Source: a virus. From it: DNA of 62,240 nt. The stretch lies in the IMG/VR virus record IMGVR_UViG_3300045988_042951. One strand, written 5' to 3'. The translations under genes and the position numbers were made by a program. A model generated the notes under the pieces. The model was not told the DNA's origin. It saw only the letters and a list, made by a program, of their open reading frames with translations, and did no database searches. Positions 1 through 62,240 of this stretch are shown here, one piece after another (positions within the stretch are counted from its first letter, which is position 1; the number at the start of each line of letters is the position of its first letter).

Positions 1-103
1 CTACAAGGGAGCTTCATCCGCAACAGGCGACTACGGAGCTTCATCCGCAACAGGCAACTGCGGAGCTTCATCCGCAACAGGCTACAAGGGAGCTTCATCC
101 GCA
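1..103 (+). repeat. 27-nt coding tandem repeat (9-aa unit x-x-G-A-S-S-A-T-G); continuation of 62131..62240
   Basis: Units tacaagggagcttcatccgcaacaggc / gactacggagcttcatccgcaacaggc / aactgcggagcttcatccgcaacaggc read directly. The first 30 nt are identical to the last 30 nt of the window. Confidence 0.9.
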
Positions 104-334
104 GACGATAGAGACAGCATAGCAGTTGCTTGGGGTTATCACGGCAAAGCTAAAGGAGTTATCGGTTCTTATCTTGTATTGGCTGACTGGGAGGGAGATG
201 AAGATAATTACTGGACACAGGAATTATGGTCGCTCAAGGGAGCAAAGATGGTAAGGGTTGATGGAACAAACATCAAGGCTAACACATGGTACACCATGAA
301 GAATGGTGAGATTGTTGAATTCGAGGAGGATTGA
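2..334 (+). CDS. 3' part of a wrap-around gene: repeat-containing hypothetical protein (5' part is 61795..62240)
   Basis: The frame is open from base 2 to TGA 332-334 with no start codon. It opens inside the same GASSATG repeat units that end the window. The tail reads ...DSIAVAWGYHGKAKGVIGSYLVLADWEGDEDNYW... Confidence 0.75.
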   Translation, partial: YKGASSATGDYGASSATGNCGASSATGYKGASSADDRDSIAVAWGYHGKAKGVIGSYLVLADWEGDEDNYWTQELWSLKGAKMVRVDGTNIKANTWYTMKNGEIVEFEED

Positions 335-744
335 TGTCAATTCTATACTTATTGATGGTGCTGATACAGATAACAACGGCAGTACCGAACAGCATAGAGA
401 AGCCCGTGGACTATACAAGTACCATGTCGGGTCCATCTAAGGAAATATCGGACGAATGGCAGTTGTTCACCATAACCGCCTACTGCGGTTGTGAGAAATG
501 TTGCGGTAAGACCGACAGGATAACGGTAACAGGCACATGTGCCGTTGAGGGCGTTACCATAGCGGTTGACCCTACGGTTATTCCTTACGGCTCACTGGTT
601 GACATTGAGGGTATCGGGACATTTGTTGCTGAGGATTGCGGCGGTGCTATCAAGGGCAACAAGATTGACATTTACTTTGAACAACATGAGGATGCTATGA
701 AATTCGGAGTTTGGAAAGATTGGAGAGTGAGGATAAGAAAGTGA
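334..744 (+). CDS. 3D-domain protein (RlpA/MltA-like double-psi beta-barrel), secreted or membrane-anchored
   Basis: Motifs TAYCGCEKCCGK, IAVDPTVIPYGS and AEDCGGAIKGNKIDIYF. Hydrophobic N-terminus. ATG 334 overlaps the upstream TGA. Confidence 0.75.
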   Translation: MSILYLLMVLIQITTAVPNSIEKPVDYTSTMSGPSKEISDEWQLFTITAYCGCEKCCGKTDRITVTGTCAVEGVTIAVDPTVIPYGSLVDIEGIGTFVAEDCGGAIKGNKIDIYFEQHEDAMKFGVWKDWRVRIRK

Positions 745-905
745 AACAGCCAAAGAAATTGACGTGCAAACAGAAAACTATTGTATCGTCACACAAGCTT
801 AATGCAAATGACTGGATGGTGGAAAAGGAAACAGAGTTTTATTTGTACCTTATAAGCAAGGACGGAGCCAAGAAGAAAATTATAGACAAATTTAAAAGGA
901 GGTAA
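741..905 (+). CDS. small basic hypothetical protein
   Basis: GTG 741 overlaps the upstream stop (GTGA), after GGAGAGTGAGG. TTG 711 is an alternative start. Sequence: VKQPKKLTCKQKTIVSSHKLNANDWMVEKE... Confidence 0.45.
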   Translation: MKQPKKLTCKQKTIVSSHKLNANDWMVEKETEFYLYLISKDGAKKKIIDKFKRR

Positions 906-919
906 GCACATTGACTGAA

Positions 920-1033
920 ATGAATGAATTACCAGTTGAATGGTTGATTTTTATATGCAAGGCTTCAAAAACGAGGCTTGTTATTGAGGATGGTAAGATT
1001 ACAGGAACCGTTCAGAAGGAGGAAGAGGAATGA
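920..1033 (+). CDS. very small hypothetical ORF (37 aa)
   Basis: ATG 920. The stop overlaps the next ATG (ATGA at 1030). It fills an otherwise empty gap. Confidence 0.3.
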   Translation: MNELPVEWLIFICKASKTRLVIEDGKITGTVQKEEEE

Positions 1034-2958
1034 ATATTAAGCTTTTGAACATGAAGTTAGAGAACTTCATGTGCTACGCAAGTAAGAATTTTGATTTTTA
1101 CGCCATTACAAAGATTATGGCTAAGAACGGTGTCGGCAAGTCAACAATAGCCACAGCTTATTTGTGGTGCTTATTTAACTGCGATTATGAGTTAAAGGAC
1201 AATCCGGTTGTCAGAAGAGAGGTTGACGGAGTATCAGTTGATGATATGGATGTATCTGTTGAGCTTGTACTGGATGCAGATGGTAAGGAAATTACCATGA
1301 AGAAAGTGCAGAAGAGAACTTACAGCAAGGATGGAAACAGCTATAAGGATGACAATAAGTATTTTGTCAATGATGTGCCTAAGACATTAAAGGATTTCAA
1401 CGCATACCTTGATGTTGATATGAATGTATTCAAGATGTGCAGCAATGTGAACGCTTTCCTTAATCAGAAGCCAGCTGAAATGAGAGAATACTTATTCGGT
1501 CTTGTAGGAGATGTTACAGACCTTGATATTGCTTCACAGAAAGCTGAATTAGCCGAGTTAGTTCCTTTACTTAATAAGTATACAGTTGAAGAATTATCCG
1601 CTATGAATAAGGCTACCAAGACCAAAATTACAAAGGATTTGCCTATTCTTGACGGGCAGATTAAGGAAAAGGAAAGAGATATACAGATTAAGCAGGACAC
1701 AGATGTATCTGACCTTGAATTACAGAAGAACAGCATTAAAGAGCAGATTGCTGGTTGCGTGGCAAAGCAGACCGACAATGACAAGCTGATGGCTGAATAT
1801 GACAAGGCTAGTTCAGATATTCTCAACTTGAAGTTTGAACTTAACGATATGACTCGCAAGGCTAACGAGGACAATATTAAGGCTAGGAGAGAGATTGAGG
1901 ACAAGATTTCTGATAAGCAGTTTCTTGTTAGGCAGACAGAAAAGACTATCAGCGAGACAGAGAAGTGCATTGAACTGTCCAAGAAAACCATTGAGAGTAT
2001 AACCGACTATCTCAATGTAGAGCGTAAGAAGTGGACTGAGGAGAATAACCGCCAGTTTGACGAAAACAGTCTTATCTGCCCTTATTGTGGCAGTGAATAC
2101 GGTGAGAACAAGAAAGAACAGCTAAGAGCCGACTTCAAGCAGCACAAGGCGGACACGTTAAAGGCTATCACCGATAACGGAAACCTTTACGCAGACAGAT
2201 TGAGCAAGGAGAAGAAAACACTTGCAGACCTCGAAGCAGAGTTGCCGGAGCACAAGGAAAGCCTTGAAATACTGAATACAGCTATCGAAGTTTTCACAGA
2301 GCAGTTATCGGAGTTACCACAGGAAACTGATGTAACAGCCACAGAGGAATACAAGGCATTGGAACAGCAGATAGCTGAAAAGGAAGAAGCTATGCACAAG
2401 GCTAATGACATATCGGCAGTTAAGGCTGAATTAAAGGCACAGGAAAGTGAGCTTAGGCAGCAGTTGTCCGATTGCGAAGCCAAGATTGCGGCAAGCAATA
2501 CCGCAATGGAAGAAGAAAGGCTAGAAGAGCTACGCAACCGGCAGAGAGATATGGAACAGAGCAAGACTAATGCCGAGAAAATCCTTGATTTACTTGACGA
2601 ACTGGATAGGGCAAAGAATGAAGCCTTGACAGAAGCAGTAAACAGCCATTTTGGGTTAGTTAAGTGGCAGTTGTTTGAATATGCTAAGAACGGCAATTAC
2701 AAGAGTTGTTGCATACCTACTGTTGACGGAAAGAGCATTTTAACAACTATGAGCAACAAGGGCAACAGGATTCTTGGAAGAGTTGACATTTGCAATAGCA
2801 TTCAGAAGATTAGCGGCATTACTTGCCCAGTATGGCTTGATGATGCGGAGAACCTTGATGAGAGCAATCAGAGCAAGGTTGCACAGATGGTTGACGGACA
2901 GGCAATTATGCTCATTGTGGACAGCAATTATAAGAATTTAAAGATTATGGAGGGATAG
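1030..2958 (+). CDS. SMC/Rad50/SbcC-like AAA ATPase (recombination module)
   Basis: N-terminal P-loop AKNGVGKST, long coiled-coil middle, CPYCG zinc-hook-like motif, C-terminal VWLDDAENLD (Walker B-like). Confidence 0.75.
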   Translation: MNIKLLNMKLENFMCYASKNFDFYAITKIMAKNGVGKSTIATAYLWCLFNCDYELKDNPVVRREVDGVSVDDMDVSVELVLDADGKEITMKKVQKRTYSKDGNSYKDDNKYFVNDVPKTLKDFNAYLDVDMNVFKMCSNVNAFLNQKPAEMREYLFGLVGDVTDLDIASQKAELAELVPLLNKYTVEELSAMNKATKTKITKDLPILDGQIKEKERDIQIKQDTDVSDLELQKNSIKEQIAGCVAKQTDNDKLMAEYDKASSDILNLKFELNDMTRKANEDNIKARREIEDKISDKQFLVRQTEKTISETEKCIELSKKTIESITDYLNVERKKWTEENNRQFDENSLICPYCGSEYGENKKEQLRADFKQHKADTLKAITDNGNLYADRLSKEKKTLADLEAELPEHKESLEILNTAIEVFTEQLSELPQETDVTATEEYKALEQQIAEKEEAMHKANDISAVKAELKAQESELRQQLSDCEAKIAASNTAMEEERLEELRNRQRDMEQSKTNAEKILDLLDELDRAKNEALTEAVNSHFGLVKWQLFEYAKNGNYKSCCIPTVDGKSILTTMSNKGNRILGRVDICNSIQKISGITCPVWLDDAENLDESNQSKVAQMVDGQAIMLIVDSNYKNLKIMEG

Positions 2959-2963
2959 GAAGA

Positions 2964-3563
2964 ATGAGTAAGGCATTAGATATGGCAAGAGAGCTTGTCA
3001 AGCAGTTAGAAGAAGCTGAAAAAGCTAACAAGGTACAGTTATCGGAGCTTAAACCGGGCGAGGTATTCAAGGCAGGAGAGCATGATTTTATTGTGCTTGA
3101 ACAGAAGAATGGAGCTACAAAGGTAATATCTAAGAACTTCACGGCGGAGAATGCTGTTTTTGACGAAGGTACGAGAGATTACAACAAATCCAATCTTAAG
3201 AAAGTCATTGAGAACGAAATACAGCCTATTATTGAAGCTAAATTAGGAGCAGATAATCTTGTCGAGCATATTGTTGATTTAACTTCGGTTGATATGCAGC
3301 ATGAGTTTGAGCCTTGCACTTGCAAGGTAAGACCTATCACGTTTGATGAAGCAAGGCAGTACAATGATTTACTTGTTAATAAGGAATTAGGCGATGGGTG
3401 GTGGACTTGTACGCCTTGGTCTACGGCTGAAAGAGGTTGGACATACGCAATAGCCGTTGTTTATTCATCTGGTGATTTAAGCAACCACAGCTATGATGTC
3501 TTCAACGGCGTTCGTCCAGTTTGTATCTTAAAATCTAATATCTTTGTATCGAGAGGAGAATGA
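2964..3563 (+). CDS. hypothetical protein, paralog 1 (C-terminal WWTCTPWST...GVRPVCI domain)
   Basis: The C-terminal motif is shared with the next ORF. It is reminiscent of the WW..RS..VRPALW-type domain seen in Firmicutes proteins (recalled from memory, not searched). Confidence 0.6.
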   Translation: MSKALDMARELVKQLEEAEKANKVQLSELKPGEVFKAGEHDFIVLEQKNGATKVISKNFTAENAVFDEGTRDYNKSNLKKVIENEIQPIIEAKLGADNLVEHIVDLTSVDMQHEFEPCTCKVRPITFDEARQYNDLLVNKELGDGWWTCTPWSTAERGWTYAIAVVYSSGDLSNHSYDVFNGVRPVCILKSNIFVSRGE

Positions 3564-4186
3564 CAATTATGGCTGCATTAACAATGAAGATGTTACAGGA
3601 GCAGATAACCGAATTAAGCAATAAGATAGCTGTGCTTGAAGGTAATGTGAATATTGAGGCTAAGGTAAGAAAGTGGTTTGCAAACTTAAAGGTCGGAGAT
3701 ACATTTGAGCTTGCAGGGCTTACTTGGAAGATACTTGATATTCCTGCCGAGGGTTATATGTGCCTTGCGGACAGGCTTACAGACAAGATGATGTTCGACG
3801 AGACTTCTAATGACTGGCTCCGAAGCCGGTTAAGAGAATATCTTAATACGGAATTAATTGAGGAGATTGCTGATGAGATAGGAGAAGAGAATATTGTCTC
3901 ATTTAAGCGAGATTTGCTTTCGCTTGATGGACAGACTGAGTACGGCGAATGCGAGGACAAGGTATCACTTCTCACGGTTGACGAATACCGCAAGTACAGA
4001 AACCTTATACCTAACACAGATGATTGGTGGTGGCTTGTTACTCCATGGAGTACGTCATACAACAATTACGAGACAGCTATTGTTGTTCTTCCGTCCGGCT
4101 GTATCTGTGCTGGTGGTTGCAGTGGCAGCGTCAGTGTTCGCCCGGTTTGTATTTTTTCCTCTTCAATCTTTGAATCAGAGGAATAA
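3560..4186 (+). CDS. hypothetical protein, paralog 2 (C-terminal WWWLVTPWST...VRPVCI domain)
   Basis: ATGA overlap with the upstream gene. Same C-terminal motif set as 2964..3563. Confidence 0.6.
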   Translation: MTIMAALTMKMLQEQITELSNKIAVLEGNVNIEAKVRKWFANLKVGDTFELAGLTWKILDIPAEGYMCLADRLTDKMMFDETSNDWLRSRLREYLNTELIEEIADEIGEENIVSFKRDLLSLDGQTEYGECEDKVSLLTVDEYRKYRNLIPNTDDWWWLVTPWSTSYNNYETAIVVLPSGCICAGGCSGSVSVRPVCIFSSSIFESEE

Positions 4187-4227
4187 TAAAACATTAAAGT
4201 AAATCAATTAGAAAGGCAGGAACAATT

Positions 4228-5328
4228 ATGGCAGAGAATACAGCAGTTGCAGAGAAGAAAGCTTTTACCACTTCGTTGAGTGAATGGAGCAATGCAATTA
4301 CAGGTCTTATCATTGATGATTACAAGGCTTGCGGAATGGATATGGACGATTACGCCAAGGAATGTGCCATGGAAGCCATGACAAGCATTTTCAGCCTTGT
4401 TAAAAGCAACCCTAAGGTTAATATGGGTAGCCTTGACACAAGCAATTTAAGGGGCATTGTGAAGCGTTGCGCAAGCCTTAAACTTAACGCAAGTGCGTAC
4501 CCGAGAGAATGTTACTTCCAGTTGCGGAATGTGAACATCGGGAAAGACGCCGACGGAAAAGAAATTTGGCAGCAGCAGGTCGAAATGGGTATTGAAGGTA
4601 GTGGTTATGATTCCTTACTTGCTAATTACGGAAAAGATGTTAAGCAGGTATATCCATATTGGGTGATTAAAGAGGGTGACAAGTACATACCGCCTAAGCA
4701 TAAAGGGCTTACAGTTACAGAACCCGAATGGGAGGAGAACGGTTTATCGGATAAGGCAGTAAGAGTTGTATATCCTGTTAAGCTGTTAGACGGAACAGTA
4801 ACATATCTTTCTGCTGATAGAGATAGCGTTAAGGTTAATCTGTTGGCTCATGTTAAGCAGAATATGATGAATGAAACATTTGGGTTAATTACCGGAACTA
4901 AAAAGCAGTATAACAAGGAAGTTGCAAGAACACGTTACGATGCTACACCGGAAGAGAAAGCGAAAATAAAGGAAAAGAAAGAGGAAGTCCTCAATGCTTT
5001 AAGAAGCTGTAAAACAGTGGATGAAATGCTTGAGTGTGAGCTTGCAAGACCATTTATTAGTGGTGCGTGGCTTGATACCCCAGAGAGCATGATACAGAGA
5101 AAAATGTGCAACAATGCCACAAGGAAATATCCTAAGAATTATGACCCAATGGCAAGACAGGCACAGGTTGAGATGGACGAAGTATATCAGGTCACACAGG
5201 CTGAAATTGCCGAAAATGCTAATTCTGTCGAGTTCATAGAGGATAAGGCAGATGTCGTCGACACCGCGGCAACAGAAGCAACCGAAGAACAGGCAGATAG
5301 CACGTTACCGCCATTCATGCAGGAGTAA
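4228..5328 (+). CDS. putative single-strand annealing / recombination protein (RecT-like)
   Basis: Sits between the SMC-like ATPase and the MBL hydrolase/SSB, as in Gram-positive phage recombination modules. Only weak RecT-like core pattern. Acidic C-terminal tail. Confidence 0.45.
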   Translation: MAENTAVAEKKAFTTSLSEWSNAITGLIIDDYKACGMDMDDYAKECAMEAMTSIFSLVKSNPKVNMGSLDTSNLRGIVKRCASLKLNASAYPRECYFQLRNVNIGKDADGKEIWQQQVEMGIEGSGYDSLLANYGKDVKQVYPYWVIKEGDKYIPPKHKGLTVTEPEWEENGLSDKAVRVVYPVKLLDGTVTYLSADRDSVKVNLLAHVKQNMMNETFGLITGTKKQYNKEVARTRYDATPEEKAKIKEKKEEVLNALRSCKTVDEMLECELARPFISGAWLDTPESMIQRKMCNNATRKYPKNYDPMARQAQVEMDEVYQVTQAEIAENANSVEFIEDKADVVDTAATEATEEQADSTLPPFMQE

Positions 5329-5332
5329 GCCT

Positions 5333-5719
5333 ATGAAATCAGCAAGTTTAGAGCAGATGATGGCTGATATGAATAATGGCACTTATGACTTGACTTGTAA
5401 CGGAGAATGTACTTGCGGTAATTGTTGTAGTAACTTACTTCCTATGACAGAAGATGAAATTACAACAATCCGCAAGTACATCAAGAAACATCATATCAAG
5501 GAACGCAGGCATAATTATCCGACAGCTACACCAACAATGGATATGACTTGTCCGTTCCTTAATGATGATAAGCCAAAAGAAAAGTGTGAGATTTATTCGG
5601 TCAGACCAAGGATTTGCAGAGATTTTATCTGCTGTCCGAGCAAAAGACCGCCGATTGATGATTGGGGTTACAAATTAAAGTGCAAGACAGTTGACGTTAG
5701 AAAGGAGTTTTTCAAATGA
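5333..5719 (+). CDS. YkgJ-family cysteine-cluster (putative Zn/Fe-chelating) protein
   Basis: CNGECTCGNCCSN plus downstream CPF..C..Y..RPRICRDF pattern. ATG 5333 lies just after the upstream stop. Confidence 0.6.
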   Translation: MKSASLEQMMADMNNGTYDLTCNGECTCGNCCSNLLPMTEDEITTIRKYIKKHHIKERRHNYPTATPTMDMTCPFLNDDKPKEKCEIYSVRPRICRDFICCPSKRPPIDDWGYKLKCKTVDVRKEFFK

Positions 5720-6030
5720 GAGTAATTTCACAGGGCGGAGAAATTGATGTTCCATATGACATTTTTGTATTTGGAATTACAATCGATAATCACGTAACGG
5801 CTATAAGAGATTCGGTTGTAAGACCTTATGAATGCATAAATGGCTTTATGGCAAAGTATTCCACCAAAGCAAAAGCAATTAAGGCTATGGAAATGTTGAG
5901 AGAAAAGTATCTTTCTAGAATGGAGCTTGATGGCGGCTATGACATTGTGAATAAATGCTACGTACAGCCTAACTATTGGGTACTTCCTAAAGTCTTCCAG
6001 TTTCCACAGGATGATGAAATCGAGGTGTGA
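5716..6030 (+). CDS. hypothetical protein
   Basis: ATGA overlap with the upstream gene. Coding-like composition. Confidence 0.55.
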   Translation: MRVISQGGEIDVPYDIFVFGITIDNHVTAIRDSVVRPYECINGFMAKYSTKAKAIKAMEMLREKYLSRMELDGGYDIVNKCYVQPNYWVLPKVFQFPQDDEIEV

Positions 6031-7211
6031 GTATGGCAAAACACACAATGCAGGAATTATACCAATGGCAGGCATTACCACTAAACATCAAAGTCAGAAT
6101 GACAGCAGAGAGAATAAGAAACTGGGTAAATGAATTTGGCGAAGATGGAGTGTATCTGTCATTTAGCGGTGGAAAAGACAGCACAGTTTTAGGACACATA
6201 ATCAGAGAGGTTTGCGGATATAAAAATATTCCTTTTGTGTTCGTAGATGTTCCGACACAATATCCAGAGTTAAAGCAGTTTGCACAGACATTCGATAATC
6301 TTGTAATTTTAAAACCTAAAATTTCATTCGCAGAAGTTTGTGAAAAGTATGGATTTCCGATGATTAGCAAGGAAGTGTCAAATTGCGTAAGCGGTGCGAG
6401 AAAATACGTTAAATACCTTGGCAGCCAAAAATCTAATAACACAATCTTGACAGACAGTTCCGTATGCTTGCTACATGGCAGATCTGCTAGAAATAGACAG
6501 GAGAATAAACAAGCAGAACCAACAGTTCCAATGTTTGCAGACGGGAGTTATCCCTAGTGGTTCAGAATATGGGTTACGCAGACTGAATGGAGAACTGACA
6601 GATAGTAAAGGCAATTATAGTCAGTTTAATCAAGAAAAATATAAGTTTTTTCTTGATGCACCGTTTGAGATAAGTGAAAAGTGCTGCGATGTCATGAAGA
6701 AAAATCCGGCGCACAAATACGAAAGAGAAACCGGAAGAAAACCATTCATTGCAACAATGGCAACGGAAAGTTCATTGAGAGCCAAAAAGTGGATGCAAGA
6801 GGGATGTAATGCATTTGATGCAAAACATCCTCATAGTAAGCCAATGACTTTTTGGACAGAACAAGATGTTTTGCTTTACATCAAAGAAAACAACTTGCCT
6901 ATATGTTCTGTTTATGGTGAGGTAGTCACGGATTATGAAGCTATGGGGCAATGCGAAAATCAGATGTCATTTGCAGATTTTGGGATTTTGACAAGGAAAG
7001 ACCATTGCTGAAAACAACAGGATGCCAAAGAACAGGTTGCGTACTGTGCGGATTCGGATGCCACTTAGAGAAAGAAAGCAGATTTTTAAGACTGAAAGAA
7101 ACACATCCTAAATTCCATAATCTGCTATATGTCTTGAAAAATAATGGTGTGACATACGCAGAAGCTATTGATTGGGTGAACGAACACGGAAATATGAATA
7201 TTAAGTATTAA
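6027..7211 (+). pseudogene. PAPS-reductase/PP-loop family gene split over three reading frames
   Basis: Family motifs lie in different frames. SFSGGKDS is in frame 0 (6027-6557). DAPFEISEKCC, MATES and FWTEQDVLLYI are in frame +1 (6451-7011). LKTTGCQRTGCVLCGFGCHLE and THPK are back in frame 0 (6939-7211). Confidence 0.7.
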
Positions 7212-7223
7212 AGGAGTACTTAA

Positions 7224-7949
7224 ATGAAACTTAAATGTATCGCAACTGGAAGTTCCGGGAACTGCTACACCTTAACTTCCAACAGTGGAGAAATACTTAT
7301 CCTTGATTGCGGAATACCGATTAAGGAGATCAAGAAAGGCTTGAATTGGAATGTTAAAGATGTTGTGGGTGTGTTATGCACCCATAAACACCTTGACCAT
7401 AGCAAGTCATTAGACGATTTAAAAAAAATGTCAATACCGGTATTTGCACCCTACCAGAGAAACTATAACAAGAAGAATTATGGCGGATTCACAATTTATC
7501 CGTTTCCACTACAGACATTGGACGGAAACTGGACACACACAGACGCAAGCGGCGAGCCTTGCCCGATATTCGGCTTTTTGATTACTCACCCGGAAATAGG
7601 AAGAACGCTTTATATAACCGATTGCGAATTAATCAAGTGGAGATTTAAAGACATAAACCACATTCTCTTAGGCGTGAATTATGACAAGGATTTAATCGAC
7701 AGGGATAACGCAGGCAAAGCTAATCACGTTTTCAGAGGTCACTTATCCATTGACACAGCTTGTGATTTTGTTAAGGCAAATTATTCAGACAGCTTGCAGA
7801 ATGTCATAATGTGCCATTTATCAAGTGAAAATGCTGATAGAGATAGTTTTATCGAGAAGATGAAAAAAGCCGCTTGTGGGGCAAATGTGGATGTTGCGGA
7901 AGCAGGGAAAAGTTGGGATTTGAAAAACCCTAGTGAGTGTCCGTTTTAG
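7224..7949 (+). CDS. MBL-fold metallo-hydrolase
   Basis: CTHKHLDH (HxHxDH) motif and N-terminal GSSGNCY...LILDCG pattern. Confidence 0.8.
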   Translation: MKLKCIATGSSGNCYTLTSNSGEILILDCGIPIKEIKKGLNWNVKDVVGVLCTHKHLDHSKSLDDLKKMSIPVFAPYQRNYNKKNYGGFTIYPFPLQTLDGNWTHTDASGEPCPIFGFLITHPEIGRTLYITDCELIKWRFKDINHILLGVNYDKDLIDRDNAGKANHVFRGHLSIDTACDFVKANYSDSLQNVIMCHLSSENADRDSFIEKMKKAACGANVDVAEAGKSWDLKNPSECPF

Positions 7950-7963
7950 AAAGGAGAATTGAA

Positions 7964-8299
7964 ATGAAGAAATCTGAACCAAAAATGATTTTAAATATAT
8001 CTCTCAATAGCGAGGAAATTGAAGAAAAGGTCAAGATTGCTATGGACGAATATGTAGAGAAAGTTATTTATAAAAATCTTGATGAAGAAATTACAAAAAT
8101 CGTTGACAGAAGAATTGAAAGGCTTGTATCTGCTTCGAGTTGGGGTAGTGACAGGAAAATACAAGGTGTTTCTTTTGAGCAGTTCGTGAAAGATAGGACT
8201 GAAAAAACTATCGGCGATTTTGTAGAAAAGAATATCAAAGAAATTCTCGCCAAGAGATTTGCTGAAATTATGACAGATAGGAGTTTTGACAATAATTAA
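7964..8299 (+). CDS. hypothetical protein
   Basis: ATG 7964 follows AAAGGAG. The upstream in-frame extension lacks an RBS. Confidence 0.55.
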   Translation: MKKSEPKMILNISLNSEEIEEKVKIAMDEYVEKVIYKNLDEEITKIVDRRIERLVSASSWGSDRKIQGVSFEQFVKDRTEKTIGDFVEKNIKEILAKRFAEIMTDRSFDNN

Positions 8300-8320
8300 A
8301 GATAGAAAGAAGAGAACAGT

Positions 8321-8983
8321 ATGAGTTATAGCAGTTTGTTTGGAATTAAAGTGAATTATACAGGAGAAATTATTTGTGATTTTAAAAATTCATGGCTTTT
8401 CTCACCTGTAGTTATGGGGATTCTTCCAGATAAATACATTCCTGAGTTTATCACAACACCCTTTGGCTTCAAGAAAAGCATTATCTTGGATATAACAGGA
8501 GAAGTGCATAAGCGAACGAATCACGAGGTAAATGTCTGCAAGAATACGGCAGATAGAATTTGTTGGGAACTTGCAAATCAACAGATATTCTTCACGAAAG
8601 ATAGGCAACTTGTTTCTGACAGTATCAGAAAATTCGTTAAACAGAATACAGATTACGATAAATCGGGTGAAGATGCACTGTCTCCACTTGAAAGAGAACA
8701 TATCATCAAAAGATTTAATGAGATTGCAGATAGCATTTTAGAACTTGACGAAAACAAATATCCATTCTTTGTGTTTAAAAACACGAGCTGTGATGATGGA
8801 GTGGAAAGATGGTTTGAACAATATGACGATAAGTGTGGCGAATATGTAGAGTGCTCCATGAAAGATAATACAGACAATTTCTATGCGGAATTTGTAGTTA
8901 TCGAAAATGGAGAAATTGTAAAGTTTATTACAAACAGAGATTTTGAATATCAAGGCGGAAAGGAGCAGGAATGGAGAGATTAA
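8321..8983 (+). CDS. hypothetical protein
   Basis: Long ORF with an RBS-like AGAAAGAAGAG upstream. Confidence 0.55.
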   Translation: MSYSSLFGIKVNYTGEIICDFKNSWLFSPVVMGILPDKYIPEFITTPFGFKKSIILDITGEVHKRTNHEVNVCKNTADRICWELANQQIFFTKDRQLVSDSIRKFVKQNTDYDKSGEDALSPLEREHIIKRFNEIADSILELDENKYPFFVFKNTSCDDGVERWFEQYDDKCGEYVECSMKDNTDNFYAEFVVIENGEIVKFITNRDFEYQGGKEQEWRD

Positions 8984-9555
8984 CACGGACGAGTGATTCT
9001 GGTGAAGCTGCGTTTACATTTAACTTATACATAAATTGCATGCCAAGCGAAGCAGAGAAAATCCTTAATGTGGCAACAAAGTTAAAAGAATATGAGGACT
9101 TAGAGGAACGGCTTAATAAGGTGTATGGAGAGTGTGACGGATTACTGTTGAGAGTGGTAGAAATGCTTGAGAAGCACCCATGCATTGATATGACAAGCAA
9201 CACATTGAAGTCACGGCTTCTTACTGATGGAGATGTCGACAAATGGGAGGAATACAAGCAGTTAGAGGAACAGGGCAGACTTATCAAATTCCTTTGTAGG
9301 GTGGGAGATATGCTTTATTATCCAGACAAGGAATTTAACATAATTATCCCTGTGAGACTAACTGAAATTGTTATAAAGTTCAACGGTCTTGATACAAGTT
9401 CTTGTCAGTATAATTGCAGTGGTTTTGACGAATGTGGAGATGTTTATGAAGAATATGAATTTGACACAAACGACTTTGGAAAGAGTGTATTCCTCACGAA
9501 ACCCGAAGCCGAAGCAAAACTGGAAGAATTGAGAGGTAATCAGAATGAAGTGTGA
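8971..9555 (+). CDS. hypothetical protein
   Basis: ORF overlapping its neighbours in operon fashion. Confidence 0.55.
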   Translation: MERLTRTSDSGEAAFTFNLYINCMPSEAEKILNVATKLKEYEDLEERLNKVYGECDGLLLRVVEMLEKHPCIDMTSNTLKSRLLTDGDVDKWEEYKQLEEQGRLIKFLCRVGDMLYYPDKEFNIIIPVRLTEIVIKFNGLDTSSCQYNCSGFDECGDVYEEYEFDTNDFGKSVFLTKPEAEAKLEELRGNQNEV

Positions 9556-9838
9556 TGAGTGCAACAATGCAAATATCTGCTTGGACCATATCGAATTTCC
9601 TAGCTTGGGTGGGTGTACGAGTGGAATGCCAGACCGCAAAGTAATCACCAATGCCGACAGGATAAGGAATATGTCGGATGAAGAGTTAGCAGAGCTTATA
9701 CATAAAATGGAAATCACTTGTTTTGTAGATATTATAGGATATGCAAATAAAGACTGCGGGCAAGGTAAAATTTCTTGTAGAGATTGCCGAGCAAAAGCAC
9801 CAACAATACTTAATTGGCTTCAATCAGAAGCGGAATAG
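9545..9838 (+). CDS. hypothetical Cys-containing protein
   Basis: The ORF overlaps the upstream stop. ITNADRIRNMSDEELAELI...WLQSEAE pattern is common in Firmicutes phages (recalled from memory). Confidence 0.55.
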   Translation: MKCDECNNANICLDHIEFPSLGGCTSGMPDRKVITNADRIRNMSDEELAELIHKMEITCFVDIIGYANKDCGQGKISCRDCRAKAPTILNWLQSEAE

Positions 9839-10027
9839 GAGAGAATATGGTTGAAAAGCCGTTATACAAAAGCGTACCAACAATGAGAAATTATGAAGAT
9901 TATATCAGCGAATGCGATTACACAAAGGGTTAGAATGACGCTATGGATTTTATTTTTCCAGAAGCAAAAGAGAAGCTGATAAATAAATGGTATGAATCAA
10001 AGAAAGGTGGAATGACTTATTAATAAA

Positions 10028-10456
10028 GTGATTTTAATAGGAAGATTAACGAGAGACCCGGAGATAAGGGTAAGCGTAGCGACAAATATTACAACCGCAA
10101 AATTCACACTTGCGGTTGACAGAAAATATAAGAAGGAGGGTGAGCAGCAGACGGCGGACTTCATAAGCTGTACGGCGTTCGGTAAAACCGCAGAAAGCAT
10201 TGAACGGTATCTTTATCAAGGAACCAAGATTGCGGTTGTCGGACGTATTCAGACTGGCAGTTACACTAATAAGGATGGAAATAAGGTGTACACCACAGAT
10301 GTTATTGTTGAGGAATACGAGTTTGCGGAGAGTAAGAACGCTAACAGCAGCAGTCCAAGCCAGCCAGCTTCAAATATGTCTGCCCCGGCAATGGCAAGTG
10401 ACGGCTTCATGAGCTTGCCATTGGGTGTAGAGGATGAGGGCTTACCGTTCAACTAA
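10028..10456 (+). CDS. ssb: single-stranded DNA-binding protein
   Basis: ILIGRLTRDPE OB-fold start, TADFISCTAFGK, acidic tail ending DEGLPF. GTG start; there is no in-frame ATG upstream. Confidence 0.9.
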   Translation: MILIGRLTRDPEIRVSVATNITTAKFTLAVDRKYKKEGEQQTADFISCTAFGKTAESIERYLYQGTKIAVVGRIQTGSYTNKDGNKVYTTDVIVEEYEFAESKNANSSSPSQPASNMSAPAMASDGFMSLPLGVEDEGLPFN

Positions 10457-10470
10457 GGAGATGAGACAGC

Positions 10471-10650
10471 ATGGCAAAACAGAAGAAATGTAGCACATGT
10501 AAATACAGTTGCCGTATAAGCTTTGAGGGTGGCGACAGGTTCTGCCAGTACATATTGATAACCGGGCACAGAAGACCGTGTCCGGGAGGCGATGAATGTA
10601 CGGTGTACGAGAAAGGCAAGCGGCTAAAGGAATATAATTTTGGCGATTAA
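10471..10650 (+). CDS. small Cys-rich hypothetical protein (59 aa, below the ORF-track cutoff)
   Basis: ATG after TAAGGAG. Sequence: MAKQKKCSTCKYSC...CPGGDECTVYEKG. Confidence 0.55.
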   Translation: MAKQKKCSTCKYSCRISFEGGDRFCQYILITGHRRPCPGGDECTVYEKGKRLKEYNFGD

Positions 10651-10666
10651 ACTAGGAGGGGATAAT

Positions 10667-10862
10667 TTGGGTGTTCAGGAAGCAATTGAAATTCTTCGTG
10701 ATGAACAAAAACTACTAATAAATGCAATAGCAGTATACAGTAGCGATTACTTGGGATTGAGTGAAGCGAAGAAAAGAGAACTTACAATGATAAACAAAAA
10801 AAAGAATTGAAGCTATTAAGATGGCGATTGAAGCACTGGGAGGTAGAGAAAATGAAGTCTAA
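10667..10862 (+). CDS. small hypothetical protein interrupted at an A8 run
   Basis: TTG 10667 follows AGGAGGGG. Frame 1 stops at 10810. The +1 frame continues RIEAIKMAIEALGGRENEV to 10862. The A8 run is at 10796-10803. Confidence 0.4.
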
Positions 10863-10980
10863 GAACGGTAACATGAGCGCGTTTATTTACGGCAAGCCGA
10901 CAGGCGGTAGCCGTTACGTTGGAAGCAAGAAGAAGCGTAAGACTACAAGAATTAATAAGAGTAAGAAGGTGGTTTCGTGA
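10852..10980 (+). CDS. small basic hypothetical protein (42 aa)
   Basis: ATG after GGGAGGTAGAG. The stop overlaps the next GTG start. Confidence 0.45.
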   Translation: MKSKNGNMSAFIYGKPTGGSRYVGSKKKRKTTRINKSKKVVS

Positions 10981-11396
10981 CAGAGAGTGAAGTAATTAAG
11001 GAATTACAACAATACGTTGGCTTACCGTTTGAAATGGACGTATTAGAAGAAGCGGTAAAGATGGCAATACAGGCACTTGGAGAAGTACAACAGTACCGCG
11101 CAATCGGCACACTGGAAGAATTACAGGATATGAAAAGCAATTATTTTGAAGCGTTAAGTGATTGGCGTCAATATCGCAAGATTGGAACTTTGGAAGAGTG
11201 CCGGACGGCGAGAGAAAAGCAGATATCGAAGAAGCCTATATTTAACCATAACCTTAGTGATACTCTTTCTGTATTCCGTTGCGAATGCGGAAACATAATC
11301 AAAGTCAGTCACGATGTAGGAATAATGAATAACAACAATGCGCCAAATTACTGTAGTAAGTGTGGTTGTAGGCTAGATTGGAGTGATGAAGAATGA
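10977..11396 (+). CDS. hypothetical protein with C-terminal zinc ribbon
   Basis: CECG...CSKCGC pairs near the C-terminus. GTGA overlap with the upstream gene. Confidence 0.55.
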   Translation: MTESEVIKELQQYVGLPFEMDVLEEAVKMAIQALGEVQQYRAIGTLEELQDMKSNYFEALSDWRQYRKIGTLEECRTAREKQISKKPIFNHNLSDTLSVFRCECGNIIKVSHDVGIMNNNNAPNYCSKCGCRLDWSDEE

Positions 11397-11584
11397 ATGA
11401 AGAACTTAAGCCGTGTCCATTCTGCGGTGGGAAAGCAGAAATTATAATCTTTAGTGCCGAATACGGAACGGTGACTGTCGGCTGTACTAACGAAGAGTGC
11501 GATATTACTATGGGGAAAGCGTTTTTCACTGACGAAGAAGCTATTCGACACTGGAATAGGAGGGTGAACGATGAAGCTGATTGA
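11393..11584 (+). CDS. Lar-family restriction-alleviation-like protein
   Basis: LKPCPFCGG near the N-terminus, second Cys pair (GCTNEEC), C-terminal EAIRHWNRR. This matches the Lar family pattern. Confidence 0.65.
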   Translation: MNEELKPCPFCGGKAEIIIFSAEYGTVTVGCTNEECDITMGKAFFTDEEAIRHWNRRVNDEAD

Positions 11585-11855
11585 CGCAGACAAATTATTA
11601 GAGCTGATAAAAGAACAGAAAGAACGAGAGATAGGGGCATACGAAAAAGGCATAAATGCTGGTCTGAATATCGTAAAGAGTATTATCAATGATGAAACAC
11701 AAACTTCAACTGCCTATGATGTGGATAAGGTTGTTGAAGAGTTAAAGGATGTATCATATGAACGATTTGGATATGCTGGAATGGGCGGGGAGAATGTCGT
11801 TAATTTAGATGATGCAATCGAGATAGTAAAGGCAGGTGTGACAAATGAAAGCTAG
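11571..11855 (+). CDS. hypothetical protein
   Basis: ORF in operon register. Confidence 0.5.
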   Translation: MKLIDADKLLELIKEQKEREIGAYEKGINAGLNIVKSIINDETQTSTAYDVDKVVEELKDVSYERFGYAGMGGENVVNLDDAIEIVKAGVTNES

Positions 11856-12036
11856 ACCTAGAAGCGAAGTTATGTATAGGTTCGGTGGCACACTATATCC
11901 GTGTTATATTTATTGCTATCCGCAGCAGAAATGGGATTATGTCTATACAAGCGATAAAGTCGAACTTAGGTACAAAAACATGACTATAACAATAACAACG
12001 TACGATTTTAAAGAACATTGGTTGGAGGTAAATTAA
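11845..12036 (+). CDS. hypothetical protein
   Basis: ORF in operon register. Confidence 0.45.
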   Translation: MKARPRSEVMYRFGGTLYPCYIYCYPQQKWDYVYTSDKVELRYKNMTITITTYDFKEHWLEVN

Positions 12037-12075
12037 ATTAAATGAAAAAATAGAATTTGATTGGAGCGATGAGTC

Positions 12076-12336
12076 ATGAATATAACACAGACAAGGGTTA
12101 AGCAGTACAACAGCACATACAAGACGGTGATTTCAGTTGACGGAGTACCGGTTTGCATTACACAGAGCAACAAGAGAGCAAGTGATATTGCTTCTTATTT
12201 AACAGGTTACGAAGTTGAGATATATGATGGCAAATTAAAACGCCAACTGGACAAAATCAAAAGTAAAAATGGTTGGGATATAAAAAAAATACTAACTACC
12301 CCAACACAAATAAAGAATCGAGGTGGTAAAAAGTGA
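12076..12336 (+). CDS. hypothetical protein
   Basis: ORF with GGAGCGATGAG upstream. Confidence 0.5.
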   Translation: MNITQTRVKQYNSTYKTVISVDGVPVCITQSNKRASDIASYLTGYEVEIYDGKLKRQLDKIKSKNGWDIKKILTTPTQIKNRGGKK

Positions 12337-12860
12337 TACTTCTTGAAGATACAAGAAATCAAGTTGGCAAACACGATAAGAAAAATGAATATTTTTATAA
12401 AAACGGAATTGAGGTTCGCAGAACTAAATTATACTGTGGAGATTATACATTGCCGACAAACCAGAGCGTGTGTATTGACACAAAAAAAGACATACAGGAG
12501 CTTATAGGAGATATATGTGGGAAATCGCACGAAAGGTTCAGAAATGAGCTTATAAGGGCACAAGAAAGCAATATAAAGCTAATCATTCTTACTGAAGATG
12601 ATGGATGTTATTGCGACCGTAAAAAAACAATATACAACAAGCCTGTGACTTGCATAAATGACTTGTTCGGTTGGAAAAATCCGAGATTATTTATATGGCA
12701 AGGCGGAAAACAGAAATATCCAAAAGCTACAAAAGGACAGACATTGGCAAAGTGCTTGCTTACATTACAAGAAAAGTATGGCTGCGAATTTGCATTTACA
12801 GCAAAGAAAAATAGTGGTTCGGAAATTTTAAGGCTTTTAGGTATCGCAGAAGCAGTATGA
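12333..12860 (+). CDS. ERCC4/XPF-type nuclease-like protein
   Basis: LYCGDYTL ... CIDTKKDIQELIGDI ... FRNELIRA pattern resembles the ERCC4 nuclease core (GDY ... ERK ... DL). The ERK position is degenerate. Confidence 0.45.
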   Translation: MILLEDTRNQVGKHDKKNEYFYKNGIEVRRTKLYCGDYTLPTNQSVCIDTKKDIQELIGDICGKSHERFRNELIRAQESNIKLIILTEDDGCYCDRKKTIYNKPVTCINDLFGWKNPRLFIWQGGKQKYPKATKGQTLAKCLLTLQEKYGCEFAFTAKKNSGSEILRLLGIAEAV

Positions 12861-12896
12861 GAAGTTTATGGATTTGCTGAAAGTAGGTGAAGGCGA

Positions 12897-13187
12897 ATGA
12901 ATAATATTCCTATTGGCGCATACACATTTTCGGATTCTTATTTGAGAAAGCTTAAGAAAGATGAGCTAATAGAGCATTACAGAACACTGGAGAAAAATTG
13001 GTTTAATGAAATTAAATCAAGCAATATTCAAATTGATAATTCAAAGAAAATGCTTAAAGAAGAATATAACAAGGCAGTTGATGATTTTGCAGAATCGGTC
13101 AAAAATTTAATCGTAGATTTGTCTGTAATCAGATTTAAAGACATTGATGAGATAACAGAACAGTTAAAGCGAGGTGATTCAGAATGA
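12897..13187 (+). CDS. hypothetical protein
   Basis: ORF with AGGTGAAGG upstream. Confidence 0.5.
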   Translation: MNNIPIGAYTFSDSYLRKLKKDELIEHYRTLEKNWFNEIKSSNIQIDNSKKMLKEEYNKAVDDFAESVKNLIVDLSVIRFKDIDEITEQLKRGDSE

Positions 13188-13489
13188 GCGGTGGAAGTTG
13201 GAATTATTTATATTCAAAAGACATTGACGACCTTATGCAGTACAGCAACATTAAATTATTAGAAGAAATAGCTGATTATCTCAATCAAAACGGATATGAA
13301 GATGTGGCAAAAGATACAAGGCGGTTAGTTGAATATATCAAATCAGCTAAAATAAGAGTGGAAACACTCTTTGAAATGTTAAGCCCTGTTTTTAAAGCTG
13401 TTGAATGGTACAGTAGTGGGGATTGGGGTAAAGATAGAGTTGGCAAGGCAATAGAAGAATATAGGAATGGAAAAGGTGATTCAGAGTGA
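13184..13489 (+). CDS. hypothetical protein
   Basis: ATGA overlap with the upstream gene. Confidence 0.5.
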   Translation: MSGGSWNYLYSKDIDDLMQYSNIKLLEEIADYLNQNGYEDVAKDTRRLVEYIKSAKIRVETLFEMLSPVFKAVEWYSSGDWGKDRVGKAIEEYRNGKGDSE

Positions 13490-13716
13490 GTAAAGCATAC
13501 AGATGTGATGTTTGTGGCAAATTTTGTAGCGATTGTTATGAAATAAATGGCTTTGATATTTACACTGATGATTACGCAAAAAGAGGCTATTCAAATGTTG
13601 ATAAAAAGACAGTGATAAATGAAATATGTAGTGATTGCTATAATGATATTAAGACCTACATTCACGATAAGGTATTTGAAGCAGCTAAAAAGCGTATAAA
13701 AAATTCAATTAACTAG
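13486..13716 (+). CDS. hypothetical zinc-ribbon protein
   Basis: CDVCGK ... CSDCYN pairs. GTGA overlap with the upstream gene. Confidence 0.5.
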   Translation: MSKAYRCDVCGKFCSDCYEINGFDIYTDDYAKRGYSNVDKKTVINEICSDCYNDIKTYIHDKVFEAAKKRIKNSIN

Positions 13717-13779
13717 AAATCAAAGAAAGGAATAGGTTGTGCGCACATAAAACCGAGGTTTCCTTTTGGTAGATTTAGA

Positions 13780-14691
13780 ATGTATAAAAAGAAGATTAAA
13801 TGTGAGATATATCGTGATTCTATGCAGAATTACAAGAAATATGCAATACCGCCAGCACAGCTTATTATTGCTGATGTTCCTTACAATGTAGGAACTAACT
13901 TTTATGGAAGTAACCCAATGTGGTACAACGGTGGCGATAACAAAAATGGAGAAAGCAAACTTGCGAAAAAGGCGGCTTTCAATTCAGATTTTAATTTCAA
14001 TCTGTATGAATACTTCCATTTTTGTTCAAAGATGTTGAAAAAAGAGGACACAAAGCCTATCGCAAGGGGTAGAAGCAGTAATAGCCCTTGTATGATTGTA
14101 TTTTGTTCGTTTGAACAGTTATCAACATTGATTGCCGCCGCAAAGAAACACGGATTTGTCAATTACATACCGCTTGTATTCTGTAAAAATTACAGTCCAC
14201 AGGTACTTAAAGCGAATATGCGTATTGTTGGTGCTACGGAATATGCACTCGTACTGTACCGAAATAAGTTGCCGAAATTCCGAAACGGCTTGCAGATTGA
14301 TGAAAACGGAAAGAATATCAGAGGTACAGGACATATGGTATTTAACTGGTTTGACGGCGGTAATGAAGCGGAATGGGGCAGAACTTACTATAACAATGGC
14401 TCATATATGATGTGGGAAAAAGACGGGAAAGATGTACCTAAGATACACCCAGCACAAAAGCCTGTAGCAGTTCTTAAAAAGCTGATTGAGATTTTTACAG
14501 ACGAGGGAGATGTAGTTATTGACCCTTGTTGCGGTAGTGGTAGCACGCTAAGAGCCGCCGCAGAACTTGGCAGAAGTGCATACGGATTCGAGATTGACAG
14601 AAACTTTTACGAGCGCGCAAAGAATGAAATGCTTGTATTTGAAAAGGACAGTCAAATGAATATAAGTGATTTTATAGGAGATACAGTATGA
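13780..14691 (+). CDS. DNA N6-adenine/N4-cytosine methyltransferase (beta-class order)
   Basis: Catalytic ADVPYN (DPPY-type) near the N-terminus. AdoMet motif VIDPCCGSGST near the C-terminus. Confidence 0.85.
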   Translation: MYKKKIKCEIYRDSMQNYKKYAIPPAQLIIADVPYNVGTNFYGSNPMWYNGGDNKNGESKLAKKAAFNSDFNFNLYEYFHFCSKMLKKEDTKPIARGRSSNSPCMIVFCSFEQLSTLIAAAKKHGFVNYIPLVFCKNYSPQVLKANMRIVGATEYALVLYRNKLPKFRNGLQIDENGKNIRGTGHMVFNWFDGGNEAEWGRTYYNNGSYMMWEKDGKDVPKIHPAQKPVAVLKKLIEIFTDEGDVVIDPCCGSGSTLRAAAELGRSAYGFEIDRNFYERAKNEMLVFEKDSQMNISDFIGDTV

Positions 14692-14948
14692 CACAGGATG
14701 GACAGTTTGAATTAACCGACTTTTTGAGCAAGAAGATTGAGAGTAAATCTGTTATGGACTTGACAGCTTGGATAAACAGCCAAGGCAAAGCACAATATAC
14801 GCAGATTGGTGAGATTGTAGAAGATGTTTACAACCGTGAAAAAGATGGTGAAGAACTTATTGAAAGGCTTACAAATGCTGTATCAGTATATGTTCTTAAT
14901 CAGTCTATGGGATATATGGATTATTTGCGCGCTGTATCAAAGGAATAA
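14688..14948 (+). CDS. hypothetical protein
   Basis: ATGA overlap with the upstream gene. Confidence 0.5.
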   Translation: MTQDGQFELTDFLSKKIESKSVMDLTAWINSQGKAQYTQIGEIVEDVYNREKDGEELIERLTNAVSVYVLNQSMGYMDYLRAVSKE

Positions 14949-14974
14949 AATCAAACGAAAAAGGAGATTAAGTG

Positions 14975-15472
14975 ATGGCAGACAAGCGAATGTTCAGTAA
15001 AAAGTTAATAGATTCGGATGCGTTCCTTGATATGCCAATATCGGCGCAGGGTTTGTTTTTCCACTTGTGCATGAGAGCAGATGATGACGGCTTCGTGGAT
15101 GCACCTAAGAGGATTGCAAGGGAATGTCAAGCGTCAAGTGAGGACTTGCAGATGTTAATTGACAAGCGGTATATTTTGACGTTCCCTAACTCTAACGTCA
15201 TTGTAATTAAGCATTGGCGGCTACATAACACCATACCTAAGGACAGATATAAGCCTACACTGTACACGGAAGAGAAATCGCAGATAGGTGTTAAACCTAA
15301 CGGAGCCTACACGGATGACCCGGCAAAGATGGTGAGCATGAGTACAACTCAGCATGTAACACCCAAGACGAAGAACACGTTTAACTGCTGTTCACAGAGA
15401 CAGTACAGTGGTGAACAGTTTGAGGAACTTGAAAGGCAACTAATCCAGAAAGGAGTTAAAAATGGCGGCTAA
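14975..15472 (+). CDS. replication initiator / replisome-organizer (DnaD-like N-terminal domain)
   Basis: DKRMFSKKLIDSDAFLDMPISAQGLFFHLCMRADDDGFV...IKHWRLHN is the pattern I recall from Firmicutes phage/plasmid replication proteins. Confidence 0.65.
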   Translation: MADKRMFSKKLIDSDAFLDMPISAQGLFFHLCMRADDDGFVDAPKRIARECQASSEDLQMLIDKRYILTFPNSNVIVIKHWRLHNTIPKDRYKPTLYTEEKSQIGVKPNGAYTDDPAKMVSMSTTQHVTPKTKNTFNCCSQRQYSGEQFEELERQLIQKGVKNGG

Positions 15473-15830
15473 TGAAATATATTATAAACGTAAGGCGAAC
15501 CACGAATGTACATACTGTGGAACTAAACTGCCAGACAATTACAAGCTTTCAAGGTGCGAGAATTGCTTGAAAGCTGAAAGCGAAATGACTAAATACGCAA
15601 GGAAAATGGCATTAAAGGCAGGATTATGTACAATATGCAAGACAAGGAAAGCGCGCCCTGGTAGGGTGACTTGCGAATTGTGCGGACGAAAGAAATCAGA
15701 TGAGGTTATGGCACGGCGAAAGCGGCTCAAAGCACAAGGGTTATGTACCATGTGCGGGAAAGTACCGCGCACAGAAAGTTCCTGCTTATGCGAGGAGTGC
15801 AAAATCAAATGGAGGGGGTATAACTATTGA
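15462..15830 (+). CDS. Cys-rich (multiple CxxC) hypothetical protein
   Basis: Repeated C..C pairs with basic linkers. Confidence 0.5.
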   Translation: MAANEIYYKRKANHECTYCGTKLPDNYKLSRCENCLKAESEMTKYARKMALKAGLCTICKTRKARPGRVTCELCGRKKSDEVMARRKRLKAQGLCTMCGKVPRTESSCLCEECKIKWRGYNY

Positions 15831-15997
15831 TGGCAACGACAATAGCTTTTTTGGCTGGAACGATATTATCAGCTATGGCAACATTTCTGATAGTGGGAGC
15901 AAGCAAAAATAATGCAATCATTGAAGCATACGAAGAGGGCTACAGAGATGGGCTAAATGTAGCCGGAAACGGAGTAAAATATGACGAGGTTCGCTGA
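15830..15997 (+). CDS. small membrane protein (55 aa)
   Basis: TGATG overlap with the upstream gene. MATTIAFLAGTILSAMATFLIVGA forms a TM helix. Confidence 0.4.
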   Translation: MATTIAFLAGTILSAMATFLIVGASKNNAIIEAYEEGYRDGLNVAGNGVKYDEVR

Positions 15998-16184
15998 TAA
16001 TCTCCGGGTGCTTATGGCAAGGCAAAAGGTGTCGCAGTTTAAACTTGCCAGCGATTTGGGCTTGTCTCAGGCACAGGTGAGCAAGTATTTATGTCGCAAG
16101 GCATACCCTAGACCGCATACGTTAGATAAGATAGCAACATACTTTAATGTGAGTACTGATGAACTGGAATGCGAAAGAATGTGA
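15981..16184 (+). CDS. XRE-type helix-turn-helix regulator
   Basis: LRVLMARQKVSQFKLASDLGLSQAQVSKY HTH pattern. Confidence 0.7.
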   Translation: MTRFADNLRVLMARQKVSQFKLASDLGLSQAQVSKYLCRKAYPRPHTLDKIATYFNVSTDELECERM

Positions 16185-16197
16185 GGAATGACGGACA

Positions 16198-16590
16198 ATG
16201 GCTAAGAGTGACAAGAAGATACATGAATATAGAATGTCGGGTGCGGCGTGGATATTAGATATCGCGCAGCGATACGGCATTGATGAAGCAGTTAAGGAGT
16301 TGAAGCAAAGGAACGCCGAGTTTATTCCGCTTGAAGTATCGCACGAAGAATTAGAAGCGTGTACCAAGCGAATCAAGAATAATGTTATTGATTCGATATG
16401 CTTACTTTCGGCAGTTACGCTCCGAGATGAGTTTGACTTCGGGCGTTCAAGATTAAACCGATTTATAGATAGGTTTAATAGCAAGGCAGAATGCCTTGCT
16501 GATGACGATGTGAGTTGGGCGGACATGAGACAGACAATGCGTGAAGAGTGCGGCTTGGACTTTAACTGGCGAAGAGAAGAGGGAGAATAG
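16198..16590 (+). CDS. hypothetical protein
   Basis: ORF with GAGGAATGACGG upstream. Confidence 0.5.
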   Translation: MAKSDKKIHEYRMSGAAWILDIAQRYGIDEAVKELKQRNAEFIPLEVSHEELEACTKRIKNNVIDSICLLSAVTLRDEFDFGRSRLNRFIDRFNSKAECLADDDVSWADMRQTMREECGLDFNWRREEGE

Positions 16591-16605
16591 GAGGAATAAC
16601 GGCTT

Positions 16606-16809
16606 ATGAAGCTGTCAAAGCTGACTAAGCCAGAGCTTGAACGTATTAGCAACAACGCCAATTTTACAGAGGAAGAGCTAGAAGTGTTTAAACTTCTAAC
16701 TAAAGGGAAAACCATCACAGAGATTGCACAACAAGTATCCGTGTGCAATCGAACTGTGAATAGAAGAATAAGTAAAATAATGTCAAAAATCAGCAGATTG
16801 GAGGGGTAA
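16606..16809 (+). CDS. sigma-70 region-4 / LuxR-type HTH protein (candidate phage transcription factor)
   Basis: LEVFKLLTKGKTITEIAQQVSVCNRTVNRRISKI. Confidence 0.6.
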   Translation: MKLSKLTKPELERISNNANFTEEELEVFKLLTKGKTITEIAQQVSVCNRTVNRRISKIMSKISRLEG

Positions 16810-16811
16810 TC

Positions 16812-16913
16812 ATGGTGGTTGTGACACAGAATGGCAAGGAAATCAAGGCAGGTGAAATCAAATTGCCAGACAAGACAAAAGAACTGATTGCATCAATAAT
16901 TGACAATCAGTAA
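16812..16913 (+). CDS. very small hypothetical ORF (33 aa)
   Basis: ATG lies 2 nt after the upstream stop. Last ORF before the strong terminator. Confidence 0.35.
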   Translation: MVVVTQNGKEIKAGEIKLPDKTKELIASIIDNQ

Positions 16914-16924
16914 GCATGGGAGTA

Positions 16925-16963
16925 GAATGTGCCGTAACGCGATAAGTACGGCACATTCTTTTT
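16925..16963 (+). terminator. rho-independent terminator ending the early operon
   Basis: GAATGTGCCGTA-N10-TACGGCACATTC followed by TTTTT. Confidence 0.85.
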
Positions 16964-16982
16964 AATAAGAGGAGGTTAAACA

Positions 16983-18344
16983 ATGGAATGTGTTGCGTAC
17001 ATGAGAGTGTCGACAGAAAGGCAAGCTGAAGAAGGCAACGGACTTGAGAGCCAAAAGAGAGACATTCTCGACTACTGTTCTAAGAGCGAGCTGATCGTGA
17101 CAGATTGGTATGTTGACGATGGCTACACCGGGGCAAATATGAACCGCCCGGAGCTTCAAAGGCTTGTCACTGACTGTAAGCATAAGAGGATATCTTGCGT
17201 GGTGGCTTTTAAGCTTGACAGATTATCAAGGAATATGATTGACGGTCTATATATGATTGAGAAGATATTCCAGCCAAACGGCGTACAGTTCAAGTGTGTC
17301 CATGACAGTGTAAGCTATGACAGCCCAATGGAACAGGCGTATACTCAGATGATGGCTGTTTTTGCACAGCTTGATAAGAATACAATGATGTTGCGTATGC
17401 GTGGCGGCATGTTGGAAAGAGTAAAACAGGGTTACTGGCCGGGTGGCGGTAATACGCCTTATTGCTATTCTTATAGCAAAGACCAAGGTATATTAATACC
17501 TATCCCGGAACGAGCGGAACAAGCAAGAAAAGGTCTTGAATTGTACATCAAAGGATATTCGGATATAAAAATCTGCAAAATATGTGGATATAAAGGTGAG
17601 AAAGTTGTCCGGCAGATACTCACAAGCCCGGTAAATATCGGTATGATACCATACAAGGGCAAGATATATCAAGGTTTGCATGAGCCTATTTTTGATAAGG
17701 AATTGTTTGAGCTTGCACAGCAGTTGAGGAAATCCCGAAGTCTTAATAAGGCAAGCTGTATAACTGAACCGAACTTATTGACCGGGCTGTGTTACTGTGG
17801 TGTGTGCGGATGCGCTATGAGGTATCAGAAGTGGACACATGGAAAGCACAAGATATATTGCATGTCAAGAAACAAGTCCATGTCTTATTTGCCGAACCAC
17901 AACCCGGACTGCAATAATTCGCTTGAATGGGCGGATGATATAGAGGAGCAAGTCGAGAGAGAAATGCTCAAAATATCGCTTGACTTATCATCGTACAAGC
18001 CTAAGGAAAAGGAAACAAAGCTTGACATTATGCAGTCACAGCTTGACAAGGAGCAGACAAAATTGAAAAGGCTTTATGGCTTGTATGCTGATGGGAACGA
18101 CACAGTACTGAGCATGATTAAGGAGCTTGAAGGAAATATATCTGCGATTAAAGAGAACATAGCAGAAGAACAGAAGAACTTTTCGGCAAGGCAGAAGAAT
18201 GCTATCGTATATGACGAAATAAAAAAACTTGCCGATGTTTGGGGTAACATCGACAAGAAACAAAAAAATATGATACTTAAAACTATAATTGACAAGATAA
18301 TCATTGTCAACGGAAATATTGAAATACAGTTAAAAAGTTTTTAG
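16983..18344 (+). CDS. large serine recombinase (phage integrase type)
   Basis: YMRVSTERQ catalytic-Ser motif, DRLSRN, recombinase domain, Cys4 zinc ribbon (CYCGVCGC...C...C), coiled-coil C-terminus. Confidence 0.9.
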   Translation: MECVAYMRVSTERQAEEGNGLESQKRDILDYCSKSELIVTDWYVDDGYTGANMNRPELQRLVTDCKHKRISCVVAFKLDRLSRNMIDGLYMIEKIFQPNGVQFKCVHDSVSYDSPMEQAYTQMMAVFAQLDKNTMMLRMRGGMLERVKQGYWPGGGNTPYCYSYSKDQGILIPIPERAEQARKGLELYIKGYSDIKICKICGYKGEKVVRQILTSPVNIGMIPYKGKIYQGLHEPIFDKELFELAQQLRKSRSLNKASCITEPNLLTGLCYCGVCGCAMRYQKWTHGKHKIYCMSRNKSMSYLPNHNPDCNNSLEWADDIEEQVEREMLKISLDLSSYKPKEKETKLDIMQSQLDKEQTKLKRLYGLYADGNDTVLSMIKELEGNISAIKENIAEEQKNFSARQKNAIVYDEIKKLADVWGNIDKKQKNMILKTIIDKIIIVNGNIEIQLKSF

Positions 18345-18506
18345 CACTTACTGTATGCCGTGCCTATGGCAGCATGCTAGTGCTAATGCCGTATTTATCG
18401 CGTTTTTCAAAAAGGAAAATAAAATATTTGTCGCTTTTATGTCGCCGAGCTGTCGCTTTGAGCGACTTTTTTTATGTCAAAATATAAACAAAAGGAGGGA
18501 TAGCAG

Positions 18507-18671
18507 ATGCTGTCGGACAAAGTGAAAGAAAAGCTTTTTGCAAAGAAAGAAATACAACAGCTTGACCTGATGACGGTATCCCTTGTCATTAGTGCGATTG
18601 ATGAAGCAATGGAGGAGGTAGACCAAGAAGATGCAGCTAAACAATCCTCAATATATGAACAGCGTGTATAA
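18507..18671 (+). CDS. small hypothetical protein (54 aa)
   Basis: ATG after AAGGAGGG. Overlaps the next ORF start. Confidence 0.45.
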   Translation: MLSDKVKEKLFAKKEIQQLDLMTVSLVISAIDEAMEEVDQEDAAKQSSIYEQRV

Positions 18672-19170
18672 CCCACAGGGGTTTTATCCACAGCAGTACG
18701 GCAATTATGCACCATATCAACAGATGCAGCAACAGAGATTTCAGCCTCAGGAGCAATATCAGGCAATGCAGAATCAGCAGGCGATACCTCAGCAGGCAAT
18801 AGGGCTTAATGGACGTATTGTGCAAGTGGTCGAAAACATCAACGCCAACGAGGTCCCCATGGATGGCAGTATGGCTTTTTTCCCGAAACAGGATATGTCA
18901 GAGATTTATGTCAAGGGTTGGAATGCTGATGGAACAATCAAGACGATTGTGTATAAGCCACAAATAGACAATAAATCTGTGCAAGCGGTAAATACTCCGC
19001 TCGATACGGAAAAACTCAAAATCGACCTATCAGAGCAAGCCACAGCAGGCATTATGCAACGCTTTGATGACTTATCGGCAAAGATTGAGCAGTTGGAAAA
19101 CAAGGTAGCTTTAGGAACGCAAAGAAAAAATTCACAATCGCAAAGTAAAAAGGAGAGTGATGAGGCATGA
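18631..19170 (+). CDS. Q-rich low-complexity protein with conserved-looking C-terminal half
   Basis: N-terminal NPQ/QQ-rich stretch, then GRIVQVVENINANEVPMDGSMAFFP...TIVYKP. Confidence 0.6.
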   Translation: MQLNNPQYMNSVYNPQGFYPQQYGNYAPYQQMQQQRFQPQEQYQAMQNQQAIPQQAIGLNGRIVQVVENINANEVPMDGSMAFFPKQDMSEIYVKGWNADGTIKTIVYKPQIDNKSVQAVNTPLDTEKLKIDLSEQATAGIMQRFDDLSAKIEQLENKVALGTQRKNSQSQSKKESDEA

Positions 19171-19403
19171 TGAACCCGATGCAATTAATTCAAATGATGC
19201 GTGGCGGCAATCCGCAGCAGTTCTTACAGCAGATGATGGGGAATAACAGCGTAATGAGCAACCCTATGGCTAGAAATGCTATGCAGATGGCTCAAAAAGG
19301 AGATTCCAAGGGCATAGAGCAGATGGCTAGGAATTTGTGTCAAGAAAAAGGGTTAAACCCCGATGACATTATAAAGCAAATTAAAAGTGGATTTGGAATA
19401 TAG
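19167..19403 (+). CDS. M/Q/N-rich small protein
   Basis: ATGATG overlap with the upstream gene. Sequence: MMNPMQLIQMMRGGNPQQFLQQMMGNN... Confidence 0.55.
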   Translation: MMNPMQLIQMMRGGNPQQFLQQMMGNNSVMSNPMARNAMQMAQKGDSKGIEQMARNLCQEKGLNPDDIIKQIKSGFGI

Positions 19404-19461
19404 CATATTAGAGGAAAACCCGGGAACCTCTTTATGAATAAATTAAACAGGAGGACAAAAT

Positions 19462-20244
19462 ATGTTCAACTCAAATTGTGCATCGGTTCCGTTGGTCGCC
19501 AATATCGACGGAAACAATAATAATGGCTGGGGAGCTGACGGCGGATGGCTTTGGTTTATAGTCGTTATCTTTGCGATTTTCGGTGGCTGGGGCGGTGGCT
19601 TCGGCGGCTGGGGCAACAATGGCGGCGGTGCTATGCAGGGCTACGCTACGCAAGCAGATATTCAGCGCGGATTTGATAATCAGGCGGTTATCTCAAAGCT
19701 TGACGGATTATCAAACGGCTTATGTGATGGCTTCTACGCTATGAATAACAGTGTACTTACTGGTTTCAACGGTATTAACACAAATATCATGCAGACCGGT
19801 TATGGCATCCAGCAGGCTATTAACGCTGATACAGTTGCTAACATGCAGAATACCAATGCTTTACAAGCGCAGCTTGCTAACTGCTGCTGTGAGACAAGGG
19901 AAGCCATCCAGGGCATAAACTACAATATGGCTACTAACACCTGTGCTTTACAGAACACAATGAATAATAATACAAGAGATATTATTGACAGCCAGCAGGC
20001 AGGAACGAGGGCTATTCTTGATTATCTCTGCAATGAAAAAATCTCTAGCTTACAGGCAGAGAATAACGACCTTCGCAGAGCAGCTTCACAGGATAGACAG
20101 TCAGCGTTGCTCACTACTGCAATGTCAGCACAGACACAGCAGATTATCAATGCTGTAAATCCTACAGCTATTCCAGCCTATGTTGTGCCTAATCCTAATG
20201 CTTATGCGTATGGCTGTGGTTGCAACACCGGCTGTAATTGCTAA
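19462..20244 (+). CDS. Gly/Trp-rich membrane-anchored, N/Q-rich, Cys-cluster protein
   Basis: GGWLWFIVVIFAIFGGWGGGFGGWG (TM segment flanked by GGW repeats, like YjcZ-type tiny sporulation proteins), internal CCCE, C-terminal YGCGCNTGCNC. Confidence 0.6.
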   Translation: MFNSNCASVPLVANIDGNNNNGWGADGGWLWFIVVIFAIFGGWGGGFGGWGNNGGGAMQGYATQADIQRGFDNQAVISKLDGLSNGLCDGFYAMNNSVLTGFNGINTNIMQTGYGIQQAINADTVANMQNTNALQAQLANCCCETREAIQGINYNMATNTCALQNTMNNNTRDIIDSQQAGTRAILDYLCNEKISSLQAENNDLRRAASQDRQSALLTTAMSAQTQQIINAVNPTAIPAYVVPNPNAYAYGCGCNTGCNC

Positions 20245-20443
20245 AACTGAATAATTGAGTATCTTAATTGAGTTTAACTCAATTATGTCTGCCAAGCAGT
20301 ATTACTTGATGTTACCGACACAAATGTCGGGAAGATAAAGGGCAGACTATAATGTTTGCCCTTTTGCACATTGAAAACAGAATATTAAGTTGATGGATTT
20401 TTAAAGTTGTGGTACAATTTTCAAAAAAGAAAGGAGTGCCAAA

Positions 20444-20758
20444 ATGGTTATTTTCAGACAACACAGAGGTGGATTAGCTGAATCCCTAGAAACGGCAAGG
20501 GAATTTGAAAACTTTGATGATATGAAAAAATACATATATCAAATTCACAAAGACTTTTGCCAAAAGACAGGAGTAGAAAATGCACCATTTGAAATATCAG
20601 ACATTGTAATTGACCATACTTCAAAAGCAGAAGATGCGAGAACGAATTGGCATGATACAATGTATGTTTGTGTTAAACGATACGGAGATGAAGATTATAT
20701 TGAAAAATACGGAACTCCGCAATGCATAGGAATGTGTGCTACAGACTACAAAAAATAA
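20444..20758 (+). CDS. hypothetical protein
   Basis: ATG after AAAGGAG. Followed by the hairpin ACCATCAACT..AGTTGGTGGTTTTTT. Confidence 0.55.
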   Translation: MVIFRQHRGGLAESLETAREFENFDDMKKYIYQIHKDFCQKTGVENAPFEISDIVIDHTSKAEDARTNWHDTMYVCVKRYGDEDYIEKYGTPQCIGMCATDYKK

Positions 20759-20830
20759 ATAATGGATTTTCAAACCATCAACTAATATTCAGTTGGTGGT
20801 TTTTTATTTTATGAAAGAGAGGTAAGGATA

Positions 20831-21250
20831 ATGGAAGTAACAGGAATTGCATTACAAACCGTTGCCGCTGGAGAAGATGTTGCATTTACAGAAACACCGG
20901 TATGCGGTAGCAAATGTATAGTCCACAGACAGGGAAGTGGAATTATCAAGTTAAGAGGCATTACAAATCAGTGCAAGGCAAGATTTTTAGTATCATATTC
21001 TGGTAACATTCAGATACCGACAGGCGGTACAGTAGGCGAGATTTCTCTTGCAATCGCAGTTGATGGAGAGCCTTTACAGTCAACAAAGATGATAGTCACT
21101 CCGGCAGCAGTTTCAAATTTATTTAACGTATCAGCTCAGGCATACGTTGATGTGCCTTGTGGCTGTTGCAGTACAGTAGCAGTGCAGAATACATCTACGC
21201 AGGCTATCGAAGTGCAGAACAGTAACTTAATAGCAATAAGGGAGGCTTGA
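20831..21250 (+). CDS. small beta-rich Cys-containing protein (BclA-CTD/C1q- or spore-appendage-like by eye)
   Basis: Alternating beta-strand pattern: FLVSYSGNIQIP...ISLAIAVDGEPL...PCGCCSTVAVQN...LIAIREA. No search possible. Confidence 0.5.
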   Translation: MEVTGIALQTVAAGEDVAFTETPVCGSKCIVHRQGSGIIKLRGITNQCKARFLVSYSGNIQIPTGGTVGEISLAIAVDGEPLQSTKMIVTPAAVSNLFNVSAQAYVDVPCGCCSTVAVQNTSTQAIEVQNSNLIAIREA

Positions 21251-21256
21251 CGCAAT

Positions 21257-21988
21257 ATGCATATCGAAAGAATACACAGAATGATTGAATGTCTTACCGA
21301 AAAGACACTGTCCGAACTTGACAAAGGCATTGAAAACGTAAATGTTGAGGAAATGTCTGAAGCCGTTGATATGATTAAGGATTTATGCGAAGCGGAATAT
21401 CGCGCGGTTATTGTAAAGTCAATGAAAGAAGCAGATGAGGAAGAGAAAGAGCATGACAAAGAACTTCTTAGAGTTTTAAAAGACGAATACGGCGAAGAGG
21501 GTGGCAGACGCTACTACGATGAATACCGCTATATGCGTACTGGCAGGTACGCACCAAAAGGCAAGGGCAGTTATGTAGGCAGACGTGGTTATGAGGAACC
21601 GCCATATTGGCACAGATACCCGGGCGATATGACAGATATGGATTATGACAGCATGGAGCGCATGAGAGACATGGATAGATTGAGCCGGGGCAAAATGTAT
21701 TACACCGACATGTCAGACCGCATGGGAATGATTGACCAGCCGAGAAACGGCAGTTCTACGGAACGTGATATGCGTGAGGGCAGAAGTGGCATAAGCCGCA
21801 AGCATTACATGGAGGCTAAGGAACAGCACAAGGCAAACACTCAGCAGGACAAGGATGCCAAAATGCAGTCACTCGACGAGTACATGAGGGAGTTGAGCGC
21901 TGATATGACAGAGCTTTTAACCGACATGACACCTGAGGAACGCACAATGCTAAAAAGTAAAATGTCAGTGCTTATGACTAAGATTTGA
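21257..21988 (+). CDS. charged D/E/R/M/Y-rich low-complexity protein
   Basis: RRYYDEYRYMRTGRYAPKGKG...MERMRDMDR...; C-terminal LDEYMRELSADMTELLTDMTPEE. Confidence 0.55.
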   Translation: MHIERIHRMIECLTEKTLSELDKGIENVNVEEMSEAVDMIKDLCEAEYRAVIVKSMKEADEEEKEHDKELLRVLKDEYGEEGGRRYYDEYRYMRTGRYAPKGKGSYVGRRGYEEPPYWHRYPGDMTDMDYDSMERMRDMDRLSRGKMYYTDMSDRMGMIDQPRNGSSTERDMREGRSGISRKHYMEAKEQHKANTQQDKDAKMQSLDEYMRELSADMTELLTDMTPEERTMLKSKMSVLMTKI

Positions 21989-22035
21989 TTTTTAGAGGTA
22001 GGGGCAGAAATGCTCCTACCATTGTGAGGTGTATT

Positions 22036-22356
22036 ATGTTTACGATTAACGGCGTTGATTGGAACTTAATATTTGTAAATGGCGCAAGCCACGATTTATT
22101 GCGTTCAGACGGCACTACAAGCCTTGCTGTGACTGATTGGAACCGCAGGAGTATATTTGTATCAACCGCACCAAAAGGGACGTATTTAAGGCGCATAATC
22201 GCTCACGAACTATGCCACGCATTTTGTTTCAGCTATGACATATCAATGCCGATTGAACAGGAAGAATATCTTGCGGGCTGGATAAGCCTTTACGGCACTG
22301 ATTTAGTATATTTGCTTGACGACATCATGTCAAGCCTAGCACGGAGGGCAGTATGA
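22036..22356 (+). CDS. putative small Zn-metallopeptidase-like protein (HExxH)
   Basis: IIAHELCHAF motif. ATG 22036 follows GTGAGGTG; the longer upstream extension lacks an RBS. Confidence 0.5.
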   Translation: MFTINGVDWNLIFVNGASHDLLRSDGTTSLAVTDWNRRSIFVSTAPKGTYLRRIIAHELCHAFCFSYDISMPIEQEEYLAGWISLYGTDLVYLLDDIMSSLARRAV

Positions 22357-22493
22357 CAGCGGAACAGTTATTAGAGTACATAAGGAGAACCAACCCGGAA
22401 ATGACCATGGAGCGTATGCTATACGAACTTAGTCAAAGCATATATGCGGCTAAAGCTGTGGTTTTTACTGCACAGAATCAAGTTGAAAAATAA
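22353..22493 (+). CDS. very small hypothetical ORF (46 aa)
   Basis: ATGA overlap with the upstream stop. Confidence 0.35.
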   Translation: MTAEQLLEYIRRTNPEMTMERMLYELSQSIYAAKAVVFTAQNQVEK

Positions 22494-22515
22494 TTAAAAA
22501 ATTTTGATGTAAAAA

Positions 22516-22748
22516 TTTTTAATACCCCCTACCTATGAAAATGAAAAATAAAAAATCGAAGTCAAATTCTTGTGAAATTTGGCTCCGATTTAGTGTCATT
22601 TTGTCTGATTTTCTCGATATTTTTTTCAAAAAATTTTCCTAAAATTTTCGGGTCAACATTTTTGGTACGCCCCTATACCCGGAACGCAAATTTTGAAAAT
22701 TGATTTCAGATTTTCGCAAAACTCGGCTCTGATTTGGTGTTGTTTTTG
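22516..22748. repeat. two ~90-nt degenerate direct repeats spaced 143-144 nt apart in AT-rich non-coding DNA
   Basis: TTTTTAATACCCCCTACC...GGCTCCGATTTAGTGT (22516-22596) versus TTTTTGGTACGCCCCTATACC...GGCTCTGATTTGGTGT (22659-22740). Confidence 0.7.
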
Positions 22749-22947
22749 AGCCTAAAATGGATCTGTGTGACGGCGGGACCAGTAGAATATCACGCCCAAA
22801 GCCACCCGGCTCTGCCTATGACAATAAAGTTAGGCGCAACGAACAGACCACCAAACAGCATTGCGTTACAAGCTGTCGCCCATTAAGGGCGCAGTTGTCC
22901 GCTTGATGATAAAATAGCACTTCGATTTCAATTTGTCAAGGAACGAC

Positions 22948-22978
22948 AAAAAGAGAACTTTTTAGAAGTTCTCTTTTT
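22948..22978. terminator. bidirectional rho-independent terminator
   Basis: AAAAAGAGAACTT-TTTAG-AAGTTCTCTTTTT. Confidence 0.8.
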
Positions 22979-22984
22979 AACTAC

Positions 22985-23146
22985 TTATTCCTCCTCAATG
23001 GTATCAAGCACCATCTGAATGGCGTACTCACGGGAGCACATCTCGGCACCATCCCATCTGTTCGCCTCAACCATCTTGTTGGCTTCGGTTTCTGCATCAG
23101 CACGAGTGTAGCCGCAGCTCATGAGCCAATTAATTATCTTGTCCAT
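22985..23146 (-). CDS. small acidic hypothetical protein (53 aa, below the ORF-track cutoff)
   Basis: The minus strand reads GGGAGGATTTACACC-ATG GAC AAG..., giving MDKIINWLMSCGYTRADAETEANKMVEANRWDG...EEE*. Confidence 0.6.
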   Translation of the reverse strand: MDKIINWLMSCGYTRADAETEANKMVEANRWDGAEMCSREYAIQMVLDTIEEE

Positions 23147-23195
23147 GGTGTAAATCCTCCCTTGCTAAATTTTCAAGCCCCAAAGCGGAGCTGAT

Positions 23196-23237
23196 ACCGC
23201 CGCCCGGTAATGAGCCGGGGACATTCTCTGCGGCGGT
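23196..23237 (-). other. structured intercistronic element (copy 1 of the ACCGCCGC...GCGGCGGT clamp)
   Basis: The plus strand reads ACCGCCGCCCGGTAATGAGCCGGGGACATTCTCTGCGGCGGT: an outer 8-bp stem enclosing an inner hairpin. Confidence 0.6.
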
Positions 23238-23242
23238 GAATT

Positions 23243-23545
23243 TTACAAGCCGTAAAAGCTGAGAAGTTCAGCCTTGCGGCTATCATCGAACACGACCTCA
23301 GTCTTGCGGACACCAAAATCACAAAATAGCCAAGTGTCGCCGGCAACTATCGAAGCTGCTAACCCTCCCATCAATGCGTGGTCGACACAGCCAGCGACTG
23401 CATAAGCCAGCATCTCAGTTGTACCCTTTGACAGGCAAGTCAACATAAGTGCCTCGCTTGTAGCTGTTTTTTTGGCTACAAGCTCCATAATTTCATTGCT
23501 AGACGTAAATACGTCATCGCAATTATAAATGTCTAGTTTCTTCAT
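23243..23545 (-). CDS. hypothetical protein (100 aa)
   Basis: ORF with ACGGAGGTATTAG upstream on the minus strand. Confidence 0.6.
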   Translation of the reverse strand: MKKLDIYNCDDVFTSSNEIMELVAKKTATSEALMLTCLSKGTTEMLAYAVAGCVDHALMGGLAASIVAGDTWLFCDFGVRKTEVVFDDSRKAELLSFYGL

Positions 23546-23596
23546 ATTCTAATACCTCCGTATATTTAATTATATAGCCGACTTTATCGGCTGAAA

Positions 23597-23642
23597 AGTG
23601 ACGGGCGGAATCGAACCGCCCACGTTGGCACCTGCCGTCACT
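23597..23642 (-). ncRNA. tRNA-like minihelix (7-bp acceptor-like stem plus T-arm GGCGG-UUCGAUU-CCGCC), no D or anticodon arms
   Basis: The minus strand reads AGUGACG-GCAGGUGCCAACGUG-GGCGG-UUCGAUU-CCGCC-CGUCACU. It starts 3 nt after the stop of 23646..23921. Confidence 0.5.
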
Positions 23643-23645
23643 TGG

Positions 23646-23921
23646 CTAGTTTGATAAAATCATTCTAGCCGTGTTATAAACATACAGCCTGTTGTGGCTG
23701 TGGCGTTTAAAATCTCCATTTTCAGCAATCACGCGCCCGATATTCTCATATTTGAGGCTCACAAGCATTAAATACTTGTCGAGCAGTTCATCCGGGCATT
23801 TCAGACACTCGATGGCGTTTTCTATCTCGTCTTTCTTGCTGTTATAATAAATGCCCTCGATTTTCACGCCCTTGCTGTCTTGAAGCTTTTCAAATTCCTG
23901 CATCAATTCTGCTTTCGTCAT
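23646..23921 (-). CDS. hypothetical protein (91 aa)
   Basis: ORF with TAAGGAGGAATTTTT upstream on the minus strand. Confidence 0.6.
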   Translation of the reverse strand: MTKAELMQEFEKLQDSKGVKIEGIYYNSKKDEIENAIECLKCPDELLDKYLMLVSLKYENIGRVIAENGDFKRHSHNRLYVYNTARMILSN

Positions 23922-23974
23922 AAAAATTCCTCCTTATAATGTTAAAATTTTAATACCCCTATAAAGAGGGGAGA

Positions 23975-24016
23975 ACCGCCGCCAGTATCGGTCTGGCTGG
24001 CATCCTCTGCGGCGGT
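23975..24016 (-). other. structured intercistronic element (copy 2 of the ACCGCCGC...GCGGCGGT clamp)
   Basis: The plus strand reads ACCGCCGCCAGTATCGGTCTGGCTGGCATCCTCTGCGGCGGT. It has the same outer stem and CTCTGCGGCGGT end as copy 1. Confidence 0.6.
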
Positions 24017-24022
24017 TTTCAC

Positions 24023-24232
24023 TTAAATAATCTCTGAATATCCTAAGATTTTAACATCTGCTGGAATGCAGAAGAACATCACACCGGACGGCTCATAATC
24101 TGGAACGTAAGAAGCGTTATAACTTCTTCCGTCATTTCCAATTGCCAGATATTCGCCGGCTGTATGCTTCTTTGCTATTTCCTCAAAACTTATTAAATCC
24201 TCTGTATTTATCTTTCTTTCTACAACTGTCAT
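24023..24232 (-). CDS. hypothetical protein (69 aa)
   Basis: ORF in the same leftward operon. Confidence 0.55.
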   Translation of the reverse strand: MTVVERKINTEDLISFEEIAKKHTAGEYLAIGNDGRSYNASYVPDYEPSGVMFFCIPADVKILGYSEII

Positions 24233-24311
24233 ATCTATTCTCTTTCTGGTCTGCCATCATCAGAGCCGGGAGACCATCCCACGGCTGACGCTCCGAAGTG
24301 GAGCGTTTCGG

Positions 24312-24491
24312 CTATCTTTTTCGGCTGTAAAAATTCTCGCAAACCTCATCAAACTCCTCCGGCTTGGCGATAAAACGGACGCGGTAGCCGTTGCCTCGGA
24401 GAGCATCTGCATAGGCTCTCTTCGTTGTAAAAGTATCATTTTTTACAACTTGTATCTCGCCCTCATATCTCACGCTTGCCATTAACATCAT
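24312..24491 (-). CDS. small hypothetical protein (59 aa, below the ORF-track cutoff), first gene of the leftward operon
   Basis: The minus strand reads AAGGAGGTGACTATAT-ATGATG..., giving MMLMASVRYEGEIQVVKNDTFTTKRAYADALRGNGYRVRF... Confidence 0.6.
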   Translation of the reverse strand: MMLMASVRYEGEIQVVKNDTFTTKRAYADALRGNGYRVRFIAKPEEFDEVCENFYSRKR

Positions 24492-24566
24492 ATATAGTCA
24501 CCTCCTTATTTTTGGGTACAACAAACACATGTTTTGTATTTGTTCTATTTCCCTTTCGTTGATATT

Positions 24567-24595
24567 ATAATATCACTTTTAACAGTGATAGTCAA
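24567..24595 (-). promoter_or_regulatory. leftward promoter (TTGACT-17-TATTATAAT) with operator O1 in its spacer
   Basis: The minus strand has TTGACT (24595-24590) and TATTAT (24572-24567). The perfect palindrome TATCACT-N6-AGTGATA at 24571-24590 fills the spacer. Confidence 0.7.
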
Positions 24596-24601
24596 TAGGT
24601 T

Positions 24602-24656
24602 TATCACTTTTTTTAGAAATATTTTTATTGACTTTTTTTTAAAACTGCCATATATT
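24602..24656 (+). promoter_or_regulatory. regulator promoter (TTGACT-17-TATATT) preceded by degenerate operator O2
   Basis: TATCACT-N6-AGAAATA at 24602-24621. TTGACT at 24628-24633. TATATT at 24651-24656. Confidence 0.6.
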
Positions 24657-24681
24657 AAAAACACAACGAGGAGGTGATAGG

Positions 24682-24930
24682 ATGCTTAAATATAAATTTA
24701 ACGTGGGCGATGCCTTGGAGCGCGCCGGCTTCAATACCTACAAAGCTAAAACAACCGGACTGATAAGCCAAGACGCATTAAGGAAGATTAAGAATGAAGA
24801 TACAGGCATTAACTTAACAACGCTCAACAACCTGTGCCTGATACTGGACTTGCAGCCGAAGGACATATTCATATATGAAGAGACAGCGGAGGAGCACGAG
24901 AAGAAATTAAAAGTTTTTTCAAAAAATTAA
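24682..24930 (+). CDS. small HTH DNA-binding regulator (82 aa)
   Basis: ISQDALRKIKNEDTGINLTTLNNLCLILDLQPKDIFIY is an XRE/Cro-like HTH. ATG follows GAGGAGGTGA. Confidence 0.7.
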   Translation: MLKYKFNVGDALERAGFNTYKAKTTGLISQDALRKIKNEDTGINLTTLNNLCLILDLQPKDIFIYEETAEEHEKKLKVFSKN

Positions 24931-24933
24931 AAA

Positions 24934-24971
24934 TATCACTTGCAAAAGTGATAAAGATATGATATTATAAT
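24934..24971 (+). promoter_or_regulatory. operator O3 plus promoter (TTGCAA-17-TATTATAAT) for 25050..25361
   Basis: Perfect TATCACT-N6-AGTGATA at 24934-24953. It overlaps the -35 TTGCAA (24940-24945). -10 at 24963-24971. Confidence 0.65.
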
Positions 24972-25049
24972 GATGTCGGAAGGGAGAAAATAAGAATTTC
25001 CGAACGTGTGTTTGTTGCACGAAAAATTAAAATTTGGGAGGAAAAAATC

Positions 25050-25361
25050 ATGACAGTTAAAGAGTACATTAATAGTTGCTTGCAGTTTGCGGAGGACACA
25101 AGAGAATGGGGTGGACTTAATGAATACCGCTTCTACAGCACGACGGAGGGCTGCGGCTACTGGTATGAATCCTGCGACAACGCCGAGGGTGGACTTGATG
25201 TAAGTTGGGCTTTCGGTTTGACGGCAGAGCAGATACTAGACGAGGGAGCGCAGCACTTCGTGGATGAGCTGGCGACGCTGATAAGATGTACCGCTGACCA
25301 GTGCGAGGACGAGCGCGACGCTGAGATGCTGTACAGTGATTTAAAGTATTTTGAGCATTAA
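25050..25361 (+). CDS. acidic hypothetical protein (103 aa)
   Basis: ATG 25050 follows GGGAGGAAAAAATC. Asp/Glu-rich sequence. The GTG-extended ORF-track start lies in the leader. Confidence 0.6.
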   Translation: MTVKEYINSCLQFAEDTREWGGLNEYRFYSTTEGCGYWYESCDNAEGGLDVSWAFGLTAEQILDEGAQHFVDELATLIRCTADQCEDERDAEMLYSDLKYFEH

Positions 25362-25365
25362 AAAA

Positions 25366-25405
25366 GCGAACCGGGCGAGGTTAAGAACTTTCCCGGTTCG
25401 TTTTC
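25366..25405 (+). terminator. rho-independent terminator
   Basis: GCGAACCGGG-N16-CCCGGTTCG followed by TTTT. Confidence 0.75.
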
Positions 25406-25571
25406 TGCTGTAAAGTGCCTATTAAATTAAATAATAATGGCTCCTGCCAAGTCACGACCGATTAAAAACGTACCAAGCGACATTAACGGTCAGCACTTCC
25501 AGCTCTCACAGCATACATGATTTACGGCTGGTTGTCAACGTATCAGATATTATATTGATGTATTTTAAGCA

Positions 25572-25715
25572 TTGACAAATCCACGGCTAACTGATAATAT
25601 CATAGACGGGCGAGGGCGAAGAACTCATGGTAGTATCGCAAATAGCACATTGACAACCGCATATCTCACACACCTATAATTTTAGACCAATAACAATCCG
25701 TTATGTGGTCTTTTT
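25572..25715 (+). ncRNA. candidate small RNA (orphan promoter-to-terminator unit)
   Basis: TTGACA-17-TAATAT (25572-25600). Second TTGACA-19-TATAAT (25650-25680). Hairpin AGACCA..TGGTCT plus T5 (25684-25715). No ORF. Confidence 0.3.
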
Positions 25716-25898
25716 GTCGTTCTGTTAATATCTCAACAATGTATCTTATTTAATCCCATGTCTTTAAGTTATTTATGTATCGTATATTATTATAAAATTT
25801 ACTGCCATAGATTAAGAGCCTGAGCCCTTATATTATATTTATTAATACATAGGGCTGCTGGGCAGATGAACACAGCCCACATCATTGCATTAACGTGA

Positions 25899-25970
25899 TA
25901 AAATCTGTATACAAACTGTAAACAAAACGTAGCCTAGAGAAGATAAGATTAGAGAAGATAAGATTAATGA
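25899..25970 (+). repeat. dispersed ~75-nt repeat, copy A (upstream of terS)
   Basis: TAAAATCTGTATACAAACTGTAAACAAAACGTAGCCTAGAGAAGATAAGATTAGAGAAGATAAGATTAATGA. It matches 51699-51776. Confidence 0.8.
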
Positions 25971-26174
25971 GAACGCGTAAATAAATAATCAGTTTTTTTA
26001 AAAACGTATATAATTATATACTGTATATGTGATTAGTACCAAAGTACTATGCTCAAATACCCCAAAGTTATATTTTATATAGATTTTCGATATAGGCAAG
26101 GCTTATATCAAGTGCTATGATAATACCAGTGTGAGAGATAACCCGGAGATTATAACAGTGGAGGTGAATACATC

Positions 26175-26789
26175 ATGAGCGATAATAATATTATATATGA
26201 TACCCAAACAATTAGAACAGTAGACGATATGCGTATAGTCGCTAGCGATATAGTCACTGATTACTGTAATAGACATGGTATTAATGAGAATGATATATAC
26301 CCGTCTATATGGGCTGATATAATCGACGAATTATATATCAGTTTATTTAAACCATGTAATCGGTTATTAAAAACTGATGATAATTTATATAATCAGTATG
26401 ATAAAGAAAAAGTTGGATATGTATATAATTATATTTACAGGCGTTTATGTAACAGTCATTGCCAAGAGATAACACAGAAGGGTTTTTGTGATATGGCTGG
26501 AATCGATAAGCAGACGCTGTATAATTGGCTAAGCTCTTCGGCTTTCGACCTGCAGGAAAAAATCATGCAGGATAACGAGGAGAGTCTGTTTAACCTGATG
26601 AAAGACCGCCGATATAATCCGATGAAAATACTGCCGAAGCTGAACAAGGTGCACCACTGGAACATGCCGGGTGTCAAGGTTGAGAAGCCAGCCGAAGCGC
26701 TCGGAGCCGATGCCCTGATACAGCTTGGACAGCAGCCAAGACCGCTTGAGCTGTCAGATAATAGCTCAGTGATAGACAGTGATAATTGA
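26175..26789 (+). CDS. terS: putative terminase small subunit
   Basis: Central HTH-like GFCDMAGIDKQTLYNWL followed by ...LFNLMKDRRYNPMKILPKLNKVHHWN resembles Firmicutes phage TerS proteins. First gene after a long leader. Confidence 0.5.
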   Translation: MSDNNIIYDTQTIRTVDDMRIVASDIVTDYCNRHGINENDIYPSIWADIIDELYISLFKPCNRLLKTDDNLYNQYDKEKVGYVYNYIYRRLCNSHCQEITQKGFCDMAGIDKQTLYNWLSSSAFDLQEKIMQDNEESLFNLMKDRRYNPMKILPKLNKVHHWNMPGVKVEKPAEALGADALIQLGQQPRPLELSDNSSVIDSDN

Positions 26790-27160
26790 TGTTTTATCTC
26801 ATGCAGTTGTCACACAATCTAATACAATTCACAAATGCCCTATTTACAAGGGTTTGTGGTTCTGTAGCTCATTGTAAACTGTTCGCAAAAGTTAGGTTTA
26901 ACGAATAGTTAAGCAAAACAGAATGGAATAATAACGCTATTGCATGAATTGTTTGAGAATTGTGTATAAACAGACTGATGGCACGGGACCAGACCGGGTG
27001 GGGGTTATATGGTTGCTAGATACGCCCCCTCTAAGTGCCAAAAACTCCGACAAAAATAAAAAGCCATGGCATAGATAGGGTAGCTCCCAACAAGCTATAA
27101 GCCTTAATAGCTTCTATGCCATTCACAATAAGGCAAATATCAGAAAGGCAGGTATAAGCG

Positions 27161-27847
27161 ATGAATGAGTTGAAGATTTTTGGGAAAAAGGATTTTTGTA
27201 AGATAAAGGATTTTCAAAAAGAAAAGCCAAACTCGGTTGTAGGGATTATATATGTGATAGGATATAACAACAGTTTTTGCAAAATTGGTATGTCTTCGTT
27301 GCCGGCAGATAGAACATTGGCTTTACGTCATTATATTTCTGACTATATGCAGATGTCAGTTGACAAGATAGCTATAAGCAGCTGGCACACAAATTACAAG
27401 CAAAACGAAAAACTATTACATGAAAATTTTTCAAGTTGTCGTATACCGAATACTGAATTGTTTTCATGTGATATCCAAGAAGTTACTGAATTTATACAAA
27501 ATGATGGCATCAAGTTTGAAGATAATTCTGAAGAGATTTTGAAGAATATACAAAGAGGTAGCGATGCAGTTGTTGAATTTGGAAAAGCTATCATGCGGGG
27601 CGATTTTGAGCAGAAAAGCGAAAATACTTTTGATGAAAAATACAATAAAATGTTAAAAGAGTCAAATAAATTAACTGACGAAATCCTTTTTTCGGCGAGG
27701 TTTTTAGTTGATAGCTATAAAGAAGCATTAGAAACTCGCATGGAAAAAGAACTGAATGCACTTAAAGGGTATTTTGTTGATAAATGGATACAACACGGAC
27801 TAATAGATAAAGAAAGTGTTTTTGATTCACAGCAAAAAAATGACTGA
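27161..27847 (+). CDS. T5orf172/GIY-YIG-like domain protein with coiled-coil C-terminus
   Basis: GIIYVIGYNNSFCKIGMSS...R...H...NTELFSCD pattern at the N-terminus. Confidence 0.5.
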   Translation: MNELKIFGKKDFCKIKDFQKEKPNSVVGIIYVIGYNNSFCKIGMSSLPADRTLALRHYISDYMQMSVDKIAISSWHTNYKQNEKLLHENFSSCRIPNTELFSCDIQEVTEFIQNDGIKFEDNSEEILKNIQRGSDAVVEFGKAIMRGDFEQKSENTFDEKYNKMLKESNKLTDEILFSARFLVDSYKEALETRMEKELNALKGYFVDKWIQHGLIDKESVFDSQQKND

Positions 27848-27874
27848 AAAGCTTTTAATCGGAGGAGTAACAAA

Positions 27875-28249
27875 ATGACAGGCAAAGAATATCAGCAGTT
27901 GGCGATGAGAACCAACGATGGACTTAATAGATTGCGTTTAGAGGACGCAATCGCAAATCAGGGTGACATATCGGTATCACAGTTGCTTAACGGAGCATTA
28001 GGGCTTACTGGTGAAGCCGGAGAAGTCTCAGACCTCATAAAGAAAGGCATATTCCACGAAAAAGGCATAGACCTTGAACATCTCAAAAAGGAGCTGGGTG
28101 ATTGCGCATGGTACTTGGCAATGATATGTGACGCTTGCGGATTTACGCTTGATGATGTCATGCAGACAAACATTGATAAACTCAAGGCGCGTTATCCCGA
28201 GGGCTTTGACACATACAGAGCTAACAACAGGACGGAGGGTGATATATGA
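27875..28249 (+). CDS. MazG-like nucleotide pyrophosphohydrolase
   Basis: YQQLAMRT...GLTGEAGEVSDLIKK...ELGDCAWYLA...DKLKARYPEGF. Confidence 0.8.
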   Translation: MTGKEYQQLAMRTNDGLNRLRLEDAIANQGDISVSQLLNGALGLTGEAGEVSDLIKKGIFHEKGIDLEHLKKELGDCAWYLAMICDACGFTLDDVMQTNIDKLKARYPEGFDTYRANNRTEGDI

Positions 28250-28443
28250 TAACGGATTTGGTAGTATTTGGAATTTTATGTATGCTTGAAGCTCCTGTAT
28301 GGTGCTTCGTGGCAATCGGTATATCGGTTTTAATCAGGGTAATCAGCTTTGGTATGAACTTGGGTGCCAGACAATCAGAAAAAGCCTTAGATGAGGCAAT
28401 AAAGAGGTCATTAAATGAAATATCAAGGCAGAGAGATAAATGA
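28246..28443 (+). CDS. small membrane protein
   Basis: ATGA overlap with the upstream gene. Two hydrophobic segments. Confidence 0.5.
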   Translation: MITDLVVFGILCMLEAPVWCFVAIGISVLIRVISFGMNLGARQSEKALDEAIKRSLNEISRQRDK

Positions 28444-28591
28444 TGAGTGCTCATGTTGCGGTAACATATTTGAGTGTGTGCTATTCCTCAAAGGTCACGG
28501 CATAGGCACAGAGCGTGAGCATGTGGCGGATATGATTAAATGCCAATTTGAGCACAAAGAAAGGAATGATAAAAGCAATGGGGATAATTAA
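28415..28591 (+). CDS. small Cys/His-containing hypothetical protein (58 aa)
   Basis: ATG after AAGAGG. Sequence: MKYQGREINDECSCCGNIFECVLF... Confidence 0.4.
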   Translation: MKYQGREINDECSCCGNIFECVLFLKGHGIGTEREHVADMIKCQFEHKERNDKSNGDN

Positions 28592-28703
28592 ATTTCTCGG
28601 TCTGACAGTTCTGGGGATATTTATAATTGGCGTAATAATAGTACTCATAGTGAGTTTTGCCATAGCCATAAAGGCACTTATACAGATATTCAAAGACATG
28701 TAA
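28578..28703 (+). CDS. tiny membrane protein (41 aa)
   Basis: MGIIKFLGLTVLGIFIIGVIIVLIVSFAIAI. The minus-strand ORF 28481..28732 is its shadow. Confidence 0.4.
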   Translation: MGIIKFLGLTVLGIFIIGVIIVLIVSFAIAIKALIQIFKDM

Positions 28704-28706
28704 TTT

Positions 28707-28778
28707 TGGGCTATCGCCAAGCGGTAAGGCACAGCACTTTGACTGCTGTATTCGTGGGTTCGAATCCCACTAGCCCAG
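28707..28778 (+). tRNA. tRNA-Gln (anticodon UUG)
   Basis: Cloverleaf read by hand: acceptor TGGGCTA/TAGCCCA, anticodon stem CAGCA/TGCTG with loop CTTTGAC, T-arm GTGGG-TTCGAAT-CCCAC. Confidence 0.85.
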
Positions 28779-29015
28779 CTTGGTCATTTATGACCACTGT
28801 TTTACTCACATTGTCATGTGGTGTAAAACCTCCCTTACGACACCTATTAGCGGAATGCTGTTAAGAGCCGTCACAAGGCTCGATAGGTTTATGGGTTTTG
28901 TTGCTTTAGTTCCCCAGTGTTCCATAACACACTAAAAGAATAGCAACAGTGCGGACAACATAAGCCGGGAAGCTTGCGACACTGCTGGTTCTCGCTGTCG
29001 CCCAGTCTGCACTTA

Positions 29016-29089
29016 CGGGATATAGTTCAGCTTGGCAGAACGCTCCGCTTGGGACGGAGAGGTCGTAGGTTCAAATCCTGCTATTCCGA
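29016..29089 (+). tRNA. tRNA-Pro (anticodon UGG)
   Basis: Acceptor CGGGATA/TATTCCG, D-arm GTTC..GAAC, anticodon stem CTCCG/CGGAG with loop CTTGGGA, T-arm GTAGG-TTCAAAT-CCTGC. Confidence 0.85.
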
Positions 29090-29181
29090 CTGCCTCGAAT
29101 GAGGCACAAAGCAATACCCCTTTTGATTCAATTTTCATGTAGCCTTGCCACCGCTCGGCAAGTAAAACAAAGAGCGGACAT

Positions 29182-29253
29182 GGCGCATTAGTCAAGTGGT
29201 TAAGACACCGCCTTTTCACGGCGGAGACGTGAGTTCGATTCTCTCATGCGTCA
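29182..29253 (+). tRNA. tRNA-Glu (anticodon UUC)
   Basis: Acceptor GGCGCAT/ATGCGTC (one G-U pair), anticodon stem CCGCC/GGCGG with loop TTTTCAC, T-loop TTCGATT. The T-stem has one T-T mismatch. Confidence 0.75.
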
Positions 29254-29452
29254 CTTAGACGTAAATTGTCTGTTGGTGTGTAGCAAAATAGGTAAACGCA
29301 AGCAAAGAAGCTGATTGATAGCATGTTTGCCAAGTAATAAGCGGGGATTGTCCGTAATTAGCAACAAGCAGCTTTCAGAAATCAATCATGTGTGGTGCAA
29401 ATCCACACCGCATCAATCTTTTGGTATTGACACTGAATTACGGAGGACTGCA

Positions 29453-29671
29453 ATGGACTATTTTAGCATGTATAGAGATATATGGACATTCCACAAGAAA
29501 TACATCGACAAGATAAAGTTTGCCGATGATAAGATGTGGGCTGAAATAGTAGCAGAAAGTAGCGAACTCTGTAAAAGATATGATAACTGTGGGTTTATTT
29601 TGTCATTGGCAGTGAACGAGGTGAATGAGTTTGAGGAGATTAGCAAATCTGTACATTCGATACAAAACTAA
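29453..29671 (+). CDS. hypothetical protein
   Basis: ATG 29453 follows GGAGGA. The longer ORF-track start overlaps tRNA-flanking DNA. Confidence 0.5.
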   Translation: MDYFSMYRDIWTFHKKYIDKIKFADDKMWAEIVAESSELCKRYDNCGFILSLAVNEVNEFEEISKSVHSIQN

Positions 29672-29699
29672 AAATCTAAAGAGAATACCATTGTTTACG

Positions 29700-29864
29700 A
29701 TGACATTCAATTATCCAAAGTATAAGGCTGAGGGCAAGAAAGATAGCTGCATGTTTTACGCACACCCTTATATTGCGCAAGATGAATTTGTAACGAGCAA
29801 ATTACAGGAAGTTGTTGACCATATCAGGGATAACTATGATTTGGATATATTTACAAAGATTTGA
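29700..29864 (+). CDS. hypothetical protein
   Basis: Internal ATG chosen. Weak RBS. Confidence 0.35.
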   Translation: MTFNYPKYKAEGKKDSCMFYAHPYIAQDEFVTSKLQEVVDHIRDNYDLDIFTKI

Positions 29865-29872
29865 GGTGTAAT

Positions 29873-30097
29873 ATGAAAGATTGCTCAATTTGCAAATATT
29901 GTGATGAAGATTTTATCTTTGATGAGGAAACAGGAGAAGAATATCCGTTTTATGGTTGCCAAAAAGGGAATGATATATCACTTGACTATGAGTGCAAGGA
30001 TTTTGAGAAATACAAGCCTCGAAAATATAAAGAGAAAAATACCGAATGCGATATATGCGAATACAGAGAAAATGTGCAAAATATAGTTCTGGGATAG
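29873..30097 (+). CDS. small Cys-rich hypothetical protein
   Basis: ATG after TTGAGGTGTAAT. CSICKYC...GC...C...CDIC pattern. Confidence 0.5.
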   Translation: MKDCSICKYCDEDFIFDEETGEEYPFYGCQKGNDISLDYECKDFEKYKPRKYKEKNTECDICEYRENVQNIVLG

Positions 30098-30190
30098 ACT
30101 GTACAACTTGCGGAGATACAAAAACACATATTATCTATCCACAAGACAAATGTATTAAAAGGGCAAAAGAACTAGGGATTGAGGTGTAAT

Positions 30191-30409
30191 ATGTGTAAGT
30201 TTTGTAAAGGTAAACATAAAGCTATGATTGCTGATTTAAAAGTATATAAAGACAGAACTGTAACGGTTACTTCTACAATAGTAAACGGCAACACCTTAAA
30301 GTTTTTTGCAACTTTGCAAAGCGGACATTTTGTCGGGCTCATTCCGTTAGAAGCAGAAACAAAAATATCTTACTGCCCAATGTGCGGTAGAGAGTTGGTG
30401 AAAGAATGA
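30191..30409 (+). CDS. small zinc-ribbon hypothetical protein
   Basis: Same TTGAGGTGTAAT-ATG initiation context as 29873. CKFC...CPMCG pattern. Confidence 0.5.
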   Translation: MCKFCKGKHKAMIADLKVYKDRTVTVTSTIVNGNTLKFFATLQSGHFVGLIPLEAETKISYCPMCGRELVKE

Positions 30410-30555
30410 AACATCAAAAAGAATGGCGCACTTGCGACAGATGCGGAAAAGAAATAAAAGCAGGCTTGTTGTGTACGAATTCAATCACAAGAAACGGCAT
30501 TTTTAATATAACCTACGTTGGCATAAAATGGATGAAAATGGAAACACAATTCTGA
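30406..30555 (+). CDS. small hypothetical protein (49 aa)
   Basis: ATGA overlap with the upstream gene. CDRCGK motif. Confidence 0.4.
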   Translation: MKHQKEWRTCDRCGKEIKAGLLCTNSITRNGIFNITYVGIKWMKMETQF

Positions 30556-30615
30556 ATGAGAATAAAACCGGCATATTGACAGAGGGTATCAAAATAAATT
30601 GCTAGGAGTGGAAAT

Positions 30616-30846
30616 GTGAAAATATCAATACAGGAAATAGTACAAGAAGCGGCTGACAAGGCATTAGACGATGTCAAAATCAATAATATCCCTTTTCGTG
30701 AATGGATTGATAATGTAAATAATGCTTATGAAAATAAAAAGTGTAATTTAGCTTCATGCCGATACAATGCAGATGGCAAATGCACCAATGACGAGAAGAG
30801 AAAAGAATGTATTGAAGTTTCTGAAAAAGTGTTGTGTATAAAATGA
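30616..30846 (+). CDS. hypothetical protein
   Basis: GTG after AGGAGTGGAAAT. Confidence 0.45.
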   Translation: MKISIQEIVQEAADKALDDVKINNIPFREWIDNVNNAYENKKCNLASCRYNADGKCTNDEKRKECIEVSEKVLCIK

Positions 30847-30857
30847 AAGGAGATTTT

Positions 30858-31241
30858 ATGAAAAAGAAAATTTTAGTATTAGGAATGATAATCTGCATTG
30901 CACTTGGAATGGTTGGTTGTAGAACTGCAGATGTCGTAAACCACAATCTGTCAAAAGATGGAGATGAGTTCAATCTCTATCGAAAAATTACAGTTACAAA
31001 TGCAAGAACAGATACAATTATGTTGCAGGCAGAGGGATACATGAGCCTTAGCAATAACAGTAGTAATGAACTTGTAGTTACTATCAAAACAGGCGAGAAC
31101 ACATATTATAAAGATTATATATATCTTAACGATTGGACTTGTTATGTTATGGAGCAAACAGAACCGGTTGGAACAGATAAGTATCATTATGAATTAGTTT
31201 TTTACCCTGAAAGATTAATACCAGACATTGATATTAAATAA
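30858..31241 (+). CDS. putative lipoprotein
   Basis: MKKKILVLGMIICIALGMVGC is a signal peptide plus lipobox-like Cys. ATG follows AAAGGAG. Confidence 0.65.
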   Translation: MKKKILVLGMIICIALGMVGCRTADVVNHNLSKDGDEFNLYRKITVTNARTDTIMLQAEGYMSLSNNSSNELVVTIKTGENTYYKDYIYLNDWTCYVMEQTEPVGTDKYHYELVFYPERLIPDIDIK

Positions 31242-31332
31242 ATAATATATTACCGCCGCATAAGAGATTTGCGGTGCTACCCTAAAACAATTATAGGCAG
31301 AGGTCTATAAGCACCTTTGCTGTGAAAGCGAG

Positions 31333-34161
31333 GTGCTTTTTCTTTTGGCTAGTTCTGAATTGATAAAGCAATTTCAAAACAATAACAACTACATAGAGCG
31401 AAAAGGCATACATCAAATTGTTAAAAACAAAGAAACTGACACCGTCATTAAAGCCTATGTAGATTCTATCAAGTGGGGTATGTGTAATGACAAAGACATA
31501 CCTTTTTCACTGGAAATTTCAAAAAAAACCAAAAAGTTAATAGATGAACTTATCTGTGAATCAACTAACGGATGGCATATACCTGATTTAGAGGTATATT
31601 GCGGTGAAAATAATGCACAGTTTAAAACGCTTGATGATTTTTATGAGGTTTTAAGGCTTGAAGCTCCATATCTGGTTGACAGCTTTTTCTACTACATCGA
31701 AATTGACGAAAAAGACCCATTTAAGCGGTTCTATTTCCCTAGACGTAAGGTTTTACAGCCTGTTGTCGGAGCTTATCAAGAGGTTTATGACGGCAAATTA
31801 GATTTCCTGTCGGTATCGCAACCCAAGCGTACTGGTAAAATGCTACTAAATGATGAGTTAATAGCAACACCAAATGGATTTGTTAAGAACGGAAGTCTTA
31901 AAGTCGGTGATTACGTCATATCTGCAAGTGGAAAACCAACAAAAGTAATCGGTGTATACCCACATAAAAACAAGAGAATTTACGAAGTTATCATAAGTGA
32001 AAGTGGAAAATCTAAACAGGAAACAATTATAAGGTGTGGGGCAGACCATTTATGGGAAGTTAGCACCGAGGACAGCAGGTACAAGAGTAAGCCTAACAGA
32101 GTAATGAGTACAATAGAGCTTATGAATGGTGTGCTTAAACGTGGCGCAGACATGCATAACAATTATGCGATTGATTATGTCAAGCCTGTTGAATTTGAAA
32201 GCAGTGCAGTAAGTGTAGATCCTTGGTTGCTTGGAATATTGATAGGCGATGGCTCACTTTCGGGTGAAAATCTATGTGTATCAAATACGGAAAGGGACAT
32301 TCTGCAAAGAATAGCTGATACTGTAGCTCCGTATGGAACAAAGCTTGTAAGCAAGGGCAACAATAAGGATTATGCACTATCCTGTGGAGAGCTTAGGGCA
32401 AGATTAAGAGAGCTAAGCCTTACTGGCAAAAAAAGCGAGGAAAAGTTTATCCCGAAGAATTATCTGTTTAATTCTGTAGAAGTAAGGACTAAACTTTTGC
32501 AAGGACTATGTGATGCGGACGGTTTTACTGAAAGTGGAGGTGTCGAATACTGTACAACCTCTAAGCAACTGGCAGAGGACATTATATTTTTAGTAAAGTC
32601 CTTAGGCGGTAAAGCAAGCAGTAAGCTAAAACATACACATTATACGCGAAACGGAGCAAGGTATGTCGCTAATGATGCTTACAGAATATATATCAATTTT
32701 CCAAAGGGTGAAATTACACCTGTGTCGTCTGAAAAACACCTAAAAAAATACAATCCGCAAAGAACAAAACTGTATCACTTTATATCTGGCATAAGAGAAA
32801 CAAATGATTTTGCTGACATGACATGTATAGAAGTGGAGGACGAGAGCCATTTATATTGTGCGACAGAGAACTTTATTCTTACTCACAATACTACTGGTGG
32901 ACTAAGGCTGGCGCAGATGATGGGTGGCAGAGAGCCAGACGGAAGTATATTTGGTGTCGGCAAGGGCGAAGGACTTGTTAAGCGGTTTTACGGTGGCTTG
33001 TTACAAGGATTTGAGACAGAAAGCACATATAAGCGTTTCCTAAGTGTGTTTCCTGAGGCAGTAAAGATAGGCGATAAGGATTATAAGAGCGCCGAGAACC
33101 TATCTATTGACTTGAAAAGCAAAAACATATTTCCGACATTTACTTGCAGACCGATTGATGGAGCTATTGTCGGTTGCACAGAAGCAAATGTACTTGTTTA
33201 TATTGATGACTGCGTTAAGAACCATGAAGAAGCACGAAACAGAGACCGCTTAGAGTTCTTATGCGAGAAAGTCACAGATGACGTTTTAGGACGTAGGCTA
33301 GAGGGCACGCCTATTATTATACAAGGAACAAAATACAGCCTATATGACCCTATTACAGCGTTACAGAACAAAGCTGATGAGTTAGGGTGGCGATGGAGAG
33401 AAGTTGCAATTCCAGCCCTCGACCCTATCACAGATGAAAGCAACTGGGAGATTTACCGCAAAGATAAAAAAGGCTTGCGAAAAATATTCACAACTGATTA
33501 TTACCGTAAGGAACGTAAGCTTGTATCGGAAGAAACATGGGCAGCGGAGTTTCAGCAGGAGCCTTACGAAGCAAAAGGACGTATGTTTGCAGAAAGTGAG
33601 CTTAATTACTTTGAGGAACTTCCTGTTGACAGAGAGCCGGACGCTATTATGGCGGCTTGCGACAGCGCAGATAAAGGCGACGATAGCTGCTCAATGCCTG
33701 TTGGCTACGTTTACGGCAATGAGGTGTACATAGTTGATGTTGTGTTTGACAATGCCGGAACGCAGTTTACCAAGCCGGAATGCGCCAATATGCTTATTAA
33801 GCACAACGTAAAGACGGTTACATTCGAGAGCAACAGTGCCGGAGAATACTTCGGACGTGATGTAATGGAAATCGTAAAAGATAATGGTGGTAGATGCAGC
33901 GCAAGGTTTAAGTTTAATTGTACCAATAAGATAACACGAATGGAAAACGCAAGAGATAATATCATTCGTGATTATTATTTCCGCGATTTCAAGAAAATGG
34001 ACAGGCAAAGCCAATATTACAAATTCATGAAAGAACTTACTACGATGACACGAAGTGGAAAAGTTCCTCACGATGATGCACCAGACAGCATTGCATTATT
34101 CGAGAACGAAATGCGTAGCGGAGTGGTTAGAACAGCGTCCATTATATCAAGCCCTATATAG
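31333..34161 (+). CDS. terL: terminase large subunit interrupted by an intein (start codon uncertain)
   Basis: Deviant Walker A ...SQPKRTGK | intein | TTGG...; Walker B-like VLVYIDD; nuclease part ACDSADKGDDS...; C-terminal PHDDAPDSIALF. GTG 31333 lies inside a terminator-like hairpin (AAGCACCT..AGGTGCTT plus T-run), so the true start may be downstream. Confidence 0.85.
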   Translation: MLFLLASSELIKQFQNNNNYIERKGIHQIVKNKETDTVIKAYVDSIKWGMCNDKDIPFSLEISKKTKKLIDELICESTNGWHIPDLEVYCGENNAQFKTLDDFYEVLRLEAPYLVDSFFYYIEIDEKDPFKRFYFPRRKVLQPVVGAYQEVYDGKLDFLSVSQPKRTGKMLLNDELIATPNGFVKNGSLKVGDYVISASGKPTKVIGVYPHKNKRIYEVIISESGKSKQETIIRCGADHLWEVSTEDSRYKSKPNRVMSTIELMNGVLKRGADMHNNYAIDYVKPVEFESSAVSVDPWLLGILIGDGSLSGENLCVSNTERDILQRIADTVAPYGTKLVSKGNNKDYALSCGELRARLRELSLTGKKSEEKFIPKNYLFNSVEVRTKLLQGLCDADGFTESGGVEYCTTSKQLAEDIIFLVKSLGGKASSKLKHTHYTRNGARYVANDAYRIYINFPKGEITPVSSEKHLKKYNPQRTKLYHFISGIRETNDFADMTCIEVEDESHLYCATENFILTHNTTGGLRLAQMMGGREPDGSIFGVGKGEGLVKRFYGGLLQGFETESTYKRFLSVFPEAVKIGDKDYKSAENLSIDLKSKNIFPTFTCRPIDGAIVGCTEANVLVYIDDCVKNHEEARNRDRLEFLCEKVTDDVLGRRLEGTPIIIQGTKYSLYDPITALQNKADELGWRWREVAIPALDPITDESNWEIYRKDKKGLRKIFTTDYYRKERKLVSEETWAAEFQQEPYEAKGRMFAESELNYFEELPVDREPDAIMAACDSADKGDDSCSMPVGYVYGNEVYIVDVVFDNAGTQFTKPECANMLIKHNVKTVTFESNSAGEYFGRDVMEIVKDNGGRCSARFKFNCTNKITRMENARDNIIRDYYFRDFKKMDRQSQYYKFMKELTTMTRSGKVPHDDAPDSIALFENEMRSGVVRTASIISSPI
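31840..32889 (+). mobile_element. intein (350 aa) with LAGLIDADG homing-endonuclease domain; class-3-type motifs
   Basis: Hint block A MLLNDELIATPNG. Block B IIRCGADHLWEV. LAGLIDADG motifs LLGILIGDGSLS and LLQGLCDADGFT. Block F DMTCIEVEDESHLYCA. Block G NFILTHN followed by the +1 Thr. Confidence 0.8.
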
Positions 34162-34171
34162 GAGGTGACTT

Positions 34172-34603
34172 ATGACAACCAAAGACTATCTCAATCAAAT
34201 TAGCAGACTAAACCGCATGATTAACAATAAGTTGGTTGAAATTCAACAGCTCAAAGAAATGTCTTGTTCTATATCCGCTATAACAAATAGCGAAAGAGTA
34301 CAGACAAGCCTTAGCCCAGACAAAATCGGTTCCAATATCGCCAAAATTGACGAAATGGAACGTAACATTGACAGCATGATAGATACCTATGTCGATAAGA
34401 AAAACCTCATTATCGCTCAAATAGACAGCATAGAGGATGAAGATTGCTATAATATCCTTTTTTCTCGGTATATTGAAAAAAAGACCTTTGAGGTCATTGC
34501 AACCGAATTAAATTATTCGTGGAGACAAATAGTAAGGCTTCACGGAAAGGCATTAAAGATATTTGAGGATAAATATGGTAACGGCTATTTGAAGATGTCA
34601 TAG
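34172..34603 (+). CDS. sigma-70 region-4-like phage regulator (DUF1492/ArpU-like by eye)
   Basis: C-terminal ILFSRYIEKKTFEVIATELNYSWRQIVRLHGKALKIF. Confidence 0.55.
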   Translation: MTTKDYLNQISRLNRMINNKLVEIQQLKEMSCSISAITNSERVQTSLSPDKIGSNIAKIDEMERNIDSMIDTYVDKKNLIIAQIDSIEDEDCYNILFSRYIEKKTFEVIATELNYSWRQIVRLHGKALKIFEDKYGNGYLKMS

Positions 34604-34732
34604 AATGTCATATTGTCGCTATGATATTATTATAGTCGAAAGAACTGACAAAGTTTTTCAACAGCTTAATATCTCCTTGAAAGAAGCACTGTTGCATTTT
34701 GCAATGGTGCTTTTGCGTGAAATGAGGGTTTT

Positions 34733-34942
34733 ATGAGGGAAAAGACAAAATCAAATAAATACACAATATACTGTCCGCAATGTCACCGCAGAGTTGCGGA
34801 GTGGGACGGAAAGTATTCAAGCAATGTAATAGTCGGTTGCCGTAAGTGTCACAAGAAGATTGTATACCATACAGACACAGGCATTACAGATATTAAGTCG
34901 TGGGAGCCAAGACGAACAGCAAGCGGCATGACATATCTTTAG
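34733..34942 (+). CDS. Com-like zinc-ribbon protein
   Basis: YCPQCHRRV...VGCRKCHKKIVYH: two CxxC pairs in the arrangement of Mu Com-type proteins. Confidence 0.45.
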   Translation: MREKTKSNKYTIYCPQCHRRVAEWDGKYSSNVIVGCRKCHKKIVYHTDTGITDIKSWEPRRTASGMTYL

Positions 34943-34953
34943 GAGAAGTTAAA

Positions 34954-36513
34954 ATGCAGAGAGGACGCAATATCTTATTTACAGAGGAACCGGAAATTAC
35001 ATACGAAAACGTATTAGATGTATTGCGTAATGTTTTTCCGGCTCATATACAAAATGCAACTCAAATACAATTCTTACTTGATTATGACAACGGACAGCAA
35101 CCGATAATCCGTAAAACTGCTAAGACATATAGACCGGATATTGATTGTGAATGTTCAGATAATGTGGCTCATCAAGTTTCGGATTTTTGGACTTCTTATG
35201 CATGGGGAAATCCAATAAGTTTAGTCCAGAACGGCGATAGCGTTAATAACATTATTGCTGAAGGAATAACAGAACTTAACAAGCAATATGAGCTTGCTAA
35301 AATCAAGTCCAAGACACAGGAAATCGGAAGATTTGTTGAGATAGGCGCTACATGCAATGTGCTAATTGATGTAAACACCGAATGGAAACCGGGAAAATGT
35401 TATTTTAGCCTTGATGTATTAGACCCAAGAACATCGTGCATTATTCGTTCAAGCTATTATTCAGACAAACGACCGATGATGGGAGTTACATACAGACACA
35501 GCAATACAACTGGTAATACATATTTTACTTGTATTACTAAAGATTACAGATTTGAAATTATCAATCTTCAAGAAATTTCCAACGGAGATTATACAAAAAA
35601 AGAGGCGTGGCAACATCGACAGCGCAGTGGCGAAGTAAATCCATTAGGTGTTGTGCCGATTGTTGAATATTTTCGTTCGTATGACCGCATGGGTGTGTGG
35701 GAACACCAGTTGTCTGAAATGGATAACCTTAATTTGTTGATTTCCGACTTCACAAACGATGTCGAACAAAACACGCAAGCTGTATGGCACACTAACGATG
35801 TGGAATTTCCAACTATTTTCAACAAAAGCGAAGATGGAACAGTAACAGAAGAAGTTAGGAAACCTAAATCAGGTGAATGGTTACAGACCTATACATCGCA
35901 AAATGGCAAAACACCAATGGTCGAACCACTTACTATCAATTACGATTACACAGGTATGCTTAATAATATTCAGTACCGCAGGGACAAAATATTAGAAAAA
36001 TGCAATGTTCCATTAACCAACAGCAATGCCTCTAATATGACAGGTGTTGCATCCAACAACGCTTCCGGTTGGGACCATGCTGAGGCAGCTGCATCTAAAC
36101 AGCAAATGATAACCGAAAGTTGCAAGATAGACGAGCTAGAGGTTGTGCTTGCCGCTTTGCAAAATAGTTCATTTTTGCCTGTGGACAGTCCGTTACGACA
36201 ACTAAACCTTGGCGACATTGAGGTAAATATCAAGCGTCAGAAATTATATGAGTTGTCAACAAAAGCTAACAGCATTGCCACGCTTATCAATATTGGTCTT
36301 AACGGCGGCAAGGTGCTTAATGCTATCCCGATATTTGATGACCCTAATGAAGTATGGGAATCAAGTAAAGACACAGTCTGTAAGATACAGGAAAGCAAGA
36401 TTACGTCTGGCAATAGCAATACTGTATCGCCAAACAGTGGTAGAACAATGCAGGACTTGTCAGACCAAATCAGTAACAGCCCTCTGATTGATAAGAACAG
36501 GGCAACAAAATAA
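34954..36513 (+). CDS. portal protein (SPP1 gp6-like)
   Basis: Size, position after terL, and N-terminal pattern ...LDYDNGQQPIIRKTAKTYRPDID.... ATG follows TAGGAGAAG. Confidence 0.8.
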   Translation: MQRGRNILFTEEPEITYENVLDVLRNVFPAHIQNATQIQFLLDYDNGQQPIIRKTAKTYRPDIDCECSDNVAHQVSDFWTSYAWGNPISLVQNGDSVNNIIAEGITELNKQYELAKIKSKTQEIGRFVEIGATCNVLIDVNTEWKPGKCYFSLDVLDPRTSCIIRSSYYSDKRPMMGVTYRHSNTTGNTYFTCITKDYRFEIINLQEISNGDYTKKEAWQHRQRSGEVNPLGVVPIVEYFRSYDRMGVWEHQLSEMDNLNLLISDFTNDVEQNTQAVWHTNDVEFPTIFNKSEDGTVTEEVRKPKSGEWLQTYTSQNGKTPMVEPLTINYDYTGMLNNIQYRRDKILEKCNVPLTNSNASNMTGVASNNASGWDHAEAAASKQQMITESCKIDELEVVLAALQNSSFLPVDSPLRQLNLGDIEVNIKRQKLYELSTKANSIATLINIGLNGGKVLNAIPIFDDPNEVWESSKDTVCKIQESKITSGNSNTVSPNSGRTMQDLSDQISNSPLIDKNRATK

Positions 36514-36630
36514 TTATTGTTATCAAGCCATTAGGAATTATTCTAGTGGCTTTTTATATTGCACAGAGAAGTGGATAAAACACAAGTGGCAGAGAAGCCA
36601 ATAAAACACAGAAAGAACGAGGTACATATC

Positions 36631-37209
36631 ATGGAAACAGAAGTAACTAATTCAACCAATGCAACAGAGACAAACGCAGTAGAGACAACTCCTCAGGCTG
36701 ATAATGATAGCAAGCCAACGGTTGAAGAGCTTTTGGCACAGTTAGCAGCAGAAAGAGCAGCCAATGCCAAGAACAAGCAGGCGCTTGACAAGGCACTCAA
36801 GGAAAAAGGGGATGTAACCAAGGCATTGAGAGCCAAGCAGACAGCAGAGGAACAGGAAGCGGAAGCCAAGGCAGAAGCAGAACGTATTCAGAATGAGAAG
36901 TACGAGGCGACAGTTAAAGAACTTAACCATATCAAGGCAGTTGCGGCGTATAAGAATTTCTCTTCCGATAATGCGATTGAAAGCATGATTGAGGCGGTTG
37001 CGGATGGAGACCACGGTGCTATTGCGGCGCTGATTGACAATGAGGTTAAGGCAGCTACCACAGCAGCTAAAGCTGAATGGATGAAGTCAAGACCAAGAAT
37101 GAATGTCGGCGGTGAATATTCAGGCATGACAAAGGAACAAATAATGGCAATCCCGGACAGAGCAGAGCGTAGAAGAGCTATTGCGATGAATCCGAGCTTA
37201 TTTAATTAG
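36631..37209 (+). CDS. capsid scaffolding protein
   Basis: Ala/Glu/Lys-rich coiled coil between the portal and capsid genes. ATG follows ACGAGGTAC. Confidence 0.65.
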   Translation: METEVTNSTNATETNAVETTPQADNDSKPTVEELLAQLAAERAANAKNKQALDKALKEKGDVTKALRAKQTAEEQEAEAKAEAERIQNEKYEATVKELNHIKAVAAYKNFSSDNAIESMIEAVADGDHGAIAALIDNEVKAATTAAKAEWMKSRPRMNVGGEYSGMTKEQIMAIPDRAERRRAIAMNPSLFN

Positions 37210-37223
37210 GAGGACAGATAAAT

Positions 37224-38087
37224 ATGGCAGCAGAAACAGGATTAATCAAGAAGGAAGACCTTGCAAGAGCAAGGGAAGTTGAGTTTGTCGAAATGTTCGG
37301 CTACTCAATTAAGAAGTTAATGGAAGCACTTGGCGTGACCCGCAAAATTCCCAAGGTAGCAGGAACGGTGTTAAAGACCTACAAGGCGAGTGGAACACTC
37401 GAAGACGGCAAGGTTGGAGAGGGCGAATTAATTCCGCTTTCTCATTATACAGTAGAGGCTGTATCTTACAAGGAAATTGAGCTCAAGAAGTGGAGAAAAG
37501 CAACGTCGGCAGAGGCGATTATTGAGAAGGGATATGACCAGGCAGTTGAAATGACTACGGACGCACTGCTCAGGGATGTCCAGAAGGGTATTCGTAAGGA
37601 TTTCTTCACTTTTCTTGCAACAGGAACAGGAACAGCAAGCGGAGCGACATTCCAGAAAGCTATTGCTCAGGCGTGGGGGCAGTTACAGGTCAAGTTCGAG
37701 GATGACGAGATAGAGGCGGTTTATTTCATGAATCCGCTTGATGCGGCTGACTATCTTGGTGATGCAACTATTATCACCCAGAACGCTTTCGGTATGAGCT
37801 ACGTTGAAAACTTCCTCGGACTTGGAACTGTTATTTTCAACAGCTCCGTAACCAAGGGGAAGATATACGCGACCGCTAAGCAGAACCTTGTACTTTACTA
37901 TATCCCGGTAAATGGTGCAGACCTTAGTGAAGCATTTACGTTTACATCGGATGCAACCGGGCTTATTGGTATCCATGAAGCTCCTGACTATCCACACATG
38001 ACAGCGGAGGATGTTGTTGCGTCGGGTCTTACTCTTTTTGCTGAGAGAATAGACGGCGTTATTATTTCGTCTATTGTTGGAGCTTAG
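37224..38087 (+). CDS. major capsid protein
   Basis: Position after the scaffold gene, size 287 aa, strong RBS TAGGAGGACAG. Confidence 0.7.
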   Translation: MAAETGLIKKEDLARAREVEFVEMFGYSIKKLMEALGVTRKIPKVAGTVLKTYKASGTLEDGKVGEGELIPLSHYTVEAVSYKEIELKKWRKATSAEAIIEKGYDQAVEMTTDALLRDVQKGIRKDFFTFLATGTGTASGATFQKAIAQAWGQLQVKFEDDEIEAVYFMNPLDAADYLGDATIITQNAFGMSYVENFLGLGTVIFNSSVTKGKIYATAKQNLVLYYIPVNGADLSEAFTFTSDATGLIGIHEAPDYPHMTAEDVVASGLTLFAERIDGVIISSIVGA

Positions 38088-38094
38088 GCAGTAG

Positions 38095-38415
38095 ATGTAT
38101 CAGGTAACAGAATTATTCGCGGATTTACAGGATAATTCGCACGTCTATATTCCGGGGGATATATTTCCCCGGAAAGGCGTTGAAGTCTCTGACAAGAGAT
38201 TAGAAGAGCTGTCAACCTGTAACAATCTGCGTGGAATACCACTTATTAAGGTGGTTGGAAACGAAAGAAAAAGTAGTAATTACACCAAGACCGACATTAA
38301 CCGCATGAGTACCGCCGACTTACAGGCACTTGCCAAGGAGCAGGGCATTGGCGGTGCCGAACTGTTAAGCGGCGCAGAGCTAAAAAAGCTGTTAATTGAG
38401 AGGTTCAATTTATAG
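38095..38415 (+). CDS. head protein with Rho-N/SAP-like C-terminal helix-extension-helix
   Basis: C-terminal MSTADLQALAKEQGIGGAELLSGAELKKLLIERF. Confidence 0.5.
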   Translation: MYQVTELFADLQDNSHVYIPGDIFPRKGVEVSDKRLEELSTCNNLRGIPLIKVVGNERKSSNYTKTDINRMSTADLQALAKEQGIGGAELLSGAELKKLLIERFNL

Positions 38416-38425
38416 GAGGTTAGTC

Positions 38426-38803
38426 ATGTACACAACATTAGAACAAGTCAAAATCAGACTTCACCAATACCATATTGATACAGTCAAGAATGATGATAAT
38501 GACACCACGACTAATGTTGTGGTATTTGATGACATTGAGGATAATCCACTAATTGAACAGCTCATTGAGCAGTCAAGGCAGGAAATAATCAGCTTAAGGA
38601 ATTATCCGAGTAGTTATACGCAAGAGCAAATTGATAATGACTTGTCTAAGTACGAGAGCGTTATTGTCAACCTCACGGTGTATGACCACTCGCAAGCCGG
38701 TGAGAACTACATGACGAGTATGAATGAGGGTGGTGTCAACCGCACTTGGAAAAACCGTAATGAGCTATTTGCTGGGGTATTTCCGTTAGTCAATGTGATA
38801 TAG
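38426..38803 (+). CDS. head-tail connector (gp6-like) protein
   Basis: Position and size. ATG 38426 follows TAGGAGGTTAG. Confidence 0.5.
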   Translation: MYTTLEQVKIRLHQYHIDTVKNDDNDTTTNVVVFDDIEDNPLIEQLIEQSRQEIISLRNYPSSYTQEQIDNDLSKYESVIVNLTVYDHSQAGENYMTSMNEGGVNRTWKNRNELFAGVFPLVNVI

Positions 38804-38996
38804 CCTATCTACCATGAGTAGAACAGGAATCCGATTTTTGCAAAGCAGTTATCGGTGTTTAACAGAGCCTACAGGGCATTAAAAAAATAAGAAGATTGTG
38901 CGTTACCATGTTACTGATGTCGGCAATATGGTAGCAGGCGGCACACATTAAGGGTGGTGGGCGGTGTGCCAAAATTATACGAAAGGCGGTATATCA

Positions 38997-39320
38997 ATGC
39001 CAACAGCAGTAATTATAAGCATCGTATCAGTTGCTTTTTCCGTCTTTTTCGGACTGTTTACCTTAGGACTTAATCTTAAGAACAACAAAAAGTCTGACAA
39101 TGCAGAACTTACGGAGCGTGTAAAGGAAAATACACGCATAAATATGAAACTTGACACAATATCAGGCAACACAACAGAGATAAAAAATGAAGTTATAGAA
39201 ATGAGAAAAGAGCTTAATTCTCATGATAACCGAATTGTCAAGGTTGAGGAGAGCGTCAAGTCGGCTCATCACAGAATAGATGGGCTTGAAACAAGGATTA
39301 ACAGTGATAAGGAGGACTAA
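38997..39320 (+). CDS. XhlA-like membrane protein (N-terminal TM plus coiled coil)
   Basis: MPTAVIISIVSVAFSVFFGLFTL forms the TM segment. C-terminal VKSAHHRIDGLETRI resembles the XhlA family. Confidence 0.5.
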   Translation: MPTAVIISIVSVAFSVFFGLFTLGLNLKNNKKSDNAELTERVKENTRINMKLDTISGNTTEIKNEVIEMRKELNSHDNRIVKVEESVKSAHHRIDGLETRINSDKED

Positions 39321-39323
39321 GAC

Positions 39324-39593
39324 ATGGATTTCACACAGGTATCAACAGTAGTTGCAATCGTTGTAATTACATATCTGATAGGCTTAGGAGCCAAGGTAAT
39401 TCCGCAGATTAAGGATAATTTCATTCCTATAATTGTCGGCATTGCAGGTGGCATCTTAGGCGTTGTCGGAATGTATGTAATACCTGATTTCCCAGCAACA
39501 GATGTTCTCAATGCAATAGCAGTAGGTATTGTGTCGGGACTGTCCAGCACTGGTGTAAATCAAATTTACAAGCAGGTAAAGAAAAATGCTTGA
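39324..39593 (+). CDS. holin
   Basis: 89 aa, multiple TM segments, charged C-terminus KQVKKNA. Adjacent to the XhlA-like gene. Confidence 0.65.
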   Translation: MDFTQVSTVVAIVVITYLIGLGAKVIPQIKDNFIPIIVGIAGGILGVVGMYVIPDFPATDVLNAIAVGIVSGLSSTGVNQIYKQVKKNA

Positions 39594-40050
39594 AATTAAC
39601 AAGCAAAACATGAAGTGTTCACGGCAAGGACAGCATGTAACCATCTATGAGACTGACGATGACGGCAACATCATATATGAGGGCTTTACTGACAGTGAGG
39701 GTAACTTTACACCATATCTTGACAGCAAAGGCAATAAGATACCTCGTATCAAGGATGAATATGTCGGTTATTCCTTGCCGGTTGACTTCCGGGCAAACAT
39801 ATCATTCAGTGGTGGTGAAGCACAGGCTCAGGAGTACGGCTTCAATGTAGCTGATTTCGACGCGGTTATGATTACAGACCGCAATAAGTTTCCATTTGGA
39901 AAAGGTGACATTATATGGCTTGACAGTGAGGTCGGATATAAGAACGAGGATAAGACACAGGTTGATGAGCTTACATCGGATTTCATTATTGTGGGTGTTA
40001 AGCCGTCGCTTATATCGACTAAGTATGTGTTAAAGGCGAGGACAAAGTAA
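39586..40050 (+). CDS. head-tail joining / head-closure-like structural protein
   Basis: Assigned by position in the connector block only. Confidence 0.4.
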   Translation: MLEINKQNMKCSRQGQHVTIYETDDDGNIIYEGFTDSEGNFTPYLDSKGNKIPRIKDEYVGYSLPVDFRANISFSGGEAQAQEYGFNVADFDAVMITDRNKFPFGKGDIIWLDSEVGYKNEDKTQVDELTSDFIIVGVKPSLISTKYVLKARTK

Positions 40051-40580
40051 TGGCAAAGCATAAGATTACACTTAATCCGCTCTCACAAAGCTCCATTCAG
40101 AACGCAATTAAAGCCTTGCAGAGCTATCAAGACGGCTTGACATATAAATGCCAGCTCCTTGCGGAAAAGCTTGCAGAAAAGGGCGTAGAAATCGCAAGAG
40201 TGCAAATTGCAGACCTTGACGCAGTGTTTACGTCTGAATTGCTTCAAAGCGTTCATTCTGAATACAAGGGCAGTGTAAAAGGTGGCGGTGTATGGGCGGT
40301 TGTGACAGACAGCAAGCACGCCGCTTTTGTTGAGTTTGGAACAGGAATTATCGGCAAGGCAAACCCATATAAGGGAACATTACCTGAGGGCGTTGATTGG
40401 CAATATGCAAGCGGTAAAACCATTCGACAGCTTGCCGATGGTCGCTATGGTTGGTTTTATAAGGGAAAGGACGGCAACTGGTATTTTACCGAGGGTATGC
40501 CGTCAAGACCATTCATGTATAACACCGCAAATGAGTTGAAGTCAATCATTGTAAGTACAGCAAGGGAGGTATTTGGCTGA
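40050..40580 (+). CDS. HK97 gp10-family tail-completion/neck protein
   Basis: HAAFVEFGTGIIG pattern and position. Confidence 0.6.
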   Translation: MAKHKITLNPLSQSSIQNAIKALQSYQDGLTYKCQLLAEKLAEKGVEIARVQIADLDAVFTSELLQSVHSEYKGSVKGGGVWAVVTDSKHAAFVEFGTGIIGKANPYKGTLPEGVDWQYASGKTIRQLADGRYGWFYKGKDGNWYFTEGMPSRPFMYNTANELKSIIVSTAREVFG

Positions 40581-40996
40581 TGGCAAGCGAAAATTCATGG
40601 GCTTATGGCATTGAGACTACAATATATTCCATTATCAAAAGCAAAACATATTCGGAAATTCAGAAGAAATACCATAATCTGCTGTTCACTGATAAAGGGC
40701 AAAGCGACAGTCCACCAGCATTCCCTACGGTGTACATTCACATGTTAGCACCGACCGAACAAGGGCAGACGCTTGACGGACAGACAATTAACGGCTTACT
40801 TGTGACGGTACAGGTTGATGTAACAACGAACACTAGCGGTTCAGATGCACGTTGGGTTATGGCTAAGGTTGCCGAAGCGTTCAAGGAATTACGATTTGGA
40901 GCCAAGCCGATGCCTGAGCTAACCTATTCGGACAAAATATATAGAAGCACCGCAAGGTTTAATCGTGTTATCGGTGCAAATGACAGATTGTTGTAA
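40580..40996 (+). CDS. tail terminator-like structural protein
   Basis: Lies immediately before the major tail protein. TGATG overlap with the upstream gene. Confidence 0.4.
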   Translation: MASENSWAYGIETTIYSIIKSKTYSEIQKKYHNLLFTDKGQSDSPPAFPTVYIHMLAPTEQGQTLDGQTINGLLVTVQVDVTTNTSGSDARWVMAKVAEAFKELRFGAKPMPELTYSDKIYRSTARFNRVIGANDRLL

Positions 40997-41048
40997 TTAA
41001 GAGCTGATGAAGCTCTTTTTTTATTTTCATTTTTAAGGAGGAATACAA

Positions 41049-41525
41049 ATGGCAGTAGCAGGTATATCTACATTAGGTGTTACGTTTGGTTACGGCGCAG
41101 AAACAACAGCCGGAACTAAGCCGACAACATTCACACAGCTTACCAGAATTAATACTATTGGGGGAATTACTATTGACCCACAGACCATCGACGCATCAGC
41201 ACTTGAAGATATGGTAACAAGAAGTATTAAGGGTAGAGCAGATACAGGCGGTACATGGACTGTTACAATCAATCTTACAGACGAGACAGAAGCAGAATGG
41301 GAAGCTCTTATGACAACGTATAAAGCTCTTACCGGCGGCAAGAGAATGTGGTTCGAGACGATTTTTAAGGGCTTGACCAAGAGCTTTTTTGTTGTGGCTC
41401 AACCGCCAGATGAGATTCCACATCCATCAACAGACCAGAATGGTCTTGCAACAGTTGAAATCAACCTTACAATCGAGGAATACAAAGGGCTTGACACAAA
41501 GGTGGAACTTACACCGGGGGAATAG
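41049..41525 (+). CDS. major tail protein
   Basis: Position upstream of the chaperone/tape-measure genes. Strong RBS AAGGAGGAA. Thr/Gly-rich beta pattern. Confidence 0.7.
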   Translation: MAVAGISTLGVTFGYGAETTAGTKPTTFTQLTRINTIGGITIDPQTIDASALEDMVTRSIKGRADTGGTWTVTINLTDETEAEWEALMTTYKALTGGKRMWFETIFKGLTKSFFVVAQPPDEIPHPSTDQNGLATVEINLTIEEYKGLDTKVELTPGE

Positions 41526-41677
41526 TAAGTCATTCAGCTGATATGGCTGTACTGAATGACGATACAGCCGATGATTACTTGCCAATATACGGCAAGTAAG
41601 TAATTATTTGACAGAGAAGGGCGGTCTACGGACTGCCCCTTTTCCTATGGCAAGCATAGGAGGAAAAGGAGAACATA

Positions 41678-42130
41678 ATGATAACATTTGATATTGATAA
41701 CAAGGAATATAAGTTAGAGTTTGGCTTTGACGCGGCAGAGGACAAGGACATTGTCCAGAAGATGTTCAATTATATGACAGGTGCATACATTTACAAGGAA
41801 ACCGGAAACACAATTACCGCAACATCTAACGGTGCGGCTAAGATGGTTGCTGATTACAGCGAAGTATGCCAGATGGCTTTTTACGCTGGCTGTTTACAGC
41901 ACAATGCAGTGTCAAGAGCAGAGGCTAAGACTTTAGCAAGAGCATACATTACACAGAAGAGAAAGGCAGACAGCAAGTACGGCTATTATCAGCTATTCGA
42001 GGATATTAAGATTGCTATGGCGGACGATGGTTTTTTCGAGTTGAGCGGCTTGGCGCAGACAGTAGAGGAGATGAACAAGTCGGTGGCGGAGCAGTTGGAG
42101 AAGATGCAGAAAGAGAAGTCAAAGAAGTAA
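41678..42130 (+). CDS. tail assembly chaperone (G-like)
   Basis: Position before the tape measure. Acidic C-terminus. Confidence 0.7.
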   Translation: MITFDIDNKEYKLEFGFDAAEDKDIVQKMFNYMTGAYIYKETGNTITATSNGAAKMVADYSEVCQMAFYAGCLQHNAVSRAEAKTLARAYITQKRKADSKYGYYQLFEDIKIAMADDGFFELSGLAQTVEEMNKSVAEQLEKMQKEKSKK

Positions 42131-42510
42131 ACTTCCACAAGCTGATATGGGAAGAATACTTTCCGCTTGCTTTTTCAATTGGAATCAGCCTTGAAGAGTT
42201 TAAAAGACTTACTCCTAAGACTTTAGGGTATTGCCTTAAAGGCGAAGAGTTGCGGCGTAAAGAACGTGACCGGGAAATGTGGGTGTGGACACGTCAATAC
42301 GGCATACCGGCAATCATCATCGGAACAAGAAGCGGTGCATGGGGCAAAAGCAAGGTTGAATATCCTGAGCAATCAATTTATGTTGAGCAGGACCCGGTTG
42401 AGCAAGAAAAACTTGCCGAGAAGAAAAGACAAGAGTTCCTGCAAAGCTTATTGTCTATGCAGGATAATTTTGAACGAAATAAAAAGAACAAAGTAGGCGG
42501 TACGGAGTAA
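41678..42510 (+). CDS. tail assembly chaperone -1 frameshift product (G-T-like)
   Basis: The -1 frame is open from 42010 to 42510 and overlaps the end of G. Slippery T TTT TTC lies at 42031-42037. Confidence 0.55.
42031..42037 (+). promoter_or_regulatory. candidate -1 programmed frameshift heptamer T TTT TTC
   Basis: X XXY YYZ in the zero frame (GGT TTT TTC) within the G/T overlap window. Confidence 0.5.
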
Positions 42511-42547
42511 TCTGTACCGCTTTTATTTTTAGCAAGGAGGTGAGAAC

Positions 42548-45500
42548 GTGGCAGAGATAGACATCTTGGAGATAAAACTTCAAGCGAACGCCCAAAAAGC
42601 AAACACGGCGATAGATAGTCTCATAACCAAGCTTGGCAACCTTGCAACATCACTTGGACGTGTTAATGGTTCAGAACTTAATACGTTGTCAATGAACGTC
42701 ACTAACCTAAGTACGTCCATGAGAGCCATTAACGATGTAGGCACGGCAAGCTTTACAAGACTTGCGAAAAACATCGGAAAGATAGCAAGCGTGGACAGTT
42801 CAGCACTTAATACGGTTGCAGGCTCACTTAATTCCACAGCTAGTGCGTTTAACCAGTTTACAGCGGTGTCTGAAAATGCGGCGCAGATTGGTGAAGTCGC
42901 TAAGAACATAGCAAAGCTTGGCAACAAGAGCGTTCAAGCCTCAATTACGAATATGCCGCAGTTGGCGACTTCACTCACAAACTTACTCACAACGCTTGCA
43001 GGCGCACCGACAGTAAGCAATAACGTCATTCAGATGACTAACGCATTGGCAAATTTAGCCAGTCAAGGTTCAAGGGTAGGTTCTGCTTCACGGACAATCC
43101 AAAGGAGCCTAAATGGCGTTCACAGAAGCGCACAGACGGCAACTAAAAGCACATGGTCACTAGCTAAGGCGTTCGGTAAGTTTTATGCGTCATACTTTAT
43201 GGTTGTGCGTGGCGCCAAGGGCTTGTGGAAATCCATCGAAAGCACCACAGACTACATCGAGGCATTTAACTACTATGCAGTTGCATTTGGCAAAATCGGT
43301 TCTGAATGGGGCAAAGACTTTGAAAAGTTTGGCTATGACAATGCCACTGATTATGCGAACAGCTTTTCGGACAGAGTAAGTGCGTTGCTTGGTAAGCTTT
43401 CAGGACTGCAGGTTGATGTTGAGGGCGGTTTGCTCACAGCAGACGGCGCAAAAAACTTAGGCTTGAATATTCAAGAGGTTACGGAGTTTGCGTCACAGCT
43501 TGCTTCGGTGACTAATTCACTTGGACAGACAGGAGAGACAACCACGGCGGTAGCAAAGTCAATGACAATGCTTGCAGGCGATATAAGCTCTCTTTTCAAC
43601 ATAGACTATACATCCGTAGCCACCAACATACAAAGTGGCTTAATCGGTCAATCAAGGGCATTGTACAAGTATGGTATTGATATTACCAATGCCACATTGC
43701 AGACATACGCTTACAACTTAGGTGTTGAAAAATCCATAAGCGAAATGACGCAGATGGAAAAGCAGCAGTTAAGAGTACTTGCTATACTTGACCAGTCTAA
43801 GGTTTCATGGGGTGATTTGTCTAACACAATAAACAGTCCAAGTAACATGATTAGGCAATTCAACACAAACGTCAAAGAGACAGGCATGGTATTAGGGCAG
43901 ATTTTTATACCTGTCCTTCAAAAGGTTATGCCTGTTGTTAATGGTGTGACAATCGCTATTAAGCGTATGCTTGTGAGCTTTGCGGCGCTTATGGGTGTCA
44001 AGATTGATTTTGACGCTTTCGGGCAAAATGGCTATAAGGACACCACGGACGGCTTAGAGGATATGGCAGACGGCTATGATAGCGTGGCAGATGCGGCTAA
44101 AAACGCACAAAAGGGTGTTCGTGGATTTGATGAGCTTGAAAACAGAACCACAGGAACAAGTAAAAGCGGTACTTCCACCGGTACAGGCGATACGATTGAC
44201 CTCACGGACGAGATTGTTAAGGCTACGGAAGAATACGAAAAAGTATGGAATGAAGCCTTTGATAAGATGGAGAATAAAGCTGAGGCATGGGCAGATAAAA
44301 TAGTCAAGGCTCTATTTCCAGTTAAAAGTATTTTTAAAAATTTCGTTGCTGGAGATTTCTTTGCAGCAGGACAAGATACATCATCACTTGTCAGTGGTTT
44401 ATTCAACTGGGTTGCTGACGCAATAGACAATGTTCCTTGGTTTACAATCGGCAGAAATGTAGGAAAATACCTTGCCGGACTTGATTGGACGGAGATATTA
44501 AAATCAGCGGCTAAGGTTTTATGGGAAGGTTTCAAGGGTGCATTGGAGTTTTATGCCGGAATGTTCACAGCCGCACCGCTGGAAACAGTTGTTGTATCGT
44601 TCATGGCTATGCCGGGATTGCTTAAAGCTATCACAGCAAGTAAGTTCGTGACAGGCGTTAAGAAACTTTGGTCAAATTTCAAGGCTTTTGGAACGGTTGT
44701 TAATAATACAGCCCTTGCGCTTTCGGGCGATGCGGCAGCAACAGCCACACTTACTACTATGTTTCCTAATCTTTCGTCCAAGGTAGCAGCGGTCAAAACA
44801 GCGTTCACGAATTTAGCAACTTCCATTCAAAACAAAGGCTTATGGAGAGGTATTAATGACAGCATAACATCGCTGAGAAACAACCTTACAGGCTTTCAGA
44901 AAGGACTTATTGGTGTTGCGTCAACAGCAATAGAGTTCGCGGTGCTCAAAGATGCGTTCAATGACCTCACTGTTGGTAGTGACAATATGCTATTGTCCAT
45001 TGGCAAGATTGCCGGAGTTAGTGCGGCGGCAGCTGGTGCAATGTATCTTGCTTTCGGACCGGCAGGTATCGCAATAGCAGGAATAACTGGCGTGGTTGCA
45101 GCTATAAGCGGAATTAAAAAAGGCTTAGATGAAGTAGAACAAAGCTCGATGATTTCAGCACTTTCTATAGAGGGAGGAGCTACGCTTGAAGAGTTTAACC
45201 AAAAAGCAACCAGCACATTTGATAATGTAAAAGAAAAAGCAGAAGAAACAACTCAAAAAATATCTGAAATTGACACTGTAAAAAGCAATATTGCCGATAC
45301 TGTTGAAAGCATTGGAACAATATATACAGCCGTTGAAAGCGGAGCTAAGAATGTCGAAGATGAAATACCAAGATTTAAGTCTGCGTTCGAGCAACTTAAA
45401 ACCGACACCGAAAGTGTTTTAAAACAGGAATACGATGTAATTGTTGGATATATACTTGGAGCGGTTTCAGATACGACAGAAGTACTTGGAGGTGAAACAC

Positions 45501-47185
45501 CGAAAGCTGTTGCTGACGCATTGGGCGAATTGTATGGCGTGCAAGAAAATATGCTTAGTTCTCTTAGCGATACAAAAGCAGAGTATGATAAACTGGTAGC
45601 CGCATTGGATAACGGTGAAATTTCTCTAGAAGAGTTTGTAAATCAAGCCGCACCACTGGCAGATAAGCTTTCACTAACAGGAGAAAAAGCAGAAGATGCG
45701 GCTGATAAAATTGCTGCATACGGTGAGGCACTTGACTTATCTAAATATGTATCAGAAAGTGGTTTTGATGCTGAAAGTTTTTCGTCTGATATAGATGCTG
45801 TAGTTCAATCAGCACAAGAGGGCATAGACGCAGTGAAAAACGCCAACAATGCTTTTAATGATACTTTCGATAGTTGGATGACAAATGCGGAAAAGCAAGG
45901 TGAAACAGTAAGCAAAAAAACGCAAAGTATAATTGATAAGTATGTGGGAGAAGATAGAGATAAGAATCTTCAAGAAATAAATGATGCTTATACAGAATAT
46001 GCAAATGCTGTTCAATATGGCTTGCTCGAACAATTACCATCTGTAGTCGAAAATGCAACATCAGGCTACGAAAACTTGAATTGGTGGTCGAAATTATTTA
46101 CCACCAAAGAAGAGTATGTTAGCAATGTTATTGGCAAGTGGGAAAAAGAAGTTTTGTCTCCTGCAAACGAGGCAATCCAAGGTGGCTTTAACCAACTTGG
46201 TATTGACAATAGCCCTTTTGCAGAAGAAGCGGCAAAAAAATTAGTCGGAACACTTTTTGATACAACCACAACAATGAGCTATGAAGGCGTTGAACTGACA
46301 ACTACAACATTGCGTTCTGATTGGGCGGAAGCTCTTACTAATGCTTTAGGAGGACTGAAATCAATAGTTAACCCTGAGCAATACGGAGAAGATACGACAG
46401 AAGGCTTCAACAACGGAATCAAAGATAATATAAGCACCTCAAAGTCAGCTATTGATAAATGGATGGAATCCATTGACGAATATATTCATGATAGTGTTAT
46501 GAGGTATGGTTCACCGTCTAAAAAAGCCAAACAATACGGTTTATGGACGGTGCAAGGGTTTACAGAAGGAATTGCAAGCAATACTTTTTTGGCTAACAAC
46601 TCAATAAATAGAATGTTTGCTGGAGTTCTTAATCAGTTTTCAAGCAAAATACCATTGTTTAAGCCGATTGGCGTTCAAGTGATGTCTGGCTTCCTTAATG
46701 GCTTGACCTCAATGGAACAGTCAGTATACAGCAAGGCAGACGAGATAGCCAAGAACGTAGCAAAGACTATCCAATCAGCCCTTGACATTCACTCACCATC
46801 AAGAGTTATGTTTGAACTTGGTGCCTACACCACAGAGGGCTTCAAAGATGGTATGGAGAGCCTTTATGAAGCAACGCAGTTGTCAGCAAAGGATTTTGGC
46901 TTTGGTGTTGTCGAAGCTGTACACCCACAGCAGCTGTATAGTGACTATATGAGCAGTACACCGGCTGTTAGCCCTATGGCAAGTACTGCAACGCAGAATT
47001 ATTACAATTCCAACACAAGCGTTGACAATGCAGAAACTAATGCACTGTTGAGAGAGCAGAACCAGTTGTTGCAGCGTATTCTTGCAAAGGAATACGGCAT
47101 AAGCAAAGACGATATAGGAAAAGCGTCAAGAGATTATGCAAGAGACTATTTCAGGCGCACAGGGCGAGACGCTTATACATTTTAA
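42548..47185 (+). CDS. tail tape measure protein
   Basis: 1545 aa, Ala/Ser/Thr-rich helical repeats with hydrophobic segments, downstream of G/G-T. Confidence 0.9.
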   Translation: MAEIDILEIKLQANAQKANTAIDSLITKLGNLATSLGRVNGSELNTLSMNVTNLSTSMRAINDVGTASFTRLAKNIGKIASVDSSALNTVAGSLNSTASAFNQFTAVSENAAQIGEVAKNIAKLGNKSVQASITNMPQLATSLTNLLTTLAGAPTVSNNVIQMTNALANLASQGSRVGSASRTIQRSLNGVHRSAQTATKSTWSLAKAFGKFYASYFMVVRGAKGLWKSIESTTDYIEAFNYYAVAFGKIGSEWGKDFEKFGYDNATDYANSFSDRVSALLGKLSGLQVDVEGGLLTADGAKNLGLNIQEVTEFASQLASVTNSLGQTGETTTAVAKSMTMLAGDISSLFNIDYTSVATNIQSGLIGQSRALYKYGIDITNATLQTYAYNLGVEKSISEMTQMEKQQLRVLAILDQSKVSWGDLSNTINSPSNMIRQFNTNVKETGMVLGQIFIPVLQKVMPVVNGVTIAIKRMLVSFAALMGVKIDFDAFGQNGYKDTTDGLEDMADGYDSVADAAKNAQKGVRGFDELENRTTGTSKSGTSTGTGDTIDLTDEIVKATEEYEKVWNEAFDKMENKAEAWADKIVKALFPVKSIFKNFVAGDFFAAGQDTSSLVSGLFNWVADAIDNVPWFTIGRNVGKYLAGLDWTEILKSAAKVLWEGFKGALEFYAGMFTAAPLETVVVSFMAMPGLLKAITASKFVTGVKKLWSNFKAFGTVVNNTALALSGDAAATATLTTMFPNLSSKVAAVKTAFTNLATSIQNKGLWRGINDSITSLRNNLTGFQKGLIGVASTAIEFAVLKDAFNDLTVGSDNMLLSIGKIAGVSAAAAGAMYLAFGPAGIAIAGITGVVAAISGIKKGLDEVEQSSMISALSIEGGATLEEFNQKATSTFDNVKEKAEETTQKISEIDTVKSNIADTVESIGTIYTAVESGAKNVEDEIPRFKSAFEQLKTDTESVLKQEYDVIVGYILGAVSDTTEVLGGETPKAVADALGELYGVQENMLSSLSDTKAEYDKLVAALDNGEISLEEFVNQAAPLADKLSLTGEKAEDAADKIAAYGEALDLSKYVSESGFDAESFSSDIDAVVQSAQEGIDAVKNANNAFNDTFDSWMTNAEKQGETVSKKTQSIIDKYVGEDRDKNLQEINDAYTEYANAVQYGLLEQLPSVVENATSGYENLNWWSKLFTTKEEYVSNVIGKWEKEVLSPANEAIQGGFNQLGIDNSPFAEEAAKKLVGTLFDTTTTMSYEGVELTTTTLRSDWAEALTNALGGLKSIVNPEQYGEDTTEGFNNGIKDNISTSKSAIDKWMESIDEYIHDSVMRYGSPSKKAKQYGLWTVQGFTEGIASNTFLANNSINRMFAGVLNQFSSKIPLFKPIGVQVMSGFLNGLTSMEQSVYSKADEIAKNVAKTIQSALDIHSPSRVMFELGAYTTEGFKDGMESLYEATQLSAKDFGFGVVEAVHPQQLYSDYMSSTPAVSPMASTATQNYYNSNTSVDNAETNALLREQNQLLQRILAKEYGISKDDIGKASRDYARDYFRRTGRDAYTF

Positions 47186-47205
47186 ATTTAACTAAAACAA
47201 TAGTT

Positions 47206-47235
47206 CCCCAGCAGATTATGTTTGCTGGGGTTTTC
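47206..47235 (+). terminator. rho-independent terminator directly after the tape measure gene
   Basis: CCCCAGC-N11-GCTGGGG followed by TTTT. Confidence 0.8.
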
Positions 47236-47270
47236 TATTTAAAAAATCATCAACAGAAAGGAATGATACT

Positions 47271-47927
47271 ATGTTAGTAGAAACAAGAAAAATCGGTAAA
47301 AGCAAAGAGGTAACTGTTGTTAGTAGTCTTGATGTAGCGGAGACTTTCGAGAAAGACCATAAGCATGTTCTTGAAGATATAAGAAGAATATGCGATAGTT
47401 TAAGTACAGCCGAATTTTCGGCTCTATTCTATGAAAGCGATTACGTTGCATCAAACGGCAAGAAAAATCCAATGTACCTTATGAACCGAGACGGCTTTAC
47501 GCTTTTGGTAATGGGCTATACAGGTGAAAAGGCTATGAAGTTTAAGCTGGCTTATATCAATCAGTTTAATGCGATGGAACAGCTTCTTACAGGAAAACTA
47601 ATTGAGCGTGAAAAGGGCATTGCAGTAAGACAGTCACTCACTAAGGCTATCCAGCAGTCAAATGAGAATGAGCGTATGCACGGACACGCTTATTCTACAT
47701 ATACCGACATTATTTACAAAGTGATATTCGGCAAAACAGCAAAGCAGTTAAGGGAAGAATACGGCATTGACAAAAAGACTAATTTAAGAGACTGCTTTAC
47801 GGCTGAGGAGCTTGCGAAAGTCCAGTCCATAGAAATGATTGTCAGCGGTCTTGTAAATTGCGGCTGGGGATATGATGATATAAAGAACTTCATCACCAAT
47901 CCGACCAAGAAATTACTTGTAGCATGA
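47271..47927 (+). CDS. Rha-family phage regulatory protein (copy 1)
   Basis: VVSSLDVAETFEKDHKHVLEDIRR...NPMYLMNRDGFTLLVMGYTGEKAMKFKLAYINQFNAME. Confidence 0.8.
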   Translation: MLVETRKIGKSKEVTVVSSLDVAETFEKDHKHVLEDIRRICDSLSTAEFSALFYESDYVASNGKKNPMYLMNRDGFTLLVMGYTGEKAMKFKLAYINQFNAMEQLLTGKLIEREKGIAVRQSLTKAIQQSNENERMHGHAYSTYTDIIYKVIFGKTAKQLREEYGIDKKTNLRDCFTAEELAKVQSIEMIVSGLVNCGWGYDDIKNFITNPTKKLLVA

Positions 47928-47991
47928 ATTGACACGCCTCCCATAAAGTAGTAGTATTAAGTCACTACACAAATATGGGAGGTATTGTTAT

Positions 47992-48240
47992 ATGGAAGAA
48001 AAAACTACTAAAACCGACAATCAAAGCAAAGACAGTGAGGATATTAAAATAAATGTAATATCCATACTGCTTGGTTTAGCTTTTTTGTTAGGTGTATTTT
48101 TGGCTTTAACTGGCAGATTTATGATTTTATTGTGGATAATAGGCATTTTTTTAAGCCTGTTTTGCTTATTTTTGGGTATAAGACTTTGCTTTGATGTCCA
48201 CGCAATCAGAAAGCACTTTGAAAGCAAGGAGGGCAGATAA
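47992..48240 (+). CDS. small membrane protein
   Basis: Two TM helices (ISILLGLAFLLGVFLAL, ILLWIIGIFLSLFCLFLGI). Confidence 0.6.
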   Translation: MEEKTTKTDNQSKDSEDIKINVISILLGLAFLLGVFLALTGRFMILLWIIGIFLSLFCLFLGIRLCFDVHAIRKHFESKEGR

Positions 48241-48242
48241 TT

Positions 48243-49691
48243 ATGAAAGCACTTAAAGTTGGAGTGGTTGTTTTATCTGTCACTTTAATGGTTTGCGGTT
48301 GCAATAGTCCTCAGGATAATGCAGAGACAACTATACCGGCAGAAACAACTACAGAACTACTAACGGAAAAAGCTTCTGAAAATGTTCCTAAAACAGTAAA
48401 TGAGACAACTACGGAAAGTAAAAACATTGAAACCGAAAGTAAGGCAGGAGAATACATAGACGGATTTGAAGTAGCTGATTATGATAAATTTAATTCTTAT
48501 GCGTCAGAAAATGGGCTTGACGGAACTTATGTGTATATTGAAGGTAAAGTTTTAAATCAAACAAAGTTAGCCGACACGGAATTCCCGATTATTTCATTAA
48601 CTGTCGAGCAGGAAGATGGCAACAGATGGAGCGTAGCGTTTGTATCTGAAGAAAAATTGGATATTTCAGAAAAAAATGTAAGAGCATTTGGCATGTATGC
48701 CGGGTATTCTGATGTAGTAAATCTGCCTGTCATAAATATATTAACTGAAGATTTAGATAAAATAGATAAAGTAAGGATTGAAGCACTAGAAAATGAAAAA
48801 TGGATAAATATTTATACTTATGCCGACTACCTGAAAACTCAACCTATTGTCGGTAAACTTTATGACGGCGAATTGACGACAAGGACAATACAAGATATTT
48901 GTTTTGATATCCCAATAGTGTTTCAAGATGAAGTAAGTCAAGAAGGAGATTGGACATATTTTTATTATGAGGATATAATGCTTGCAATTAATAGCAGAGT
49001 TGATGTTGATGGTATAAGTGATAGTTTTATTGAAAATAGTGATGAGTTTGTAGACGGAATGTTAAAAGCTGCTACGGATTCTATGCTTATAGAAAAAAAT
49101 AATATACAGATAAACACAGGTGATGCTATAAAAGTTAAGATGGAATATACAATAGATGGTGAAAGGTATCTTTGCGATTCTCTTAATTTTATGTATAATG
49201 GCTATTATTACAGTTTTGGACTTTTAAGAAGTGTTTATACGCCGTATGACTATTCAGAAGATTTCACAGATCTTACTAAATCGATAAGGGCTAATAGTGT
49301 TTTGGCAGATAAAGAAGAACAAACAAAGCAATCAACTAATGAAAACATAGTTTATGAGGATGAATACATAAGAGTGGAATATAACGGTGTTGAAAAAACG
49401 AGATATAGCGATGGCAGCTATGATATAATCGTCACAGTAGAGAACTTGACAGACCAAAGTATGACAGTGCAAGCAAGAGAAATGTCTATAAACGGTTACA
49501 TGGTTGACCCAATTTATTCTTGTGACATTGCGGCTGGAAAGAAGTCTAAGGAGGGAATGAGGATAAGTTCCGACAACGCAAAGGATTGTCCAATATCTGA
49601 TATTGAAAATATTGAGACAAGATTTATTTGTTATGGTTCTGGATTTAATTCACTAGAAAAGACAGAACCTATTGTGTTATATCAGAAATAA
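48243..49691 (+). CDS. putative surface lipoprotein (482 aa)
   Basis: Signal peptide MKALKVGVVVLSVTLMVCGC with lipobox-like Cys, Thr/Glu-rich linker, beta-rich body. Confidence 0.6.
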   Translation: MKALKVGVVVLSVTLMVCGCNSPQDNAETTIPAETTTELLTEKASENVPKTVNETTTESKNIETESKAGEYIDGFEVADYDKFNSYASENGLDGTYVYIEGKVLNQTKLADTEFPIISLTVEQEDGNRWSVAFVSEEKLDISEKNVRAFGMYAGYSDVVNLPVINILTEDLDKIDKVRIEALENEKWINIYTYADYLKTQPIVGKLYDGELTTRTIQDICFDIPIVFQDEVSQEGDWTYFYYEDIMLAINSRVDVDGISDSFIENSDEFVDGMLKAATDSMLIEKNNIQINTGDAIKVKMEYTIDGERYLCDSLNFMYNGYYYSFGLLRSVYTPYDYSEDFTDLTKSIRANSVLADKEEQTKQSTNENIVYEDEYIRVEYNGVEKTRYSDGSYDIIVTVENLTDQSMTVQAREMSINGYMVDPIYSCDIAAGKKSKEGMRISSDNAKDCPISDIENIETRFICYGSGFNSLEKTEPIVLYQK

Positions 49692-49747
49692 GCAGAAGGG
49701 AGCTGAAAAGCTCCTTTTTGTTTGCAAAAAATTTTTTAAAAAAGGGA

Positions 49748-49776
49748 TTGACTTGTTACATGTAACACTGTATAAT
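49748..49776 (+). promoter_or_regulatory. consensus sigma-A-type promoter TTGACT-17-TATAAT with palindrome GTTACATGTAAC in the spacer
   Basis: Read directly. Followed by GTAACTCGTAAC and the RBS AAGGAGGTGA. Confidence 0.75.
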
Positions 49777-49830
49777 GTAACTCGTAACAAGGAGGTGAGA
49801 AAAATAGCACCAGAAAGCAGAGCCGATTAT

Positions 49831-49977
49831 ATGAAAGAGCGACGCAAAAAGACAAGGAATTTTAGTGTTGAACTTGATAAGGAAAAGTTTGATAAGTTAG
49901 AGGAAAAACTTTCCAAAAAAGGCATTACTAAAAAGAAATGGCTTAATGATAAGGTCGACGAAGAAATCGGAGATTAA
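49831..49977 (+). CDS. small basic ribbon-helix-helix-like protein (start uncertain)
   Basis: MKERRKKTRNFSVELDKEKFDKLEEKLSKKGITKKKWL. The strong RBS at 49790-49799 is followed by ATA/GTG rather than ATG, so a non-ATG start upstream is possible. Confidence 0.45.
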   Translation: MKERRKKTRNFSVELDKEKFDKLEEKLSKKGITKKKWLNDKVDEEIGD

Positions 49978-50116
49978 ACAAAAGAAGCGGTTGCAAATGT
50001 TTTGACCGACATGCAACCACTTCCCAATCACCAATCCGCAAAGGAATTGATAAGCATATTCTATCATTCCTTTGCGGAGAAATCAAGAGGTTTTACACAG
50101 AAAGGAATGGTATGAT

Positions 50117-50356
50117 ATGGCAAGAATTAACTGGAGAGAAGAATTTGACAAGGTAGACGAGGAAAACATGAGACTGCTTTGCGAGTGCAGGAAAGAGCAG
50201 TTGAGAAAAATCATTATGCAGGTTGTCTTGGATTGCGATAACGAGAAGTACTTAGACAATATCGCGGTTTTCGCCGCCGCTATGAATGACAAGAGCGTAA
50301 GGCGTGTCATGGGCGGCTATGAACTTACCTCAAAAGGAAAGGCAGGTGTTGCATAA
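50117..50356 (+). CDS. hypothetical protein
   Basis: ATG 50117 follows AAAGGAATGG. Confidence 0.45.
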   Translation: MARINWREEFDKVDEENMRLLCECRKEQLRKIIMQVVLDCDNEKYLDNIAVFAAAMNDKSVRRVMGGYELTSKGKAGVA

Positions 50357-51048
50357 TGGCAGAGCTTGTAAAGATTGAGGGAACAGAGCTGGCAATCCGT
50401 GAGTACAACGGACAGAGAGTTGTCACATTCAAGGATATTGACACAGCACACCATAATAAAGATGGAATTACAAGAAGAAGTTTTAGTAGAAATAAAAAGC
50501 ACTTTATAGAAGGTGAAGATTATTTTGTTTTAAACAAGGCAAATTCTAATGGGACAAATTGTCCCATTAGAAATATCACTATTCCCAATAAGGGGATAAC
50601 AGTATTAACGGAAAGCGGTTATTTGCTTATAGCAAAATCATTTACCGATGACTTATCATGGCAGGTACAGCGACAGCTTGTCAACGCATACTTCAAGGCT
50701 AAGGCACAGCCGCAGACAGCGGTTGCACCGGTGCAGGTTGAGGACACCAAGTACAACACAAGCAATACGCTGGTACCTAAGGTCAAGAGCTGGTATATCC
50801 GCAACAGAAGCAACCTTGAATGGGTTGCATATAAGACGAATTGTAAGCTTTCATACGTTTGCCATAGGCTCTTGAAGCGCATAGGCGAAGAGTATGACTT
50901 AGATGCGGCAAAGAAGATATACGAGGAAGAAACAGGACATGCACCGCAGTACCCACTTGATGTTGTGGACTATTTCCCTCAATTATCAGCAATGGCTACA
51001 TGGTGGTTGAATGACCTGATTAAAGTAATTGAGGAAGAAAATAAATGA
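50356..51048 (+). CDS. ORF6N-domain antirepressor-like protein
   Basis: IREYNGQRVVTFKDIDTAHHNKDGITRRSFSRNKKHFIEGEDYF. Confidence 0.65.
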   Translation: MAELVKIEGTELAIREYNGQRVVTFKDIDTAHHNKDGITRRSFSRNKKHFIEGEDYFVLNKANSNGTNCPIRNITIPNKGITVLTESGYLLIAKSFTDDLSWQVQRQLVNAYFKAKAQPQTAVAPVQVEDTKYNTSNTLVPKVKSWYIRNRSNLEWVAYKTNCKLSYVCHRLLKRIGEEYDLDAAKKIYEEETGHAPQYPLDVVDYFPQLSAMATWWLNDLIKVIEEENK

Positions 51049-51187
51049 AAAGATGGCACCCCGGAAATGGGGTGCTGTTTTTTGTAAGCAATTTTTAATG
51101 GGACAATTTGTCCCTTTTAAGCATTGCAAAGGTATGTACGTTAAACGTACTTTTAAAATGTATTGTTTGATGAAAGGAGCATAAGCG

Positions 51188-51409
51188 ATGGAAAATTCAA
51201 GAATTGAAATCAAAACAGACGGAGCTTTTTCGCAGATATTGATTGACGGCAAGAAACTCAATGGTGTAAGGAACTATAAGTTAGAACATGCGGCAGGCGA
51301 AGCGCCAACATTAACACTAGACCTCAACGCATTTGATTTAACCGTTGATGGGCAAATGCTATTGATGCAGAAGGGTGTCGGTGAGATTGATGTGAGTATA
51401 AAGGGGTAG
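51188..51409 (+). CDS. hypothetical protein
   Basis: ATG after AAAGGAGCATAAGCG. Confidence 0.5.
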   Translation: MENSRIEIKTDGAFSQILIDGKKLNGVRNYKLEHAAGEAPTLTLDLNAFDLTVDGQMLLMQKGVGEIDVSIKG

Positions 51410-51429
51410 CTGATAACTACCCCACAGTT

Positions 51430-51630
51430 TTAGCCCGAAATGCTTTCAGGAGCATTTGAAGCAATAGGACATTGAGGTAAATCACAATCATTGCCACAGC
51501 TAGTATAATCGCAACTTGCAATACCTTTGGCATACTCAAAGCGTTCGGTTGTTGAAGCGTTGATGTAATTAACTCTAATCGAATAGTCCTTGTTTTGGGT
51601 CGGGCAAAAACCATATACTCTTTTGTACAT
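51430..51630 (-). CDS. small Cys-rich hypothetical protein (66 aa)
   Basis: The minus strand reads GAGAGGAGGTGTATT-ATG, giving MYKRVYGFCPTQNKDYSIRVNY...CDYTSCGNDCDLPQCPI. Confidence 0.6.
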   Translation of the reverse strand: MYKRVYGFCPTQNKDYSIRVNYINASTTERFEYAKGIASCDYTSCGNDCDLPQCPIASNAPESISG

Positions 51631-51698
51631 AATACACCTCCTCTCAACGGAGATTGTAACACGAAAATAATTAAAATCCACTTTTACGATTTACTATA

Positions 51699-51776
51699 CT
51701 AAAATCTGTGTACATTCTGTAAACAAAGCGTAACCTAGATTAGATAAGATAAGTATAGTATAGATAAGATTAATAT
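51699..51776 (+). repeat. dispersed ~75-nt repeat, copy B (upstream of the lysin/tail-tip genes)
   Basis: CTAAAATCTGTGTACATTCTGTAAACAAAGCGTAACCTAGATTAGATAAGATAAGTATAGTATAGATAAGATTAATATG. It matches 25899-25970. Confidence 0.8.
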
Positions 51777-51901
51777 GTATATATATTATATATAAATATA
51801 TATATTAATAAATACAGTAAATTATATAGATAATATAAAGGGCAGTCCGTGTGGGCTGTCTTTTTTATTAGATAAAATTAGACACATGGAGGGATAAGAC
51901 T

Positions 51902-52654
51902 ATGAATATCGGTAACAGAGTATTTGCAGTTCAAGGCTATGTTGTGACGCAGACATACGCACAGCACGTTGAAGCTGTCAAGGGCGGCGGTTATGCACAG
52001 GGAGTTGACCTTGTGCCACAGAAGGACAACAGATACATTCAGAGCAATATTGTGGCTCATTCGGACGGCACAGTGCTTTATGCAGGCAATGGTGACGGCT
52101 ATGGCAATGCGGTGTGGATATTACACAATGACAACTATGTGACTGGATACGGACATATGAGAGAGCTTAGGGTTAAGACAGGTGACAAGGTTAAGCGTGG
52201 CGATGTGATTGGTGTTGTCGGCAACACAGGCCATTCAACAGGTATTCATCTTCATTTTGAAGTGCGCAAGTACAAGAAGCCCTACACTGTCAACGCTGGT
52301 GATTTCTGGGGCGTAAACTCTTTTATGAACACTTCAAAGTTTGACTGGGTAGACCCGACACCTTATATTAACGCTGATTTGCCTAATCAGACACCTAAGG
52401 TCGAAGCAAGCACCGATAAGTACTATCGTGTGCAGGTTGGAGCTTTCGAGAACAAGGCTTATGCAGTGAATATGGCAAGAGGCGTGCGCTCCAAGGGATT
52501 TGATACAATAATCAAGTATTACGAGGGCAACTACCATGTACAGGTTGGAGCATACGAAGCGTACTGGCGCGCCGTGGCTATGAAAGCAAGACTGATTGCG
52601 GCGGGCTATAAAACATTCATTACAAATAAGGCAGGGCAGGACATAGCATTTTAG
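51902..52654 (+). CDS. endolysin: M23 (LytM-type) peptidase with C-terminal SPOR domain
   Basis: GNTGHSTGIHLHFEV (HxH) and upstream GVDL. C-terminal YYRVQVGAFENKAYA...YHVQVGAYEAYWRAVAMKARL SPOR repeats. Confidence 0.8.
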   Translation: MNIGNRVFAVQGYVVTQTYAQHVEAVKGGGYAQGVDLVPQKDNRYIQSNIVAHSDGTVLYAGNGDGYGNAVWILHNDNYVTGYGHMRELRVKTGDKVKRGDVIGVVGNTGHSTGIHLHFEVRKYKKPYTVNAGDFWGVNSFMNTSKFDWVDPTPYINADLPNQTPKVEASTDKYYRVQVGAFENKAYAVNMARGVRSKGFDTIIKYYEGNYHVQVGAYEAYWRAVAMKARLIAAGYKTFITNKAGQDIAF

Positions 52655-52703
52655 CACCTATCACTGATAGGTGCTTTTATTATGCCTCGGAAAGGCGGTA
52701 ACA

Positions 52704-53120
52704 ATGGCATATGGCGGTTATTTGTTTAAGGTGGGAGAATATATCGTCCCACAGAAATTCATCAAAGCTGACACATATAGGTCTTATGTGAATATGCAGG
52801 ACATAGACGATTACCCGGACGCTAATGGTTATTTACATCGCAACGCGGTTGAACTTAAAGCGGTGAAGATTGAGTTTGATGTGCGTGCCATGCTGACAGG
52901 TAGTGAACTGGAAGAGCTTATGTCTAATATCCGTAACAACTATACAAGCGCAAGAGGCAGAGAGTGTATCATTACCGCTTTTATTCCTGAGTACAACGAC
53001 TATGTGACGCAAAAGGGCTATCTCGCTGACTTCCAGCCGCAGATATATGGCACATACGGCGGTGAGATACATTACAGCTCATTCAGAATGGCATTTATTG
53101 GGGGTGTATACGATGGTTGA
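52704..53120 (+). CDS. distal tail protein (Dit)-like
   Basis: Lies before the large tail-tip protein. ATG 52704 follows AAAGGCGGTAAC. Confidence 0.5.
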   Translation: MAYGGYLFKVGEYIVPQKFIKADTYRSYVNMQDIDDYPDANGYLHRNAVELKAVKIEFDVRAMLTGSELEELMSNIRNNYTSARGRECIITAFIPEYNDYVTQKGYLADFQPQIYGTYGGEIHYSSFRMAFIGGVYDG

Positions 53121-56100
53121 TTACGGTTTACAGGATTTGTTTTACGCCCCTAACGTAGATAAACAGCTCATTATTACAACAGATGACGGCTCCGTGACAA
53201 TCACCAACACGGAGCTACATCAAGAGAGCTTTGAACTGACAGAAAGTTTATGCTCCGAGAGTGAGTTGACATTCGGAGCGTGTGAAGCGGCGGCGGTTAA
53301 GTTCACAATATCAAATGTTTTTACATCGCTAAAGGATAAGTGGATAACCGTTAAGATGGTGCTTAACGGCGACAACTCTAATCCATTCATATTTGGACGC
53401 TACAAGGTTGTATCGGATAAACCAACGGCTGATAGAACAAAACGCGAAATTGAGGCTTACGATGCGCTGTACGACGTGATTAACGCCGATGTCGTTGGTT
53501 GGTATAACAACATACTGCCTAACACAGAGACTTATGTAACATTAAAGCAATTCAGGAATAACTTTTTCAATTATTTTGGCATTGTACAAAAAGATATAAC
53601 GCTTGCTAACGATGATATGACGACAAGCAGAACTGTTGATGCAGATGAATTGAGTGGAAGCCAAGTACTCAATGCTATATGCGAAATCAACGGTTGCTTA
53701 GGACACATCGGGCGCACCGGGCAATATGAATATGTTTATCTTGACAGCACATCACCAATAACTATCAGTAAGAACCATTATATCAGTGCTGACTATCAGG
53801 ACTATATGGTGGCACAGATTGATAAATTGCAGATAAGACAGGATGAGGACGATATAGGTTCGATTGTTGGCACAGGCAGCAATACTTATGTAATCGAGAA
53901 TAATTTTCTTGTGTATGGGAAGGATGCGGCACAGTTAAAGACTATTGCGACTAATGCGTTCAATCGCATTAAGAGTATTACATATCGCCCGGCAGAAATA
54001 TCAAGTGTAGGAAACCCATGTATTGAAGTCGGTGACGCAATTAAGCTGTCAACTAAGTATGCAGAGCTAACCACTTATGTCTTAGAACGCTCCCTGAAAG
54101 GCATACAAGCCCTTACAGACAGTTTTACGGCACAGGGCGAACAATTACGCACCACACAAATAAACAGCTCTAATAAGTCGATTACGCAACTCAAAGGCAG
54201 AGTAAATCGGTTGACCCACAATGTTGACCAAAACAAAGCGGAAATATTGAATGTTGAAGAAGGATTAAAAAACGAGATAACGCAGACTGCATCGGAACTA
54301 GAAATTAAGATACAAAGTTTGCAATCGCAGATAGACGGTGAAATAACAGTAATCAACGGACATGGAGTACCAACGCTCTATAATTACCCTGCATACAACT
54401 GGACAGCAAGCCCTAAGACAGGTGATATTCTTGTTGAGGGACTAAAGTTCACCTATTCGGATGAAGTGTATCGTAAACATCAGCGAACTTTATTTTTTGA
54501 TGAAGATAGCATAACAACTTATCGTTTTATCAAAAAAGATAATGTGTGGACGTGGGAGCCGATAGTCGACACTGAATATTCAGTGATTCAAAAGCAGATA
54601 GCAGACTTGAACGTAACTACACAGGGGATTACTCAGAGCGTTGAGCAGTTGTCAACCAAGGTAACGAATGATTATATCACACAAATTGACGCCAAGACGC
54701 TCGTATCGACTACAGCAGACGGAATCAAGGAGGATATATCTAAGACATACACCACTAGGGATTACATCAACACATTGAGCGCAGAGTTTAACAGGACAGC
54801 AGAAGGGCTTACTGCACAGATAAGTGAAGTAAATGAAGCACTTGACGGTGCAAATGAAGTCTACACCATACAAGGAACACCAACCTTGCGGAATTACCCT
54901 GCATACAACTGGACATCGGGACCAGTGGTTGGCGATAAACTTACGCAAGGATTGCGCTTTACTTATTCGGATGTAAGCTATAAGAAACACAACAGAGCAC
55001 TTGTGTATGACGAGGTTGCCGGCAAGACGTATAGATTCATTAAGAATGGCGATACGTGGGGATTCTCCGATGTTGGCAATACCGAGTTTTCATGGGTCAA
55101 CAAGAAACTTGCTGAGTACAAGGCGACAGTTGATGGAGTTTCCGCCGATTTGTCAAAGTTTGAAACAAAAGTCGGTTCGGATTATATAACCAAGGTTGAC
55201 GCTCAGGCAAGTATTAATTATTCGGTGGAAGAACTATCTAGAGAGTTCAGTAAGACTTACGCAACACAAGAAGCTCTTAGCGATTATTCAACCACTACGC
55301 AGATGAATACCGCGATAGCCGAAAGTGCAAAGGGCATTAAAATTGAAATCAGTAAAAGCTACGCAACGCAAAAAACTGTGGATGATATGAAGACCACATT
55401 AAATGCCACGGCAGAAGGGCTGAGCGCAAAAGTTGGAAAAAACGAACTGATAACAGAAATCAATGCAAGTGCTGAGCAAGTCAAAATAGCATCGAGCAAG
55501 CTTGACTTACAAGGTTTGGTTACGATTTCTTCTCTGAAAGAAAGCGGACAGACTGTAATTAATGCGGACAATATTACGACAGGGACTATTAATGCTCTTG
55601 CAATTGATGGCTGTACAATAACAGGTAGTTCAGTTGCGTTTGCTAATGACACGGGTGGATGGAATACGATTATTAATTCAGCAGGATGGTGGATGGTTGG
55701 TAAGAACCCTGCCACGGGAGAAGAAAATGCTTTGAATACACCTGCATACTTTATGGATAATAGTGGTTTCTCGAGCATGTATGTAGGCGGACTTCTTAGA
55801 TATCGCAATGAAGCAGAGTTTTTGACGGGCGCGTATGCGAGTGGCTCAGGAGCTTACTACTCGCAACGTGCTAGATGGTACAACATTGCGCTAATGGCTA
55901 ATAGCACATCTGATATACGATATAAGAATGATATACAGTACTTGGACGATGAAGAGAACATGGAAGAACTTTTCGACAGTCTTTTGCCAGCAGCGTTCTA
56001 TTATAACAAGGGAACAGGCTATATTGAGACGCAAAGGCACTTAGGTTTTATCGCACAAGATATCGAAAAAGCTATTGCAAATTTAAGAATTACCAATGAT

Positions 56101-56238
56101 ATGGCATTATTTGACCATGAGGATGAGAAAAAGCTGGGTGTTGATAAACAAGAGCTAATAGCCCTGTGTGTATGGCAAATTCAAAAATTAAAAGCCCGTG
56201 TCAAGGAGCTTGAAACAAATATAGGAGGCACAACATGA
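53113..56238 (+). CDS. tail-tip/fibre protein with internal 170-aa duplication and C-terminal S74 intramolecular-chaperone domain
   Basis: The start overlaps the Dit-like stop. Repeat P(T/N)L(Y/R)NYPAYNWT at 54371 and 54881. C-terminal SDIRYKNDI...GFIAQDIEKA...ELIALCVWQIQKLKARV. Confidence 0.75.
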   Translation: MVDYGLQDLFYAPNVDKQLIITTDDGSVTITNTELHQESFELTESLCSESELTFGACEAAAVKFTISNVFTSLKDKWITVKMVLNGDNSNPFIFGRYKVVSDKPTADRTKREIEAYDALYDVINADVVGWYNNILPNTETYVTLKQFRNNFFNYFGIVQKDITLANDDMTTSRTVDADELSGSQVLNAICEINGCLGHIGRTGQYEYVYLDSTSPITISKNHYISADYQDYMVAQIDKLQIRQDEDDIGSIVGTGSNTYVIENNFLVYGKDAAQLKTIATNAFNRIKSITYRPAEISSVGNPCIEVGDAIKLSTKYAELTTYVLERSLKGIQALTDSFTAQGEQLRTTQINSSNKSITQLKGRVNRLTHNVDQNKAEILNVEEGLKNEITQTASELEIKIQSLQSQIDGEITVINGHGVPTLYNYPAYNWTASPKTGDILVEGLKFTYSDEVYRKHQRTLFFDEDSITTYRFIKKDNVWTWEPIVDTEYSVIQKQIADLNVTTQGITQSVEQLSTKVTNDYITQIDAKTLVSTTADGIKEDISKTYTTRDYINTLSAEFNRTAEGLTAQISEVNEALDGANEVYTIQGTPTLRNYPAYNWTSGPVVGDKLTQGLRFTYSDVSYKKHNRALVYDEVAGKTYRFIKNGDTWGFSDVGNTEFSWVNKKLAEYKATVDGVSADLSKFETKVGSDYITKVDAQASINYSVEELSREFSKTYATQEALSDYSTTTQMNTAIAESAKGIKIEISKSYATQKTVDDMKTTLNATAEGLSAKVGKNELITEINASAEQVKIASSKLDLQGLVTISSLKESGQTVINADNITTGTINALAIDGCTITGSSVAFANDTGGWNTIINSAGWWMVGKNPATGEENALNTPAYFMDNSGFSSMYVGGLLRYRNEAEFLTGAYASGSGAYYSQRARWYNIALMANSTSDIRYKNDIQYLDDEENMEELFDSLLPAAFYYNKGTGYIETQRHLGFIAQDIEKAIANLRITNDMALFDHEDEKKLGVDKQELIALCVWQIQKLKARVKELETNIGGTT

Positions 56239-56462
56239 GTAGTAATTATGACATTAGGATATTCCGCAATTCGTTAATATCCTACATTAGGAAGTCACCG
56301 ATAGAACCGGAGGTTAAGCTTCTGGTTCTAAAGGATTTAACCGCTCAGACAGAGAAGGACGCAGACGAGATAGTTGTCCGCGAGGCAGCGGAATTAGAAA
56401 AAGCGGCGCAACTTAAAAGAAATGCCGATAAGGCATCAGAGCAGAAAGAAAGCGAGGCATAA
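56235..56462 (+). CDS. hypothetical protein (75 aa)
   Basis: ATGA overlap with the upstream gene. Confidence 0.5.
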   Translation: MSSNYDIRIFRNSLISYIRKSPIEPEVKLLVLKDLTAQTEKDADEIVVREAAELEKAAQLKRNADKASEQKESEA

Positions 56463-56465
56463 ACT

Positions 56466-56843
56466 ATGGCAGTAGAATATAATCAGCATACATGGGGGTA
56501 TGGCGAGGAGCTTACACCCGATAAGTTTAATAATATTGAGGGCGGTGTTAAGGCAAATGCGGATGCAATTAATGAGGTAAATAATAATTTAAACATTTCA
56601 AGCCTTGAAATGGGAACAGCTACAACTCCAACCGAAGGGCAAGCAACTATTTATTATTCTAAAACTCATGATAGACCAGCAGATATTATCATCGCCACAG
56701 CTCTAAGTGCACACGATGTTGTAAGAATTGTGCAAATTACAGGCTCATATAATAATAGATTCTTGGCAGAATGCTGGAATGATAGTTTCAAGGACTTTGT
56801 CAATTGTACCTTTAGTTACCTTGCAATTTGGAACAAGGCATAA
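56466..56843 (+). CDS. small fibre-tip / receptor-binding-type protein: constant N-terminus plus currently expressed C-terminal cassette C1
   Basis: The N-terminus MAVEYNQHTWGYGEELTPDKFNNIEGGV resembles Gram-positive phage fibre N-termini. Crossover site A lies at codons 38-42. Confidence 0.65.
   Translation: MAVEYNQHTWGYGEELTPDKFNNIEGGVKANADAINEVNNNLNISSLEMGTATTPTEGQATIYYSKTHDRPADIIIATALSAHDVVRIVQITGSYNNRFLAECWNDSFKDFVNCTFSYLAIWNKA
56577..56595 (+). repeat. crossover site A (GTAAATAATAATTTAAACA)
   Basis: A perfect 15-bp inverted copy lies at 57464-57478. A 15/17 inverted copy lies at 57208-57224. All are in the same codon register. Confidence 0.65.
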
Positions 56844-56845
56844 CA

Positions 56846-57235
56846 TTATCCTAATTGTAATGCGTAGAATGTTGGAGTATATATTGACATATTGCCATCA
56901 GTAACGCACCAGAAATATATTGGTAATTCTTTACTTGTCTCAATACATTGGGCAAGATTTACATTTGTTTTTACAGCACCTTTCAATATTTGACCTTCAT
57001 AACTTTGAGCAAGTGCAAATGAATAGCCTGCTTCACCGCTTATTACAACATAACTGGTAAATCGGTCATCGCCAACTTCGACATATGCGTTGCCGAACAG
57101 CAACCATTTACCTGCGGTTAAATTGATGGTCTGTAAGATTGCCGAATCGTTTGTTACATTGATGGTTTCAACTTTGTTATATACACTTTTTTGAACATTG
57201 GATATTTTGTTTAAATTAATCTTTGTTTGAGTTAG
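56846..57235 (-). other. promoterless, start-less alternative C-terminal cassette C2
   Basis: The minus frame is open from the TAATAA at 57241-57236 down to the stop at 56846. It reads LTQTKINLNKISNVQKSVYNKVETINV...TPTFYALQLG*. There is no ATG or RBS (the ORF track only finds an internal TTG). Confidence 0.6.
57208..57226 (-). repeat. crossover site C (minus strand: ACAAAGATTAATTTAAACA)
   Basis: It shares TAATTTAAACA and 15/17 positions with site A, in inverted orientation and in frame. Confidence 0.5.
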
Positions 57236-57238
57236 TTA

Positions 57239-57478
57239 TTAATATTCTGCAACAATAGCCAAGCCGATATTACCTTTACCATCACTCCAGTCGAATGCAA
57301 AACTTGAATTGCTAAGTATTTTCTTGGGGAGCAATATATCCCCCGTGTTAGTTAGTACAAAAGCTATGTATTGTGTAGTATCAATACTGTTAAATTCAAC
57401 TACCTCGTTACCATCTGTACGCTGTTTGGTTTGAAAACGCATTTGAGCAAGTCTGGAGCGTGCTAAATTATTATTTAC
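57239..57478 (-). other. promoterless alternative C-terminal cassette C3
   Basis: The minus frame reads VNNNLARSRLAQMRFQTKQRTDGNEVVEF...GLAIVAEY*. The internal Met at 57442 has no RBS. The frame opens right after the recombinase stop. Confidence 0.6.
57464..57478 (-). repeat. crossover site B (minus strand: GTAAATAATAATTTA)
   Basis: Perfect 15-bp inverted repeat of 56577-56591. It lies 12 nt from the recombinase stop codon. Confidence 0.65.
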
Positions 57479-57490
57479 ATGGCTACGGCA

Positions 57491-58483
57491 TCACACTGTA
57501 GCCACATACTTCTCAAAGATAGTTCGTGTATGCTCCTCACCTATGTAACTGTAATGCTTGCCTGTAACGCTTTGGTCTTTGTGTCCAAGATATTCCCCAG
57601 CATCATGCACCGAACCACCACGCTTGATGATGTTGGTGGCGGTGGTCTTACGGAATAGGTGAGGATATATGCGGCGGTCAATCCTTGCGTTGTTCTTAAT
57701 GCGTGTAAGCGTTGCCCTTACGCTATCTTCACTCATTGACTTATCTGTGCGGCTTTGGGTAAAAAGCGGCTTATCGGGGCTGTTAGAGCCGTTCCTTGAC
57801 ACGATATAGTCGCGCAGATACTTGTAAGCCACATCATCAAGATAGACTGTTCTGTAATTCTGCGTTTTGGGTGCGAATATCCGCACTGTCTTATTATTCC
57901 AGTCCACATCGGACACTTTCACATTGATTAGCTCACCGACACGGACAGCGGTTGAACGAAGAAATTCTATAATTGCCCTGTCCTTAGGAGCAGTGCAACC
58001 GCTTTTTAATTGTTCATATTCTGTCGGCTCCATGTGGTCAATCGGCTTTTCAATTTCCTTGTATGCCTCGATTGCGTCACATGGGTTGCGGTCAATTATA
58101 TTCTGTTTGCACAACCAACGATAAAATGCCGATATATTACGGCGGTGATTGTTAAGCGATACAGCGGAATTGTTAGGTGCAAGACTGCCTAAGAAGCCCT
58201 CAATGTCGATTGAGGTTATATCGGCTATTGACTTGTTAGCGTATTTGATAAGTTTGTTGACAGTATCAAGGTAATAGCTTGCAGTTTTGGGCGATATTTT
58301 CGGTGCTTTTATCTTATTAAACAAGTCAAATATCTGCTCATCAGTGTAAGTGCTTGGTTTATCCACAATATTCACAGTCAACAGTTCACAGCTTATGGCA
58401 TCAACCAAGACAGCCATAGCCTTAGCTGACAGAAAATCGGTCATTTTGGTTACAACATTGTTAATAATTGTCGCTTTGTTCAT
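57491..58483 (-). CDS. tyrosine site-specific recombinase (integrase/Rci/Xer family)
   Basis: SAM-like N-domain. Catalytic pattern ...STAVRVGEL..., YPHLFRKT (HxxR), LGHKD, GKHYSY (Tyr). Confidence 0.9.
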   Translation of the reverse strand: MNKATIINNVVTKMTDFLSAKAMAVLVDAISCELLTVNIVDKPSTYTDEQIFDLFNKIKAPKISPKTASYYLDTVNKLIKYANKSIADITSIDIEGFLGSLAPNNSAVSLNNHRRNISAFYRWLCKQNIIDRNPCDAIEAYKEIEKPIDHMEPTEYEQLKSGCTAPKDRAIIEFLRSTAVRVGELINVKVSDVDWNNKTVRIFAPKTQNYRTVYLDDVAYKYLRDYIVSRNGSNSPDKPLFTQSRTDKSMSEDSVRATLTRIKNNARIDRRIYPHLFRKTTATNIIKRGGSVHDAGEYLGHKDQSVTGKHYSYIGEEHTRTIFEKYVATV

Positions 58484-58740
58484 AGTAAAACCTCCGTATT
58501 TTGTAATGTTTTGTCAAATTTTGGTTGTCGATTGTTCAGATTTTAGTACAATAAAGTGCTATTATGGACTTGTCCAATAAGGACAGGTTCAAGCTTTGGT
58601 GAGCAAGGGGCAATGTTGATTGGCGTTGGCATTGTTCCTTGCGAGTGGGGGTTATTAGTTGTCGACATTAGCGAACAAATGTTCTATAATTGGGACATCG
58701 CTACTGGAAAACGTGTGGTTGTAAAGGGGAAATGCAAAAC

Positions 58741-58863
58741 ATGAAAAAAAATGCGGATTACTACCGAAGAAGAATAATTGACTTAATTAACAAAACGGAT
58801 GATTTGTGGATATTGGACCATATACTAAAATTTGTTCAAGGAATGACAAAGGAGAGGGAATAA
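58741..58863 (+). CDS. very small hypothetical protein (40 aa)
   Basis: MKKNADYYRRRIIDLINKTDDLWILDHILKFVQGM. Ends in the bidirectional terminator. Confidence 0.4.
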   Translation: MKKNADYYRRRIIDLINKTDDLWILDHILKFVQGMTKERE

Positions 58864-58877
58864 CCCTCTCCTCTTTT
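58851..58877. terminator. bidirectional terminator
   Basis: GGAGAGGG-AATAA-CCCTCTCC with flanking T/A runs. Confidence 0.7.
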
Positions 58878-59238
58878 ACTCATCTAACAGTTTCTTTGCT
58901 ATTTCAGCAAGATTTTCCCAGTCTTTGACGGTTAGCCTTGTTAAGGCTGATACAAATTTTTTCTGGAAATTGTCATCTTTTAAAGCCATCGTCTCAGTGA
59001 CAAAAGCTCCGATTTCCTGCTCCTTGGTTCTTGATTTGAACATTTCCCCGATGCCATTCCGAAGCCATTCTTCATTGACGTTAAATTCTTTACATATCAA
59101 TGCTATAGCTGAATCACTTGGAATACTTCTACCCATTTCGTATGTTGCAACAGTGTTTCTTTTCACTTTTATTTTGTCAGCAAATTCTTGTTGCGTCAAA
59201 TTCAGAGCATTTCTTATCTTCCTAATACGCTCATTCAT
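58876..59238 (-). CDS. CI-like XRE-family repressor
   Basis: IRKIRNALNLTQQEFADKIKVKRNTVATYEMGRSIPS HTH. Divergent from the early promoter. Confidence 0.8.
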   Translation of the reverse strand: MNERIRKIRNALNLTQQEFADKIKVKRNTVATYEMGRSIPSDSAIALICKEFNVNEEWLRNGIGEMFKSRTKEQEIGAFVTETMALKDDNFQKKFVSALTRLTVKDWENLAEIAKKLLDE

Positions 59239-59280
59239 TTATTTTCACACCTCCTTCCTGCAAATTTATATTATCACGCC

Positions 59281-59355
59281 TTGTTGAAAAAATCAACAAA
59301 AATATGTTGACAAATGTTTTTTAATGACATATAATTGTTTTACAATCAACAGAAA
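59281..59355 (+). promoter_or_regulatory. early rightward promoter TTGACA-17-TATAAT flanked by operator-like inverted repeats
   Basis: TTGTTGA-N5-TCAACAA at 59281-59299. TTGACA at 59307-59312. TATAAT at 59330-59335. Partial second site TTGTTTTACAATCAACA downstream. Confidence 0.7.
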
Positions 59356-59367
59356 AGAGGTGAGAAC

Positions 59368-60042
59368 GTGAACGAACTTGTACATTTAGAGCATGATGAA
59401 GCTGTATGCAACAGTTTGGAGGTTGCTGAAAAGTTTGGTAAAAGACATGACAAGCTGATTTCAGAAATAGAAAGAATGTACTCTGATTTAATCGGAAAAG
59501 GGTGTGCCCAAAATGGTGGAGACCCCCTATTTGTAAAAAGTAGTTACATTCATCCACAAAATAAACAGGAATATCCAATGTACCTTATGAACCGAGACGG
59601 CTTTTCATTATTGGTAATGGGATTTACCGGAAAGAAAGCGTTAGATTGGAAACTTAAATACATAAACGCTTTTAATCAGATGGAGAATTACATCAGAGAA
59701 AAACAGTCGCAGTCTTGGATTGAAACAAGAACAGTCGGTAAGCTGTCGAGAAAAGCTGAAACAGATGTATTAAAGCAGTTAGTTGAATATGCCAAACAGC
59801 AGGGAAGCGAACACGCTGATATGCTGTATATGACATATTCAAAACTGGCAAACAAAACTGTCGGTGTGGCTGATAGAGATACCGCAACCGCTAAACAACT
59901 GACGAACTTATCCGTCACAGAAAATATCATATTGAAAGTAGTTGAAGAAGGTATCAGCCAACAGCTCCATTATAAAGAGATTTACAAGAATTGTAAAGAC
60001 CGATTGGCGATAGTCAATCAGTTAGCGTATTTGACAGTATGA
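59368..60042 (+). CDS. Rha-family phage regulatory protein (copy 2)
   Basis: GTG after AAGAGGTGAGAAC. VCNSLEVAEKFGKRHDKLISEIER...YPMYLMNRDGFSLLVMGFTGKKALDWKLKYINAFNQME. Confidence 0.8.
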   Translation: MNELVHLEHDEAVCNSLEVAEKFGKRHDKLISEIERMYSDLIGKGCAQNGGDPLFVKSSYIHPQNKQEYPMYLMNRDGFSLLVMGFTGKKALDWKLKYINAFNQMENYIREKQSQSWIETRTVGKLSRKAETDVLKQLVEYAKQQGSEHADMLYMTYSKLANKTVGVADRDTATAKQLTNLSVTENIILKVVEEGISQQLHYKEIYKNCKDRLAIVNQLAYLTV

Positions 60043-60089
60043 AAGGAAGTGAGCTTTTGAAAAAAATGACATACCGACAGAAACGAGAT

Positions 60090-60482
60090 TTACTCAATAA
60101 GTTCGAACCGTTCATAATCGGTGCAGTTCAACTCATAAGTGCTTTGGCTGGTGCTGCTACTGGAATAGCTATCTGCTACTTTTTCTAAATGATATGTAGC
60201 CGTGGCGGTTACAAGAGCCACAATAAAAGGGATTAGGATATTTCTTAAAAATTCGAGAAAAACATATTCTTTATAGTGTTTTCCTTTAACAGATAAAACA
60301 TAAGAAAACACCGTTCTATCATTGGAAACATCTACGTTTCTGAAAAAGCCTAATTCTTTTAAATCTAAAAAAGCTTGGTAAATATCTTCACCGGAATATT
60401 TACCGAATTTTGAAAGTTCAATGGAGCCAACCATATTTGAAGATACTTTTTTCAAAATAGTTCTTTCAATTTTTAAAAGCAT
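60090..60482 (-). CDS. membrane-anchored hypothetical protein
   Basis: C-terminal-half TM segment ILIPFIVALVTATATY. Lone reverse-strand gene in the early region. Confidence 0.55.
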   Translation of the reverse strand: MLLKIERTILKKVSSNMVGSIELSKFGKYSGEDIYQAFLDLKELGFFRNVDVSNDRTVFSYVLSVKGKHYKEYVFLEFLRNILIPFIVALVTATATYHLEKVADSYSSSSTSQSTYELNCTDYERFELIE

Positions 60483-60534
60483 AATAATACCTCCGGTTTT
60501 TAAAACATTATATCACAGAAGGGAAGTGAATTGA

Positions 60535-60684
60535 ATGAGTGAGCAGGAAAAAGAGATTATTCGTAAGCTGTCCGACACAATCCCTAAGCTTGACGATAAC
60601 AAGAAGAACTACATTCTTGGTGTAGCCGAGGGAATGGCAATAGCTAGAGAAGCAGAGAAAAGCGAAAACAGCAGAAAGGAGTAA
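60535..60684 (+). CDS. small hypothetical protein (49 aa)
   Basis: ATG after GGGAAGTGAATTGA. Sequence: MSEQEKEIIRKLSDTIPKLDDNKKNYILGVAEGMAIAREAE. Confidence 0.45.
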   Translation: MSEQEKEIIRKLSDTIPKLDDNKKNYILGVAEGMAIAREAEKSENSRKE

Positions 60685-60687
60685 GAC

Positions 60688-60864
60688 TTGAAGAAAGTGT
60701 TCGACATGAACAATATAGGCTCAATTCAGTGTGTCGCACTTGCTACAACTGAAAAGGACAAGGACGAACTATTGAAAAGAGCCTATTGGGTGATGTTTTC
60801 ACCCGAGGAAAATGATATTAACTGCTGGGTTCTGTGTCGAGATAAATCGGAGGTTCCGAGTTAG
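60688..60864 (+). CDS. small hypothetical ORF (58 aa)
   Basis: TTG 60688 or ATG 60706. Converges on and overlaps 60818..61009. Confidence 0.3.
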   Translation: MKKVFDMNNIGSIQCVALATTEKDKDELLKRAYWVMFSPEENDINCWVLCRDKSEVPS

Positions 60865-61009
60865 ACCATTCTAAATGAATCCACGAATAGTCCGCAGGGA
60901 ATCCGCTTGATATTCCGATGTACTTCCAACCAAGACTTACATATTTGGAAATTATCTCATTGATTCTATCATCGGACAGTCCATTGCATTTAATCATTTT
61001 CTTTTCCAT
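60818..61009 (-). CDS. small hypothetical protein (63 aa)
   Basis: The minus strand reads AAGAGGTGATACT-ATG GAA AAG. The longer ORF-track version starts in the intergenic region. Confidence 0.5.
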   Translation of the reverse strand: MEKKMIKCNGLSDDRINEIISKYVSLGWKYIGISSGFPADYSWIHLEWSNSEPPIYLDTEPSS

Positions 61010-61067
61010 AGTATCACCTCTTTTCTGATTAAAGAATAAGAGGATTATAGCACAAGAAAGGAGAAGA

Positions 61068-61793
61068 ATGAACGAGTTAATCAAAGTTGACGCTGATGCA
61101 CAGGTTGTATCAGCGAGAGAACTACATGAAGCCCTTGGAGTTGAGAAAAGATTTAGTGCTTGGTTTGAGACAAATTCTCAAGGGTTCGTTGAGGGAGAAG
61201 ATTTTACAAGTGTACTTTCAGGTACGGTTGTAAATAACGGAGCACACAGAGAGTTGCAGGATTATAACTTGTCTGTCGATATGGCAAAGCACATCTGCCT
61301 TATGAGTAGAACAGATAAAGGTAAGGCTTGCAGGCAATACCTTATAGATGTTGAAAAGGCTTGGAACACACCAGAGCAGGTAATGGCAAGAGCATTAAAG
61401 ATTGCTAATCAAACAATAGACAGTTTGAAAGAGAATAACATAAGGCTTATTGAAGCTAATGAGAGAATGAAGCCGAAGGAGATTTTTGCTGACGCCGTGG
61501 CTACAAGCAAGACTTCAATTCTTGTCGGAGACTTGGCGAAGCTGATATGCCAGAACGGCTACCAAATAGGACAGAAGCGGTTATTTGACTGGTTACGCAA
61601 CAACGGATATTTAGTCAAGAGCGGAAGTTCTTACAATATGCCTATGCAGAGATATGTTGAACAAGGCTTATTCGAGGTCAAGGAAAGCAACGTGCAGAAT
61701 CCAGACGGAAGTGTAAGAACTACACGCACGACAAAGGTTACAGGCAAAGGACAGGTCTATTTTGTTAATAAGTTTTTAGGGAGAGGAGAATGA
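61068..61793 (+). CDS. phage antirepressor (AntA/Bro-N-like N-terminus plus KilAC C-terminus)
   Basis: VSARELHEALGVEKRFSAWF...FVEGEDF at the N-terminus. C-terminal FADAVATSKTSILVGDLAKLICQNGYQIGQKRLFDWLRNNGYL. Confidence 0.8.
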   Translation: MNELIKVDADAQVVSARELHEALGVEKRFSAWFETNSQGFVEGEDFTSVLSGTVVNNGAHRELQDYNLSVDMAKHICLMSRTDKGKACRQYLIDVEKAWNTPEQVMARALKIANQTIDSLKENNIRLIEANERMKPKEIFADAVATSKTSILVGDLAKLICQNGYQIGQKRLFDWLRNNGYLVKSGSSYNMPMQRYVEQGLFEVKESNVQNPDGSVRTTRTTKVTGKGQVYFVNKFLGRGE

Positions 61794-61794
61794 A

Positions 61795-62240
61795 ATGGCA
61801 ATCAAAGCATACAAAGGGTTCAAAAAGGATATGACATGCAAAGGCTTTCAGTACGAAGAGGGCAAAGAGTACGAAACTGACAAGGCAGAAGTGTGCGAAA
61901 CAGGCTTTCATGCGTGCGAGTATCCGTTAGACTGCTTTAAATATTATGCTCCGAGTGAGAGCGTATTCCACGAAGTTGAACAGGGCGGAGAAATTAGCCG
62001 CAAAGGTGATGACACGAAGCTTGCATCGACCAAGATTAAAATAGGCGTGAGCTTAAACATTGCTGGCATGGTTAAAGCAGCCATTGAATACACCAAGAGC
62101 AGAACAGATAAAGAAGCCGACAGCAATTCAAACTACGGAGCTTCATCCGCAACAGGCTACAAGGGAGCTTCATCCGCAACAGGCGACTACGGAGCTTCAT
62201 CCGCAACAGGCTACAAGGGAGCTTCATCCGCAACAGGCGA
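61795..62240 (+). CDS. 5' part of the wrap-around repeat protein (continues at 2..334)
   Basis: ATG 61795 lies one nt after the upstream TGA. MAIKAYKGFKKDMTCKGFQYEEGKEYE...CETGFHACEYPLDCF.... It runs off the window end inside the GASSATG repeats. Confidence 0.75.
   Translation, partial: MAIKAYKGFKKDMTCKGFQYEEGKEYETDKAEVCETGFHACEYPLDCFKYYAPSESVFHEVEQGGEISRKGDDTKLASTKIKIGVSLNIAGMVKAAIEYTKSRTDKEADSNSNYGASSATGYKGASSATGDYGASSATGYKGASSATG
62131..62240 (+). repeat. 27-nt coding tandem repeat (N/D-Y or Y-K, then G-A-S-S-A-T-G); continues at 1..103
   Basis: Four complete units read directly. The final 30 nt equal window positions 1-30. Confidence 0.9.

What the first reader, a model, noticed from the sequence alone, without database searches (positions are those of the whole stretch)
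56466..58483. Shufflon-like invertible cassettes that could swap the C-terminal domain of a fibre-tip protein, next to a tyrosine recombinase
Seen in sequence:
- Gene 56466..56843 (+) encodes 125 aa. Its first ~42 aa (MAVEYNQHTWGYGEELTPDKFNNIEGGVKANADAINEVNNNL) look like the conserved N-terminus of Gram-positive phage fibre proteins.
- Its codons GTA AAT AAT AAT TTA (56577-56591) recur as a perfect 15-bp inverted copy at 57464-57478.
- A second inverted copy (15/17 matches, contiguous TAATTTAAACA) lies at 57208-57224.
- Behind each inverted copy, on the minus strand and in exactly the same codon register (VNNNL / INLN), runs an open frame with no start codon or RBS of its own. These are 57463->57239 (ARSRLAQMRFQ...GLAIVAEY*) and 57207->56846 (KISNVQKSVYNKVETINV...TPTFYALQLG*).
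- The two minus-strand cassettes are separated only by TAATAA. The distal one abuts the stop of the expressed gene tail-to-tail (2 nt).
- Inversion between A and B, or between A and C, would fuse the constant N-terminus in frame to a different C-terminal domain, giving three alternative tips.
- The nearest recombinase gene is the tyrosine recombinase, whose stop codon is 12 nt from site B.

Established knowledge: this is the logic of the R64 shufflon (Rci tyrosine recombinase, PilV tips) and of the Mu Gin / P1 Cin / p15B Min fibre switches (serine invertases).

Inference: a tyrosine-recombinase-driven multi-cassette host-range switch in a Gram-positive phage.

Caveat: short AT-rich 15-mers can match by chance genome-wide. 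The case rests on proximity, inverted orientation, shared codon register and the start-less ORFs.
Basis: partly seen in the sequence, partly recalled or inferred. Interest (0 to 1): 0.9.

Follow-up and report, generated by a model that had tools for sequence, protein, structure and literature searches.

The report
Invertible tail-tip cassettes in gut phage
This gut phage carries a DNA-flipping switch that swaps the outer end of a small tail protein for a different one. Near-identical phages from other people are caught in the flipped state, so the switch is real, but it is a new example of a kind already described in Bifidobacterium prophages (the Rin shufflon).

Summary

- **Sites.** A 13-bp core, AAATAATAATTTA, lies inside codons GTA AAT AAT AAT TTA (VNNNL). 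It occurs exactly twice in the 62-kb window, at 56579(+) and 57464(-). A degenerate third copy lies at 57212-57224(-). Each minus-strand copy heads a start-less open frame in the same codon register.
- **Inversion in nature.** Six metagenome contigs carry the same 902-bp block (99.4-99.8% identical) inverted exactly at the two perfect sites. Five of them also show the recombinase flank, 98.7-99.2% identical and not inverted.
- **Cassette C.** Relatives with a perfect C site occur in both the N|A and N|C states. In this genome the C site is degenerate, and no relative with that degenerate site was found in the N|C state.
- **Spread.** The same block also inverts at the end of a genuine tail fibre in an unrelated P2-like prophage. 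About 20 different C-termini are joined to the same 42-residue N-terminus.
- **Enzyme.** The adjacent Xer-like tyrosine recombinase is the inferred invertase. A separate large serine recombinase is the integrase.
- **Closest known system.** The Rin shufflon of Bifidobacterium and Eggerthella prophages.

The parts
56466..56591 (+). Constant 5' segment: start codon plus 42 codons (MAVEYNQHTW...INEVNNNL), preceded by GAGG at 56454-56457. This is the only part of the locus with translation signals.
   Evidence: The same 42-residue N-terminus is joined to about 20 unrelated C-termini in public proteins.
56577..56591 (+). Site A: GTAAATAATAATTTA, with the 13-nt crossover core AAATAATAATTTA at 56579-56591, translated as VNNNL.
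   Evidence: It is the left breakpoint of the inversion seen in L269-L273.
56592..56843 (+). Cassette A: the currently expressed C-terminal 83 codons plus the stop.
   Evidence: It lies inverted and silent next to the recombinase in L269-L273.
56846..57211 (-). Cassette C: a start-less frame, NKISNVQKS...YALQLG*, about 120 codons, tail-to-tail with gene A. The model is an all-beta jelly roll.
   Evidence: It is expressed as an N|C fusion in relatives (P0015, L013, L143, L254-L263).
57208..57224 (-). Site C, degenerate: the core reads AAAGATTAATTTA (11/13). Probably inactive or weak in this genome.
   Evidence: The same degenerate copy is present in every A-C-B block (myovirus L004 and L015; L269). 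All N|C genomes have a perfect copy instead.
57239..57463 (-). Cassette B: a start-less frame, ARSRLAQMRFQ...LAIVAEY**, 74 codons plus two stops.
   Evidence: The exact N|B fusion (116 aa) is in public assemblies (P0033).
57464..57478 (-). Site B: a perfect inverted copy of site A, 12 nt downstream of the recombinase stop codon.
   Evidence: It is the right breakpoint of the inversion in L269-L273.
56577..57478 (.). The 902-bp invertible segment (A, C, B), bounded by the two perfect sites.
   Evidence: It is inverted at 99.4-99.8% identity in L269-L273, between collinear flanks. Its 900-bp core (56578-57477) is also 99.4% identical to a block of an otherwise unrelated myovirus prophage, where it also inverts.
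57491..58483 (-). Xer-like tyrosine recombinase, 330 aa; the inferred invertase.
   Evidence: Pfam Phage_int_SAM_4 plus Phage_integrase. Closest solved structures are XerA and XerD, and all catalytic residues align (R181, H274, R277, H301, Y311). No arm-binding domain was detected. Three lineages of this recombinase (53-69% identical) accompany the same core in three phage backgrounds.
16983..18344 (+). Large serine recombinase, 453 aa. It is not part of the switch. It is the phage's likely integrase, which leaves the tyrosine enzyme free for inversion. The attP crossover lies near 18365-18370.

Best explanation
This is a phage-encoded multiple-inversion switch (a shufflon) of the Rin type.

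**How it works.** Only the first 42 codons of gene 56466 have a ribosome-binding site and a start codon. They end in a 13-bp recombination core that also codes for NNNL. Two start-less alternative 3' ends lie downstream on the opposite strand, each headed by an inverted copy of the core. Conservative site-specific recombination between the core in the gene and the perfect inverted core next to the recombinase gene flips the 902-bp segment. The same N-terminus is then fused in frame to cassette B instead of cassette A. Cassette C can be fused in the same way in relatives whose C site is perfect. In this genome that site has decayed.

**Likely function.** The product is most likely a small trimeric tail-tip or receptor-binding protein, so the flip changes what the virion binds.

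**Likely enzyme.** The catalyst is most likely the adjacent Xer-like tyrosine recombinase. Integration is handled by a separate large serine recombinase.

**Shown versus inferred.** Shown: the sites, the frames, the natural inverted forms, the reciprocal junctions, the intact catalytic residues, and the separate integrase. Inferred: which enzyme does the flipping, the receptor-binding role, and the rate of flipping.
For: 1. **Inverted state of this phage.**
   - L264 is 100% identical to window 50466-62240 and is in the N|A state.
   - In L269-L273, window 56577-57478 is inverted with 2-5 mismatches in 902 bp. The right flank (recombinase, repressor, early genes) is collinear at 98.7-99.2% and the left flank is also collinear.
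   - The short contig L274 carries the same N|B junction.
   - Junctions are reciprocal: N|B reads gaggtAAATAATAATTTAgcacgc, and recombinase-flank|A reads gccatgtAAATAATAATTTAaacattt.
   - The exact 116-aa N|B fusion is in the protein collection.
2. **Second background.** In a P2-like prophage, L004 10683-11582 equals L015 6886-5987 at 100% identity, inverted. The downstream flank is 99.97% identical. Fibre|A, fibre|B and fibre|C proteins all exist.
3. **A<->C inversion in relatives.** L013, L143 and L262 compared with L001, L014 and L165.
4. **Junctions share the core.** Nearly every junction listed shares the 13-nt core, and the flanks segregate independently on either side of it. A G at core position 13 travels with the cassette, and the -1/-2 bases travel with the left flank.
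5. **Contig breaks.** Three contigs (L001, L013, L031) and one truncated protein (P0021) end within 15 nt of a core.
6. **Many tips.** About 20 unrelated C-termini follow the same N-terminus exactly after (V/I/A)NNNL. Tails A, B and C are unrelated to each other.
7. **Recombinase.** Catalytic residues are intact. It sits 12 nt from site B. Three recombinase lineages go with the same core. No other recombinase was found in the window except the large serine one.
8. **Integrase.** In L057, L068, L076 and L083, homology to the window stops 24 nt after the serine recombinase stop. In L057 it is followed by the 3' two-thirds of a sigF/sigG-type gene. The serine enzyme is retained at 92-97% in contigs where the tyrosine enzyme is truncated or deleted.
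9. **Tail role.** The same cassettes end a protein in the fibre position of the P2-like prophage. That protein hits tail-fibre PHROGs and phage 80alpha upper fibre gp68. The cassette C model is a jelly roll resembling a cyanophage short-fibre carbohydrate-binding domain and TNF-like trimeric lectins.
Against: - No read-level data were available, so flipping within one population of this phage is not shown. The samples with the N|A form and those with the N|B form that were listed do not overlap.
- No experiment links the tyrosine recombinase to the sites. Homologues at 40-57% identity in other viral contigs have no such sites.
- In the cotJC prophage and in the myovirus, this recombinase is the last phage gene before host DNA, which is the position of an integrase.
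- Many relatives keep perfect sites but have lost the recombinase.
- The 125-aa protein and its fusions match no Pfam or PHROG family. Its own structure model failed, with pLDDT 40. The cassette C model is only moderate, with pLDDT 65.
- The C site here has 2 mismatches in the core.
Confidence: 0.85

Rival explanations
1. The switch is real, but another recombinase does the flipping: the phage's large serine recombinase, a host enzyme, or a recombinase of a co-resident prophage acting in trans. The neighbouring tyrosine recombinase would then be an integrase or a resolvase.
For: - The window encodes a second recombinase.
- Homologues of the tyrosine enzyme sit at prophage ends next to host genes.
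- Relatives without it keep perfect sites.
- Distant homologues have no such sites nearby.
Against: - The serine enzyme has its own junction, about 24 nt after its stop codon, with an unrelated sequence (...GCCGTGCCTATG|). That junction is used for integration into a sporulation sigma-factor gene.
- Only about 15 bp is conserved at the inversion sites, and only on one side. This fits Rci/Rin-type tyrosine sites and does not fit the two symmetric half-sites of serine invertases (inference from established knowledge).
- Three diverged lineages of the tyrosine enzyme co-occur with the same core in three phage backgrounds. In two of them the core lies within 12 nt of the stop codon or overlaps it.
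- Recombinases 97% identical flank different host loci, which argues against a role in choosing the integration site.
Confidence: 0.12
2. The tyrosine recombinase has two jobs. It integrates the prophage in some lineages (the cotJC prophage and the P2-like prophage) and also inverts the cassettes. The cores would be secondary sites of an integrase.
For: - It sits in the canonical int-repressor position in the window.
- It is the terminal gene next to host DNA in L002, L165, L254, L258 and L004.
- PHROG assigns it to the integrase family phrog_1.
Against: - Host junctions upstream of int differ among L002, L165/L254 and L258, although the recombinases are 97-100% identical. The junctions show no resemblance to the core.
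- No arm-binding domain was detected.
- In the window's own lineage the serine recombinase marks the prophage end.
Confidence: 0.15
3. There is no active switch. The repeats only mark module boundaries, where rare recombination over evolutionary time has produced mosaic phages now fixed in different arrangements.
For: - Left flanks of the inverted relatives are only 79-95% identical to the window, so the genomes are mosaics.
- Many relatives have lost the recombinase and must be locked.
- Both orientations were not seen in one sample.
Against: - The inverted block differs by 0-5 nt in 900-902 bp while the flanks stay collinear, so the events are recent.
- 13 bp is too short for homologous recombination (established knowledge).
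- The same clean, reciprocal event recurs in three phage backgrounds and at four different site pairs.
- Contigs break at the core in independent assemblies.
- An intact recombinase sits at the site.
Confidence: 0.04
4. The repeats are a chance AT-rich match, and the minus-strand frames are independent small genes or non-coding DNA.
For: The 15-mer is AT-rich. Genome-wide, 15 of 100 shuffles give at least 2 loose matches.
Against: - All the comparative evidence above argues against it.
- The cassettes never have their own start or ribosome-binding site in any relative. They are found translated only as fusions joined at NNNL.
Confidence: 0.01

Closest known systems
Rin shufflon of Bifidobacterium breve/longum prophages (Mavrich et al. 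2018, PMC6109161); also reported in Eggerthella lenta prophages (PMC8778435)
   Same: - Phage-encoded.
- A constant 5' part of a tail or receptor-binding gene is followed by several start-less 3' cassettes.
- A short asymmetric repeat heads each cassette and lies inside the expressed gene.
- A Xer-like tyrosine recombinase without an arm-binding domain flanks the locus on the side away from the constant part.
- A separate integrase is encoded elsewhere.
- Inversions are seen exactly at the repeats.
- The tails are mutually unrelated.
   Different: - Host phylum: Clostridia-type spore formers rather than Actinobacteria.
- Site: AAATAATAATTTA versus rix TTCCCTAACCC.
- Constant part: 42 residues versus 168.
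- The separate integrase is a large serine recombinase.
- The same core and the same cassettes serve both a non-contractile-type phage and a P2-like myovirus.
- In one lineage a four-site version also flips the lysis cassette.
- Homology between this recombinase and Rin could not be tested.
R64 / IncI1 shufflon (Rci tyrosine recombinase, sfx sites, PilV tips)
   Same: - A multiple-inversion system driven by a tyrosine recombinase.
- A constant N-terminus with exchangeable C-termini of an adhesin.
- Sites are conserved on one side only.
- The recombinase gene lies at the end of the cassette array.
   Different: - The target is a conjugative-pilus adhesin on a plasmid, not a phage tail protein.
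- The sites are 19 bp with a different sequence.
- No Rci family hit was obtained for this recombinase.
Mu Gin, P1 Cin, e14 Pin and p15B Min tail-fibre inversion systems
   Same: Inversion of a segment swaps the C-terminal, host-range-determining part of a phage tail fibre. Min is a multi-site version.
   Different: - Those systems use small serine invertases with 26-bp dyad sites, a 2-bp crossover and a Fis-dependent enhancer.
- Their segment also carries a fibre-assembly chaperone.
- Here there is no small serine invertase in the genome and no chaperone gene in the segment.
Type I restriction-modification hsdS shufflons with tyrosine recombinases (reviewed in PMC9881135)
   Same: A tyrosine recombinase sits next to inverted, start-less half-genes that are swapped into one expressed specificity gene.
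   Different: - The target is a DNA-specificity subunit.
- The repeats are usually longer and lie within conserved coding regions.
- These systems are chromosomal, not phage-borne.

Membership tests
Rin-type phage shufflon (functional kind) | The locus lies in the tail or receptor-binding module of a phage. | tested here: met
   It lies directly after the DUF6711 protein, the 1063-aa Peptidase_S74 tail protein and a 75-aa gene. In the P2-like prophage it lies directly after baseplate J and I.
Rin-type phage shufflon (functional kind) | One constant 5' segment with translation signals, plus several start-less 3' cassettes on the opposite strand. | tested here: met
Rin-type phage shufflon (functional kind) | A short repeat inside the expressed gene and at the head of each cassette, in inverted orientation. 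| tested here: met
   There are two perfect copies and one degenerate copy in the window.
Rin-type phage shufflon (functional kind) | Inversions observed with breakpoints in the repeats. | tested here: met
   Shown by comparing independent assemblies. Not shown at read level within one culture.
Rin-type phage shufflon (functional kind) | A flanking Xer-like tyrosine recombinase without an arm-type DNA-binding domain. | tested here: met
   Pfam SAM_4 (residues 56-129) plus the catalytic domain (158-312). Residues 1-55 are unassigned. Best matches are XerA, XerC and XerD, and the catalytic residues align. Absence of an arm domain rests on the lack of any hit, not on a structure.
Rin-type phage shufflon (functional kind) | A separate integrase encoded elsewhere in the phage. 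| tested here: met
   The large serine recombinase at 16983-18344, with prophage-host junctions 24 nt after its stop codon in relatives.
Rin family by descent | The recombinase is orthologous to Rin. | not testable with these tools
   No Rin sequence could be retrieved. The phage collection holds no close annotated relative; the best is a Clostridium scindens phage integrase at 33% identity.
Rin family by descent | The crossover site matches rix (TTCCCTAACCC). | tested here: not met
   The core here is AAATAATAATTTA; the rix sequence is.
R64 shufflon | Rci-family recombinase and a PilV pilus adhesin as target. | tested here: not met
   No Rci model appears among the NCBIfam hits. The target lies in a phage tail module.
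Gin/Cin/Pin/Min serine-invertase fibre switches | A small serine invertase (about 190 aa, Resolvase domain) next to the invertible segment. | tested here: not met
   The only Resolvase-domain protein in the window is a 453-aa large serine recombinase 39 kb away.
Gin/Cin/Pin/Min serine-invertase fibre switches | The invertible segment carries a tail-fibre assembly chaperone gene. | tested here: not met
   The segment contains only the three tail cassettes.

The most novel reading that the evidence does not exclude
The cassettes may form a shared pool that moves between unrelated phages by site-specific recombination.

- One 13-bp core is served by at least three diverged recombinase lineages. 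It occurs in a non-contractile-type phage, a cotJC-integrated relative and a P2-like myovirus.
- The window and the myovirus share nothing at high identity except the 900-bp block, which is 99.4% identical and ends exactly at the two cores.
- This looks like recombinase-mediated cassette exchange between co-resident prophages, in effect an integron-like library of about 20 or more receptor-binding tips for gut Clostridia phages.
- In the four-site version the lysis cassette is itself invertible, and recombination between directly oriented sites deletes it. The same enzyme may therefore also toggle lysis competence or destroy it.
Probability: 0.3. Interest if true: 0.75.

Novelty: new member of a known kind. 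Interest (0 to 1): 0.55.

Why it matters
- **Spread of the mechanism.** Tyrosine-recombinase tip-swapping, so far described only for Actinobacteria prophages, is also widespread in uncultured phages of human-gut spore-forming Firmicutes.
- **A ready map for experiments.** The 13-bp site, the fusion point and about 20 natural tips give a plug-and-play scheme for testing or engineering host range in phages that have no cultured representative.
- **Annotation and assembly.** The switch explains why assemblies of these phages break at this spot. It also explains why annotation pipelines call the silent cassettes as orphan small genes.
- **Ecology.** Frequent loss of the recombinase, which locks the variant, and sharing of cassettes between unrelated phages are testable questions about how gut phages track changing host surfaces.

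Tried and rejected
- **Chimeric protein search.** A query joining the N-terminus and all three tails returned only two clusters. The full-library HMMER search and the exact-sequence look-up were far more informative.
- **Metagenome DNA scan.** The pattern AMYGADRTAAATAATAATTTA was too degenerate.
- **Genome scan.** The genome-contig scan gave one locus, a Eubacterium sp. MAG contig that ends inside the site.
- **Fusion look-ups.** This was solved through the cluster look-up.
- **Structure of the expressed protein.** The AlphaFold model of the 125-aa protein was unusable, with pLDDT 40.
- **Family searches.** Pfam and PHROG found nothing for the 125-aa protein, the fusions or the 75-aa neighbour.
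- **Cores near distant recombinase homologues.** A search for the core, or for any inverted repeat of 13 nt or more, next to homologues at 40-57% identity found none. The recombinase family as a whole is therefore not dedicated to this switch.
- **L003 as an integration site.** I considered that the junction of the N-terminus with a V-ATPase K gene in L003 marks an integration site. I left this open; it is a single contig from a single sample and may be an assembly chimera.
- **L255 as evidence of co-existing states.** I considered the head-to-head arrangement in L255 as proof of two states in one sample. I rejected this because the two arms carry different fibre genes, so it may join two different phages.
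Full report
**1. Observation**

- Gene 56466-56843(+) encodes 125 aa and has GAGG 8 nt before its ATG.
- GTAAATAATAATTTA at 56577-56591 has a perfect inverted copy at 57464-57478. A 15/17 copy lies at 57208-57224.
- Translating the minus strand from 57478 gives, in one frame, VNNNL-ARSRLAQ...AEY, two stops, then LTQTKINLNKISN...QLG and a stop.
- Neither cassette has a start codon or ribosome-binding site at its head.
- The stop of C is 2 nt from the stop of the expressed gene. The recombinase stop is 12 nt from site B.
- The 13-nt core AAATAATAATTTA occurs exactly twice in the 62-kb window.
- As a bare 15-mer match the repeat is weak evidence genome-wide. A perfect inverted repeat of 15 nt or more inside a 2.4-kb region arose in only 4 of 1000 simulations.

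**2. The same phage, flipped**

- Contig L264 (ENA ERZ28645172, 62.4 kb) is 100% identical to window 50466-62240 and is in the same N|A state.
It lies on contigs from six samples.
- In five of these contigs (L269-L273), window 56577-57478 is inverted with only 2-5 mismatches in 902 bp.
  - The right flank (recombinase, repressor, early genes) is collinear at 98.7-99.2%.
  - The left flank is collinear at 79-95%.
- The sixth, L274, is a 1.8-kb contig that carries the same N|B junction and part of the inverted block.
- The junctions are reciprocal. N-terminus|B reads gaggtAAATAATAATTTAgcacgc. Recombinase-flank|A reads gccatgtAAATAATAATTTAaacattt.
- This is what conservative site-specific recombination between sites A and B would produce.

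**3. The A<->C state**

- Relatives with a perfect site in front of C occur in both states: N|A with C silent (L001, L014, L165) and N|C with A silent (L013, L143, L262, L254-L263).
- The N|C fusion (P0015, 163 aa) is on 38 contigs.
- In the window the C site is AAAGATTAATTTA. The same degenerate copy is present in every A-C-B block seen, in both orientations of the block.
- No genome with the degenerate copy was found in the N|C state. The exact N|C fusion of the window is not in the collection.
- I therefore regard A and B as the reachable tips here, and C as a probably frozen cassette.

**4. A second, unrelated phage background**

- The only high-identity DNA shared between the window and a P2-like prophage (baseplate J and I, tail tube, tape measure; L004-L008) is window 56578-57477. 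This is 900 bp at 99.4% identity, ending exactly at the two cores.
- There the block follows a 230-residue fibre N-terminus (...RITDINNNL). That N-terminus hits tail-fibre PHROGs and phage 80alpha upper fibre gp68.
- L015 carries the same 900 bp at 100% identity but inverted, with a 99.97% identical downstream flank.
- Fibre|A (315 aa), fibre|B (306 aa, 11 contigs) and fibre|C (353 aa, in a two-cassette variant with perfect sites) all exist.

**5. The site**

- Across all loci nearly every junction listed has (G/A/T)T-AAATAATAATTTA. The exceptions are single-base variants (a cassette-linked G at position 13, and one T-to-G change) and the degenerate copies noted above.
- The sequence to the left varies: the constant gene, the recombinase 3' flank, the start of the lysis cassette, a terminator, or the myovirus flanks. 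The sequence to the right is the cassette. The two sides assort independently.
- A G at core position 13 travels with cassettes X and B'. The two bases left of the core travel with the left flank. The crossover therefore lies within the first 12 bases of the core.
- Conservation on one side only recalls the sfx sites of R64 and the rix sites of Rin.
- Three contigs (L001, L013, L031) and one truncated protein (P0021) end within 15 nt of a core. This is what population heterogeneity does to an assembly graph.

**6. How many tips**

- A full-library HMMER search found 30 clusters.
- About 20 are proteins of 116-163 aa that share only the first 42 or so residues and diverge exactly after (V/I/A)NNNL.
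- At least ten cassette types were seen at the DNA level: A, B, B', C, D, E, F, G, H and X.
- Tails A, B and C are unrelated in sequence.

**7. Which enzyme**

- The 330-aa protein at 57491-58483 is a two-domain Xer-like tyrosine recombinase. All catalytic residues align to XerD, and no arm-binding domain was detected.
- The window encodes one other recombinase, a 453-aa large serine recombinase at 16983-18344.
- That serine enzyme is the integrase of this phage group.
  - In L057, L068, L076 and L083, homology to the window stops 24 nt after its stop codon.
  - In L057 the adjoining DNA encodes the C-terminal two-thirds of a SigF/SigG-type sporulation sigma factor.
  - It is conserved at 92-97% in the very contigs in which the tyrosine enzyme is truncated or deleted.
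- The tyrosine enzyme is therefore dispensable for lysogeny in this lineage.
- Three lineages of it (53-69% identical) accompany the same core.
  - In the window type, the core lies 12 nt from the stop codon.
  - In the cotJC-prophage type, the core overlaps the stop codon.
  - In the myovirus, the recombinase lies 2.2 kb away.
- This is guilt by association, not proof.
- In the latter two lineages the enzyme is also the last phage gene before host DNA. However, recombinases 97-100% identical flank three different junctions. This argues against the tyrosine enzyme choosing the integration site.

**8. A larger version**

- In the cotJC prophage (L165, L254) there are four sites. The order is: constant gene -> A, C <- lysis cassette (118-aa gene, holin, M23/SPOR lysin, terminator) -> B', X <- recombinase.
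- L143 differs from L165 by two inversions, one of which flips the 1.5-kb lysis cassette.
- L254 differs from L165 by inversion of both the first (A, C) and the second (B', X) cassette pairs.
- L257 and L260 join A directly to the recombinase flank. This is the deletion expected from recombination between directly oriented sites, and it removes the lysis genes.

**9. What the protein does**

- Direct family evidence is absent.
- The indirect evidence is as follows.
  - Position: it lies directly after the large tail protein.
  - In the myovirus the same cassettes end a genuine fibre.
  - The N-terminus carries the W..GE.(L/I)T.DK.N..E.G motif, which is shared with more distant small proteins.
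  - The moderate-confidence model of cassette C (pLDDT 65, pTM 0.61) is a jelly roll. Its best matches are a cyanophage short-fibre carbohydrate-binding domain, TNF-like trimeric lectins and carbohydrate-binding modules.
- A small trimeric receptor-binding tip is the best reading, at about 0.7.

**10. Comparison with known systems and novelty**

- The closest known system is the Rin shufflon of Bifidobacterium prophages. It has a constant Rc segment, variable Rv cassettes, an 11-bp rix site, a flanking Xer-like armless tyrosine invertase and a separate integrase. It was described in 2018 as the first phage-encoded tyrosine invertase, and was later seen in Eggerthella.
- All functional features of that kind are met here. 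Descent from Rin could not be tested, and the site sequence differs.
- Searches of the held literature found no such system reported for Firmicutes phages. No cultured phage in the phage collection carries it.
- I file it as a new member of a known kind.
- Three features go beyond the published description: cross-morphotype sharing of core and cassettes, an invertible lysis cassette, and frequent loss of the recombinase.

**11. Limits**

- All evidence for inversion comes from comparing independent assemblies. None comes from reads of one culture.
- The enzyme assignment, the rate and the phenotype are inferred.

Noticed in passing
window 16983-18370; L057 4362-4899: The large serine recombinase marks the prophage end. 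In several relatives, homology to the window stops about 24 nt after its stop codon (...GCCGTGCCTATG|). In L057 it is followed by the 3' two-thirds of a SigF/SigG-type sporulation sigma-factor gene. This phage group therefore interrupts a sporulation sigma gene, like a skin element.
   Followed up: partly
L165 808-1680; L254 9860-10710; L002 1-940: A related prophage sits inside the spore-coat gene cotJC, with the tyrosine recombinase as its last gene. The exact junction differs between L002, L165/L254 and L258 (the last lies next to maf), although the recombinases are 97-100% identical.
   Followed up: partly
L143 2890-4127 versus L165 3238-4475: The 1.5-kb lysis cassette (118-aa gene, holin, M23/SPOR lysin) lies between two inverted cores. 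It is found in the opposite orientation relative to the tail genes in one contig.
   Followed up: partly
L257 and L260, 6001-7768: In these derivatives cassette A is joined directly to the recombinase flank. The lysis cassette and the second cassette pair are missing. This looks like deletion between directly oriented cores and should leave a lysis-defective prophage.
   Followed up: no
L011, L012, L014, L017-L023, L026, L030, L163, L182: The tyrosine recombinase is truncated to its last 124 codons, or almost wholly deleted, in about half of the related viral contigs. Most of these keep perfect cores; L011, L012 and L163 have a degenerate recombinase-side copy. These phages should be locked in one state unless served in trans.
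   Followed up: partly
L003 1712-2308 (protein P0002): One contig from one sample joins the constant N-terminus, right after the core, to a V-type ATPase K-subunit gene and further bacterial genes (BlaI/BlaR-like, CrcB, PheS). It is either off-target recombination at the core or an assembly chimera.
   Followed up: no
L255 6001-12492: An N|C gene is followed tail-to-tail by a complete N|A gene, a 77-aa gene and a second, different fibre gene on the other strand. This is a head-to-head join at a core: either recombination between two phages or an assembly path through the shared cassette A.
   Followed up: no
window 31333-34161: This 942-aa protein has a terminase-like nuclease end and an internal LAGLIDADG / homing-endonuclease domain (residues 373-454). 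This suggests an intein or homing-endonuclease insertion in the large terminase.
   Followed up: no
window 60090-60482(-) and L004 13312-13692(-): A 130-aa ORF with a hydrophobic stretch and no family hit shares about 70% nucleotide identity with the 126-aa ORF next to the recombinase of the myovirus prophage. Apart from the recombinase, it is the only other similarity between the two phages outside the cassette block.
   Followed up: no
window 1-103 and 62130-62240: The two ends of the window share a roughly 100-nt region of short tandem repeats (ORF MRMKLPCSLLRMKLRS...). This is consistent with a circular or terminally redundant complete genome.
   Followed up: partly
window 6027-7011: Two overlapping ORFs (6027-6557 and 6475-7011) both hit the PAPS-reductase domain, its N-terminal and C-terminal parts respectively. 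They may be one gene split by a frameshift.
   Followed up: no
L034 and L037, 7977-9450: Homologues of the tyrosine recombinase at 47-49% identity in other viral contigs lie directly upstream of a small regulator-like gene, an HNH gene and the terminase. No inverted cores lie nearby. Their role is unknown.
   Followed up: no
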